Origin: Haliotis rubra
Lineage: Eukaryota
Assembly: GCF_003918875.1 (NCBI RefSeq)
Contig: NW_025767606.1
Span: 124,001 to 188,000, forward strand
Direction: 5' to 3'
Length of the DNA stretch: 64,000 nucleotides
Positions 1-64,000 of the stretch are shown piece by piece. The notes beneath the pieces were generated by a model that had not been told where the DNA came from, did not search any database, and was given only the letters and a program-made list of their open reading frames with translations. Position 1 is the first letter of the stretch, and every line of letters starts with the position of its first letter. Made by a program: the position numbers and the translations under genes.

Positions 1-269
1 AGTTCCGTATTTTTTATACTTACGTGTTTTGCCAACCATTTATGAAGTATATCAAGCTTAAATACTGTCAAAGCTCAGGGTTTTGTTGAAACGTGTCAAC
101 ATTTCACGTTGTCTTGTTTTCAATGTGTTACAGTGGTGAAACTTTCTGTACATTTTTCTAACTCACGGACTGAGAAAACAAAACATTTTGGGATGACAGG
201 TAATTATAATTTTCAGAATCAATCATGGCGTTCATGTGTCTAGATCTAAAATGAAGGGGGTACACTCAC

Positions 270-425
270 TTTCAACATCAATAATGTTGATGAGAAACCC
301 CACTGCATTCCAGAAAGAATCAGAGATAAACTCTATGTACATGCTGTTGCTGCTGCTGAGGAAACTGCTCGGGGTCGCCCTTCTGCCGCAAAATGTGAAC
401 ATGGATCCATTTGATTTGTCTGGCC
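270..425 (-). CDS. gene B exon 4 (CUB1c)
   Basis: GPDKSNGSMFTFCGRRATPSSFLSSSNSMYIEFISDSFWNAVGFLINIIDVE, 156 nt, GTGAGT donor. Confidence 0.88.
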
Positions 426-3400
426 CTGGTGACAAAAATATCACAAACATTTTGACGACAGACGTCAGACACGTTTTCATGTTATTGCAGTTATTGATGA
501 ATTAATTTAATTAATTTTAACAATAGATAAAGACAATATACTGAAACATAACAATCCTTTATTATACACAAGAAAATCTAAAGCGCCCAATTCTCATAGT
601 TACAAGGTGGGTAAACACTTGGGCCTGAATTAGGACCATGACAATCCTTCCCACACGTAAGGGTCTAGTGCTCACAATTGGGAACAATGAGATAACGGAC
701 AACGACTATTGCTCATATTATGAACCTCTTGTTTCTTGGTATATGGGGAACTTGAAAGACTGCACCTGTATGTACTAAACCTATAGACACTGAGAATGGT
801 ATGGTTTGGGGCAAAATTGCACAGTGACTCTAGGAAATTATCTAAATTATCCCTCCTTGGACATAAAGTTATTGTTAAATGATGAACTATTTGGAAAGTA
901 AGTGTAAACATAAAGTGACTACATATATCAAACTTCTGAAGAACAAACATTACTTTTCAAAACATCAACCTAATCCTGTTGGATAGGAGCAAGTCTTCAA
1001 AGATCGCAATATGTATAGTATCATAAAGAAATATTGTGCAAATGTTTAATCTTACTTATGTTAAATAATTTAGAACATATAAGTAAACCATAATCTACCC
1101 ATTGGTGGAGGTGGAGAAATATTCCTTATGACCGAAAGAAAAAAACACATTTTGTAATTGGAAGGATCTGACGCAAGAGAAGAATTCCATTGTCCATCTT
1201 TAGAAATTATACACATATTTTACTGCAATCGATTCGATATATGTAAAACTAATTCACATTTCAATAATCCACGATGAGGTAACATTGAGAATTTTTTGTG
1301 TAAAAGTCATTGTTACCCTTGATAATATGTGTACATATCATGAAGGCTCGACGAGGATGTTTTATATATAGCCTACATCTATATGTATAGGTATTATGTT
1401 GTTTCGTACAACTCATGTAGGTGGTAGGGGCCTGAATGAAAATAACAATGCTATTCAGTTGGCATCGCAAGGGCTCAGGTTGAAACCATGTGTACTCTTG
1501 ACCAAAAAATTCAAATGATATACGTACCATTATAGAAGGACAGACTGTCATATGTGCAATTTTTGGACGAATGCAAGGAAAAGTATGCAATGTGAATGCC
1601 AACTCGACGATCTGGTGTCAATGTGTGTATCTTCCATCCGCATGTTAAGTTACTAGAATAAACGGTATTAAATCAATATTAACAATGTTTCCATAGTACC
1701 AAATCATGAAGAGCATTATGATTACAAAAATGACAGTCTAGATAAATAATAATTATGACTCAACATCATTGATCGATGTGAGTCATGTTACATCCCCGAA
1801 TACAGGGGTGTATATTCTTTCTCAACTATGGCATCAATGGAAGCATATGAATATACGTACGTTCATATACGTATGAATGTACCTAATTTCATCCAGCCAG
1901 CCTNNNNNNNNNNNNNNNNNNNNNNNNNNNNNNNNNNNNNNNNNNNNNNNNNNNNNNNNNNNNNNNNNNNNNNNNNNNNNNNNNNNNNNNNNNNNNNNNN
2001 NNNNNNNNNNNNNNNNNNNNNNNNNNNNNNNNNNNNNNNNNNNNNNNNNNNNNNNNNNNNNNNNNNNNNNNNNNNNNNNNNNNNNNNNNNNNNNNNNNNN
2101 NNNNNNNNNNNNNNNNNNNNNNNNNNNNNNNNNNNNNNNNNNNNNGTCTTCTTAATATACGTGGTTTAGTAAATACTTGCATCAACTGTGATAACACCAT
2201 AGATACCCGATAAATAATCACGCATTAACATATATATTTGCTCAAGAGAAAATATTCAAATAAGTTCATCATAAATCAAATATTATTTCTTGAAAAAGTA
2301 TTCATAGGCAACATTTTCATGATAAAATGGTTATAAGCTAAAGCAATGTGGCAAGATCCTTTACATAGTCAATTAAAAACTGATGCCTCGGCCCTCGTAT
2401 CTTGAGCATACCATGGCTCTACATAAGAATTTTCTAAGCACATGGTCTTATGTAATTGATCGTTCTGAAGTAAGCGTCCATTCTCACATTGCACTAGTGA
2501 GAAAACAAACATTTGATGCTTACGCGCCATAAGGTTTTGGATATCCTGGCGATGTTATGTTTACTGTGTCCCCGGTAAGTGTGATTTCCTGGAAACATCT
2601 GTCTGGAAAGATAATCAATGACACACACACATACATGAATTTGAAATTGTGTTTCGAAAAGAAAAAGGATGATATTATAGGAACCGTACAATTGACTCTT
2701 TTATGGCTTTTAGCAGTTGTTTGTTTAGATAGCGTCTGTATGTAACTATAGTTAGTTACCGTACAGTTAAAATCAAGTTCCTAGTCAGATATGTTTTTAT
2801 TCTAAATAAGTAATGTTGACCAGGTGGATAAAAATATACTATAAGTCATAATTTCAAATATCTAACAAATTGAATGCATCCTTCTCAACAGTCGATATGT
2901 CTATTGTTCAATCACGGATTTAACCCTCTAGGCTGGTTAATCACTGTCAGACTGAGGTGTCGTTTTAAACTGCACGTATTGTCAGCATCACGCCCCCACC
3001 CCAAGCACAATGCCAACTAACGTAATCCACACGAACCCCGAGAACAATGCCAAGTACTACAGAGTCGCATAACGTCATGTAAAAACCTTTATCCTGACGT
3101 CACATCTTAAGCATCCTTTTTTACACAGATTACCCTTAAGTATACAGATATGGATGCGTAAACATGAACAAATCAAGTTCTCGGTCAGATAAATACCTAA
3201 ATACAATTTCTAAAAGTTATTTATTTTCCAAATAATTAATGTTGAGACTTTGGGCCTAAAGTGTCCTTGGCATTCACTAATTTTTCATTCTTTCAGTTCT
3301 TATGCTCCCTGGGTTTTTACCAACTGGTGAACGCACAGGTAAATGATTTTTGACCTTGTTTAACTGTGAGCATTCAACGGATCCAGATATAACTTGAAAA

Positions 3401-3894
3401 GTAGGTTGCCGGGTCGTTTCACAGTTATTGATTCCCATGCACGTCTTAATAAGGAACCACTACTGAAAGGTATACGATCACTTTTACGCAGACAGATATA
3501 GTCAGTATTTAATTCTTAAGAACAACACATTTGATACAATCGGAGTCGGTCCATAGATTGTGCTGTCGAGACATACCTTTCTTATGATTATTGACATTGA
3601 TTTTAACACTATCTATATTTCAACACCGTAAATATATATAAACCTGTGTACTGCCCGTACGAATTATGTTTGTAAGTAAGCATGTTATGCGGATTGTACG
3701 AAGTTCGGATCATTTAATACAAGTCATTAAGAAGAATCAAGGAACAAGACACTGAATCAGATAAACGCCTATCCCAGCGTCGCGCAGTGTCAATATCTAC
3801 CTGTGGAAGCCTGATTGTTTTTACCTGTACTTGCAGCATGCAATGAAGACAGAGTTCCGAGAAATACGGCTATAGTTTTGTATATCCCCAACAT
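270..3894 (-). CDS. CUB-domain gene B, 5' part (signal peptide + CUB1); continues beyond left edge
   Basis: Four GT-AG exons in compatible phases: 3825-3894, 2524-2602, 1528-1652, 270-425. Joined translation MLGIYKTIAVFLGTLSSLHAAST-DRCFQEITLTGDTVNITSPGYPKPYG-NLTCGWKI...NCTYDSLSFYNG-PDKSNGSMFTFCGRR...FISDSFWNAVGF has the 4 Cys, SPGYP, CxW and GF motifs of a CUB domain. Confidence 0.88.
1528..1652 (-). CDS. gene B exon 3 (CUB1b)
   Basis: NLTCGWKIHTLTPDRRVGIHIAYFSLHSSKNCTYDSLSFYN, 125 nt, phase 2-1. Confidence 0.88.
1904..2145. other. assembly gap (N run)
   Basis: N run; further gaps at 6147-6304 and 37259-37391. Confidence 0.99.
2524..2602 (-). CDS. gene B exon 2 (CUB1a)
   Basis: ttccag acceptor, DRCFQEITLTGDTVNITSPGYPKPYG, GTAAGC donor, 79 nt, phase 1-2. 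Confidence 0.88.
3825..3894 (-). CDS. gene B exon 1, signal peptide
   Basis: ATG at 3894, MLGIYKTIAVFLGTLSSLHAAST, phase-1 GTAAAA donor; near-identical to gene A exon 1. Confidence 0.85.
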
Positions 3895-4943
3895 TTGTTA
3901 GAATCCCGGCTAAGCATACATCCAACAGACTCGGGTGGCCAGTGTAATGGCGAGATGTTCTTAGGCGGTGACGATATGAGGTCACGTTGTGAGATCAGCA
4001 GTACAGACTGCTTGTTTGCTTAGTATTGGTGGGCGTTTCAGCGATGCACAAGTATCTTGAGAACGGGAACGTTGTTCTATCGACGATTACAAGCATCACT
4101 CTGGCAGTGATACTTCGGTATCTCGAACTAATAGCTCGTACTAACGGTTGACGGTGTAATTTCATGGACCCGACATTACCGAAATGACATTTAGTTCACC
4201 GCACCTTATAGTTAACTATTTGTCCGCATTGTTTTCTGAATATTGCCTTGACTATTGCTTACATTTACAATGCTGTTCCTAGAGAATGTTTGTGCATCAA
4301 ATACATGTACCATCATGTCTACATCACCGAATGGCACAACTGATGTGTTCATGTTATTTTGTTCGCCGTCAAACAGTGATGGGAGCACGAACCTCACAAT
4401 TACCCTATGGCACAGTGCACAACTATAGCCACTCTCTGCACTCTCTAAGCACCACCCATTTTAGATATTCGTAGTAATATTTTATACAATTAACTATGTT
4501 TCTTTATTTTGGTATATTGTGTATAATATATGTATATTTTATGCTGTTATAGTCTCTCATAACTCTAAATGGAGTGGCTAATGTTTTATGTAATATATGT
4601 GCTTATTAATATGTTGTATGCTTTTAAAATGTACCAAATGAGGTGAGACTGTAATAAATAATTATCTATCTGCCTTAGGTTCACGCTACCTTTTCACATA
4701 ACTCTTTGCAAAAAAAGAAGTACAGCAATATATGGTCGGGTTGTCTTGGATGTTTTCTTAAAGGGCTGATTTGGAGTCACGTTTTACACTGAAGTCTGAT
4801 GCGCTTTGATTCGGGTTATGGGAGCCCTAGATACTCTACATAAGCCTGTCCACAATTGCATGGAACATGGTAGACTGTTCCCCCGTGGTGGTTGTTTCGG
4901 GCTGATACTTGTATGTATACTTCTCTATCTCATTCTGTTCATC

Positions 4944-4990
4944 ACTTGCTTGATAAAGGTGTTAGAACCAACACTGAAACGTCGCTCTCA
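4944..4990 (+). ncRNA. minimal type-I hammerhead-like motif (Penelope pLTR-type), U3-A8 variant
   Basis: TTGATAA-a-GGTGTT/AACACT stem II-GAAAC-GTC, followed by AATAAA. Related copies at 6433-6466 (+) and 34408-34441 (-). Confidence 0.55.
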
Positions 4991-5101
4991 CTGTAATAAA
5001 GAAGTTGTTCATCCTTGTATTGTTATTCTTCCTTACTGCCCCAGCTTCTAAATGCCATTCAAAGAAGTTATATTTCTGTGATATTTGTTTTTTTTTCTGT
5101 A

Positions 5102-5177
5102 TATGTGGAGGGGAGTTGACAGCAACACCTGAGGAAACAATCTTTCTATCACCTGGATTTCCCTACTGGCATGCAAA
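5102..5177 (+). pseudogene. orphan CUB pseudo-exon (paralog of gene C exon 5)
   Basis: CGGELTATPEETIFLSPGFPYWHA vs gene C CGGELTATPEETVFQSPGYPYEYV. GTAAGT donor kept, acceptor AG lost, no partner exons found. Confidence 0.8.
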
Positions 5178-6585
5178 GTAAGTACATCTAAGAATGTAAT
5201 AATTAGTGTTTCGCATTAGTGCTCATTGTTCATAAAATGCTATGAATACCCCGTTAAGTTAAAACATAACCTGAAAGTAAATGCTGGTGTGGTAGCCTAG
5301 TGGTTAAAGTGTATATTTGTTGCGTCGAAGACACAGTTCGATTCCCCTCATGGTTATTTTGATTGTAAATAGCACTGTAAGTGTTATTCTGGCGATAAAA
5401 GAACAACCCTGAATGTCAGGACACCATGTCAATACTAAAATGTTACAAGGAGTAAACAATAATGCTGGCCTTCCTCAACGATACCATGTAATTAAGAATT
5501 CGGGTAGAACCATTTAGGGAAGGATATTGTATTGTCACTATTTGACAGTGAACCACACATATATGCTTACTATATTGCACATATGTTACACTGGTCTCGG
5601 TTTCTGATGATTATGACTTTTGCGTGGCTTTCATAGTAATATGCATCAAATTGTTCGTGTATCGGCGTTGAGTCAAATTCTAAATACTTTTTAGAGGCTT
5701 ACCCATAATTATAAATCTTGGATCTACGAGTTTGTATCATGCAAGTCAAGACATTTCACGAGGTTTGAATAAGACGAAACAAAAATGTGATTGTAAATCA
5801 ATTACTGTGCAGCTGAAATTCTACCGCTGTCAAAATGCCCTACTTGGAAGTCTTGTTTCTGGGTCTCCCTGGTTGTGGGTGCAAAAACTCAACCACGATT
5901 GCGACATTTTCGCCTGGATGTTTGCCTGGTGTGGGAGATATCGTGGGTAGTTACCTCAACAAAGCAAGCACTCATTTCGCAACAGATTGAATACCAGGCT
6001 GAGACGCTCCTGTACAATGAAGAAGAAATACTTCAACAACGAAATCTTTCTTGCTCTACACAGCACGCAAGATGAACATATCGATGACAAAGTCCATAAA
6101 AGATACTACGGGTCCTTCCACCATTTGAACAATTGAAGTGTGTGTGNNNNNNNNNNNNNNNNNNNNNNNNNNNNNNNNNNNNNNNNNNNNNNNNNNNNNN
6201 NNNNNNNNNNNNNNNNNNNNNNNNNNNNNNNNNNNNNNNNNNNNNNNNNNNNNNNNNNNNNNNNNNNNNNNNNNNNNNNNNNNNNNNNNNNNNNNNNNNN
6301 NNNNTTGGCACTCTGTAGGAAGTCATGTTTTTTTTTATTTCTGGAACATAACGACCATGTAGTCCAACTTCAGCAGATATGAAGGAAAAGCAGGTTCTAT
6401 GGATAGTCAACTTCTTTATTGTGAAACAGCACTTGATAATGGTGTTAGTACCCACACTGAAACGTCGCACTCATTGCAATAGTTAACTATCCATAAACCT
6501 GATTTTCCTTCATCTTTACAACTTCTAAAATGCCTCTCAAATAATTTCAAGAGACATACAAGATTTGAGCAGTCCGACGTATATA

Positions 6586-7437
6586 TACTGGCCACATAAA
6601 GAAACTGTGCACACAGAAAATATAAGGATAGGCAGACAGCGTCTTTATGCATAAATAGAGGTGTGTACATAGCAAGTACTGGAGACAATCAAACGCTCAT
6701 GCAGGTGCCAGGCGACGTGACGTCATTGATGGTGGTCTATGGACTTGCAATGTGTTACAGCATGTGCAGCCTGTGCAGCAGCTCACGACATGTGAAATAC
6801 AGAAATTGCTGTCTCTGTCGAAAGCTTGATGTTTGGTCATTCAAACGTTCACAAATTCACATGAGAAGTCACATGCACATCATGCCAAGATTAACATCTG
6901 CTCAACGTCATGAAGCCATTGGAATGGTTCGAGCAGCATGAGCCAACAACAGGTGGCAGCACATTTCCAATGCCATCGTAACACGATATCTGCATTGGTC
7001 AGGCGTTAGGGAAACAGTAATGACGTCGCCGACCACCCACGTTCTGGGCGTCCCCGACTAACTACGCCAAGACAGGACAGATGGATTCGGGTGACTCATA
7101 TCAGACACAGGTTCCAGACGGCACTCATCACGCCCCAAACCATTGCCCAGTCCTTCATTTAGAACATTTGGTAGCCTTTATGCGTCGTCGATGCACTGCT
7201 GTGCTTCGCGCGCATTATGTTCATACCCGTTATTGACTTTGTGACTTCGACGTGTGACCCCCGACTCAATTTTGAACTTCTGACGTCATCGTTACGGATA
7301 TTGTTCATGTTCTTTTGACATGTTGTTGAGGCCCGATACTTCAGCTTATATAGTGTCTACATCATGTCGTCTTTTCTGTGTTGTATTCCAATTCTGAAGG
7401 AATTTTCTGTGTGCACAGTTTCTTTATGTGGCTAGTA
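6586..7437 (+). mobile_element. Tc1/mariner element, internally deleted
   Basis: ~35-bp TIRs (TACTGGCCACATAAAAGAAACTGTGCACACAGAAAA / TTTTCTGTGTGCACAGTTTCTTTATGTGGCTAGTA) with TA flanks. Disrupted transposase N-terminus from 6882 (MPRLTSAQRHEAIGM...RSGRPRLTTPRQDR) is joined to the C-terminus MRRRCTAV...HTRY; the DDE core is missing. Confidence 0.88.
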
Positions 7438-9055
7438 TATATTCGCTGTTCCACGCAAACATATAACATTTTGAATTCTCTTAAATTATACAGAATCTTG
7501 TTACCAGATGGATAAATGTTTCTGGTAACATAATTTCATCGGTTCAATTTCTTAAAAAGATCGTATCCCGTGGACGAAAGGGCTCCTCGTCATATATTGA
7601 CATTCAGTTTTCATGTTCACTGGAAAACCCGGTGTTCCTAAATGTGGAACCTTGCCTAACTCCAATAAGCCTTTGCAGTGTGCATTCAGCTTACCCAGAT
7701 ATGACATGAAACTTTGACTTGTTGTGTCTTTGTACCATTGTTTTACGTTGTCATGCTGGGGATGCATAAGCAAATTGCTCTCAAAGCTGATTCCATTGAA
7801 AAGTCCGTTATCGAATAAAATAGTCACGAAAGAATTATAAACACTCCAAAGAGACTGGATTCCACAGTATAATTCTATTATTTTCTTCACAAGTAATTTT
7901 AAATATATCGCCTTGGCAACCGAGTGTATCAATATCTGACACATGCACAATTACCTGTAGTGGCAGCATGCCATGGGATAGTTCATGCATATCACTGCAT
8001 ATCACGTGGTGACTAATCCGAAAGAACAACAAATAGTTCATCTTACTTAAAAGCTAAATCCTTTGTTTACATCAGTTAATTATTTTTTCTTGCTTACACA
8101 TATTACGTAACTGTATTGAGAATTGTGTATTTTCTATCTGCAATTCGTTGTACGAAGTTACATCCCTTGTATGCTTGTATATGTATATAGAACAAAAGAA
8201 ACGGAAACTGTGTACTTCAGTGATCGCTTTATTTACATGTTGTAGTTCAAACATATACTAAAACAGAAAAAATATATATGATAAAACAGAAAAATACCCT
8301 GTTGTAGCTGTTTTATGTTCATGAATTATTTCCAACCTGTTCCGAGTACAAAAGCATAATAAACTTCATATCAAAACATCCGGCTGTCTTTGAGGATTTG
8401 CTAAATGTACCACACAGACACGATTTCTGAATATTTATAATATTCATTTCTGCACAACGTTGAAGTACATTTAACAAAATCAAACAACTGTCTGTATATA
8501 CATTCATGTAAACTGAACTCGCAAAAAAACATCCTTTCATCCATTTCATTCATCATGAACAAAAATTATAAAAATATGAGAGAAAAATAACACAGATCAA
8601 AACTATCACATCATGCCGTATCCCGTCACCGATTATCTATTTTAAGATGCTTCGTCAAAAGATCAACGGCACAGACCGTGCTGCATCCTGTGGCAAAGAA
8701 CACCTTTTGAGTAACAACGCGATTCAAACTCTGACCCTACCAGTGTGATCTGAGGTATTTTGTTGATAGCATTGTTGTTGTTTTAATTATTCTTTTTAAG
8801 GACAAAAGTATAGTTTATTACACTACACATGGTATAAAACAAATGTTATCTCACAAGTGTATAGCTCCATTCTCTAAGGATAAGTACCCTATAGCTGTTG
8901 GCCACAGCACCCCTGCCCACCAGTTCCAGTCATTTGTCGTGACGTCTATAGGATTCTACTTCACACGGTCTAAAGGCCTAATTGGCCTGTTGTATTCATG
9001 ACAGAATAATGATATCAGGCATCTGATAATCGATGGCGGTTGTACACATGGAATT

Positions 9056-9354
9056 TCAATATTTGTCGGGCAATGCTTCCGCAATGACGTTCCCTGGGGA
9101 AGGAATGACAGCACCCTGAGTTGCCGGTGTGTAGGCAGGAGGTCCAGTGAAGGTTGTGGCGGGCATTGCGTTGGTGATCTGTGCTTGGCCAAAGTTGATC
9201 GCAGGTACCTGGCCTACAGTATATTGCACTGGGATGTTTGTGGCAGTGGTGCGTTGGCCGTGTTTGTAGATGCATATGCCGAATACACTTATTATGAGTA
9301 GCAACAGAAACACGCCACCAATCGTACCTCCAACAATGGCTCCAACATCAGTAT
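9056..9354 (-). CDS. gene A exon 11 (TM helix + cytoplasmic tail)
   Basis: DVGAIVGGTIGGVFLLLLIISVFGICIYKH...TGPPAYTPAT...DKY*; hydrophobic span followed by a PPxY motif. Confidence 0.9.
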
Positions 9355-12300
9355 CTGAATCAATAAAATATGATGGTGCACAAACATTAGGTGATACTCC
9401 ATAATGCATGGTAAAATTGAGGTACCAAGTCATCTTAGACACAAAGCTTGCTGTGACGTGTTATAATGTACAACCCATCCCTTGCAGTGATTGTTGGTTA
9501 GAATCTTAATACACAATCATCTTATGGTATACCTTTTAGTTTGGCCAACAACCATGGTTTCACAGTGGTGGTTCCCCACCGTTAAATATAGAGTTCCTGT
9601 CCATCGTAGTTTCATTTATGCAACAAAACGTAGATTTTTAGTTCATGAGGTTCTTCAGTTTTGTCCATGGTTTTCAAAGGTTACACATCTCCTGGAGGGT
9701 AGAGGTTCAAATGATCACATTGTAGATCCAAATTACATGTTCCCACAGACACTCACACGGATACATTGCATTTCTTCACTATTCATCACTATTTATGTTC
9801 TAACAAGTACAAAAGCAAGATTCAGGAAACTACTGACAAACAGACAAAACAATATTTAAGTTGCCTACATCTGACTCTGGACTGATCTGCCATTAAAAGT
9901 GAGACTTCAATGACTTGGCCACCTGTAAACCAATCTGAAAGCCCACCTGTTCTCAAAGACACACGCCTAGACCAAGCGGACATTGTTGATACCTTTGACA
10001 TGCATCCTATCAAAGCGCTTTAGAGCAGTTATACTGACTAGATTTTCGCGTTATATTTGTTCTTAGTTTATTATATGATTCCCTTGTTGTATCAGATAAT
10101 TTGTCTCAGTCTCTCTATCGAGTTTGCACAATTAACAGGCAGTGCCTGAAATATATTTAAACAATAACCAAGGAGTGACGGGGAATGACAGACTATCTTT
10201 CACGAGTTATATTGATCATACGTAATTTTCGAGCCTTGGCGAGAGTTTTCGGAATCAGTTTTCGATCTTAAAGAACCCGCGAAAATGAACGCAGCAGTTT
10301 CTCTATAAGGAAACCCGCTATGTGGGGAATTTCCATATCACTAAGCGTGTGATTGGCTGTGATTGCAACGTTCACCAAGAGGTGTAACCTCCCTAGAAGC
10401 TTGCAGGAAAAATGGTACCCTGTGCCCTCCTTCCCAAATGGGTAATGAATACATAAAATAAAAACATAAATATATATTCCCCATAACATTTCAACGAAAG
10501 TTGACGTGACAGTACAGATTCTTTCTGTATGTATGAATCCATGCTGAGTAAATCTCAGAGTTTGCTTCTAATTGTTTCAATATTTTCTTTTATGGCTTCA
10601 TTCTATGATTTAATTCATAGTTTCCTTTATTTGTAAAGCATAAATTGCCACCGGCCAGAAGATCATGTTTGTCAATCCTGTACTGCAAGGTAAGACACTG
10701 TTATGATAGCACTCTAGAGAATTACATTTGGAGCAGGATAATCACAGTTTTATTTTATTTGATATTTATTTTGAGTTAAAGCTCTCTACGAACGTCTCCT
10801 AACATTATGGACATGTGTCTACGAATCACCATCAAACAACGATCATACCGAGAGTTCGTGTAATGTTAGCGTATCCTGCTCAGTCGTGGCACCACTCACA
10901 AACCACATGCAAGTGAAACGTTCGCCCGAAACATAAGGGGAATACATGGCATCATTTTATGGTATATGTTCAAGAAAAATAACATATGCCTTGATATGTG
11001 TTCTTGAAATGAAGTGACTGTCATAATTGTGAAATGTCTACAGAAGAAGAGAAGTCATGTTGAATTCTGTGTGCAAATCAAGGAAGGGGACGCTATGGTG
11101 AGTTGAGGTGAAATTGGATTTAACGTCGTGCTTGAGAATATTTCGCTCATATGACGAAGTGCATGCGTGTGTATGTGTATGTGCGGCTGCTTGTACTAGC
11201 CCAGACTGAAGCTGGTTTTATAGTGCTACTCCACTGAGATACCATGCCGCAGTGAAGCATGAATACTGACTGACTGACTGAGTTTGGTTTTACGCCGCTT
11301 TTAGCAATATTCCAGCCATATCACGGCGGGGAACATCAGAAATGGGCTTCACTTATTTAACCCATGTGGGGATTCGAACCCGGGTCTTCGGCGTGACGAG
11401 CCAACGCTTTAACCACTAGACTACCCCACCGCCCGAAGCTCATGAAAATCCCAGTCAGACACATTATACTGACTCCGAGCCGACCAGTCCTTGTTGTACC
11501 AACTAATGCCAAGCGCCAGGCAGGGACCAACAAGTACCACATTTTAACGTCTTTTGTTATGACGCGGTCGGGGATCGAACCCGCGACCTTCCGCTCTCGC
11601 CAGGCTATGGACATAACATAAACATTCATGTTAACCCGGTCGTCCACTCGACGCAGCCACCATGTTCTCACACTGATGCATTTTATGTAATGGTCTATCT
11701 TAAAGACCATTCCACTGGATGACAACGAACATGGGGTATATAAATTGTATCTTAAGCTTGTGTGTTCACTTACCAGGTGAAGAATGTTTAGATTTATATT
11801 GGACGGTATACTCTATCTTGAACCCACGATCAACACCAGATGAATCTGACTTGAATTTCAGGAACATAACAGAACCAGTACTGGTTGCGTTTGGTTTACT
11901 CTCTCCACACCAGCGACCGAGTGAAGGGGCATTCGAGTCCGACCCTTTAAGAGAACAAATGTCTTATATTTTCTACAAACCAATGAAGACACATATTTTA
12001 AATAATCCCTAACTCGCACCGGAGACCTGTACTGCAGTCAATAAGGTCATAACCTCAGGACTGGGCAATAGTGGTGCAGACACTATATACATAGACTTGT
12101 AGAATGTATACACACCACTTGCTATTGCACGCGCACGTTGCAAGACAAAGAATACGGAGAACCTATTCACGAATTCACATCAACCATCATATGCTAGTAA
12201 GACGATGGACATACATATCATGGAAATAAAACACGTGTCCCAGAAATTGTTTCAGAAATTATACAAAAATCAATTATTGTCGAAAAACAGCATCGAACAG

Positions 12301-13781
12301 TCTATCAAATGGCCCATCCCTCACCGTCGAATGCTTCAAGGTAGTCACTGGTACAACTGTCTGAATTTTCGAGTCCAAATTCCATAAAATCAATTGTGAC
12401 ACTATAGTCTTCATCCGCGGTGATCTTCCAGCCGACTTCAGCGTTACTAGAATAAAACAAACCCACACACTTGTATTGTTGTCACACCATCCGCAAAAAT
12501 AATGAACGTAGATTATATGGAAACCTTTCACAAATGATGAATGTTGTACTTGTTCAAAATGCTCGTGATATCAATCACTGTATCGTTTCGTCAAAATTGG
12601 TCTACGTGCGGAGTTCAACTGAAAAGTTGAAATTGTTGAAAACCCATGTTCATGTGATCCGTCGAAGCGTATTATTTCGGCCTGGTATTGATAGCCGACA
12701 TAGCGAATAGAAAGTCTGAAACGTACACATCATCTTTGAATACGAGCACTCACCTCGGGTAATAGAACGGGTAATTCGGAGAATATATGTACTTGCGGCT
12801 GTAGGAAGCAGTTAGCTCCTCGGTGTCAAAAGCTGAAAAATATGACACAGTACACATATGTAAATTTGTGCGTGCGTGTTTGTGTATGTATGTATATGGT
12901 ATATGTCACTTTATGTGACTTTGACGATAATATATGTTCTGCCCCCAAAAAAGGAAAAATGGTTATATCTGACGCAGTCTTACTTATATCCAGAAACATA
13001 AATATCAGTTATATACTTTTCTCATGTCCGCGTGCATAGGTATTTCTCCCGGTAGAATTAACTGGAGTAAAAATATATCTAACAGGGTGGGAAAACGAAA
13101 AACGCAACGGTGTAGCAAGGTATTTCCACTTATGAGCACAATTTGAAAACTACGGAACCATTATCAGACGAATGTATCAACACGTGACCTGTCCAGATCA
13201 ACTACAGCCGGGACAGGTTCACACGGTTACGTCACTTTTTTACGTGATAGATTCATCACAGACACCTCTACAATTACCAAGTTTGCATAGGATTTCAGCA
13301 TAAACAGTTCATAACGTTATTCTGACAGACCGGCATCTTTGTAAGTGGTGATGGCCGCATTATGCTCGTAACTGAGAGTGTAATGATGTGGGCTGCCATC
13401 TCCCATATCGGTAGAACGGACTTTCAGAGAAATTTAATGACACAACGTTACACAGATGGCTATCTTCCGCCACATGACCTTCCCATTATGCAACAAGCAA
13501 ACGTCCTTTGTCAACATGACACCGTCAAGTAACCATCCAAATAGCCAACATCCGATTGCGATATACGCATTAAGCTGGAAAACGCACGTTAAATCATCAT
13601 CAGCATCATCATCATCATCATCATCAATAGCTACATGTCGAGTGAATGAGTAGGTTGTCGTTGACGACAATCTGAAAGATCTTTCAGTTTCACGTATGTC
13701 ATGAGTGTCTGCTTGATATGGAATGATAGCCCAAAGTCATGAGAACCATTATTTTGAGAATTTTGATTCTCATGAGTTCTC

Positions 13782-13812
<31 letters not shown>

Positions 13813-16800
13813 CTGAGTGTGTATATATATTTATATATATATATTCGGGCATATGCACTCGCTTTAGCTTCCTATATGCGCAATAAAACGACTTAGTATC
13901 CTTTTACGACTTGCCTGCCTGAAATCGATAACTCAAACTTCGAGGCGAACAGCTTCCAAACAGAGAACACTTGCCATATATAGAACGTAAACAACTACTC
14001 CGTACATCGAAATCCGTCGCACGCGGTGTTGTCGGTGTTTGCCGAACTGGTTTCAATCACAAGTTGCGCGTATGTTTTTGCGAAGACATTAGTGTCTTGG
14101 ACTGAGTTCTATGTCCAAAAATGTTAAAGGATATTCGTCGCTCCAAGGGACATAAATCTATGGGGTACGTTTGAAATAATGTTCGACCGGTAAAGGGCGT
14201 GAGGGTATATTAATGCAACTTTGCATTAACTCATTCGAACTGTTTAATTTAACAATTGCATTCTAAATACGTAATGTTTTTGGGAATAAATTATATGGTA
14301 GCTTACCTATGGGCTGATAGTTATTATTATTGAGAGAAACTCATTATTTATTATGAGAGAAGTGTGATGTGAATAACATAAACCTGAAAAATCTCATGAA
14401 ATGTGATGGATCCATTTCAATCAACTGACCTAACAAAATTATTTGGGGATGGAGACTTGAGGACGGGCTTTTAAAACTCACATTGTGATCAATAAGAACA
14501 GGTTTATGAGTACACACGGAAAACAGCCAATATATGGATCCCTGTCCAGTCATGTTCTGCAGAGAGTATATACAACATCATATTTGCCTAGTGTTGGAAT
14601 TGCGCATCCACGTTTCTTACCCTTAAAGTGTCCCGCTTTGAGTTGCATTTGAAATCCTTTGTATCTGCTGAAAAGACCATCAGAGTAAAACCTTACGACG
14701 ATGATGTGACCGGAACTGATGTAGTCAGTGTCGTCATCGCCACAGAACCTCCCGGCCCCTGACAAAGTGCTCCGTACTACTGAGCACAAAAACGTGTTCA
14801 GACAAATCGGTAATTTACAAACCAAATGGTATGAATAGTATCCTTGTTAGATACAATTGCATATGATTATACTTTGTCGCTGCAGCGAAGTGTATTTAAG
14901 TGATACAGCTGCATACTGTCAGTTGAAAACATACAATAGATAGATAGATTAGGTTTAGAGAGTAGGAAACACGTGAAGGTCCGGATAAGAGTATTCACCT
15001 TCAGTAACCCATGCTTGTCGTAAGAGGCAACTAACGGAATGGGGTGGTCAGGCTCGCTGACTTGGTTGACACGTGTCATCGGTTCTAAGTTGCGGAGATC
15101 GATGCTCATGCTGTTGATCACAGTATTGTCTGGTCCAGACTTGATTATTTACAGACCGTCGCCATATAGCTGGAATATTGCTGAGTGTGGCGTAAAACTA
15201 AACTCACTCAATCATTTAGACAGTAGGAAAGATAACTGTAGAGATATCAAACCACGAGGTACAGCTAATGCAGGGCCTTTCTAAAACAGATACATTCTCG
15301 TGTAAAATGCTACCCCCACCCTCTCCATTCCCCGCCTTTCTTTAGCACGTTAAGTGTACATCTTGTTGTGCAAATGACACATATAAATATTGGAGTATTG
15401 GTATATGCCTATGTCACATTTTATATTATCAAATGGTTTCAAGAATAATTACCATCGTATATATCCAGGAAACCGTAAGTACACTGGGATGATGAATCAG
15501 TTTCGATCGATGTGTTCCTGATTCTAGCTTCAATGTTCGTGTTTGCTGGAGCATGTATGACCCATCTGCAATCCTGGTGGCTGAAATGACAATCATAGCA
15601 TACTAGTTTATGCCTATCCTTATCAGAGCACACGAGAATTCATAGAGGGGAATGAGAGTTTCACGTTCACGATACTGTATATAGCAAAAAAATATAATAT
15701 TCATGATGCATAGTAGCCCAGCGGTATGATGAAATTATAAGAAGAAACAAGCATTTATAATTTAAGGCTGTATGTAATGTTTTTGTTTCGTTCTGCAAGT
15801 CGTGACTATAATCTGACAGTTTTAAACTTTCAAGGTACTGTATGCTTGAATAAAGTATATAAATATCTTTGTTTTATATTTGACTTTTCGTCAGACAAAA
15901 AGTCGCTTCAGTATAATGTGTTATTTCCTTGGATTTTATATTTTCTTATCACAGATGGTGTTATCGAGCAATAATGATGCAGCTCCAACCTTTGGTGTCT
16001 ACAATTGGCATTGTAATTTTGACACACAACTGAGCATATCCGTTTCTAGGACGATGATAAAGTACTTTAAATGAGTCATCCTCAGTGAATGTCTGATGTG
16101 TCATACATCTTTCAAGGCCTTAGTCAGCTATAAGCTGTTCATCCTTGTTGTATCGATATGTTGTATCATATATGTGACTAACAGTATCGGGTTGTCAGAC
16201 TCACCGACTTGGTTGACACATGTCATCGTTTCCCAATTGCGTAGATCGATGCTCATGATGTTGATCACTGGAGTGTCTGGTCCAGACTCCTATAGCTGGA
16301 ATACTCCTGAGCAGTTAAACAGTGAATAGTGTCTGTAAATACTCAAGTCTGGACCAGACGCTCCAGTGATTAACATAATGTGCGTCGAGAGGGTCACGTA
16401 AACGAGCCTGACCAACCGATCCTGTTAGGACTAGCATGGGGTCAGAGGTCAAAATTGAGTAGTATGCCACTGTACGCATGTGCCAACTGTCACTTTCAAG
16501 TTCGTATATATGCATGTTCTTACTCTCGGTATGGTCCAGGGTAGTTAGGCGATGTTATGGTTGTGTAGTCAGTCGTCGTAATATTCAGTATCCCCCCACA
16601 GTGGTATCTTTCTGAAAAAGATTCAGTTATGTTTTAATGAGTTCATTTGAAGTTGACGCAATCTAATGAACATCATTTCAGCAAACTGACAGCATGACAG
16701 TTTGTTGTAGCAAAGTCGAAGTAGGTGGTAAAGGGTAGTTGAATCCAACGAGTACTGTATGGTACTGACAAGACAATGATCGAAATAATGGGGCATAATG

Positions 16801-19800
16801 CTTAGACTGCTATTCCACTCATAACCCTGGCTTGTAAAATCTCTCACAATGTACAACGTATATTTACTTGACATAGAGAAAGAGGGATAATTATAAAAAG
16901 GAGTATACCTTTTGTTTCAAAGTAAGCCAGTTTGAAGCCTCTTCTAAGTGATGATGCTTCTGTAAAGAAGAAAATTGTTATAGTTGAACTTGAGCTCTGA
17001 AACGTCGGTAGTGATGGGCCGCACCAGGTCAGTATTTTTCCAAAAAGAGTAAATCGTCCTGGAAGGAATAAGTATGGCAATATTACATAAGTAGGAAACT
17101 GCAAATGGTGGCAAAGAGGTGATACAGGCCAAAGAAGTGTTCCACTTTGCTGAAAGCAAGAGGTTCACGTGTGAGTAATATAATGTCAAACATTTGAAAC
17201 GATGACGATGACAAACATGTGGCAGTGAAAGAATAACTTTTGTAGCATAGACACGTTTGGAAAAAACACCTTAGAGCACAATGATGTAACTTAAAATAGT
17301 TCTTCAAAACGACTGTTCTGAGAAGGCAGAGCACCGATGAGACAAGTTTTCACTGCATAGATAATCATTGCAGAAAATTTTAAATTATAACATTTTTTAA
17401 TTATTATTTACATGTCTTGAATTCAACATATTTAATTCTAACAGTAACAATTTATCTTACGACATTCAGCCGCATTTGAAAGCTTTCAGAACGAGGTCGG
17501 TGGGATACGAAACCATTACTGACCCATGGGGGTCATGAAACTGCATCAGAGTAAATGGTGGAAGTAAATTTCGAAGGTTCAACATTACTCTTGAGATCTT
17601 GTAAACAATTGGTTAAATTCATAGATGCCAATTAAATACAATGGGTCTATGCCTCCAAATGATAAAAGGACATGTGTTACCTGCTTCATCTGAAAATGAA
17701 GAAAGTCTCAGGGCTCCTTTTCATTATATATTTTTTTTTTACTATGAACTTTTTTCAGTAAAATATGTTCATTTCAGAGACTAGTTGTTAGTCTAAGGCA
17801 TTTCGTACGACCGCCAATTCTAACCATGCCGCTAGCTCTAGTCTTATTCAGGTTGGCAATGCTGGAGTTCCCTCTGACGTCATGGGTTCGCCCATTGGTC
17901 AATTTGGGAATCCCCTCTCCTATGCTGCCGACAACATTGGCGTACACGTGAAACAGTCACTGAAGGAGAGGGTATGGAATGGTGAATACGTGGACCTGGC
18001 TCTGCTGACTGACAAACACATCGACGGCGAGGAGGAAGGTTTTCGAATGGTGACTGACAGCACAGGTAACGTAGTATTTACTCCGATGCAGGCAAAATTG
18101 TCATACATGTTCATTTCAGAGACTAGTTGTTAGTCTAAGGCATTTCGTACGACCGCCAATTCTAACCATGCCGCTAGCTCTAGTCTTATTCAGGTTGGCA
18201 ATGCTGGAGTTCCCTCTGACGTCATGGGTTCGCCCATTGGTCAATTTGGGAATCCCCTCTCCTATGCTGCCGACAACATTGGCGTACACGTGAAACAGTC
18301 ACTGAAGGAGAGGGTATGGAATGGTGAATACGTGGACCTGGCTCTGCTGACTGACAAACACATCGACGGCGAGGAGGAAGGTTTTCGAATGGTGACTGAC
18401 AGCACAGGTAACGTAGTATTTACTCCGATGCAGGCAAAATTGTCGTCACGAAAGCCACTCGGCATTGGGGCTTGGACTTCCGGCTTTCATGTTTACATGT
18501 CTGTTTACCTTGAAAAAAATTCTTCGCCTTCCGCAGTGCAGGGGATGCTGTCGTATATGGAAGGAGTACAAAATGCGGCTGTCACATTTGGGGGTGATGG
18601 CTGGATCATGTATGATAAGCAGTTTCGTTGCAGAATGGCTCGTGATCCACTGAGACAATGGGGCAGAATTGATGGTGAGTTGTGGCTACGCTACATGATA
18701 CCACAACAAAACCGGATCAAAAGTGCGTCAGGTATCGTAGGTACACAGGTTAACGGCACCAATGCTGGCAATAGTTCATTCCCGAGTAACATTTGTTGGG
18801 ATTTCAATAAGGGGTCATGTTCAAGGCTGTCATGTAGATATCCGCATAAGTGTGGAAAATGTGGCAACACCTCACACGGGGCAGCAGCGTGCATCAAAAC
18901 AAGCGGCCAAATGCATCAAAGCTTAACTTCAATGGCACCAACTCCAGTAACATTTGAAAAAATATGCCCATATTTGCTTCGTTTTGCCAGTGATAGTGTG
19001 CATAAACACCATGCAAGGTAATTGTTTTCAGGTTTTCAATCAGTTTTTCGTTTAAGGTACCAGGGTTGTCGTTCATACAGGTGGGCAGACAACTTAAAAT
19101 CAGCCAAGGCTCAAGATGGTCTACATGTTGTTCAAGCAAAACTGGATAAGGAGTTGAATTTGGGAAGAATTGCAGGGCCATTTATGAACCCACCCTTTAA
19201 GAACATACAGGTATCACCTATTGGGCTTGTGCCGAAGAAACAGGAGTTGGCAACCTCCAAAGTAATAATGGAAAAAATCACCTGATGACTTTAGATTAAT
19301 TCACCATCTCTCTTATCCACAGGGGAATTCCATTAATGATCATATTTCTCAACAGGATTCCAGCGTTACCTATGCACGATTCGACGAAGCGGTGCAAATG
19401 GCACAGAGACTAGGTCCAGGTGCATTACTGTCCAAGTTTGACATCAAGTCAGCTTTTCGCATCATTCCTGTACATCCTGCTGATTTTGAATTACCTGGTA
19501 TCTATTTCCAAGGAAAGTATAAAGTGGACACATGTTTACCTTTTGGTTGTTCAATTTCATGTTCCATTTTTGAAATGTTCAGTACATTTCTGCAGTGGTG
19601 CTTATTGCAGACACTTGCAAGCAAACAAATGATGCACTATCTAGATGATTTTCTTACAGTTGGCCGAGCGGATACACAAGAGTGCAGTGACAATCTGTCA
19701 CACTGTTTACACCTCCTTCAAGACTTAGGTGTACCAGTAGCGCCTGAAAAGACTGCCCAACCAACAACTTGCATTACGTTCTCGGGGTTGGTTATCGACA

Positions 19801-22800
19801 CAGTGGCGGGGGAGGTGAGAGTACCTCACAACAAGATTCAGGAAGTGAGGCAACAGATATTGGAGATGTTGGCCTCAGATGCAAAGAAGGTAACAAAGCG
19901 GGAATTGCAGTCACTTGTTGGTAGACTCAACTTCATTTGCAGAGCCATTCCTATGGGACGAGCATTTTGCCATAGATAATAATAATAAAAATAATGTGTC
20001 AATTTATAAAGCGCCAAACTCCACACTAGGTATGCTCATAGCGCTAACCATCAGGGTACAGCGCATTATTACCCCGGATAACCCAAGCTGCCTGTTAGGC
20101 GCTAGAAGGTTATAGTCATATGACTTTTTTCCACCGGGTACCCATTTTCCTGCTTGGTGAACAGAGACAATTTTGAACAAACTCACTTGCCTAAGGTGAG
20201 ACCACATGTGTCACATGTGCTTCGTTGTGGGGAAGGAGTCAAGCTGCCAAACCGGTCACCCATCCAAGGACGCTGCTTAACTTCACCGATTTGTGACCTG
20301 AGCTTTGAGCACAGGACCACGCGCCACCACACCAAATTAGTACAGTGAAAGCAGCCTTTCATCGCATTCGGCTCACACGCTCAGTGAAAGAAGATCTTAA
20401 CATCTGGTTGGAATTTATTTCTAATTTTAATGGAATTTCGATCTTTCAGAGATCACATTCGCATGACAATGGTACATTGCAGTTTTTCACAGATGCAGCA
20501 GGCAGTGCAGGTTTCGGAGCATACTTTCAGGGCCATTGGGTATATAGTCCCTGGCCAAAGGAGTGGGTGGAGTCAAGCGAGACCAGGGATCTAACATTTC
20601 TGGAGTTGTTTCCTATTGTTTCCTATTGTTTTATCAGACTTTGGGGCAGGTCCATTGCAAATAGGAAGGTGCTATTCAACTGTGACAATCAGGCTGTAGT
20701 TCACATTATTAACAAAGAGTCTTGCAGACCGCCGAGAGTGATGGCTCTGGTGAGAAAACTAGTCCTGTTGTGCCTCAATTATAGCATCCTCTTCAAAGCT
20801 AAGTACATAAGCACAAATGAAAATGTTATTGCTGATGCTCTTTCGAGATTTCAGTGGGCACGTTTTCGGAAAGTAGCACCAGCAGCAGATCTAACACCAA
20901 CACCAGTACCACAAGACATCTGGCAGATCTAGACCAGGAGGCACAGAGGCTTCTTCAGCAGTCACTTTCCAGCAACACATGGGCAACTTATGAAACTGTC
21001 ATAAACACCTTGCACACCTTCCGGGCAGCGCATAATCTGGATCAGGTTTGGCCGGTACCAATTGACCACATGGTACACTTCATTGCTTACATGTCTTTGA
21101 GGCAATTTTCATTTGTAAAGACATATATATCAGCGTTATCCACTTATCATAAACTTAAGGGGATAGCACATTGAACAGAGCATTTCCTGATACATAAGCT
21201 CCTTGCTGGCATGAGTAAAGGAAACACTACAACAGATATTCGCTAGCCCATTACACTTGATCTTTTACAAGTCGTCATTTCAGATTTGCCATTTGTCTGT
21301 ACATCATCCTTCGAAGCATGCCTTTTTTCAGCAGTTTTCCGCGTTGCCTTCTTTGGATTTTTCAGGGTAGGTGAATTAGTACAGAGTAAGACGGGCCAAG
21401 CAGGTATTGCAAGGAAAGATGTCATATTACAGAAAAAGTTTGGCCAAGTAACCTTGACGCTGCGACACTCAAAAGGAGACAGAGCCCAACAGGGGGTAGC
21501 GGTTACAATTACAGCAATTCCACAGTATCCACTGTGTCCTGTCAGCGGTATGGAGCAATATCTCAACATACATCCCGCACAGGCAGAGTCAGCTTTTGTT
21601 CATGTTGACCAATCTAATCTGACCAGATATCAATTTCAGGCAGTCATTAAGAAGGCTTTAGCCTTCAGTGGCTTATCCACCAAAAATTATACATCTCATT
21701 CTTTCAGGATAGGTGCCGCAACCTCAGCAGCTGCAAATGGACTGAGTCAGCAAGTTATTCAAAAATTTGGGAGATGGGGGTCAGATTCATTTAAGTCATA
21801 TATACGTTTGCCACAAATATCTATTTGACTTCAATCAAAATTTTCTGCGTTGTACAATTATGTTTCAGTATGGCTTGTGGGGTCAAGCTACCTGGCGAGG
21901 GCTCAGCAGTTTGTCTCAAGGGAGGGGTGGACATCCTGTCTGTGGCTGGCCAGGGGAGGAATGAAGTGGCAGGAACTTCTTCCCATCGTAGAGCAACAAC
22001 TTAAGTCCAGGCAGCATCCCAGGGCTATCCTATTCCACCTTGGATCAAACAACCTGGGATCGGTAAAGGCCAGCCAGCTCTACCTGGACATCCATGCTGA
22101 TCTATGGTGCGTCAAATTATTGATGCCAAAGACCACAATCGTGTGTTCTAACATGCTGTCGAGGAGGCATTGGCACAGGGCACGCTGCTTCGACGCGGTG
22201 AAAATGTCAAGAAAGAAGCCCAACAGGAGGATCTCTAACAGAGTGCTTGAGATGGGGGTTGTAATCGTGAAACACCCGGACATTACACCCAGTAGTCCTA
22301 ATATGTATTGTTGAGATGGTGTCCACCTCTCCCATGAAGGTCAGTGTAAGTTTTCTCTGGCCATCCGCGAAGCCCTTGTGCCCTATCTGTAATGCATCCT
22401 AACTAATAACGTAAGTACAGCATTAGCGTAAGTATTACATTTCCATAATTAAATGGCTGGTGAGGGAAGGAATTTTGATTCCTGGTTCATGGTCTTAGGT
22501 GGGTTTAGCACATTAGTGCTTTTGGCCTGGATTTTGTGGGCTGCAATCATTAATACTTAGGCAATATTCAAAATTATGGCAGGACGGCTCTTCAGAGGGA
22601 ATCTGTTTAACCCTTCTGCTTCTCAGCGGATAGGAATCTTTAGGCTTTGCCTTATTATTGTCAGCTTTTCAGCAGAAATGCGATTGCTCTATTTGCTGCT
22701 GGCAACATTGTTGCCCATTGCTGCTGCTGGCATCATTGTTGCCCATTGCTGCTGCTGGCAACTCAAGGCATATATAAGTATCTTCTTGCTAAAGGATGTG

Positions 22801-25800
22801 TTTCAATAATCTCATTTACTGCTTAACACTCAATGCGTTTATTGAAACCATTCACACTTACTTTCAGTTCATTCTTCCCGCTCTTTTATATTTGCTTACG
22901 TCACTTCCAGTTATGTTAATTCCAATGACGTCTTGTGTCTACTTCTGATGACGTCATCTTTTGTTCATCCATTGATTTTTTTAGATTCACACAGTTAGTC
23001 TATCCTCTTTGTATCCTGCATTAAGTTATATTTTCGCTTCCCTTCGACCCTTCCCTTGCTAGCCATCTCTTTCTTCTTTCTGTATAACAGATTGTACATT
23101 ATTGGCAAAGGGCTTGTAATGTCTATGTATATATGCCTGCGTCAATAAATGTTATGGGTGGCCTGGATCTTGTGGGCTGCAATCATTAATACTTAGGCAA
23201 TATTCAAAATTATGGCAGGACGGCTCTTCAGCCGGAATCTGTTTAACCCTTCTGCTTCTCGGCGGATAGGAATCTTTAGGCTTTGCCTTATTATGGTCAG
23301 CTTTTCAGCAAAAATGCGATTGCTCTATTTGCTGCTGGCAACATTGTTGCCCATTGCTGCTGCTGCTGCTGCTGGCAACTGTAGTTGCCCATCCTAACAT
23401 ACTCATTGTTTATTAGGGCAGCCCACAGATCAGCCTCACCTCTGACCTTGAACCCAATATTCTCTTCTTGTTATCTTTTAATGCTTTCCTTCTCAAGGCA
23501 TATATAAGTATCTTTTTGCCAAAGGATGTGTTTCAATAAATTAGAAGAAAGGAATAAAGGTGAGACGAGTATCAGTGAAATGAGGCATAACTATAGAATG
23601 TTTTTCCCGTTTACATTTGCACATAAAAAGACATAAACGTGTGGTGTTAGAAATAGATACACAAGCATATAATTATGATTATTTGAGGAAAATGTTTATG
23701 ACTAAAGTGAGTGAATACTTAACGTCACATCGGCAATACGGCAGGTATACTGTGGCGAGAATAATTACGTTTGGTTTTAGAACGCGATTCGCAAGAATAT
23801 CTGATTATATTGGGGGTATGTGTATGAGTTAAATGAGTTACATATTTAATCTCACATCCGCAATATTTTAGTCATATCGTGGCGAGAAAAATCCTGTGTT
23901 TATTTGGAATATCGTTATACTATAAAACCACGTCAACACTGGACAGTGTAAAAGAACCAGAGTATCACAGATCTGGACTTAGGTTATCATTAAAAGATAT
24001 CACTGTTCAGAGTGATGCACTAATAAAACAGGCTATTGATCCCCAACTACTGAAGCTAGACTTAAAGGGACCTACAGTAACTTGGCTACCTGCATGGACG
24101 ACATCATACATAACATCACCCCTTCAGGTCTTGGCGATTAATGAGAAGATTCTACGATTAACACACTGGTAGAGAAATTATAATACTTTAAATGACAAGG
24201 AATTTACGTACGTACCTCCTCATGGGATAATTGTTTGAAGCTATTTTAAACCCCTTTGAAGATACAGGTACAGCCACTGGCAACTTTGGTTATTTATGTA
24301 TCTACATGTACCTAATTAAAATCTCTTATCAATTACAGTGCATATTATTGCTGAAATTTATCATCGACAATCAATCATCACTTGCTTGACAATGGACCCG
24401 TGAAGGTTCGGTTAGAATTGATCTTCAGTAACCCATGCTTGTCGTAAGAGGCGACCAACGGGATCGGGTGGTCAGGCTCGCTGACTTGGTTAACACATGT
24501 CATCGGTTCCCAATTGCGCAGATCGATGCTCATGCTGTTGATCACTGAATTGTCTGGTCCAGACTTGAGTATTTACAGACCGCCGCCATACAGCTGGAAA
24601 ATTGCTGAATGCGGCGTAAAACCAAACTCACTCACTGCTTGACAACGTCGCCTTTCACAGAATAAAGAACTTGAACATTATCATCATTCTTCACTGACAA
24701 TCAATTTATTTTTTTGTAAAAAAACCCCAGATAATTAAATGTAAACTCATACTATTAAAACGATCCTTTATTGATGAGGACTTGACATATATATCCCTTT
24801 TGATGGTGGACGGGTTTGATCAAAGTTAAAGTTGATCTTGACCAACCGATGCCAGTCGTACGAGGCGAAGAACGGGATCGGATGGTCACGCTTGGTGACT
24901 TTGCTGACTTGGTAAAATGTATAATCGAAACCCAATTGCGGAGATTGATGGATGTCAATAACTGCAATGGATCAATAGATTTTTCTCGGTAGTTATGAGT
25001 TCTAAGTATGGACTTCATTTACTTACCGTTAAAACCCTCAACACCGTCCGGAACGCACGTTGCGTAAGTTTCATCTTGAGAGTATATATCCGAGTCGATA
25101 ACTTCGATGCGCACCATCATATCTGGAGTAGAAGCTGTTATTGTCCACCGACAGTCTTCATTGCTGTAAGAAGAATTCAGTTCAGTAGTATAGTCATGTT
25201 AATGAAGACTGAACTGTCTAATTTCTACTTAATTCTCTATACTATAATTTCACTTTAAATAATCGCATAAAGACAAAAGAAGCGACAAAACCTTTTCCAC
25301 ACCCATAAGAAATATCTGCTAAAAGCAGAATCGATTGTACATTCTACCATGAATCAAGAAAATACTAGATTATGATTGGTTGTTCAGAAAAATCAGACGG
25401 CATCAATTGTGGATTGACGCTCATCTGATTGTAAGGCCGCTTCACCGCGCATTGACAAATCAGTTTGACCACAATGATGGCGGATCATAACAACAACTCC
25501 ATGGATTTTGGCGCTGACTTTCGAATATTCCACATAGGCAATTGGAAATTTTTGGATTAAAAATGCGTTTGATTTCATTTCGCTTCACTGCGCATGTATA
25601 GAACACTGCCGCACTACTTCAGCCTTGACCACCAACATGACTAATATCAACACAACAGACGTGATGGAAATGCTAATAAAACATTTATTTAAACTCGAAA
25701 AATACAATTATATGATTCCCCCGACACAATTGTGAGGGAACCTCGCTATCATATTAGCTTCTTTTATGAAAATATTCAAACTCAATTACAATACACAGCC

Positions 25801-28800
25801 CCAACCATAAACAAAACAATATCTAACATATGAATCAGAAAGCCTTGTAAAAATACACCCCTATCTATACAAAATATGCAGCAAAACATTAGTAAACATT
25901 TACCTACCTGGTAAATGGTATATTCAATTCCGTTTAGAATGGAAAATTTGCAAGATAGATCTAACGGTCTGGAGAAACACCACATTTATGCCACTCATAG
26001 TCATACTCCATCAGATCCCGTTGCATCGTTCACAAAATAATTCTGCTCTCTGCCAGCTTCCCCGCAAGGTTGTCACTGTTGTGTTCATCTACTTTGAAAA
26101 ACGCTTGGACACAGTCCAGTGCCAACCGATGAAAACAAAGTTCCAAGGAATCACAAGTTAGTCGCATGTACACTAAGCAGCAGCACTGTCACTCTTTTGT
26201 CGCATACCGGGAGATGGAGGCACAACGTGAAATCATGATCGGCCGGTCATAAAAATCAACAGTCTTTGATGAGTTACAGGTCGTAGGTTGATCAGGAAAG
26301 GATCTATTCTTCGATTCTGCAGGGTTCAGTGTTACATAATTGCATTGAATAAACAGTAGTTTGATTTCTTTGGACAGAATATTGTTATGTTGTAATGTTA
26401 AAAAAATACGAACGTCACCTACCGCTCACTCACTCACTCACAGACGAGTTCTATTCGCCTCTCGTCCCATGCCGGATTACGCAGTGTCTTCCGCAGAGCG
26501 AGGAAGTTCGATTTTAAATGGGTCATGGTAGAATGGAGATAACCCTAGTGTGTTAAATTAGAGGCATGCTTTCCTGAATTGACGGCGACTAAATATTTCA
26601 ATTGAAACCTCACGCTACGCTTTCGGTTCCAATTGAAATTTAGTCGTGTGTGTTTGAAAATCAGTGTGTTGAAAATCAGAGACATGCTTTACTGAATTGA
26701 CGGCGACTAAATATTTCAATTGAAACCTCACGCTACGCTTTCGGTTCCAATTGAAATTTAGTCGTGTGTGTTTGAAAATCAGTGTGTTGAAAATCAGAGA
26801 CATGCTTTACTGAATTGACGGCGACTAAATATTTCAATTGAAACCTCACGCTACGCTTTCGGTTCCAATTGAAATTTAGTCGCCATCAATTCAGTAAAGC
26901 ATGTCTCTGATTTTCAAACACACTAGGTTTATCTCCTAAATTGTGACTATATCATGAATATATATTTGTTTCAGCAGTATTAAAGCTGTACGATGTTGTT
27001 TGTAAACAAATGGAGTCCGGACCAGACAACCAGACAAACACAGAGCATGTGTTTATAAATCACTATGAAATAATGATGATACCAGGTGTTCTCAAAAAGG
27101 AACGCTGAATGAAGGTGTACATCTATATGATTTAAAAGATTAAGTGTAAATAAGCATTAAGAGCTATTTGATTGTGGTATGGAGAATATATTTCCAACAT
27201 TCTCTATTTCTGCAATCAGGAACTCGTACGCGCACGCACGTACACACATGTAAACACGCTTGTACTGGGTGGCTACATACCTTGCATATCCTGCAGGGTA
27301 TCCAGGGGACTGTATGAACTGTCGATGTGTTGTCGCATTAAGGGACCGAGAGCCACAGTCTCCTGGCAACATCAACGAAATCAATCACAAAAAATAATTA
27401 AAAAAGCAACACCTTTTTTCCTTAAATAAAACACAGTGTAACGTGTATTGTCCTGACGTTCCATTTGTTGTTCCAAAGTTCTGTGGACCGCCTCTATGGT
27501 GTAGTGGTTAGAGCCTCCGCCCGGAGAGCGGAAGGTCGCGGGTTCGATCCCCGACCGCGTCATACCAAAAGACGTTAACATATGGTACTTGTTGGTCCCT
27601 GCTTGGCGCTCGGCATTAATGGGTACAACAAGGACTGGTCGGCTCGGAGTCAGTATAATGTGTCTGAGTAGGGTATTCATGCTTCACTGCGACATGGTAT
27701 CTCAGTGGGCTAGCACTATAATTCTAGCTTAAGTCTGAGCTATTACAAGCAGCCGCACATACATACACACGCATGCACGTCGTCATATGAGCGAAATATT
27801 AAACCCAATTTCACCTCACCTCATTTACCTCACCTCCAAAGTTCTGTTTTTAAATTCAGTTTTGATGTGTGTCATCACACACATGTATTTGGGTGAACCA
27901 GGGTAAACAAAGTAGGTACTCAGTATTATGATTATTGCACAACTGTTTAGTACAGGGTTATAAAATGATGTTTTTCATCTTCTGCTTTATTCTAAAACCC
28001 CCTAGATTGTGTTCGTTTTGATAAAGAATCTACAGAAATCAACATGTTATCGACACGGAGTGCTCGCTTATGTCTTCATAAAGTGATTGTTTTGTGTTAA
28101 ACATCTTTCCATTAACGCCAGTTTTCTTCAGTGTTGTCCAGCGGTAGCTATAGGATCTATCAACAACATCGAAAGCCTTTTTAAAATCAATAAGGCATAT
28201 ATAGGTTTGTTGTATAGAGATACATATTTAGTTCAATGACAGAAGCCTAGCACTGCGATCGTATTTGATACATGAAGGGCAAATTGTCTAAGAGACGTCA
28301 GTGAACCAACCTGCCTGGCCGTTGTCCGAGGGTCAAATTCCGACCAACAACAAGGATGCTATATGTAACCTTCAAGTGAATTATTGTCAGCCTGGCATTG
28401 TCAGACTGTGATAAGCTGCACGTATTGTCAGCATCACGTATCACATTTTGGTGGGTAGCCCAGATCATGTAAGTTATTTAACCCAGAGAACATGTAAAAC
28501 ATATATACTTCATGTTAAAACCCTTATCGTTGGGGTTCTGAAATACTGCTATTTTTTTCTTTTTAATGCAGAGTCGCCCGAAGTTTACATTAACATGGAT
28601 GTCTTAAAATACACAAGTCTAGTTCTCGGTCAGATAAATTTCTCTGACTATAATTTCTAAAGGTATGTTTATGTATAATCTTGATCTTGTGGGTCAGGAT
28701 GTGCCGTTTCCATACATTGATTTTCATTCTTCAATTCCTATGCTTCGTGAAGGTCTAGTGTTCTGTGCAAACTATTTCAATGTATGGTGATTTGAATAAA

Positions 28801-31534
28801 TATGCTCGTAAACGATTACATGACACAGGTAAAGGATTATATGACCTTGGCGAGCATGCAGCGAATCCAGATATAACTTGCCAAGTCGTTTCCCAATACA
28901 TACAGATATATTTCTTCAGTATTTCGGCCTCATAGCCTAGAATACAATTGTTTTTCGTTGAACAATACAGCATCATTTCTATTTCCAGTTACATACCCAA
29001 TAGAAATACATTGTTCTTGAACCAGAGCTGTACATTTTGAAACTTACTCCAAACAGAGACCTACTACGTATTCTGTGTAAATTTAGATGTATGAGCCATA
29101 AACGTAATGTACATCAATATTGATGTGGTAAAATTGTAAATACTGGATTACTAAAGTGTATAAAATGTAATTATAACGTGATCCAAGATGAATTTCACTT
29201 TTTAGTGGTCTGTCCATTCTATGATGAAAGCAGAAAACTGTTGTTACCAAGTTATTTTTATACTTATCCAACCCATGAACAGTTTAATTTGTTAGTGTCT
29301 TCGCAAAATTTAGAATGCTTAAAAAATCTTGCAATCTTTTTGAAACGAAATCTATCAATTTAGTTTGTGGTATATATAAATAATCACTTCGATGTCCATG
29401 CGCACTGAATTTATGCATATACATTTTTGTACTTTTGGCCACGAGGCTTTAAATGCGAATATACTTAAGCTTATGCGTCCATTTTTTAAGGAAAAAGGCG
29501 AGTGCTCGTAAAGAATCCTCGTTGTTTGTATTAAATATATTACACAAGGGTTTCACTGAACAGTGATTAAAATTGGATAAGCAGGACGTGGAACTCATCT
29601 TCCGTAATCCCCATGGGCTCTAGTATGGTGATCTACCTTCAGTTGCTGTGATCTACAGCACGTTTTTATATTGTATTGTCTTGCATTATAGTGTACGTTT
29701 TAGTTACACACAAGTTTTATATCTCTATCTGTGATACACTAGTAGTTTTACTGTTCATCGTTAACAGTGGGCATTTTTTGTAAAATAGGAAATTTCTGAG
29801 ATTTGACACCCAGTTTTGCTTTCCAACATCATATATCATTGGTATGGATATCTAGAAAAATTCATTTGAAGTATTTTGATCCAGTATTTTATAACCCATA
29901 TTTGTATTGAAACAAACATCGTGTCGAGCCCTGTAGCACCAAGCATAACCTTATTGGATACGGATTTGCTGTCAACCTATAAAAACCGTTTTAAATACTT
30001 TTATTGTATTTTTTTAGACTTGTTCTATAACATTGAAATATCATTTCAGACTCATACAGTACAATCGGTTAACTTTGCTATCAAATATTTTATAAGCAGA
30101 TGGAAAAGATACGCAACTATTTATTCGAAATATTGTGAATAGAGGTATCATTGCACGTGAAGCTTCAGCTCCTTGCGTTTGACATGTTTTTGCCCATTTT
30201 AACGTTGATGAAAACAGGATACCTAAATCCTTTATAATAGGGTATAATTTTAGAATGTACAGATTTAGGTTTTTTGAAAACCCAGATTTCGCGTTTAGCA
30301 ACAATTCCTCCATTTCTGAATACAATAACATGGTTTTGTTTTATTCACTTCAAATTCCCAATTCACAGAAAGACTGGAGCACAGTATACAGTACCAGAAA
30401 CAGTATAAGAGAAGATTGTGAGTAAATGAGTGAGTTTAGTTTTACGACGCACTCAGTGTGTCATGAATATTTTGTTTGACAAATATACCGTGATCTCATT
30501 TATCCCACACTTCAGTCACAATCTCATTTATGAAAAAGGTGAAAAGTATAGGACATTGTGGAACACCTGCTGATGTGATAACGCTACTCGGTTTTTAGTT
30601 TGATCTCACACATGATTTAACAGATGAATACATAATAATAAAATTATCCTTAAGTACATTAAACATTTTCCCATGACAACCCTTTAATGATAAGTTAAAT
30701 AATAATTTGTTTCTGCCTTCATAGTCACAGGCCTTCTTAAAGTCAATGAATACACAGTAAAGCCTACCACGTGGTTTGCACAAATATTTAGATCAATGCT
30801 TGCAGAGTGAATATATTGTCGGTAGTAGAGTAACTAGACCTAAAGCCAGCTTGGAATTCGGATATAAAGTCGTTCAGTTCTATTCAAGACCTCAAACGTT
30901 TTTCTAATACTGCTGTAAATAATTTGCCCACAATGTTGAAAATAGAATTTACCGGTAATTGTTAGTGTCTGCCTTATCTGGAACAAACATACCTACATGT
31001 CCCATTAATCGATTTCTATGTATAATAAGGATCCACCAGCGGACAGGATACGCTCCATTTTTCCCAGACATATCATAACTTGTTTTCGTCACGATATTGC
31101 CGATGTGACGTTAAATATTAACTCACTCACTCACTCACCCAGACATATCACCATTTAATTCATCAACGCTTTCGATATAGTCGGAGTCGTTCCATAGAAT
31201 CCACTGTCAAGTTAATATATGCCTTTCTTATGATTATTGACATTGATTTAAACGCTTTCTCTATGTCAGCATTATAAACATATATACACCTGTGTACTGC
31301 CTCGAATTATGTTTGTAGAAGAGCGCATGCTTTCAGGCGTTCAAATTTCGGGTCAGCTAATATATGAATCGAGGAAGCAGTCTTTCAGAACATTGACTTT
31401 GCACGACATGAATGTCGGCCTTGGTGTGATGTTGTGTCACCTGTGAAAACCTGAAAATGATTACCTGTACTTGCAGCGTGTAATGTCGACAGCGTACCAA
31501 GTAGGACGGCTATGGTTTTGTATATCCCCAACAT
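9056..31534 (-). CDS. gene A: single-pass membrane protein, signal + 3 CUB + TM + PPxY tail (~494 aa)
   Basis: 11 GT-AG exons with compatible phases (31465-31534, 27281-27362, 25027-25163, 16909-17058, 16524-16611, 15453-15580, 14621-14779, 12754-12832, 12325-12446, 11774-11944, 9056-9354) sum to 1485 nt with no internal stop. Confidence 0.9.
11097..11600 (-). mobile_element. tRNA-headed SINE (Meta-domain-like) interrupted by a second tRNA SINE at 11266-11434
   Basis: Matches the copies at 27485-27834, 36449-36804 and 42628-42983. The nested element is flanked by an imperfect GAAGCATGAA duplication. Confidence 0.85.
11774..11944 (-). CDS. gene A exon 10 (CUB3c)
   Basis: SDSNAPSLGRWCGESKPNATSTGSVMFLKFKSDSSGVDRGFKIEY..., 171 nt. 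Confidence 0.9.
12325..12446 (-). CDS. gene A exon 9 (CUB3b)
   Basis: NAEVGWKITADEDYSVTIDFMEFGLENSDSCTSDYLEAFD, 122 nt. Confidence 0.9.
12754..12832 (-). CDS. gene A exon 8 (CUB3a)
   Basis: FDTEELTASYSRKYIYSPNYPFYYP, 79 nt, GTGAGT donor. Confidence 0.88.
14621..14779 (-). CDS. gene A exon 7 (CUB2c)
   Basis: VRSTLSGAGRFCGDDDTDYISSGHIIVVRFYSDGLFSRYKGFQMQLKAGHFK. The acceptor is ambiguous: CAGTAG tandem, plus a second in-frame AG about 21 nt downstream. Confidence 0.85.
14971..15210 (+). mobile_element. ~245-bp tRNA-less SINE (V-domain-like core, (ACTC)n tail)
   Basis: Other copies at 24394-24635+, 37951-38196+, 39865-40102+, 41360-41598-, 43238-43486+, 45889-46145+, 48377-48598-, 50160-50408-, 51865-52110- and 56080-56306-. 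Several have 10-14 bp TSDs. Confidence 0.85.
15453..15580 (-). CDS. gene A exon 6 (CUB2b)
   Basis: HQDCRWVIHAPANTNIEARIRNTSIETDSSSQCTYGFLDIYD, 128 nt. Confidence 0.9.
16524..16611 (-). CDS. gene A exon 5 (CUB2a)
   Basis: RYHCGGILNITTTDYTTITSPNYPGPYR, 88 nt. Confidence 0.9.
16909..17058 (-). CDS. gene A exon 4 (CUB1c)
   Basis: RFTLFGKILTWCGPSLPTFQSSSSTITIFFFTEASSLRRGFKLAYFETK, 150 nt. Confidence 0.88.
18224..19021 (+). pseudogene. gag-like ORF with CCCH/CCHC zinc fingers
   Basis: VWNGEYVDLALL, GWIMYDKQFR and CWDFNKGSCSRLSCRYPHKCGKCGNTSHGAAAC are typical of DIRS/Ngaro ORF1. Confidence 0.85.
19022..20932 (+). pseudogene. reverse transcriptase / RNase H (disrupted)
   Basis: RT motifs SPIGLVPKK, FRLIHHLSYP, KFDIKSAFR, LPFG, YLDDFL; RNase H motifs TDAAGSAGFG, LELFPIV, CDNQAVV, ADALSR. 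Frameshifts and a SINE insertion disrupt it. Confidence 0.92.
19976..20334 (-). mobile_element. SINE with 5S-rRNA-derived segment inserted between RT and RNase H
   Basis: Minus strand reads TGGCGCGTGG head, GAAGTTAAGCAGCG..CTTGGATGGGTGACC (5S-like), CORE-like CCTTAGGCAAG..AAAATGGGTACC, then a GCGCTTTATAAAT-(ATT)n tail. Confidence 0.75.
20854..21828 (+). pseudogene. tyrosine recombinase (two in-frame stops)
   Basis: FRVGEL, SKGD, HSFRIGAAT and GRWGSDSFKSYIR give the R-HxxR-W-Y catalytic signature. Stops near 21172 and 21244. Confidence 0.93.
21850..22392 (+). pseudogene. SGNH/GDSL hydrolase-like ORF of the Ngaro element
   Basis: Blocks VWLVGSS, RGGM, HLGSNN and DGVHL; one in-frame TGA at 22312 before DGVH. 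Confidence 0.8.
22523..23539 (+). repeat. split direct repeats of the YR retrotransposon
   Basis: 22523-22809 recurs at 23159-23539; the second copy has about 100 extra bp. Confidence 0.88.
25027..25163 (-). CDS. gene A exon 3 (CUB1b)
   Basis: NEDCRWTITASTPDMMVRIEVIDSDIYSQDETYATCVPDGVEGFN, 137 nt, GTAAGT donor. Confidence 0.9.
26535..26936. mobile_element. palindromic MITE with internal 118-bp tandem triplication
   Basis: TIR GGAGATAACCCTAGTGTGTT / AACACACTAGGTTTATCTCC; GACGGCGACT recurs at 26581, 26699 and 26817. Confidence 0.8.
27281..27362 (-). CDS. gene A exon 2 (CUB1a)
   Basis: DCGSRSLNATTHRQFIQSPGYPAGYA, 82 nt. Confidence 0.9.
27485..27834 (+). mobile_element. tRNA-headed Meta-domain-like SINE, full length
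   Basis: A box TGGTGTAGTGG, B box GGTTCGATCC, (TCACC)n tail, 13-bp TSD TCCAAAGTTCTGT. Confidence 0.9.
28990..29460 (+). mobile_element. LINE ORF2 3'-end fragment
   Basis: IQDEFHFLVVCPFYDESRK C-terminal zinc-finger-like region typical of non-LTR ORF2. Confidence 0.7.
29870..30990 (-). mobile_element. decayed LINE RT fragments
   Basis: Frameshifted motifs NIVGKLFTAVL, EFQAGFR..STTDNIFTL, LYCVFIDFKKA, MYSSVKSCVR; a similar IDFKKAFD remnant lies at ~28000-28210. Confidence 0.78.
31465..31534 (-). CDS. gene A exon 1, signal peptide
   Basis: MLGIYKTIAVLLGTLSTLHAAST, phase-1 GTAA donor. Confidence 0.85.
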
Positions 31535-32214
31535 TTGTTTGAACCTCCTAAACATGCATCCAACAAATAATGTTCAGTTTATAGGTTATCTGTTCTTATA
31601 GTGGCAGTGGTGTTACGGTTTCTTTATAGTCTGCAAGTCACGTTTGTATTGGCGTTTGAGCGATTCGCACATTGCTTAAAACGGTAACGTAGTTCTTTCT
31701 ATGATTTTGCATACAACCATCACTCATACAAAGATAGATTCAGTCTCGTCGTATCGTGTTGGGGTTCATTTCATGACTATACCTAAGACTGAATGATTAA
31801 TCGGAAAGATAATGTAGTGCCGAATATTGTCTTGGTAATTACTTGTCTCTACACTATTGTAGAGGATATTTGTATCTTCTTGTCAATGTTTATCAAAGTT
31901 GATATGTTCAGTGATGTGTGAGTGGGGCACATCACCAGATGGGGTAAACATCATGTCATTTGACATAAAACATCAGATACATGTCCTCTAATTAGAGAGT
32001 ATTTGAATTTACTCGTAATACTGTTGTGTCAGACTAACAGACTAAGGTCAAGTGTCATATGGAAGCTATTTTGAGATGCATATTCTGCTTCATTACTTAT
32101 TACTTGAATTCTGCTTCTCATGATTATGACTTCTTCATCTCTTTCATTATCCACATTATCGTTTATACAATGATGGTCAGTTGACTCTAGATGCCTATTA
32201 TTGAGATTGTTGGA

Positions 32215-33110
32215 GTGAGTGAGTGAGTTAAAATTTAAAGTCACTTTGGCAATATTTCAGCCATATCGTGACTAAAACAACATATATATTAACAATAATT
32301 AAAGATAGAGTATAAAATCCTGTCAACGAAGGACAGTAAAACAAGTAGAATATTACAGATATAAATGTAAAACTAGTAATTAAATCTAAAACATTTAAAC
32401 TATAGAGGACAATACAATATAAAAATAGGCTATAAATCACCAGCAACTGAAGGTAGTTCACCATACTAGGAGCGATGGGGACTTACAGTACCTGTGCTAC
32501 CTGCATGGACCCTAGCTGGATTTATAATGCCACGGCAAGAATTGAGAGTCCTGTGCACAGACACAGCAACCTCCACATTGGCAAATGTTTTGACAGACAA
32601 AAGATTTAGAGATTGCCATGAATCAATGTTTGGCGAATTTGTTTCAGTAGAATGATCAAGTTCGTCTAGTCGTCATACATCATTTGGAGGTCATTATCAC
32701 CAGATTGGCCCATGAGCCACACCCATTCTGGCATAGGACTCTAGGCAAGTTAACATAATAATCTGAACATCGAGGATAAAAAAAATAACCAAGGCCCAAA
32801 ATAAGCAAATGTGCAAATAATAGATTCACCATGCACAGGGCTTGGCGTGACCAGCCGATTGATGGAACCGGGCCAGTTCCACAACCCGTCTAGGTGAAGT
32901 AAGGGCCAAAATGGTGTGTTGGGCAAAGGAACACTGTTCCTGGAACCAGTGCCCTCAACCACAAGAATTCCGTCCTCCACCGACACAGGGGCGCAACCCA
33001 CGGCAAACGGGTTGGTGGACCAAATATGCCCCCAGGTCCACAACGGGGGGTTGAAGAGCGTTTAGCGTTACCCAGCACCAACCATGAGGAGGTGGCTCTT
33101 CACGGGTGCC
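32215..33110 (-). mobile_element. non-autonomous mini-derivative of the I/Nimb LINE (5'UTR + ORF1 scraps + 3'UTR)
   Basis: 13-bp TSD TGAGATTGTTGGA (32202-32214 / 33111-33123); both ends match 56322-56730 and 58530-58838. Confidence 0.88.
33052..33110 (-). ncRNA. HDV-like ribozyme, degenerate copy
   Basis: GGCACCC gt GAAGAGCC ACC TCCTCAT GGT TGGTGCT GG GTAAC GCTAA ac GCTCTTC. Confidence 0.65.
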
Positions 33111-35361
33111 TGAGATTGTTGGACTTAAACGAGTATGTATGATCAAAGTCAAAATGTTATGCAGTTTTGATAATATAATAGCACATTAAAACGAAAAAAA
33201 CACCGTGTAAATAAAATCATGTGGATTTGGAACAAAGGCTGTAAACAAAACAAAATAACTTGGAAAATCCTGTTTCCGTGTCAGCCTGGTTGCAGGTGAA
33301 AAACGCTGCCGCGATTGCGAAACATTTCCTTGTTATCGCCCGCCCGGTGTGTGGATTAAACTGTTTAGTAACCAGGACGCGGGGAATATTCATTGCGCAA
33401 CAGCTGGAGTGACAGGCTGAGACGCTCCTGCGCTATGATTCAGATATAAAATACAAGACGATAAGTTAATATTTACACTAGTACACGGCAGACAAAATCA
33501 ACACTTCGAATTTTAGCTGCACGGAAATTCAATAAGAAGCTGTCATATACGTTGATAGTTGGGTCCATCGATCACTGCATAACCTAGTTTTCCACAGGCC
33601 GTCAACCCCGTCGTGGAGTGCTGCTGGGCGCCGCCTTAGACACCACACGTTTCAATTTTTATGTAAATTCTGTGGGTGGCGTATGCTGTCGGTGGTGCAG
33701 GCCAAGGTCACACGCACCTTTTTCACGAGCTGTACACCTAGGATCAGGGTGTCATTCAATAGCAAGAATGTAATAATAAAGAACGGGGAAAAATGCATAG
33801 TTTACCCCGAATGCAAGTTGACAATCTAAAGACAAGGAAACTAAAGGATGAACGCATAGACGTAGGTGTATATGAGGATAGCCTAGCATTTGATAAGATG
33901 ATAATCTTATTATAACAACTACTGCGTGTGAGTGAAACATCATCATGGTGGGAAGCGTTTTATCTTACTTTTAACCGAAATAGAAATTAAACAATTCATC
34001 AATATTTTATGCTACCAACACACCTTCAGGAAACAGACTAAATATCTCGAGGTGGCGTACATAACGTGAAAGGGATTTTCACGTGCAGTGTACACAAGGT
34101 AAAACTACTGGTGAAGCATTTGTAGTTCTTACATACGTTTTATGCTTATTGCGTGACTCAGACGAGATGGGAGGGTTACAAACTAAACATTGTATCTTGT
34201 CTTTAACATTAAGTTTCAGTTTTCCCATAATTACAAAATACCTTGGGTTAAACATAAAAATACAAAAATAACTTTTTTATCACGGTCACGAACGACCGTG
34301 TTAATTGTTGCTATGCTGTGTCTAACTTTGGGAGACATTTAGAAGTTGGAGCAACAAGGAAGGATAACAATGTATGGATGGACAACTGTTAAAATTGCAA
34401 TGACAGCGACGTTTCGGTGTAGGTTCTAACACCGTTAACAAGCAAGTGATGAGTGAGTGAGAATGGCATCATTCCAACAATATCACGGCAGGGGACTCCA
34501 GAAATGAAATTCACACATTGTACCCATGTGGGGAATCGAACCCGGGTCTTCGGTGTGACGCTTTAACCACAAGGCTACCCCCACCGCTCCCAAGTGATGA
34601 AGAGATAAGGGTTAGAAAATCATATATACAAGAGTGAGGAGATGTTTGTACTGTACAATGGGGATTAAGTCTGGAATAGGATGGAACCTACATCTCAACG
34701 TCGCTCTAGCACGCAGGTCAACAATGATCAACACTGTAACAAAGCACATACTGAGTATAGCGCGGAGCATACAAGTAACTATGTGAGAAATGGGACCCGT
34801 CACTGACGCTTATCTACACGCCTACACACTGCCCCTGGTTGTCTCTAACTGAATAGCATATATTGTAATAGATATCGCTTCACAATTGTGCAGACTGCGT
34901 TATCATGCCGCTATTGGTGACCAGCGATTGTGAAAGTATGTACAATAGAAGTGAGACTCTTTCATAATTGTTTACAGTGTCATCATAGGAATGAGACATC
35001 CCAGCTAAATGCCGAATTCATTATATGACTCGAACAGATCATGAGCATGAGTTGATGAATCACTATTAAATACTGATGATAACACAAAAATGTGGCTTTG
35101 TCCTGCCTCACCGGTGGAATAAAGACGAGAACATAATTTTCATTAATCAAATAAATTGTAAAGTGAGGTTTAATATAATTCGCGTATGTACTTGTTTTGC
35201 TTATGATATGCTCATATTAGTCTCTGCACAACGGATCTTGATAATATAATTATAAAAATGTGAATGTGAACGCCAGAGAATATTGGTAATTAACGGGGCA
35301 AAATTGCTGTGGATATAATCTGACATGATCAATGAAAATCTGTGATTACTTCTATTTAAGT

Positions 35362-35530
35362 GGGGGCGGTGGGGTAGCCTAATGGTTAAAGCGTTGGTTC
35401 GTCACACCGAAGACCCGGGTTCGAATCCCCACATGGGCACAATGTGTGAAGCCCATTTCTGGTGTCCCCCGCCGTGATGTTGCTGGAATATTGCTAAAAG
35501 CGGCGTAAAACCAAACTCAGTCAGTCAGTC
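35362..35530 (+). mobile_element. short tRNA-derived SINE (~170 bp)
   Basis: A box TAGCCTAATGG, B box GGTTCGAATCC, (CAGT)n tail. Other copies at 47901-48068 (16-bp TSD TTCAACCACTGAATGC), 51143-51310 (TSD), 11266-11434- and 34450-34591-. Confidence 0.9.
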
Positions 35531-35779
35531 AATCTATTTTATCGTTCGAGAAAAAGGGTACGCCTGTCTTCCCCAGCAGGCAGCCACTGCCACTCGCACA
35601 GAACATATAGTAAAACGAGGTTCCTGGATATAATATGGCAACTTCAAAACGCAACCTACGTCACACTTGCTCAATGTTCGGGTCAGCTGATAACAGGTCA
35701 TATCTCCCTACACAAGTCACAGGACAAAGCATCATCACATCAGCAGTAACGTTCAGCCTTCACACTGCACCCATACCGG

Positions 35780-35789
35780 TATTTAAAAG
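35780..35789 (+). promoter_or_regulatory. possible TATA-like box of gene C
   Basis: TATTTAAAAG about 60 bp upstream of the gene C ATG; positional evidence only. Confidence 0.35.
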
Positions 35790-35846
35790 GATACATAAAC
35801 TAAGAAGTTCATCAACAAACAGGGCGGGTTACAGAGTGGCTGAAAC

Positions 35847-35904
35847 ATGAGGATAGTTGTTTTCTGCTCTGCAGTTGTCTGTTTGCTTTTGTTCTCAAGA
35901 ACAG
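35847..35904 (+). CDS. gene C exon 1, signal peptide
   Basis: MRIVVFCSAVVCLLLFSRT, phase-1 GT donor. Confidence 0.82.
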
Positions 35905-38900
35905 GTGGGCGTTATTTGGATTTCATATTGATGATATTATAGTTAACACTAGTTACTTGTTTATTCGCGTCAGTCACCAAAACTGATCAATCAATCACAA
36001 TCGCCTCTGCACACACGATGACGTTATACTGACTATATAATTGTTATCTGTCGGTAGTGTATTTATGTTGTAAATCAGGTATTATCAATAAAAGTAAAAT
36101 CAACCAAAACATCACATTTAGTTTTTTGTTCTCTGGTTTAGAACCAGTTACCGGGATAATGTTTATCATTTTTATCTAAAAATGTAAACAGATATTTATT
36201 TTAATATAAATACGTGCATAAGGAGTTTTGTTTACGAGCCCACTAGGGTATACATATCAGTTTCATGACGCTATCAAAACTACGTCATTTAATCATCTGA
36301 TAAAGTCTATTAACGTCCCAGCCATGTCACTCAATCTGTTCCCACTACGGCTTAAGTGAATGATTTAAATTTGTCAGTACATTACCTTGCCATATATTCT
36401 TTGATAATCCATATATTACATGTATAGAACTTACTCGTTATCACTATAGGTGAGGTGAGGTGAAATTGGGTTTAACGTCGTGCTTGAGAATATTGCGATC
36501 ATGTGACGATGTGCATGCGTGTGTAAGTGTATGTGCGGCTGCTTGTACTAGCTCAGACTGAAGCTGGTTTTATAGTGCTAGCCCACTGAGATACGATGCC
36601 GCAGTGAAGCATGAATACCCCACTCAGACACAGTTTACTGACTCCGAGACGACCAGTCCTTGTTGTACCCATTAATGCCGAGTGCCAGGCAGGGACCACC
36701 AAGTACCATATTTTAACGTGTTTTGGTATGACGCGGTCGGGGATCGAACCCGAGACCTTCCGGTCTCCGGGCGGACGCTCTAACCACTACACCACGGAGG
36801 CGGTTCGTTATTATTATAAATTGTGCTTTCAGATTCATGCAATGTGGAAATACTCACAACAAGGTCCCCCACAAATATCTCTTCTCCGGGCTACCCCTTT
36901 ACAGACTATCCGAGGTGAGGGCATAATGTAAAGATGCCAAAAGAAAAGAAGTTAATGCTGTGGGACAAAGTTACTTAGTAACCTAATGACACCAAGTTAC
37001 TTATTACGCCAAAGTACTACAAGTCAAAACTTTAAGATTATTTGAATACTGTGGACAAAATGGTTTCTTGTCAACCACTGAAAACCTGGTGTTTTGTACA
37101 GACTTTGTTACTTACGAACCAATCAACGCATTTTAAAAACAGAGAAACTAATCGTAGCACCTTGTCTAACTGCATGCGTAGTGACCATTCAGCTTACCTT
37201 GAAAATGTTGGTTGTGTATTTTTAAAGCAAAACCATTTTTACTTTGGAATGCTGAGTCNNNNNNNNNNNNNNNNNNNNNNNNNNNNNNNNNNNNNNNNNN
37301 NNNNNNNNNNNNNNNNNNNNNNNNNNNNNNNNNNNNNNNNNNNNNNNNNNNNNNNNNNNNNNNNNNNNNNNNNNNNNNNNNNNNNNNNNNNGCTAGTATT
37401 GCTAAGAGACATTTCATGTTATTTGTTTTATCTGCAGGAATACAAACTGCTGGTGGAGGATCGATGCCAGTGACGAAGACAGAAACGTTATTGTGAGGGT
37501 TCTGGATTCTACAATCGAACAATCCCACAATTGCACTTATGATAGTCTGTCAATTTATGATGGTAAGGTTATGTACCTATAGTCAGTGAACAGTTTGGAT
37601 CACAAATATTATGATGCAACTGATATGTTAGTTTTTGCAGTAGCTTAATCATTGACACATACACATCAGTTCAAACAACACGTTCACTGTTATTATATAG
37701 CCTTAACTGAGTTAACTGTTATTCTTTGCATTCGAATGTTAAACGAATCGACCTGTTCTTTGATTTTGTCCAATGTCCAGCAATGTCCAATATTCGGTGT
37801 AATTTGTCTTTGAAATTGCAATCTATTTGTAACATGTTGTTCAAAGCTTTTGATGAGGATAGAGTTCGTGAAACGCCAAGCTCAAATACATGTTCAGAAA
37901 GGGCCCATTTCTCAATATCCTCGCTAAACCATGAAATAGTTTAAATGTCCGGACCCGTGAAGATCCGGGCTAGAATCGGTCTTCAGTAACCCATGCCTGT
38001 CATAAGAGTCGACTAACGGGATCGGGTGTTCAGGCTCGCTGACTTAATTGACACATGGCATCGTATCCCAATTGCGTAGATCGATGCTCATGCTGTAGAT
38101 CACTGGATTGTCTGGTCCAGACTCGATTATTTACAGACCGACGCCATATAGCTTGAATATTGCTGAATGCCGCGTAAAACAAAACTCACTTACTCAATGT
38201 GCGTGTCATATATGTACCCAGGACCAGATGCTACGGGCCCTTCTCTTGGGCGACTGTGTGGACGCAGCCGCACCTCTGTGATAAGCTCTGGTAGATCCAT
38301 CTATATCGTCTTCAAAAGTGACAGCAGTAACCAGTACAAGGGCTTCCTTCTTCAGTTTTCTGAAACAACAAGTGGGTTATTTAGTCACAATTGATCAACG
38401 GTACAAGTTCATTGTGCCAAATCAGTTTATATGCACAAAGACATGTTGACTAAGCGTGTGATGAATGACATTGTAAAACATCAAAAGAGGACAATTCAAA
38501 CATTTCCCCAACAACCTTCTTCAACTGTAACTTTGTGTATAATTTCAAGCATTATAATTTTGGAAACTGGGTATTCTCCGACGTGACTGTATATATATTG
38601 AATTCCATTCAAATCTAAAGGTGAAATTCATTCATTGCAGTCTGATTACGTGTTATCGTTACTGTTTGACTACAGTGGATGATAGAATAACTTCAATGAA
38701 CTGAAACATAATATGAACACATAGCTTAGTGATTCGATATAAGCAATCTGACAATTTCCGTGATATCTGTCTTTCTAAGGATGTGGAGGCGAGTTGACAG
38801 CAACACCTGAGGAAACAGTCTTTCAATCGCCTGGCTATCCCTACGAGTATGTAAAGTAAGTATATCGTATGTATTACCTAAATATATATTTTTACATATA

Positions 38901-41900
38901 TATTTGAATTAGTTTTCATAAACCGTCAGGATAATTGCGTACCCAGTCATGCATATCCTCGTGATTTCATTCCCAAAACACCGTGAAAATCATATGAATG
39001 GAGCAGGAAGCAAATGTACTGTAAGTCGCCATGGTCCCAAGTATGGTGATCTACCTTCAGTTGTTGGCGATCTATAGCCTGCTTTTATATTGTATTGTCA
39101 ATTATAGTTAAAATATGTTAGATTTAAATACTAGTCTTAAATTTATTACTGTCATAATGTAGTTGTTTCAATGTCCTTGGCAGACAGGTAAGTATATTAC
39201 ATGTGTATAAGTTTGTTTTTATTCATTTATAAATTAACAACTTTCTTAGTCACGATATGGTTGGAATACTGCCGATGTGACTTTAAATCTTAACTCACTC
39301 ACTCATATGAATGGACCAAGGAAATTCACTAATGACGCCAGGTGTTCGACAAAAGGGTGCGCATGTTCTACCCTACCTGTAACACATGCCATTCATACAA
39401 GCTGCTTGAAAAAGCTTGAATGTATTTTCAGTGCTCTGTATGTTGTGGCCTGTTTAAAATGCGGACACTCACGTGATCGGTGAACCAAACAAAACAGTAG
39501 TTGATCGTGATTTTACGACTATTGTGTCAAAGTTTAGGGATTCTTCTGCTTACAGGTAACGTAAACGTTTTGGAAATGGATTCACAGCCGCGGGGGCATA
39601 GACATATTTTTATATATCCACCCTTAAAGAATATTCAAAAGCAATGCATACCAAATAAATATTTAATTCGAACTTCATACAACAATGATGTATTTGCTCT
39701 ATAGCAACCACAAACTATCAAGATTTAAAATGTGTTATGTAATGCTTCAAATGTGCCTTCAAGAGCAGAAACGGGTGGAAATGAAATGTAAAATCACACT
39801 TCGTGTATATGGACCTATGCCTTTTCATACAACAAACATTCAAAAAGGAAAATAAAAATCCACTGACCTGTGAAGATACAGGTTAGAATTGGTTTTCAGC
39901 AACCCATGCATGTCGTAAGAGGCGACTAACGGGTCGGGCGGTCAGGCTTGCTGACTTGGTTGACATATGTCATCGTATCCCAGGTGCGTAGATCGATACT
40001 CATGTTGTTGATCCCTGGTCTGCCTGGTCCAGACTTGATTATTTACAGACCGCTGTCACATAGCTGGAATATTGCTGAGTGCGTCGTAAAACTAAACTCA
40101 CTTACATTATAATACCCCTGTCAATGTGTTCCAGCGAAATGAATTGCACATGGTACTTCACGGCCGAGAATGAAAATGATACAATAGTCATGACGTTTGA
40201 TGAGATTAATGTGCAGCAAAGCACCTATTGTGACATTGGCTCGGTTTCCATCTACAACGACCACGAAAACGACGGTGAGTACGATATATGTCCATCTCGG
40301 ATGACGATCTTCCTTATTCTCTCAGTACCTGAACTGCACCCATTCTGTTGTGCTGAATAGTTAGATATGCCCGCCAAGTATAGATGATACACGATTTTAC
40401 ACTTATGTTAGTAAACAAGGACTGATCGGTTCGGATCACAATGGTATAGCCACGTTAACACCCTGGATGGTGTACCTCGCCGATATATTTTTACTAGTCA
40501 CTGGTTCGCTAGCCCGTGACTAGTAAAAAACTCCAGTCGGGCCAGTATATCTCCGCAGTCACTGACCCGACTGGCTCGCGAATTTTCATGGGGTCATCTT
40601 TTAAATAAAACCACTCTCTCCAAATTGTTAAGTCATAATACACTTTTAAATTATGCAAGATTATGGCCTGGTAAATTATCATTATGGTATTTTACCTTTT
40701 TCTATTCTTTTGCTTAGTTTCCACATTAAAAGTTTTGGCTAGTGAATTATTTTGTTGCCTAGGAACTTTCAGGCATAACTAGCCCTACTGGCAAGCAAAA
40801 TTTGGAAACTATTTCGCACACTGGACGTGCGACTCTCGTAGAGCTACGGTCGCTTTGAGGAACGGGGCCCTGGGATTTTGGTTATTGTACTTGAGACCCA
40901 GGGCGGCTAGGATCCTCGGCTTTACAACCTTCAAACTGTCTGTATCTTGTAAACGGTTACTAAACGTTTACGTTGAAAAAGTCACTTTATCAAAACTGTT
41001 ATTTCCTTAATGATTGAATACGGTGTAACTCAATGAGCTAGCACAATTACACAGGGATACATACGGGCTAGTACAAGTAGCGTATGTGCCCATCGATATT
41101 TTGGGAATATTGCTAAAAACAGCTTAAAACAATACTCCAACTTTTTCCACTGCCAACTTTTTCCATAGCAGACCTTATGTGAATAAGGTATGAATTCCTT
41201 TTGAGACTAATGTATGGACATATGTACCAAAGCTTCGATTCTATTGTATCCTGAGCTTATCTATTCCTATTTGTGGCGGAACTGCATTATCAGTGGTTTA
41301 AGGGAGGTTACTCTCCCACATTCGAAACTAAACATGGTAGATTTTGCATACACTGGTATGGTTGGTTTGTTATTTGCTCAGTACTCAGCAACATTCCAGC
41401 TTTATGGCGGCGGTCTGTACATATTCGAGTCTGGACCAGACGTTCCAGTGATCAACAGCATGAACATCCATCTACGGAATTGGGAACCGATGACATTTGT
41501 CAACCAAGTTTGCATGTCTGACCACCCCATCCCGTTAGTCGCTTCTAACGACAAGCATGGGTTACTGAAGATCAATTCTAGCCCGGATCTTCACGGGTAT
41601 CGAAACTAAACTCTCACCATAAACTTTCACAGATATCGGCCGCAATAAATGCTCACAAATACAGTTCAAGGGTCACTTATTCATACAAAATGCATTAAAT
41701 TGTGACTACACTGACCGTGGATTCGCTGATATTTATGAGTGTACACCTTTTGTAGAACGGTTCTAAAGCTATCTATGACGCAATTGGTTGGGATTTTGAC
41801 CTTTGATGTCATAGGGGTCATATGCTTATCGCCGAGTTTCTACTTTGGGGTATGGATGTGTTGCGAAAATGCTGCGTGAATTTAACGGTCGTGTCGAGTA

Positions 41901-44900
41901 TAGTTAGCCCCAGTGTAAAATATGTAAAAGTTCCCATTATGATATAATCAAACTAAATAACAGTATTAATAATAATAATAATAATTATGTTTTTTCAAAC
42001 AGTGACCTCTTTATCAAAAACTGTTAAAGGTGGACCCACAGTTCTGTCTACATTCGTGTGAACAGTTTTATATAGACTTTTGTGAGCTCGTTTTGCGTTC
42101 AGTTGCATAACACAGTCAACACATTTTTGAAATGCTAAGATTGCAGTTTTACTCATTTTTCGAAATTTGGACCCACTCAAAAAAATCTATATTGCGTAAA
42201 AACGAGTGGGCCCACATTTCTGCTTTCACTTTGATGTGTACAGATTGGTTGGTGATATCGAAGGTAGAAACCGGTTTGTATTTACAAACAAGGGCAATGA
42301 GATGGCCTACCTCTCTACAATTCAATAATATTGACAAATACGTGTAACAATCCTAAAGCAATATGCTGCAATTCATATAAAGAGATTATTACACTAGCAA
42401 ACGAGAGCGAGGGCAATGCCTTATATTCCCACGTATGACACATTTCCTACAGTAGTAATTGCTCGAGTGTAATAATTTCTTTATCTTCCATTTTATTCAC
42501 TTACATTTGTGCAGTAATACACGGTAAACAGGTGTGATGGCCCTCTTCATTGACGTCACGTTCAAGTGTTTAATAACGTCACAGACGACGAAATACAGAA
42601 ACAGTGGTTGCTAGGCAAAAGTGATATGTGAGGTGAGGTGAAATTGGGTTTAACGTCGTACTTGAGAATATTTCGCTCATATGACGATGTGCATGCGTGT
42701 GTATGTGTATGTGCGGATACTTGTACTAGCCCAGACTGAAGCTGGTTTTATAGTTCTAGCCCACTGAGAAACCATGCCGCAGTGAAGCATGAATACCACA
42801 CTCGGACACATTATACTGACTCCGAGCCGACCAGTCCTTGTTGTACCCTTTAATGCCGAGCGCCAAGCAGGGACCAACAAATACCATATTTTAGCGTCTT
42901 TTGGTATGACGCGGCCGGGGATCGAACCCGCGACCATCCGCTCTCCGGGCGGACGCTCTAACCACTACACCACGGAGGCGGCCAAAGTGAGATGTGCTCA
43001 TGAGCAAACATGTTATATATGACTCTGGTTATGTTTCACCAAATGGGTAACATGGAAATGATTCATTAAAATGTATAGTGTTCATGATAATCGAGTAACG
43101 GACGACACAGTTTATCGCTTTCTCACCGCCATGCTTTTTTTTCTGATACGAAATTAATCAGCATACCGCCAGTCTGTGTTTAAAGTTAGCTCCCTTCGAA
43201 ACTCGAACCACTGATATTGCGGTTTCGCCATTTATTGGGACCCGTGAAGGTCCGGGTTAGAATTGACCTTTAGTAGCCCATACTTTTCGTAAGAGGCGAC
43301 AAACGGAATCGGGTGGTCAGGCTCGCTGACTTGGTTGACACATGTCATCTGTTCCGAATTGCACAGATCGATGCTCATGCTGTTGATCACCGGATTGTCT
43401 GGCCCAGACTCGATTATTTACAGACCGCCGCCATATAGCTAGAATATTGCTGAGTGCGTCGTAAAACGAAACTCACTCACTCACTCGCCATTTATTGTAC
43501 GTGTTCTTATTTCTAACAGACGAACAGCTACTCGGACAAATCTGTGACGATACCACGCCTAACCTTCAAAGTTCCAGAAACAAAATGAGGATCGACTTTC
43601 ATAGGGATATGGACACTATGGGAATCGGATTCTCTCTGAAATTCAAAACGGTGAAAGGTATGTTAGACATGTTGTCGAAACTATTTTACGTGAGGTTACG
43701 GGATATTGAATTTTGTTTATTCTGCGCATACTTTAACAATGTAAGTGACATAATTTTGACGATTGCAATCAGTGCCATTCGTTTATTCGAATGGTTAACA
43801 GGTAAAATTGCAACACTCTTGCTGACACTTATTATTATATAAAATTAAGTGTACTAAAAACATTTTTCTGCATCACCAGCTAGTGTTTGTAACCTGACAA
43901 TGGTCTCTACTACCACCCCGCAATACTTCGTATCGCCTGGATATCCGGATGCATATGATCGGTACGTTTCATATATTTGTTACCGTAAACTATTTACAGT
44001 TATTTCTTAACCTGTACATTTGCTTGAAAGTTACAACCTGCTATGAATACATCGGTAGCGTATCTATATTTGTATTGAGAAAAACGTGTTATTGCTGAAA
44101 ACTCTGCAACTGCTGAAAAACAATTCAAACGTAATTATTTTTTAGGTGTTCGTTATTTACACACTATGTCTGATAATTGTGACAAACTGTGTGAAAACAT
44201 GTGGACGCCCTGCACGCAAATGCCATCTTCATGCCATCATTCTGACTAAGAGGGATCGTAGCGCTAAGATGATCGTAACTCCCATAATTTAACATAGACT
44301 TACGACTGTAGTAGAGCTAAGGCGACCGTAACTCCCATACTTTAACATAGACTTACGACTGTTGTAGCGCTAAGGCGACCGTAACTCCCATACTTTAACA
44401 TAGACTTACGACTGTTGTAGTGCTAAGGCAACCGTAACTCCCATACTTTAACATAGACTTACGACTGTCGTAGTGCTACGATCGCTTTGAGGAACGGGGC
44501 CCTGGATTTGGGTTATTGTCCTGGAGAACCCAGGGCGGCTTGGATCATCAGCGTTATGTGTTGTTGGTCCACAATTTGCTCAAGACAGATTGAGAAACAA
44601 TGCAGCGTTTGGCCAACAGTACTTTGAAGTGTGACCACCTTTAAACTGTCTGTATCTTGTAAACGTTTATGTTGAAAAAGTCACATTATCAAAACTGCTA
44701 TTTCCTTAATGATTGAACGTGTTATTAAAGTGTTAGTTATTGAGCTTTAGATTCCAAGGAAACAGAGTTTGAGTGACAATGGCAAATCTGACATACCACC
44801 CCCTGCACATGCTTTAGAACTGGCATGCTTCTTGACTTTTTCGGAGCTTGAATTCTTTGGAAACGTTCTTACTACATAAATCACTGACGTTCAAAGCAAG

Positions 44901-47900
44901 ACTTGTGTGTATGTGTCTGTAGTTTCATCATATAATATTCAATACCCTTCTGTAATTATTTGCAAATAGCAAGTAAACATGTAGATGGTCATACATATGG
45001 ATACCGCAGAATAAGAGGAAAATGGACGCAATTTTGAAACCGTGTCATTTACTCATCTTTAGATCACGACACGCCTGCACACTCATTTGTGGGTAATAGG
45101 CAAGCATATTGCTGTTTACACCCACTTGTATTTAGATTTTATATACAGTCATTTGGATTTGGATTTCAAAATAAACGTGTTTGTTGTTATCAGTGACTTG
45201 GAATGTGTGTGGATAATCGTGGCAGTGGTTCAGCCATATGTTCAACTTGACGTCATCGACGCAGAAATTGAGGGCCCATACCCTTCCTGCAGCAACGACT
45301 CAGTGACTGTTTATGGAGGTATTTAGTGTCTTTTGTTAGCTAGGCTATTTGCGTTGAGCTTATTTGCGGAAATTAACAAATAATGGTTGATATAAAGTAA
45401 CAAGAATTTCAGTGCTCGTTTAACAAACTATTCGATAGCACATGTATTCATGAATAAGATGTTCTACTTGCTAAGTAAAGAGATTATATTCACTTGGATA
45501 ACAAAGGTTATTTTATAGTAACATCATTTAGGATGAAGGAAAGGAAAACACATTTAAAACATGCGTTGGTATTAATTACTTTCTTGTAGAGGTACAATAT
45601 TAAAAGTGCAATAACGTGTTACAGCAATGAATCTTTCAAGCAATGGACTGGGAACGTTTTGTGGCAATGCCACACCGACCTACACGTCGCCAAACCAGTT
45701 CTTGGTTGTGAAATTTAAGACAGATGATGTGATTGAAGATAAGGGCTTCCGTATCAAATACACGAGTGTCAGAAAAATAGGTAAAGGATGATACCTATCT
45801 TACATCAAAGTTAAATGTCTGTAAAGCTTACTATACTGGCTATGGTGGAATGAATGCTTATTTATTATTCCGGAATTTTTGTATTCTTACCCGTGAAGGT
45901 CCGGGTTAGAATGAACCTTCAGGACCCATGCTTGTCGTTAGAGGCGACGACTAACGGGATCGGGTGGTCGTGCAATCAGGCTCGCCGGCTTGATTGACAC
46001 ATGTCATCGGTTCCCAATTGCGCAGATCGATGCTCATGCTGTTGATCACCGGATTGTCTGGTCCAGACTCGTTTATTTACAAACCGCCGCCATATAGGTG
46101 GAATATTGCTGAGTGCGGCGTAAAACGAAACTCACTCACTCACTCAATTTTTGTTCTTCATCTGTATGAACATTACTGATAGTACCATTACATGTAGTAA
46201 TGTTTTGACAACCATACTAATATGTTTGACTTGAACAATGTTTATATCATTTTCCAGACCAGTGTGGAAATACATCTCTCTCAGCTCAAACAACACACAA
46301 GTTCCTTCAGTCCCCCGCATATCCTAATCATTATCAAAAGTAAGTATAACTATATTTCTATTTCACCATTTATTCTCATTGTTAGCATTTAAGAGTTTAA
46401 AAATTCAACCAAAATATGTCCTCACATCGAGCTGCCTTACCTAAGACACAATCTGTCTTGACATATTTTACCCCATATTTTTCATAGGCCTTATTGAGAC
46501 ACATGATTTTGTATTTCAAATGAGGAGTATGTTTGTTTGCAAATTTGTTATTCTACATCACATACTCACGCTGGCAACAGTTAAACAACTTATGTGATTT
46601 GACTGAACACTTTGATAAGTACTGCAGCAACGAACAGACCTCAATACTCATCTGTACCATTCAAAATGGTAATCTTGTGTAACGATGTAATGTGATAATT
46701 GTGGGACCGAATATTTTCAAAAAGTTTTCCGGGCTGTCCTATATATGGTAAACATATTACTTGTAAACTCTTTTTTTCAAAAAAACTAAACTGTATCTTA
46801 ATCTGTGACATTGGAGCGGTTATTTGAAATTCAGCAAAATGGTGCACTTACTAAATAACACAAACATTGATTTTCATGTGTATTTGTGCACTACATATAT
46901 ACCGTCTACTTCTCAATGGAATAGATTTGGGGAGCCTACCCTGCTTAGTAATCATACTTTTAATCTATAGTTACCTCAAATCATCTCTTCTTGCAGCAAT
47001 GATCTTTGTATTTGGACGATGACGGCATCGTCGTCAAATTCCATGGTCAGAATTGTGGTACTTGATTCCGTTCTTGAAGGAGGAAATAACTGTCCCTTTG
47101 ACTCTGTGACGGTTTACGATGGTGGGTAGAAAAAAACACAAACTTGTTCATAGTTTTAGTCCATAATACATCAGGTGGTGACGCAAGTGATTGACTCAAT
47201 TAATGTCAGTGAACTAATATTCACCTTTCGAGTATTCGCATAGGTAACAAGTTACGTAAAATTGGTCGATCAGCTATTTCACATGCATAGGACTCACACA
47301 TACCATCAAGTGATCTATTGCCTCTATCTTCCCTACTGAGTTGAACCTAAGTCTGTATTGTTGTCTATATAACTTACCCTTTCCTGTATTTTAATGAGTG
47401 CACTGGGAATATTATGATGGTAAATGTTGCATCCATTCGTTTTCCAGGTACTAGCATACATTCCAACGTGATAACAGTATGGTGTAATACAATGACACCG
47501 ACAGTACAGAGCACTGGACATGCAATGACACTGAAGTTTAAGACAGACGGCTCCAATACATTCAGGGGCTTCAGACTCAAGTACTTTGAAACAACTAGTA
47601 AGTAACCAGCTGATGATATATGCTTTCAACCAAAACGTACACATCTTCAGTATATGAAAGACAATGGTATTTTAACACTTTAGGTTGTGTATTTGGAATG
47701 ACGTTTTTTGTGCAAGGAATGAGATATATAACCAACATCATAGGCAAAAATGGTAATTTCTGCTTTAATAAATGTACAGATCCTTTTAGCAGACTACAGT
47801 GATGCAATGAATATCGGCTTAAATGCTGAAGGTGACGCAAGAGTCACAGAGTCATAAGAATGTTCATACAACTAGGTTCGCTCATTTCAACCACTGAATG

Positions 47901-50900
47901 CGGGGCGGTGGGGTAGCCTAGTGGTTCAAGCGTTGGCTCGTCACGCCGAAGACCCGGGTTCGAATCCCCACATGGGTACAATGTGTGAAGCCCATTTCTG
48001 GTGTTCCCCCGCCGTGATGTAGCTGGAATATTGCTAAAAGCGGCGTAAAACCAAACTCAGTCAGTCAGTTCAACCACTGAATGCACATGTCCACATTTAC
48101 ATGCAATGTATTCTTCCGGTCGTCGTGACCATATCAATACAATGCATTTTACTGGGGGAGTTTACATAAATCCGAATGTTGACTTCGATGTTTTAAGGAA
48201 ATAACCAACAACGTAAATTCGATCTACTAATGATCTCTACGTATATTATTAAAAAAAATCAGTTCCAACACTAATACGTCCTTTGAACTATGTGGCAACT
48301 GGAATATGATATTCATTGTGCTATCTTTACCATTTGGATGAGCTGTGAATTCGTACATTATATATTATTCTATTAGGAGTGAGTGAGTGAGTTTAGTTTT
48401 ACGCCGCACTCAGCAATATCCCAGCTATATGGCGGCGGTCTGTAAATAATCGAGTCTGGACCGAACAATCCAGTGGTCTACAGCATGAGCATCGATGGAA
48501 CCGATGACAAGTGTCAACCAAGCCATCGAGCTTGACCACCCGATCCCGTTAGTCGCCTCTTACGAGAAGCATGGGTTACTGGGGGTTACTTCACGGGTTA
48601 TTCTATTAGGAAAACATGTGTCCATCCTTTTCAATGTGATACCAAAAATATTACTCCCATTTGTTCCAGGCCCGTTACCATGCGGTGGACACGAGAGTGC
48701 CTCTTCTTACGACCAGTATCTAACATCCCCAGGCTATCCCAGGGACTACCCACCGTAAGAACGATTTCGAATCCCCACATGAGTAAAATGATTTCTGACG
48801 TCCCGAGCCATGATATTGCTAGAATATTGCTAAAAGCGGCTTAAAACAATCTCACTCACTCACTTACTCACTAACTCATTTGCCACAGAAGATATTAGTT
48901 TCAGTATTTCCATATGCTTAATGCTTAGAATTAAACTTCATTTATGTTACATATATGTTTCATTTGGCAACAGAAACAAGGACTGTACATGGACTGTTAA
49001 TACAGATTTTACGCAGATCAAGATTAATGTTCTCGACAGCGAGATGGAAGGACTCTCCTGTGCGGGTGACAACGTTAAAATAATTGATGGTAAGGTAACA
49101 TTGTTTTCGCCGAACACAGCCTAAAGACAGACTCATTTAATGCAATAGGGATACTTTAAATTTGTTTTACTTGCTCCACTAACCGCCGTGTCAAATGTAT
49201 GAAAGATAAACAATCTAAGTAATAACTACATGTGCAAAAATGTAGGCTTTTCCTGCAGTTATCATTCACGGATAAAAGCCATTTTCCATTGCCTCCATTA
49301 CAGAAAGAAAACAAACAGTGCCTTCTTCTGTGGATACAAAACTCGTACATGCATATACTGTACATAATATCATTCTATTTATTCTTTCCATTAAAATCGA
49401 CTAATTAGCATGTCAATATAAATCAGCAAAAAAGATATTATAAGCATGTTTGTATTCATTTTCATTTTCACTCAGTCACTATCCGATCCCGTTTAAAATC
49501 TCCAAATGTATTCGTACCTGTTCTGCTACCAAGTGTTTTGTTTGCAGAACAATACATATGCAGTCACATTTGTTAATTGTGTGGTACAGGGGAAGTTCTA
49601 CTGGCTACTATATACATGTTATTTTGTTCAGGAGATGGCGTGTCATTAATTGGGGAGCTCTGCGGGAGTAACACACCAACCATATACAGTTCTGGTTCGT
49701 CTGCCACAATAAGGTTCCACTCAGACTCTTCAACCTCTGGTAGAGGCTTCAAACTGGCATATACAGGAGGCGATTATTTCAGTCGTGAGTATGATTTTTG
49801 TAACTTATATCTAACGAAGGAAATTATCAATCGAGATCTCTGCTGATATCTGTTAAGTCTCGAATGCATTTGTCTGAGCACCTGCACATAGCAAAAAACA
49901 TAACCTTAAGTGTGCACATATAAGGCGAAACCCTTAATTTTTACTGATAGCTACAACTGATGACACACTTGTGATATGTGTTCATGTTTTGAAAGGAAAT
50001 ATCGAATATCATTCTTTAAATCACTGTTTCCACATGTGCAGAACTAAATCGCCTCTTGTGTTCATTCAGCATGTGGTCAAGAAGATATCACCGCAGACAT
50101 TTGGTCAGACTACCTTACCTCCCCCAACTATCCTTACCACTACCCAAGGTAAGTTGAAGGCTGGTCGGTTTGTTGTTGAACGCCGCACTCAGCAATATTC
50201 CAGCTAAATGGCGGCAGTCTGTAAAAAAATCGAGTCTGGACTAGAAAATCCATTGATAGACAGCATGAGCATCGATCTACGCAATTGGGAACCGATGATT
50301 TGTGTCAACCAAGTCAGCGAGCCTGTCCACCCGATCCGTTTGTCGCCCCTACGACATGCATGGGTTGCTGATTACACAGATATTAACTAACTTGGATCTT
50401 TATGGGTGTAAGTTGAAAGATGAATATTTGTGTAAAACAAGTATAATGAATAAGTATACTTTATGCATAATCTGAGCATGACTACATTTATGACAATTTT
50501 CCTGTCACACATGTACACCATCAACCCGAGACACACGTATTCACCTTCTGTCCAAAGACCAGAAGGTTGATAAGAATTTTTTATCATATATCACAAAATG
50601 AAATTTTGAAATTATCTATTTGTAAGTGAATGCAAGTATATTTTCACCTTGTTTGGAAGACATTGTCTAGGTGAATCCCGCCGACTAAACTCCAACGTTT
50701 TACCATTAGGGCTAATAGTGATCACCCATTCAAAATGCATTGATCAATTTTTTTTGTGGATGAGAAGACTGACGTAACGTAGATCGAAATACTTACACAC
50801 TTAGTAAAACCTGTAAACATTCATACGTGCCGAAATACCTTTAAATTATACGATCAAAAGCTTCTTTACATGGAGTTTTTTATATCCCGTTGTCCCCCAT

Positions 50901-53900
50901 TTTAGGGCGTAGGAACTAATCTAGAACAGATACCTGTGTTCACTAGGGAGGACAGATTGTATAGGCGTCCATTCATCACAATTTGCTGTTCAGTGTTACT
51001 TCCCTTTTGTCAAACATGGATCCGCTGATCGTGGTTTGGATTTAACGCTCATCCCTGACTATTAACCATGGTTTATGGGCACCGGGCCTGCGGTTGTCAT
51101 CACCACGAGTCCCCGCCCATTAAAGCTGTTGTCTTACATAAAGGGGGCGGTGGGGTAGCCTAGTGGTTAAAGCGTGCGCTCGTCACGCCGAAGACCCGGG
51201 TTCGATTCCCCACATGGGCACAATGTGTTAAGCCCATTTCTGGTGTCCCCCGCCGTGATATTGCTGGAATATTGCTAAAAGCGGCGTAAAACTAAATTCA
51301 GTCAGTCAGTCTTACATAAAGGTGACATGTCACAGTGAAAGATGCTCGCTGTCACATAAGCCGCGAATAGCTTAAAACAACATTCACTGTCACAGTTACA
51401 ATTTTGTAACTGGAAGATTGTACATGATGTACATGAAACTGCAATGCTATAATTGTAACATTCCACTTAAGAAATATCAAATCTATTTGTGACAAATGAC
51501 ACAAGAATTATACCATTTGAAGTAAATATGAGAATGATAAACATCAAAGGAATACATCTGCTTGACAATGGCAACGCAATCTTTAAAGGCAGCTTGCTGC
51601 TTCAACTGATCCGTGATCTAAGACTACAAAGTTTATTGATATCCCAACATGTTTAACGAGATTCGAATTTATGTGTTTTCCAACAGCAACTCCGAGTGTT
51701 CCTGGTCGATCAATACAGGGGACTTTAGCAAGGTGGTGTACGTTGGCGTTATTACCTCGGACTTGGAGTACTCGGACACCTGTTCCTATGACTACATTGA
51801 GTTTTTCGATGGTAAAAACAAACATAGCTGTGTTGCATACGTACTGTTATCAACGTTAACATTAAGTGAGTGAGTTGATGAGTTTAGTTTTACGCCGCAC
51901 ATACCAATATTCCAGCATTATGACGGCGGTCTGTAAATAATCGAGTCTGGACCAGCAATCCTGTGATCAACAGCATGAGCACCGATCTGCGCAATTGGGA
52001 ACCGATGACACGTGTCAACCAAGCCAGCGAGCCTGACCACCCGATCCCGTTAGTCGCCTCTTACCACAAGCATGGGTTACTGAAGGCTCATTCACGGACC
52101 TTCACGGGTCGTTAACATTAAGCTATTTAGAATTAGATATTCAAAACCAGCCTAAACACCCTTCTCTTCAGAAAGTTCTATCCCCAGTGACTACCTCCTT
52201 CCCTGAACTTCCCACCTGTGACTATTGTAGCACCTTGAGCATGCACATTTTGGATGAAACCCAGCACAATACAAAAAGACATTAGACATTATCATTATTA
52301 TTATTAGCAAGTGAATGAGAACTGCCCCACGTGTTCTTAATAACCCATGATGTGATTTGAACTCGAATATTTGATGTAGAGATCCGCAGACATACTCGTA
52401 CTTAAAGGTCACATGCAACGTAAAACACAACTTTGCAGATTCTGATACCTTTCGGTATGGACTTACCGAAACAAATCGTCAAAAATGCAAATGCAACTTA
52501 TAAAGTTGAAAAATAACGCGATGAAAAAAACCGCGCGAAATCGGAGTTCAAACGTTTCACTAATTTTCCCCCGACTTTTCTGGGGAAAACGGGTTTCAAC
52601 AGCTGGGCTGCGCTTATAGCACGTGCGCAGTGAAGCAGGTTCGCGCAGCTTGGAAGCGGTTGTCCAGTGAATACTCTGTGAAGGCTTTGGTGTGAGCTAT
52701 TTTTCTAATGTTTTGTTGATACCTCACAGGCGCGAGCTTTTTATATGTTATGACAGTAAATTAACTGTTTATATAATTTCATTTGTCTATTTCACCACAC
52801 GTTCTTCTTACAGAGTCACTTTCTCAGTTCGATACTTAAAAGCAATGCCATTATTTAGCGTTGACAGAATTTCTAACTGTGATATAGATATGTCGTTGTC
52901 ACAGACTAAACTCAATGTCTTGTTTTATTGACACCTGTGTGTCTGCCTGCCTGTCTGCTAATGACAATATTCAATACACAGCTGCTATCACTGACCACTT
53001 GCAATTTGAACTTAACACCAATCAGGCTATACACCATAAACAAAATGCATTGATTTATGGCCCGAGTTCAGTCTCTGTCACATTATGGAATTACACAGAC
53101 AGGCAGGTGTGATACATGTTATGATGTCTGTTGATTTCAAAATGCTATACACAAAAAATGAGCATATATTTACAAAACCCAACATCTCTATATATACACA
53201 CAATGACCCGTGAGGGCATCTGCAAATGAACCATCCGTTACACTTGAGTGCACACCCACTCGCTCTGACAGGGTTCGGTATCCCGGCTGCTTCGTTTCTT
53301 GGGAAGAAAAGCGAAGTACACAATATTGCACTTTTGATTTGCGATTGTACGCTTATAATTTTGTTTATATGTTTTTTCATAACCAGCAATGTATATTATA
53401 TGTTATGAATAAGTGATAATTGTGTTTTAATTACGTTTGAAATTTTGGTTGCGTGTGACCTTTAACTGAACCGATCACTTTGCTGAGAAAAAGGCTGAAA
53501 ATACCAGTAGACAGTTGTGAAATAAAAATGATCTTTATAGAGAGCTAGCTTTGGGTTTATGTTGCTAATGGCGTGCTCATCTTGCCAAGCACCCAATATA
53601 AATGACAAAATGGTGGAAGATTGTTTACTCACTCACTTTATCCCATACTTTATTTAAACCATCGATATTTGGAGATATCAGCGATATATAACCTGTTCCA
53701 GCCTGTCATGTTACATGCGACTGCTACGACATTGTATTGCACGCCATGCAATCGTAAAGTAAACGCTTGTTCTCATTGGTTGGAACAGGTTACTCTGACA
53801 CAGACACATCACTTGGAAGATATTGCGGCAGCAGTCTTCCCACAAAGCACAGCTCCGGAGAAAACATGTACATCAAATTCCACTCTGACAGTTCCAACAC

Positions 53901-54746
53901 AGGCACAGGTTTTAAGTTGTCGTATGAAGCCAAGGACCGTGGCGACTGTGAGTATTGTTTATATTTTATTGTTTAATATATATACATGTATGTCACTGGA
54001 TTTTGTGGTCCTAAAATCGACTGTAACGTGGCATGGCAAGAGCACTGCTTTGCGATGTTAGGCAACAAACCTTTATTGTTCCAAGCAAATTGTGTTACTG
54101 AAGTGTGCAACCGTTCGGGCAAGACATGCTTTACATTTTCGCGGGCATCACTGATATTTAGTCCATTCATATAAGTTTCATACTATTATGTATTTTTGGC
54201 CTATTGAGCTGAGTGGAATCTGTTTTACCGGATACGTATTCAGTAGCATTAAAGTTGCAAATTTGTAAGTTTACAAATAATATTTACCGAAATATAGCAG
54301 TCAGTCGAACTCCATAATCATACGCCTATACAAAGAAGGCACAGTCACAGTTAAATGTCTCAGTGAAAAAAGCAAAATCGTAAAAATGTGAACTTAGTAC
54401 CAACAGCACACGAAGAAACACGCTCACACTATGCCCTGTTTGTAACAGTTTCAGATCTCGACCCAGTCAACATCCCTGCTATTGTTGGAGGATCTGTCGG
54501 TAGCGTCTGCTTCATCTCATTTTCCTTGGCATATTAGCAACAGCCAGGAAAAGGAATCGACCAGCGGTCACCCAAGTCCGAGACAACACAGTACACAATG
54601 TCAGTCAGGGTCCCTATGAGACTACAGTTACTCCGGCCAACTTCCAGCCACCCCCTGCATATGTCCAAGTGGCCAGTCCTCCTCCCTACCCCCAGCCAGT
54701 TGCTACGAGAGACACAGCCCCAATCGTAACCCAAGTAGCTGACTGA
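35847..54746 (+). CDS. gene C: signal + 6 CUB + TM + two PPxY motifs (~830 aa if the TM frameshift is corrected; stops at 54537 as assembled)
   Basis: 20 GT-AG exons with phases 1-(2-1-1)x6; exons 1-19 total 2206 nt with no stop. Confidence 0.9.
36449..36804 (-). mobile_element. tRNA-headed Meta-domain-like SINE
   Basis: High identity to 27485-27834; another copy at 42628-42983 (-). Confidence 0.9.
36833..36914 (+). CDS. gene C exon 2 (CUB1a)
   Basis: SCNVEILTTRSPTNISSPGYPFTDYP. Confidence 0.9.
37438..37562 (+). CDS. gene C exon 3 (CUB1b)
   Basis: NTNCWWRIDASDEDRNVIVRVLDSTIEQSHNCTYDSLSIYD. Confidence 0.9.
38222..38371 (+). CDS. gene C exon 4 (CUB1c)
   Basis: PDATGPSLGRLCGRSRTSVISSGRSIYIVFKSDSSNQYKGFLLQF. 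Confidence 0.9.
38780..38855 (+). CDS. gene C exon 5 (CUB2a)
   Basis: CGGELTATPEETVFQSPGYPYEYV. Confidence 0.88.
39018..39305 (+). mobile_element. 5'-truncated 3'UTR copy of the I/Nimb LINE
   Basis: Matches 58565-58838 including the GTCACGATATGG...AACTCACTC tail. Confidence 0.8.
40135..40274 (+). CDS. gene C exon 6 (CUB2b)
   Basis: EMNCTWYFTAENENDTIVMTFDEINVQQSTYCDIGSVSIYNDHEND. Confidence 0.9.
43520..43657 (+). CDS. gene C exon 7 (CUB2c)
   Basis: EQLLGQICDDTTPNLQSSRNKMRIDFHRDMDTMGIGFSLKF. Confidence 0.88.
43880..43961 (+). CDS. gene C exon 8 (CUB3a)
   Basis: SVCNLTMVSTTTPQYFVSPGYPDAYD. Confidence 0.9.
44255..44502. repeat. 53-bp minisatellite (4 units) inside a Harbinger-type MITE end
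   Basis: GTAACTCCCATA recurs at 44275, 44328, 44381 and 44434; ends in CGCTTTGAGGAACGGGGCCC like the MITE at 62254-62360. Confidence 0.85.
45194..45318 (+). CDS. gene C exon 9 (CUB3b)
   Basis: DLECVWIIVAVVQPYVQLDVIDAEIEGPYPSCSNDSVTVYG. Confidence 0.9.
45625..45780 (+). CDS. gene C exon 10 (CUB3c)
   Basis: MNLSSNGLGTFCGNATPTYTSPNQFLVVKFKTDDVIEDKGFRIKY. Confidence 0.9.
46258..46339 (+). CDS. gene C exon 11 (CUB4a)
   Basis: QCGNTSLSAQTTHKFLQSPAYPNHYQ. Confidence 0.9.
46997..47121 (+). CDS. gene C exon 12 (CUB4b)
   Basis: NDLCIWTMTASSSNSMVRIVVLDSVLEGGNNCPFDSVTVYD. Confidence 0.9.
47448..47597 (+). CDS. gene C exon 13 (CUB4c)
   Basis: TSIHSNVITVWCNTMTPTVQSTGHAMTLKFKTDGSNTFRGFRLKYFETT. Confidence 0.9.
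48670..48754 (+). CDS. gene C exon 14 (CUB5a)
   Basis: PLPCGGHESASSYDQYLTSPGYPRDYP. Confidence 0.9.
48974..49089 (+). CDS. gene C exon 15 (CUB5b)
   Basis: NKDCTWTVNTDFTQIKINVLDSEMEGLSCAGDNVKIID. Confidence 0.9.
49632..49784 (+). CDS. gene C exon 16 (CUB5c)
   Basis: DGVSLIGELCGSNTPTIYSSGSSATIRFHSDSSTSGRGFKLAY. Confidence 0.9.
50070..50148 (+). CDS. gene C exon 17 (CUB6a)
   Basis: CGQEDITADIWSDYLTSPNYPYHYP. Confidence 0.9.
51687..51811 (+). CDS. gene C exon 18 (CUB6b)
   Basis: NSECSWSINTGDFSKVVYVGVITSDLEYSDTCSYDYIEFFD. Confidence 0.9.
52406..53461. mobile_element. non-autonomous Kolobok-type DNA transposon
   Basis: TIRs AGGTCACATGCAAC / GTTGCGTGTGACCT, TTAA on both sides, no credible ORF. 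Confidence 0.82.
53789..53947 (+). CDS. gene C exon 19 (CUB6c)
   Basis: YSDTDTSLGRYCGSSLPTKHSSGENMYIKFHSDSSNTGTGFKLSY. Confidence 0.9.
54455..54746 (+). CDS. gene C exon 20 (TM + tail, frameshifted near 54516)
   Basis: NIPAIVGGSVGSVCFI, then in a shifted frame IFLGILATARKRNR...QPPPAYVQVASPPPYPQP...VAD*. Confidence 0.8.
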
Positions 54747-56321
54747 GATCATCAGATAATAATCGGCAATACACTGGCACACAAATTCAGACTCAATTCT
54801 GAAATATATTCACTAGTACCTGCAAGTATTTATCTAACAATGTCTTGATTAAGCATTATCTAACAAACATGTTAGCCGTAAATTGTATTTTCCTATTACG
54901 GTTTTCAATACCCGAACATCGGAAAGAAATGTGCTTTTTCCTACATTTGTAACGAAACGTCATTTGTTATGAAAATGTCTGGTAAAATATAGTATATGCT
55001 GCAAATGCCAAATGTTAATCAAAAAAATTAATTGTTTACGTTGAAATACTAATTACCACATTTTCGACATTGGGACTGAAAAATACATATGTCAGTTTCA
55101 AATCAGTTATTCAAGCAGTTTGTGAGTCTGCTTTTGTACATTTTGATTCAGATACTCATGTATTGAGTCATAGACTGATGTTTACATATTATCACAATGG
55201 GATGTGCAATAAAGAACATGTAATTTCGGTTTCGTTCATGTGTAACATGATCCAGTGTACCACATACCTTGAACTATATAACTACGTGTAGCATTGCGTT
55301 ATTGTCTGTCCCCACTTTATGAAGATATTGCTACTTCTTAAATGTATAAAATATATTTCATAAAATAATAAAACAATCTTAAAACTTCACTTGGTCAACG
55401 CACACAAGAACGTAATTAAGGAATGAATATAAACGACTCATGATCGCCAATGTATGACGATTTTGCGAAATTGTTGTCATATCTTTACCTGTAAGTGATA
55501 AGATGAGATATAAGACTATTATCATTACAAGTACATTTGGCAGACTAGATTAGCACCAAAATGTGAAAAGTGATATATCATTACACTAGGTTATGAGTAG
55601 GAATATACGACACAAACGCAGTTGGGGGCCAGAGGGTAGAAATTGATTAATGGTACCGATGCTGCTTCATTTGCAAACATAATAAATCCGACCGCCTCCG
55701 AAAATGCATTTGTAATTAAATAATCAGGTAGTTTGTTGCGAAACAATAAAGTCATACTCCAAACTATGTCTTATCAGTTGTTTTTGTTCTTGGCTAATCG
55801 TGTGGCTCTATCAGATAATGTGTCTATTTCAAAGTGGCATAACTAACTCAGTCACTGGCTGTACAGTTTCATGATCAATGTCATGTTCTGTGTTTGTTCC
55901 GCAACTTCATTGGTAATCGTCCTTTTCAAAGTGTTGTGAACTCAAAAAACGAATCATTTTCTCACAACTCCTATTTTGTTTCAATTCACTTTTCATTCAG
56001 TAAAACCCTCACTATATTTCTGAACTGAATCATGAACCATTCCAGCACTATGTACAAGTAGTTTTACATCGATGTTTTTGGTTGTTGTTTGACGCCGCAT
56101 TCAGCAATATACCAGCTATGCGAAGGCGGTCTGTACGTAATCGAAACTGGACCAAACAATCGAGTGATTGGCGTTATGATCGATATACGCAATAGCTGTA
56201 CGATGACATGCGTCAACCAAGTCACGAGCCTGACTGCCCGATCCCGTTACCTCTTACGACAAGCATAGGTAGCTGAAGATTAATCCTACCTGTATCTTCA
56301 CGGGTCGGTTCTCAAAGAGCC

Positions 56322-56380
56322 GGCACCCATGAAGGGCCACCTCCTCGTGGTGGGTGCTGGGTCACGCTAAGCGCCCTTCG
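56322..56380 (+). ncRNA. minimal HDV-like self-cleaving ribozyme at the LINE 5' end
   Basis: P1 GGCACCC/GGGTGCT, P2 GAAGGGC/GCCCTTC, P3 ACC/GGT, L3 TCCTCGT, P1.1 CC/GG, J4/2 GCTAA. Confidence 0.8.
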
Positions 56381-58838
56381 ACCCCCGTTGTGGACCCGGG
56401 GGGATATTAGGTCCACCAAGCCGTTTGCCGTGGGTTGCGCCCCTGTGTCGGTGGAGGACGGGAGGCTGGTGGTTGAGGGCACTGGTTCCAGGAACAGTGT
56501 TCCTTTGCCCAACACACCACTTCGCCCCTTACTTCACCTAGACGGGTGGTTGAACTGGCCCGGTTCAATCAATCGGCTGGTCACGCCATGCCCTGTGCAT
56601 AGTGTACATTTTTGCACATTTAACTCTTTTGGGGTTTTGGCCATTTTTGATTGTGTATTTATAAATTATTGTTCTATTTAATTGCCTAGAGTCCTATGCC
56701 AGGAGGCGGTGGCTCATGGGCCAATCTGGCACTATTGACCTCCGGGTTCTGTTTGTCTTCAGGTAAATGTCTAGGGCGGAACCAGCCTTACTTTTATTCT
56801 GTTTGATTATTATAGCTACCCGTGTCTCTTTTGCTGGAGTATAGCATCCCTGTAACCCTGGTGGTCGTAGTCGGCTTCCACTTCGACACCGTCCTTGTTG
56901 ACACTCCATGGTGGGTGGGGAGCGGGAATGTTGAATGATTTTCCTTATCATGGCAACCTTACTTCACACTGGTTCTAGATCCAAAAATAAAAGAAGACAT
57001 TTAGATACAGATACCATTTCTTCTTCTGAGGATGAAAGTGTTTCTCAAAGTAACATCGACTCATGGCCACGGTTTCTGGTGGTTAATGGCGTTGATGGAG
57101 TACCTCTCCAGATTAACCCTTTGTTGTGTCCAAGGCTGTTGACGGGATTTGTGGAGATGTCAAGAATGTAACGCGTCTCAGAAATGGATCTCTGCTTGTC
57201 GAATGTTCACGGCGTCAACAGTCAGTTAATCTTCTCAAAGCAGATCATTTTGGAACTACTGAAATCGCTGTCTCTGTGCACAAATATTTAAATTCGAGTA
57301 GGTGTCATCCGAGATCGTGCAAGGTGTCTTTCTGACATGTCCGAGGATGAGATAGCATCAGAACTCAAATCTCAAGGTGTCACGTCTGTGAAAAGGTTCA
57401 CCAGAAAAGATCAGGACAGAGTTGTACCAACGACCACTTATCTTCTTACGTTTGCGTTTCCCAAAGTACCGTCATCAATCAAGGCTGGTTATTTCAACAT
57501 CGGAGTGGATGTATATATACCAAATCCACTCCGATGTTATAATTGTCAGAAGTTTGGGCATGGGGCCAGGTCTTGTACTAATCCAATTAGTTTTGGATTT
57601 AGAAAATTTAAAACCGTTTTCAAGACACCATTTATCTATTTTATTTAAACACAGCTGCAGTTGCCGTTCAATAGTATGCATATTTTTCCCACGACAAGAA
57701 ATATTAAAATCATCCACAAAAACATCCACTTTTAATTGAAATAATCGAATTATATAATGATCTTGCTACTGGCCAAAGCGACATCGTCTTCTGTTGGTTA
57801 CCCAGCCACGTTGGCATTTCTGGGAATACAATGGCCGATCTTGCTGCCAAGGCAGCACTCAACAAATCTGTGACACCACTTCTTATTCCATATTCTGATT
57901 ATAAAGCTGGCATTAGAACTTACATCCGTGATCTGATGCAGAAGAAGTGGGACAACCAAGTAGGTATTAATAAACTACATGCAATAAAACCTTATATTGG
58001 TTACACCTACTTGGGTTGTCAGTCCAGATTTGAGGAGGTCATTATGCGACGATGTCGTATTGGCCATACGCGCTATACTCACAAATACCTATTGAAAGGT
58101 GAGGATCCTCCGTTTTGTATCCCTTTGTGATGAGAACCACGGTCAAGCATCTCCTGCTTGACTGTGTTGAATTCTCCATCATAAGGGATAAATATTTCAA
58201 TGTAAAACAATGAAGGATCTTTTACAAATGTTAGTTATCATTTAATTATTGTTTTTTTAAAAGAAATTGATTTCTTTGATGAATTCTGATTAATGTGGTT
58301 TATAAATAGATATATTTTAAAGATTGGTAATTTCGATTAGTACCTTAGATTGTTAGTGGCTGTACCCTCAAAGGAGGTTAAAGTACTGTAAAATTATTGT
58401 CCTCCTGAGAGGGTACGTAAGTCCCAAAACTTTCAAAGTAGACTTTTCACATACCAAGTTTTTAAACGTAGTATTTTTTTCATTTAGATTTTGGCTAAAT
58501 TGTCCTACAATCACCAGCGGCTGAAGGGATGGTGTAAACCAACTAGGGTCCATGCAGGTAGCAAGGTACTGTAAGTCCCCATGGACCCTAGCATGGTGAC
58601 CTACTTTCAGTTGTTGGTGATCTATAGCCCATTTTTATATTGTGTTGTCCCCTGAGGTTAAAATGTTTTAGACTCTATTACTAGTTTTATCTGTATATGT
58701 GATATTCTAGTTGTTTTACTGCCCTTCGTTGGCAGGTTTTTATAATATTCATATATTTCATTTCAATATCAAATGTTCTCGTCACGATATGGCTGAAATA
58801 TTGCCGATGTGACGTTAAATATTAACTCACTCACTCAC
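56322..58838 (+). mobile_element. I-group (Nimb-like) LINE with intact ends, large internal deletions and an inverted RT piece
   Basis: 12-bp TSD TCTCAAAGAGCC (56310-56321 / 58839-58850). ORF1 remnants WPRFLVV, LRNGSLLVEC, RCYNCQKFGHGARSC; inverted FVDDFNI at ~57586-57738; RNase H end WLPSHVGISGN..ADLAAK; RIGHT..H and TVKHLLLDC; (ACTC)n tail. Confidence 0.9.
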
Positions 58839-59229
58839 TCTCAAAGAGCCAAGCCCAGAATTACATATTCGTAAAGACAACTCATTCTTAAGGTTTAGCT
58901 TATACTGATGAGGAAATGTATGATTTGGAAAGATGCTTGTGTGTTTGGAGTATGGAGGTATGGTTAAGGAACAATTTCAATATCAGAGATCGCTTTCCCA
59001 AACTGATACCCCTCGAACATTAAGCTGGTTTGCTACGGAGTTGTCCGAAAAGCAACACTGATTCCAACTCTTTAATGACAGAGATTTATTATGAAAAATC
59101 TGGATAATACCAGAACAGTAGAAATGTTTTGCAAGTCTGTGATATCGATTTCATGATGAAATGTTGATCTCACCATTCGAAGATTCCTTAGTCCAGACAC
59201 AACATGTTTCCGAAATTTCAGCATAGTTA

Positions 59230-59606
59230 GGGGCCGTTCATAATTTATGGCTATGGGGGATGATGATGATTTTTGTGGAGAAGCATGTACAATGTAAATG
59301 ACCTACCCTAGAATATATGTACAACATAAGTACATACCCCCTGCATGTCATGTACAAAAGCAATTACCCCCCCTCCCCTTCCCATAATTTTCAAGCATAA
59401 TTTAAAACATATTTTTATGTACAAAATTGCTGACCCCCCTACTAGTATGTGTGTACAAAATTGCTGACCCCGCTAGCTCCCAAGAACAAAATTAAAATCA
59501 TCATTTTTCCCCTCACCTCCCTCTTTCTGCCCACCCCCACCCCCACCCCACCACCATCCCCACCCCATTCCCCCCACACACACACTCACAAATTATGAAC
59601 CGTCCT
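59230..59606. mobile_element. probable PIF/Harbinger-type MITE
   Basis: Imperfect TIRs GGGCCGTTCATAATT / AATTATGAACCGTCC, TTA flanks, internal C-rich tract. Confidence 0.55.
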
Positions 59607-62253
59607 TTAGGCACACTTTCAGGCGCAGCGATGACTTAGCATTACATCACTGCCACAGGGTAATTTGCGTATTATATTGCATATTCGTAAGTAAGAAGAT
59701 ACTGGCCCAACGGAAGCGATTCGGCGCGGTCTTTATAATGTTTTACATTGTTACACAAACAATCTTCTACAACTGCGACAGTAAGGTTTATGACAATACA
59801 TATTGCTATATCAAAGGGGCTAGATCGTTTGCTCTCAGTAAGGCTTCGATGACAGCACGTGGAACCGTACAACTCATGTAAATAAAGGATCGCTGCGGAA
59901 ATCGAAATAGTGTTACCCGTTTTAGGATATTTTCTCAGTAAAACTAAACCATTCTAACAATGATGTTTAATTAGATGTGTATACTCATCAAAAATAAAAG
60001 TGTTAAGAAATATGTATATTATATTGAATGGACTGTGTAATCGTCACATCTTTCTGGCCTGTGGCAGAGGTACTATGCTGGCTGGGCATGAGAGTGCATG
60101 GTTAGCTGGGTATGAGAGTGCATAGTTAGGATGAGCTTTTAAAGTGAGTTAACTCCCTTGGCTCGGTAGGCTGTTTCGCCGTGGATATCGCTATGTTTGT
60201 GCATTGAGTGTCACCCGGTTTATCGTATTGACCTACTGACGCTGTCCAGAATGTATGGTAGTATGGCCAAAGATCAACGCTGTCAGGTTACGACTAAACA
60301 AATAAGGGAGATAGAGAGACACAGGTATCTCAACATCAATGATAATGAACAGGGGTTAGTCGGTATAGCATCACAACATACTGGTACATCACCCTTTCAC
60401 CATGCTATTTGTATGTAATACACACCTAGTTGTCTATGATAAGATTACAAACGTATGATACTGTACGTACTGTGAGTTGTGAGTCTGAATAACACAAAAT
60501 AATACTGATTTTAGTGGAAAAGTTGAAGTTGTTAATTTTGAGGAATCAAAAGACCCGACAAAACTATATTGACTATTTTAAGCAAGATCCGTGCAGATCT
60601 GGGATAGATCGGTCTTCAGCGACCTATACTTGAGTTATCTGGTTATCAGGGCTTCGCTGGCACAATGGATGCGTATCACCGTACCCTTAAATTGTGGCCC
60701 AATAGCTGGAATATCCGGTCCGGTGTTACACAATAAACAACCCACGGATTGTGTCAGCGGTGGGTATAGTCGACAGGGTATGACGTATGTCGCCGACAGC
60801 CTTCTATTTCCCTTCTATTTCAGGGCTGCTTCTCCAATGGCTATATGTCGAGAGTTGTACGTGCCACCCGCATTCGGCTACCCGCCAAATCTCGTGCGTT
60901 TCATGCCTGTGACGTGTGACACTTCCATGTCACCATCCGACCATGTCGGACGTACACAACATCTTTCTCATGTTGTAATCTTCGTATTTCACAGGTAAGC
61001 ATCCTCTCTACATATATTCTTTCTACATCTATATCATAGCTAGTGGCGACATCTCAAGACCAGAAACCGCAACACGTATTTGCTATTTCTAGCGCCGCTC
61101 TGGTATCATCACGGACTTTCAGTGATAACATTCACTGATTTATACGTCAAGTGACCATTGCGAAATTAAATCTCGGACTTGTTTCCGCTGAATATAGAAA
61201 TTGTTCTGTGGCGTTGAGGTTCAACATTAAACTAATTTAAATACATTCAACTTTTAATCGTAATGACAAGTACTCTCTTGTGTAATAACGACTGACAAAT
61301 AACAGAACAAATACAAGATGACACTGAAAATGAAGTTTTGTTCTGTATCAGTTGTTAAAAGTGGTGTAGAATTTCAGCATTTTCGGGAATGTCATAGCGA
61401 TTGAAGATAGTCCCAAGATAGTTACAAACCTTTTTGATTGAAGACATTAGCCACGCTCAACAATTTTCAAGTCAAGTTGTATCTCGTAAAACAACTTGAT
61501 ATGTTTTCAAGACGAACGAAACATGAAAACTCAATGCATCAAGCATCAGCCCAAATCGAAACATCAGCAAACTGCCCTTACGATAGCCTTTTAATATCAT
61601 TTGGTATTAATAGTCGATTTAATGTATTTGTTTGTTTGTTCACTCTCACTCAACAATAGTCCAGCTACATGACGGCAGTCTCTACATAACACAGTTATAC
61701 ATGCGTAACCCAATCATTTGGCGTATCCTCGTGATGCCATTGTGACAGGCATGTCAGTATAACTCCGACATAAAGCCCTTTATGATCGGACCAGCATAGT
61801 AGCCAGAGCAGTAAATTCACGTACACAAGCTGGTTAGTATGATCTGAAATTTCATTCTTGTTTACTCATGCAGTAAGTATCTCAAATATACAACTTATAT
61901 GGCGTATATGGCCATCCGTAGTTTTTATGGTTTACCATGTCCCTGGAACCAGTAAGAGAGCGAGCGGGCTAACAATAAAAGTAAAAACCATAAAATAATG
62001 ATTAATAATAATTGTTTTACTGATTTCATTTTATTTTCAGCTTAATTAATAATCTGGTAATAGTATTCAAATTCGGAACCAATTTTAAGTGTCAGAGTAT
62101 ATTAACACCACATGAGGACATGCATTTCCACAGCGGCGGGACAGAGTAGATATGGAAACTTTATGACGAATTCGAAATGCCGAATACAGAAAGAAAATAT
62201 ACAGATAACGTAAGATCAACACAAACTTGTAGTGGCACGTAGCTCTCGACCAG

Positions 62254-62360
62254 GGCCCTGTTTCACAAAGTGATCTTAGCCCTACGACTGCCGTAACTCA
62301 ATGTTAAGGTATAGGAGCTACGATAGTCGTAACGCTATGATCGCTTTGTGAAACGGGGCC
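62254..62360. mobile_element. 107-bp Harbinger-type MITE
   Basis: TIR GGCCCTGTTTCACAAAG / CTTTGTGAAACGGGGCC, 3-bp TSD CAG. Confidence 0.75.
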
Positions 62361-62564
62361 CAGAGTTTGATATGTGAGTGATACAGCACAGTGTCGAGTA
62401 TCATTGATATCATGTGATAGCGGGTCACAGATAGTCATGTGACTCATTGACGCTAAGGTTTAGACTTCATAGGTTTCACAATAACAGGACATTCATTTAG
62501 TTTGATACATTACTGAGCGGTGTACCTACAGACAAAGTGGACTACGTATTAGGGTGACAGAAAT

Positions 62565-64000
62565 ATGAAGATATGGGGGGGTTTGTTCAGCAGTTGTATG
62601 TTTGATGTTGGTGTCAAGAACAGGTAGGTTTTGTTTTGTACTCAGCCCTGTATTACTGTTACAATGTGGGCGGTGAGGTAGGCCAGTGGCTAAAGCGTTC
62701 TCTCGTTAGGACCCGGGTTAATTCCCCAAGAGATATAATGTTAGACGTCTAGTTGTAGCGTCCGCTGCCTTGACATTGCTAATTGTCTACCTGAAAGCTG
62801 CCTAAAACCATACTCCCCATCTCAGTCATATGAAGACACACGACACCCATAGATGTAGTATTGTCACCATTTACCAAAACTACTTTCAATTTGTAATGTT
62901 AGACAAAATATATCTACTTTTCTGGTCACAGGTGATACGTATACGAAATAACTTGAACTGAATATGGAATGTGAGGTTATTATAAATAGAACGTAGTTGT
63001 TATTCCTACGTAAAATATCCCTCACAATTAAGACCTTCAAGTAAGTTTCACTACTTGGAAGGCTGTATAAAACTCTTTCCGTAGTTCCACACATATTCAC
63101 GTGTGAGAACCCTTGTCATGATTTTGCTTTCTGCGGTTTCTCGATGTAAGAAAATAAATCACTTCTGTGTTTATTATAGTTAAATTGTCAAGGTAACAAT
63201 TATTGTAGCTCACATGTTTTATGATAATGCTTGCAAGTTCATTATATGCACAGAAATCTCATTTCATATTACTGACGTTATAATTCCGAGCTTTCGGAGA
63301 TGTGATGATCAAGTATAGTTACGCTGAATGCTGAGATTTCGCTTCGTCATCCTAGAGTTGTTTCAATTCTATTCACAGATTCCTGTAATGTGGAAATCGT
63401 TTCATCGAGAACACCGACTAATGTCACTTCTCCTGGGTATCCTTTTATGGCCTACCCGAAGTAAGACACCAAGTGCAGTGAGACTATGACTTATGGAACC
63501 AGCAGATTTGACAACGAATGCCCCAAAACGTGTCATATTTATTTTATCAATGTCATCGGGGTAAACGATGATGGGCCAGCTGTTAACGATGGTGCAATTC
63601 GCTCCACAGTATTTCGTACCTTAGTCAATTCAGGATCTGCTAATCGCTCGCTCGTATCTGAGACTCGTATTGATTGTTACCTTTGATTTACCAACACAAT
63701 GTCCATATTAAGTTGATACGCAGTGTTTCGACTACACGCTTTTCAAAACAGCAAAATAGGTAGCTAGGTTCACTGGTTGTTCAGTAATACTTTCATGTAG
63801 CTCAGAGGAATTGGAATGATTGGCAGGACTTAAGAGACAGGCTTCAAACACGGCTATATATCCTGAAGTATATAATTATGCATGCATACATTGCACATAA
63901 CATAAACATGTTGGACACAGTTGTGCTTGTGTGAATATTGCTAATGTGTGTATGTTTTTGCAGTAATCTCCACTGCTGGTGGAGGATTGATGCCAGTGAT
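62565..64000 (+). CDS. CUB-domain gene D, 5' part (paralog of gene C); continues beyond right edge
   Basis: Signal exon 62565-62623 reads MKIWGVCSAVVCLMLVSRT if one G of a G7 run is removed. Exon 63379-63460 SCNVEIVSSRTPTNVTSPGYPFMAYP; exon from 63964 NLHCWWRIDASD. Confidence 0.82.
63379..63460 (+). CDS. gene D exon 2 (CUB1a)
   Basis: 82 nt, same length and phase as gene C exon 2. Confidence 0.88.

What the first reader, a model, noticed from the sequence alone, without database searches (positions are those of the whole stretch)
56322..56380. Minimal HDV-like ribozyme defines the exact 5' end of an I/Nimb-type LINE
Seen: the first base after the TSD starts a complete HDV nested double pseudoknot. 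P1 is 56322-28/56352-58 with a G1-U wobble, P2 56331-37/56373-79, P3 ACC/GGT, L3 UCCUCGU and P1.1 CC/GG. P4 is reduced to about 5 nt, and J4/2 is GCUAA with the putative catalytic C at 56367. The second copy (33052-33110, -) also abuts its TSD and shows a compensatory P2 change (GAAGGGC/GCCCTTC to GAAGAGC/GCTCTTC). Known: HDV-like ribozymes process the 5' ends of R2, RTE and L1Tc/Ingi elements. Inference: this LINE family releases itself from host read-through transcripts with a nearly P4-less ribozyme. I do not know of this being described for a molluscan Nimb-like family.
Basis: partly seen in the sequence, partly recalled or inferred. Interest (0 to 1): 0.82.

Follow-up and report, generated by a model that had tools for sequence, protein, structure and literature searches.

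The report
Minimal HDV-like ribozyme heading abalone LINE
The first 59 bases of two dead copies of an abalone jumping gene (a LINE) have the fold and core of a very small hepatitis-delta-type self-cutting RNA that most likely trims the element's transcript to its exact first base, which is a known trick, and a ribozyme of this kind was already reported from abalone in 2011.

Summary
56322-56380 (+) and 33052-33110 (-) each follow a target-site duplication directly. Both can form the HDV nested double pseudoknot: P1 of 7 bp with a G1-U wobble, P2 of 7 bp, P3 ACC/GGU, L3 UCCUCGU, P1.1 CC/GG, a 5-nt linker in place of P4, and J4/2 CUAA.

A strict descriptor hits only 56322 in the window and 0.015 sites per shuffled window. 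Seven more copies in three other abalone assemblies start at the same G with unrelated flanks. One of them is an intact 6.2-kb LINE with APE, RT and RNase H. Four stem pairs change on both sides. Contigs of three organisms stop matching exactly at 56322.

The core (ACCUCCUCGUGGU-N7-GG-N5-GCUAA) occurs in 100 metagenome and 10 viral stretches. Their P1 and P2 sequences are entirely different but complementary. Several sit directly after phage tRNAs.

Self-cleavage was not tested. Rfam hits fall below the gathering scores. The Nimb assignment could not be checked.

Eickbush 2013 cites Webb & Luptak 2011 for an abalone HDV-like ribozyme with 5 nt instead of P4. This scan has also noted the same family on other pieces of this genome. 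The feature is real, but it is a member of a known kind.

The parts
56311..56321 (+). 5' target-site duplication of copy A (CTCAAAGAGCC; 10-12 bp, because the tail repeat makes the 3' limit ambiguous)
56322..56380 (+). Minimal HDV-like ribozyme, copy A. P1 56322-28/56352-58; P2 56331-37/56373-79; P3 56339-41/56349-51; L3 56342-48; P1.1 56343-44 with 56359-60; 5-nt linker 56361-65 in place of P4; G56366; putative catalytic C56367; UAA 56368-70
56381..56600 (+). Conserved 5' leader after the ribozyme. It is shared at 71-74% identity with LINE leaders of an oyster (L007), H. asinina (L008/L010) and a Logan contig (L011) that lack this minimal ribozyme
56322..58840 (+). Copy A of the LINE: dead and rearranged. 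It equals positions 1-1302, inverted 3967-4106, and 5110-6176 of the intact 6177-bp relative L001:5851-12027. ORF1 remnants with a CCHC knuckle lie at 56935-57580, an inverted RT piece at about 57580-57729 (-), and the RNase H end and C-terminal piece at 57831-58130. The (ACTC)n tail is at 58825-58840
58841..58851 (+). 3' target-site duplication of copy A
33052..33110 (-). Ribozyme of copy B. P2 carries the compensatory A14-U54. P1 has a C7/U31 mismatch and L3 has G26A, so it is probably weakened
32213..33110 (-). Copy B: an 898-bp non-autonomous, internally deleted derivative (LINE positions 1-455, 981-1026 and 5879-6176) with no ORF. The (ACTC)n tail is at 32213-32228
33111..33121 (-). 5' TSD of copy B (CAACAATCTCA)
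32202..32212 (-). 3' TSD of copy B

Best explanation
56322-56380 is a copy of a minimal (P4-less) HDV-like self-cleaving ribozyme. It forms the first 59 nt of an RNase H-bearing, APE-type LINE family of abalones and of that family's internally deleted non-autonomous derivatives. The inferred mechanism is as follows. The element is transcribed as part of a longer read-through RNA. The nested double pseudoknot folds co-transcriptionally. C46 (56367) in J4/2 acts as the general acid, with a Mg2+ ion held by the L3 U-G pair. The chain is cut immediately 5' of G1. The released RNA therefore begins exactly at G1 with a 5'-OH, and a full-length reverse transcript places G1 next to the target-site duplication. 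Three things are shown here: the fold is possible and is conserved through compensatory changes; the core is identical to that of established ribozymes; and G1 is the element's first base genome-wide. Two things are inferred: the cleavage itself and its role in 5' processing. The two window copies are dead elements. Copy A's ribozyme is sequence-intact, while copy B's is probably impaired.
For: Fold and chance: (descriptor hit only at 56322; 0.015 per shuffled window). Rfam: the best sub-threshold hits are HDV families that start at model position 1 on 56322 (RF02682 25.4 bits, RF00094 22 bits, drz-agam-1 12 bits; for copy B). Exact 5' end: TSDs abut G1 in copies A and B and in the intact element L001 (AATGATGTTTT on both sides). 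Seven further copies in three assemblies have unrelated flanks right before G1. Contigs of three organisms lose similarity exactly at 56322 in 64, 145 and 73 contigs, with unrelated upstream letters. Covariation within abalone copies (A2): 98.7% of cells paired, and 4 pairs changed on both sides (P1 pair 6 C-G/U-A; P2 pairs 4, 5 and 7), against 0 in all slid controls and 1 of 500 shuffles. Same architecture elsewhere: the core pattern, which leaves P1 and P2 free, matches 100 metagenome and 10 viral stretches. Of 113 matches, 86 have a P1 of 7 bp with at most one mismatch and a perfect P2 of at least 5 bp. On A1, P2, which was not used to choose the rows, is 82.5% paired with all 7 pairs covarying; over the whole structure, cells paired fall from 93.3% to 33-45% in the slid controls. 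[quoted passage not shown] Autonomous partner: L001 has ORF1 of 429 aa and ORF2 of 1228 aa with Exo_endo_phos, RVT_1 and RNase_H. A related H. asinina LINE carries a P4-bearing HDV-like ribozyme within 2 nt of its 5' end.
Against: No cleavage assay or RNA 5'-end data were available. All runs were Logan contigs, and the one possible RNA contig (X7 record 22) runs 48 nt upstream of G1, which is uninformative. Nothing in the window reaches an Rfam gathering score. Nested MFE folding gives no signal (z -0.2 to -1.0), as expected for a pseudoknot. Two unpaired bases lie between CUAA and P2. Copy B and the H. asinina copies L122-124 have L3 G26 mutated. Within abalone the covariation rests on only 8 distinct sequences, which are related to each other.
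Confidence: 0.85

Rival explanations
1. The conserved first ~60 nt act as DNA, as an internal promoter or start-site element in the way proposed for 'LINE-promoter' heads of mollusc SINEs. G1 would then be a transcription start, and the HDV-like fold would be incidental or secondary.
For: PMC4758252 proposes promoter function for LINE-derived 5' heads in Haliotis SINEs. L1Tc's Pr77 is both promoter and ribozyme (same paper). No RNA 5'-end chemistry was available.
Against: Compensatory changes in P1 and P2 preserve RNA pairing, not DNA sequence. The same core works as a ribozyme scaffold in phage tRNA arrays and metagenomes with unrelated stems. The P3/L3 core equals that of R2 and drz-Agam ribozymes. 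The two functions are not mutually exclusive.
Confidence: 0.08
2. It is a chance or relic motif. The family once had, or only mimics, an HDV-like fold and no longer self-cleaves. The exact 5' ends would come from another process.
For: Rfam scores are below gathering. Several copies carry L3 or P1 defects. No activity data exist.
Against: Descriptor expectation is 0.015 per window. All core positions are invariant and the stems covary across species. An intact, apparently young full-length element with perfect TSDs carries an unblemished copy.
Confidence: 0.05

Closest known systems
HDV-like ribozyme of abalone (Haliotis discus) reported in Webb & Luptak 2011, RNA Biol 8:719, as cited in PMC3774820
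   Same: Same host genus, HDV-like, and 'only 5 nucleotides instead of a P4 stem', which matches the GUNNY linker seen here.
   Different: The primary paper is not held, so I could not compare sequences or see whether the LINE context, the RNase H-bearing partner or the non-autonomous derivatives were described.
Minimal P4-less HDV-like ribozymes of metagenomes (drz-Mtgn, Riccitelli 2014) and theta ribozymes of gut phages (bioRxiv 10.1101/2023.06.13.544163)
   Same: Identical core and geometry: P3 ACC/GGU, L3 UCCUCGU, GG, 5-nt GUNNY linker, GCUAA, a 7-bp P1 and a ~7-bp P2. There are exact pattern matches in 100 metagenome and 10 viral stretches, several directly 3' of phage tRNAs.
   Different: The context differs. 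Those process tRNA 3' trailers in phages or have unknown roles, whereas this one is the first 59 nt of an animal LINE. None of the metagenome or viral loci has related LINE ORFs.
5'-processing HDV-like ribozymes of R2, RTE and L1Tc/ingi LINEs (Eickbush 2010; Ruminski 2011; Sanchez-Luque 2011; summarised in PMC7761336)
   Same: The ribozyme sits at the extreme 5' end, and the cleavage site equals the element's first base. The P3/L3 sequence is identical to the R2 catalytic core (PMC3414825). Internally deleted non-autonomous derivatives keep the ribozyme and the 3' end, like R2 SIDEs.
   Different: Those ribozymes have a P4 helix (except B. mori R2) and belong to other LINE clades. Here the host is a non-site-specific, RNase H-bearing APE LINE of a mollusc, and P4 is replaced by 5 nt.

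Membership tests
HDV-like self-cleaving ribozymes (structural class) | Nested double pseudoknot: P1, P2, P3 and P1.1 in the canonical order | tested here: met
   All 19 pairs are standard in copy A. 98.7% of cells are paired in 9 abalone copies, against 36-48% in slid controls.
HDV-like self-cleaving ribozymes (structural class) | Cleavage-site G1 closing P1 with a G-U wobble; cytosine at the first J4/2 position; L3 with the U...G pair and CC for P1.1 | tested here: met
   G1-U37, C46 (56367), and L3 U21 C22 C23 U24 C25 G26 U27. G1, C46, U21, C22 and C23 are invariant in the 9 abalone copies. G26 is changed in 2 of the 9 (A in copy B, U in L122), both decayed copies.
HDV-like self-cleaving ribozymes (structural class) | Covariation supporting the helices | tested here: met
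   4 pairs change on both sides within abalone. 13 of 14 P1/P2 pairs covary across 36 sequences sharing the core.
HDV-like self-cleaving ribozymes (structural class) | Site-specific, Mg2+-dependent self-scission abolished by the C-to-U mutation | not testable with these tools
   This needs an in vitro transcription and cleavage assay.
Rfam RF02682 (HDV-F-prausnitzii) / RF00094 (HDV_ribozyme) | Score at or above the family's gathering threshold | tested here: not met
   25.4 bits against 44, and 22 bits against 50. The models include P4 and cannot score P2 or P1.1. I do not file it under these Rfam families.
Minimal P4-less HDV-like ribozymes (drz-Mtgn / theta type) | P4 replaced by a few nucleotides, with the rest of the core kept | tested here: met
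   A 5-nt linker (GUCAC, GUAAC, GUAGC, GUUAC). The same core occurs in 110 metagenome and viral stretches.
Theta ribozymes | Location directly 3' of a phage tRNA | tested here: not met
   Here the ribozyme is at a LINE 5' end. The phage relatives L116, L017 and L112 do abut tRNAs.
LINE 5'-end processing ribozymes | Ribozyme +1 equals the first base of full-length element copies, next to the TSD | tested here: met
   Copies A, B and L001. Unrelated flanks before G1 in 7 more copies. Loose ends at 56322 in 64, 145 and 73 contigs.
LINE 5'-end processing ribozymes | Cleavage from an upstream co-transcript in vivo | not testable with these tools
   Only assembled contigs were available.
I-group (I/Nimb) non-LTR retrotransposons | ORF2 with APE endonuclease, RT and RNase H; gag-like ORF1 with a CCHC knuckle | tested here: met
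   L001 ORF2: Exo_endo_phos, RVT_1, and RNase_H at 34.5 bits against a cutoff of 25.8. The CX2CX4HX4C motif is in the window ORF1 piece, with zf-CCHC at 20.3 bits, just under the cutoff of 20.8.
I-group (I/Nimb) non-LTR retrotransposons | RT-domain phylogeny placing it inside the Nimb or I clade | not tested
   No reference RT set (Repbase) is available in these tools.

The most novel reading that the evidence does not exclude
The same minimal ribozyme module (identical core, free stems) serves both phage tRNA processing and animal LINE 5' processing. In abalones its main carriers would not be the LINE itself but very abundant, promoter-less, internally deleted retroposons that depend on read-through transcription plus self-cleavage. 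In assembled contigs the ribozyme and leader are about 100 times as deep as the adjacent LINE body. That would make these a SINE-like class defined by a ribozyme head rather than a Pol III head.
Probability: 0.3. Interest if true: 0.55.

Novelty: new member of a known kind. Interest (0 to 1): 0.3.

Why it matters
It adds a well-documented case in a mollusc and in an RNase H-bearing APE LINE. The case has an intact autonomous partner and non-autonomous derivatives, and it fits the rule that LINEs use HDV-like ribozymes to set their 5' ends. It also shows that the smallest natural HDV-like core known from phages and metagenomes is used by an animal retrotransposon. It does not open a new mechanism. 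The ribozyme type was already reported from abalone in 2011, and this scan has met the same family repeatedly in this genome.

Tried and rejected
An Rfam scan of the whole window at gathering thresholds found nothing.

Nested MFE folding of four ribozyme versions gave no signal, as expected for a pseudoknot.

I used the 97-aa ORF just after the ribozyme as a handle to find other copies. It has no homologues, so it is probably not a gene, and Pfam finds nothing in it.

An oyster LINE (L007), a Logan contig (L011) and L004 share the leader or ORF1 but show no minimal ribozyme with either the descriptor or the covariance model.

A spider ORF1 relative (P0007) had no DNA available.

None of the metagenome or viral loci with the core has LINE ORFs related to L001, so they are not hidden copies of this element.

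The papers by Webb & Luptak 2011, Ruminski 2011 and Riccitelli 2014 are not held, and PMC4758252 has no held supplements. I therefore could not compare sequences with the published abalone ribozyme or with the LP-SINE head.

I ran no further search on naming the clade, because source names would not resolve Nimb against I.

Full report
OBSERVATION. P1 is 7/7 paired, with G1-U37. P2 is 7/7, with a possible eighth pair U9-G59. P3 is ACC/GGU, and P1.1 is C22-G39 and C23-G38. A 5-nt linker stands where P4 would be, and C46 is base 56367.

The second copy (33052-33110, minus strand) has the compensatory P2 change G14-C54 to A14-U54. It also has a C7/U31 mismatch and G26A in L3.

Both copies directly follow a target-site duplication. 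Copy A has (T)CTCAAAGAGCC and copy B has CAACAATCTCA. Both end in an (ACTC)n tail. Self-BLAST puts the start of homology between the two copies exactly at 56322/33110.

A strict HDV descriptor finds only 56322 in the whole window on both strands. The descriptor requires a perfect P1 of 7 bp starting with G, P3 of 3 bp, L3 of the form NCCNNNN, GG, C-N-R-A, and a perfect P2 of at least 5 bp. It finds something in 3 of 200 dinucleotide shuffles, or 0.015 per window.

WHAT THE ELEMENT IS. Copy A (56322-58840) and copy B (33110-32213) are both dead.

I took the ORF1 fragment with its CX2CX4HX4C knuckle (57337-57585; Pfam zf-CCHC and an inverted RVT_1 piece) and searched the protein representatives, which gave 4650 relatives. 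I then fetched their contigs.

L001 (assembly GCA_022045235.1) holds an intact 6177-bp element at 5851-12027. It has perfect 11-bp TSDs (AATGATGTTTT) and the same tail. It has an ORF1 of 429 aa and an ORF2 of 1228 aa. ORF2 has Exo_endo_phos, RVT_1 and RNase_H domains above Pfam cutoffs.

Measured against this element, copy A equals positions 1-1302, an inverted 3967-4106, and 5110-6176. Copy B equals 1-455, 981-1026 and 5879-6176. Copy B is therefore a short internally deleted non-autonomous derivative that keeps the ribozyme head and the 3' end.

This architecture fits the RNase H-bearing I group. I could not test Nimb against I because no reference RT set is available.

IS THE FOLD CONSERVED? 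The ribozyme is found at L001:5851, L002:3322, L003:3957(-), L006:3334, L006:7211, L125:3977 (H. rufescens by protein names) and L122-124:3950 (H. asinina; this is one segmental duplication). All have unrelated sequence immediately before G1.

In the 9-copy alignment A2, 98.7% of cells are standard pairs. Four pairs change on both sides: P1 pair 6 (C-G to U-A), P2 pair 4 (G-C to C-G), P2 pair 5 (G-C to A-U) and P2 pair 7 (C-G to U-A). No slid control has any such pair, and only 1 of 500 shuffles reaches four.

Other variation falls in J1/2, J2/3, linker positions 42-43, the two bases after CUAA, and position 59. P3, P1.1 and GCUAA never vary, and neither does L3 apart from position 26. That position is A in copy B and U in the H. 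asinina copies L122-124, all of them decayed copies.

GENOME-WIDE 5' END. I laid Logan contigs of four runs on 56150-56800. In three organisms, 12,707, 7,925 and 4,891 contigs matched. At exactly 56322, 64, 145 and 73 contigs stop matching and continue upstream with mutually unrelated letters (agreement 0.37-0.38). This is the signature of an element terminus.

The best-supported variants inside the ribozyme are C>A at 56363 (linker), C>T at 56375 and 56376 (P2 3' strand) and G>A at 56380. The list is truncated, so silence elsewhere proves nothing.

The summed depth of 56326-56611 is about 100 times that of 56612-56677. The ribozyme and leader therefore head many more copies than the adjacent LINE body does.

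The only possible RNA run gave one contig, which runs 48 nt past G1. That neither supports nor refutes cleavage.

RELATION TO KNOWN RIBOZYMES. Rfam gives nothing at gathering thresholds. On the 201-nt stretch, the top hits are HDV-F-prausnitzii (25.4 bits, model 1-74, starting at 56322), HDV_ribozyme (22 bits) and drz-agam-1 (12 bits). Copy B scores lower. The Rfam models contain P4 and cannot score P2 or P1.1.

[quoted passage not shown] It also occurs in drz-Agam-1-3.

I searched with the pattern ACCTCCTCGTGGT-N7-GG-N5-GCTAA, which leaves P1 and P2 free. It matched 100 metagenome and 10 viral stretches. Of 113 matches, 86 have a P1 of 7 bp at the expected distance, with at most one mismatch, and a perfect P2 of at least 5 bp, all with different stem sequences.

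On 36 sequences with the abalone P1 register (A1), P2 is 82.5% paired and all 7 pairs covary. P2 was not used to choose those rows. Over the whole structure, 93.3% of cells are paired against 33-45% in the slid controls, and the covariation score is 0.709 against 0.165 in shuffles. G40 and U41 of the linker were left free by the pattern and are nearly invariant, and position 44 is mostly a pyrimidine (C or U).

Many of the viral and gut loci are phage tRNA arrays. In L116, L017 and L112 the ribozyme starts 0-4 nt after a tRNA, which is the context described for theta ribozymes (bioRxiv 10.1101/2023.06.13.544163). None of these loci has LINE ORFs like L001.

The abalone ribozyme therefore has the architecture and core of the known minimal P4-less HDV-like ribozymes, in a different context.

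A related LINE of H. asinina (L008/L010) carries a different, P4-bearing HDV-like ribozyme at 3195-3261. Its P1 is CCCCCAC/GUGGGGG, its P2 is GGUGUCA/UGACACC and its J4/2 is CGAA. It scores 34.3 bits against RF02682, end to end. It lies within 2 nt of the point where the two copies start to be identical.

MECHANISM. The best-supported reading is co-transcriptional self-cleavage 5' of G1. This frees the element RNA from upstream read-through sequence and fixes its first base, as established for R2 and other LINEs (PMC7761336). The shown parts are the fold, its conservation, core identity and the exact genomic 5' ends. The chemistry and the in vivo role are inferred.

Rival readings are a promoter or start-site element (the LP-SINE idea of PMC4758252) and a relic motif. 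Both are disfavoured by RNA-level covariation and by the use of the same core with unrelated stems elsewhere. Promoter and ribozyme functions could also coexist.

NOVELTY. [quoted passage not shown] I could not read that paper.

Earlier notes of this scan describe the same family on other pieces of this genome. I used them only as leads, and I re-derived the covariation, the phage relation and the literature link myself.

The finding is real and well supported, but it is a further member of a known kind. The LINE clade, the intact partner and the abundant ribozyme-headed derivatives are the only parts that may not be in print.

Noticed in passing
window 56087-56315: A separate ~230-nt repeat lies just upstream of the LINE insertion site, with at least 12 further copies in the window at 72-77% identity. 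Its core (56238-56281) is extremely deep in contigs of three organisms. It is probably a SINE into whose end copy A inserted.
   Followed up: partly
window 56381-56600; L007:3551-3724; L011:2209-2366; L008/L010:3481-3654: The leader after the ribozyme is conserved at 71-74% with LINE leaders of an oyster (Saccostrea cucullata), H. asinina and an unidentified Logan contig, none of which has the minimal ribozyme. By eye it starts with a hairpin (GUGGACC...GGUCCAC here, GGGACC...GGUCCC there) whose loop CGGGG(G) can pair with the preceding CCCCCG. Earlier notes equate it with the 'LP-SINE head' of PMC4758252.
   Followed up: partly
L008 and L010, 3195-3261: A related H. asinina LINE family has a different HDV-like ribozyme with a small P4, and P1 starts with C rather than G. 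It scores 34.3 bits against Rfam RF02682, and the two copies become identical 2 nt upstream of it.
   Followed up: partly
L001:5851-12027: An apparently intact full-length member in assembly GCA_022045235.1: perfect 11-bp TSDs, open ORF1 (429 aa) and ORF2 (1228 aa; APE, RT, RNase H), with the ORFs overlapping by 4 nt. It is possibly still active.
   Followed up: partly
window 57580-57729 (-): Copy A contains a ~140-nt RT fragment in inverted orientation between the ORF1 knuckle and the RNase H end. This suggests a template switch or rearrangement during or after insertion.
   Followed up: no
L027, L037, L047, L051, L057, L065, L066, L068, L084, L109 (contigs WLWD01/WLWI01): A repeated element in one metagenome project carries the same ribozyme core (P1' GCCUGGG, P2 AGUCAU/AUGACU). 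It is often preceded by (GT)n in place of the P1 5' strand. It is probably another eukaryotic retroposon family with 5'-damaged copies.
   Followed up: no
L012:324-382 and 1235-1293: Two identical minimal ribozymes lie 911 bp apart in direct orientation on one 1580-bp metagenome contig, a tandem arrangement reminiscent of retrozyme-like repeats.
   Followed up: no
L116, L119, L018, L064: Phage tRNA arrays holding the same ribozyme core also hold tRNAs with the CUA anticodon (amber suppressors, called tRNA-Pyl by ARAGORN). This is as described for theta-ribozyme phages.
   Followed up: no
window 58798-58840 vs 31094-31136; 58554-58837 vs 39003-39305: The last 43 nt of the LINE tail recur 100% identical at 31094-31136. 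The last ~300 nt recur at 73% at 39003-39305. These may be other elements sharing the LINE 3' end, that is, possible SINE partners or 5'-truncated copies.
   Followed up: no
L122, L123, L124 (H. asinina CM074531.1): Three identical copies of the element and its surroundings are spaced about 58 kb apart. This is a segmental tandem duplication, not three insertions.
   Followed up: no
window 56382 (run X9 loose ends): Two contigs of organism C carry GGCACCCGUGAAGAGC joined directly to UCUUCAAC. These are copies in which the whole ribozyme core between the two P2 strands is deleted.
   Followed up: no
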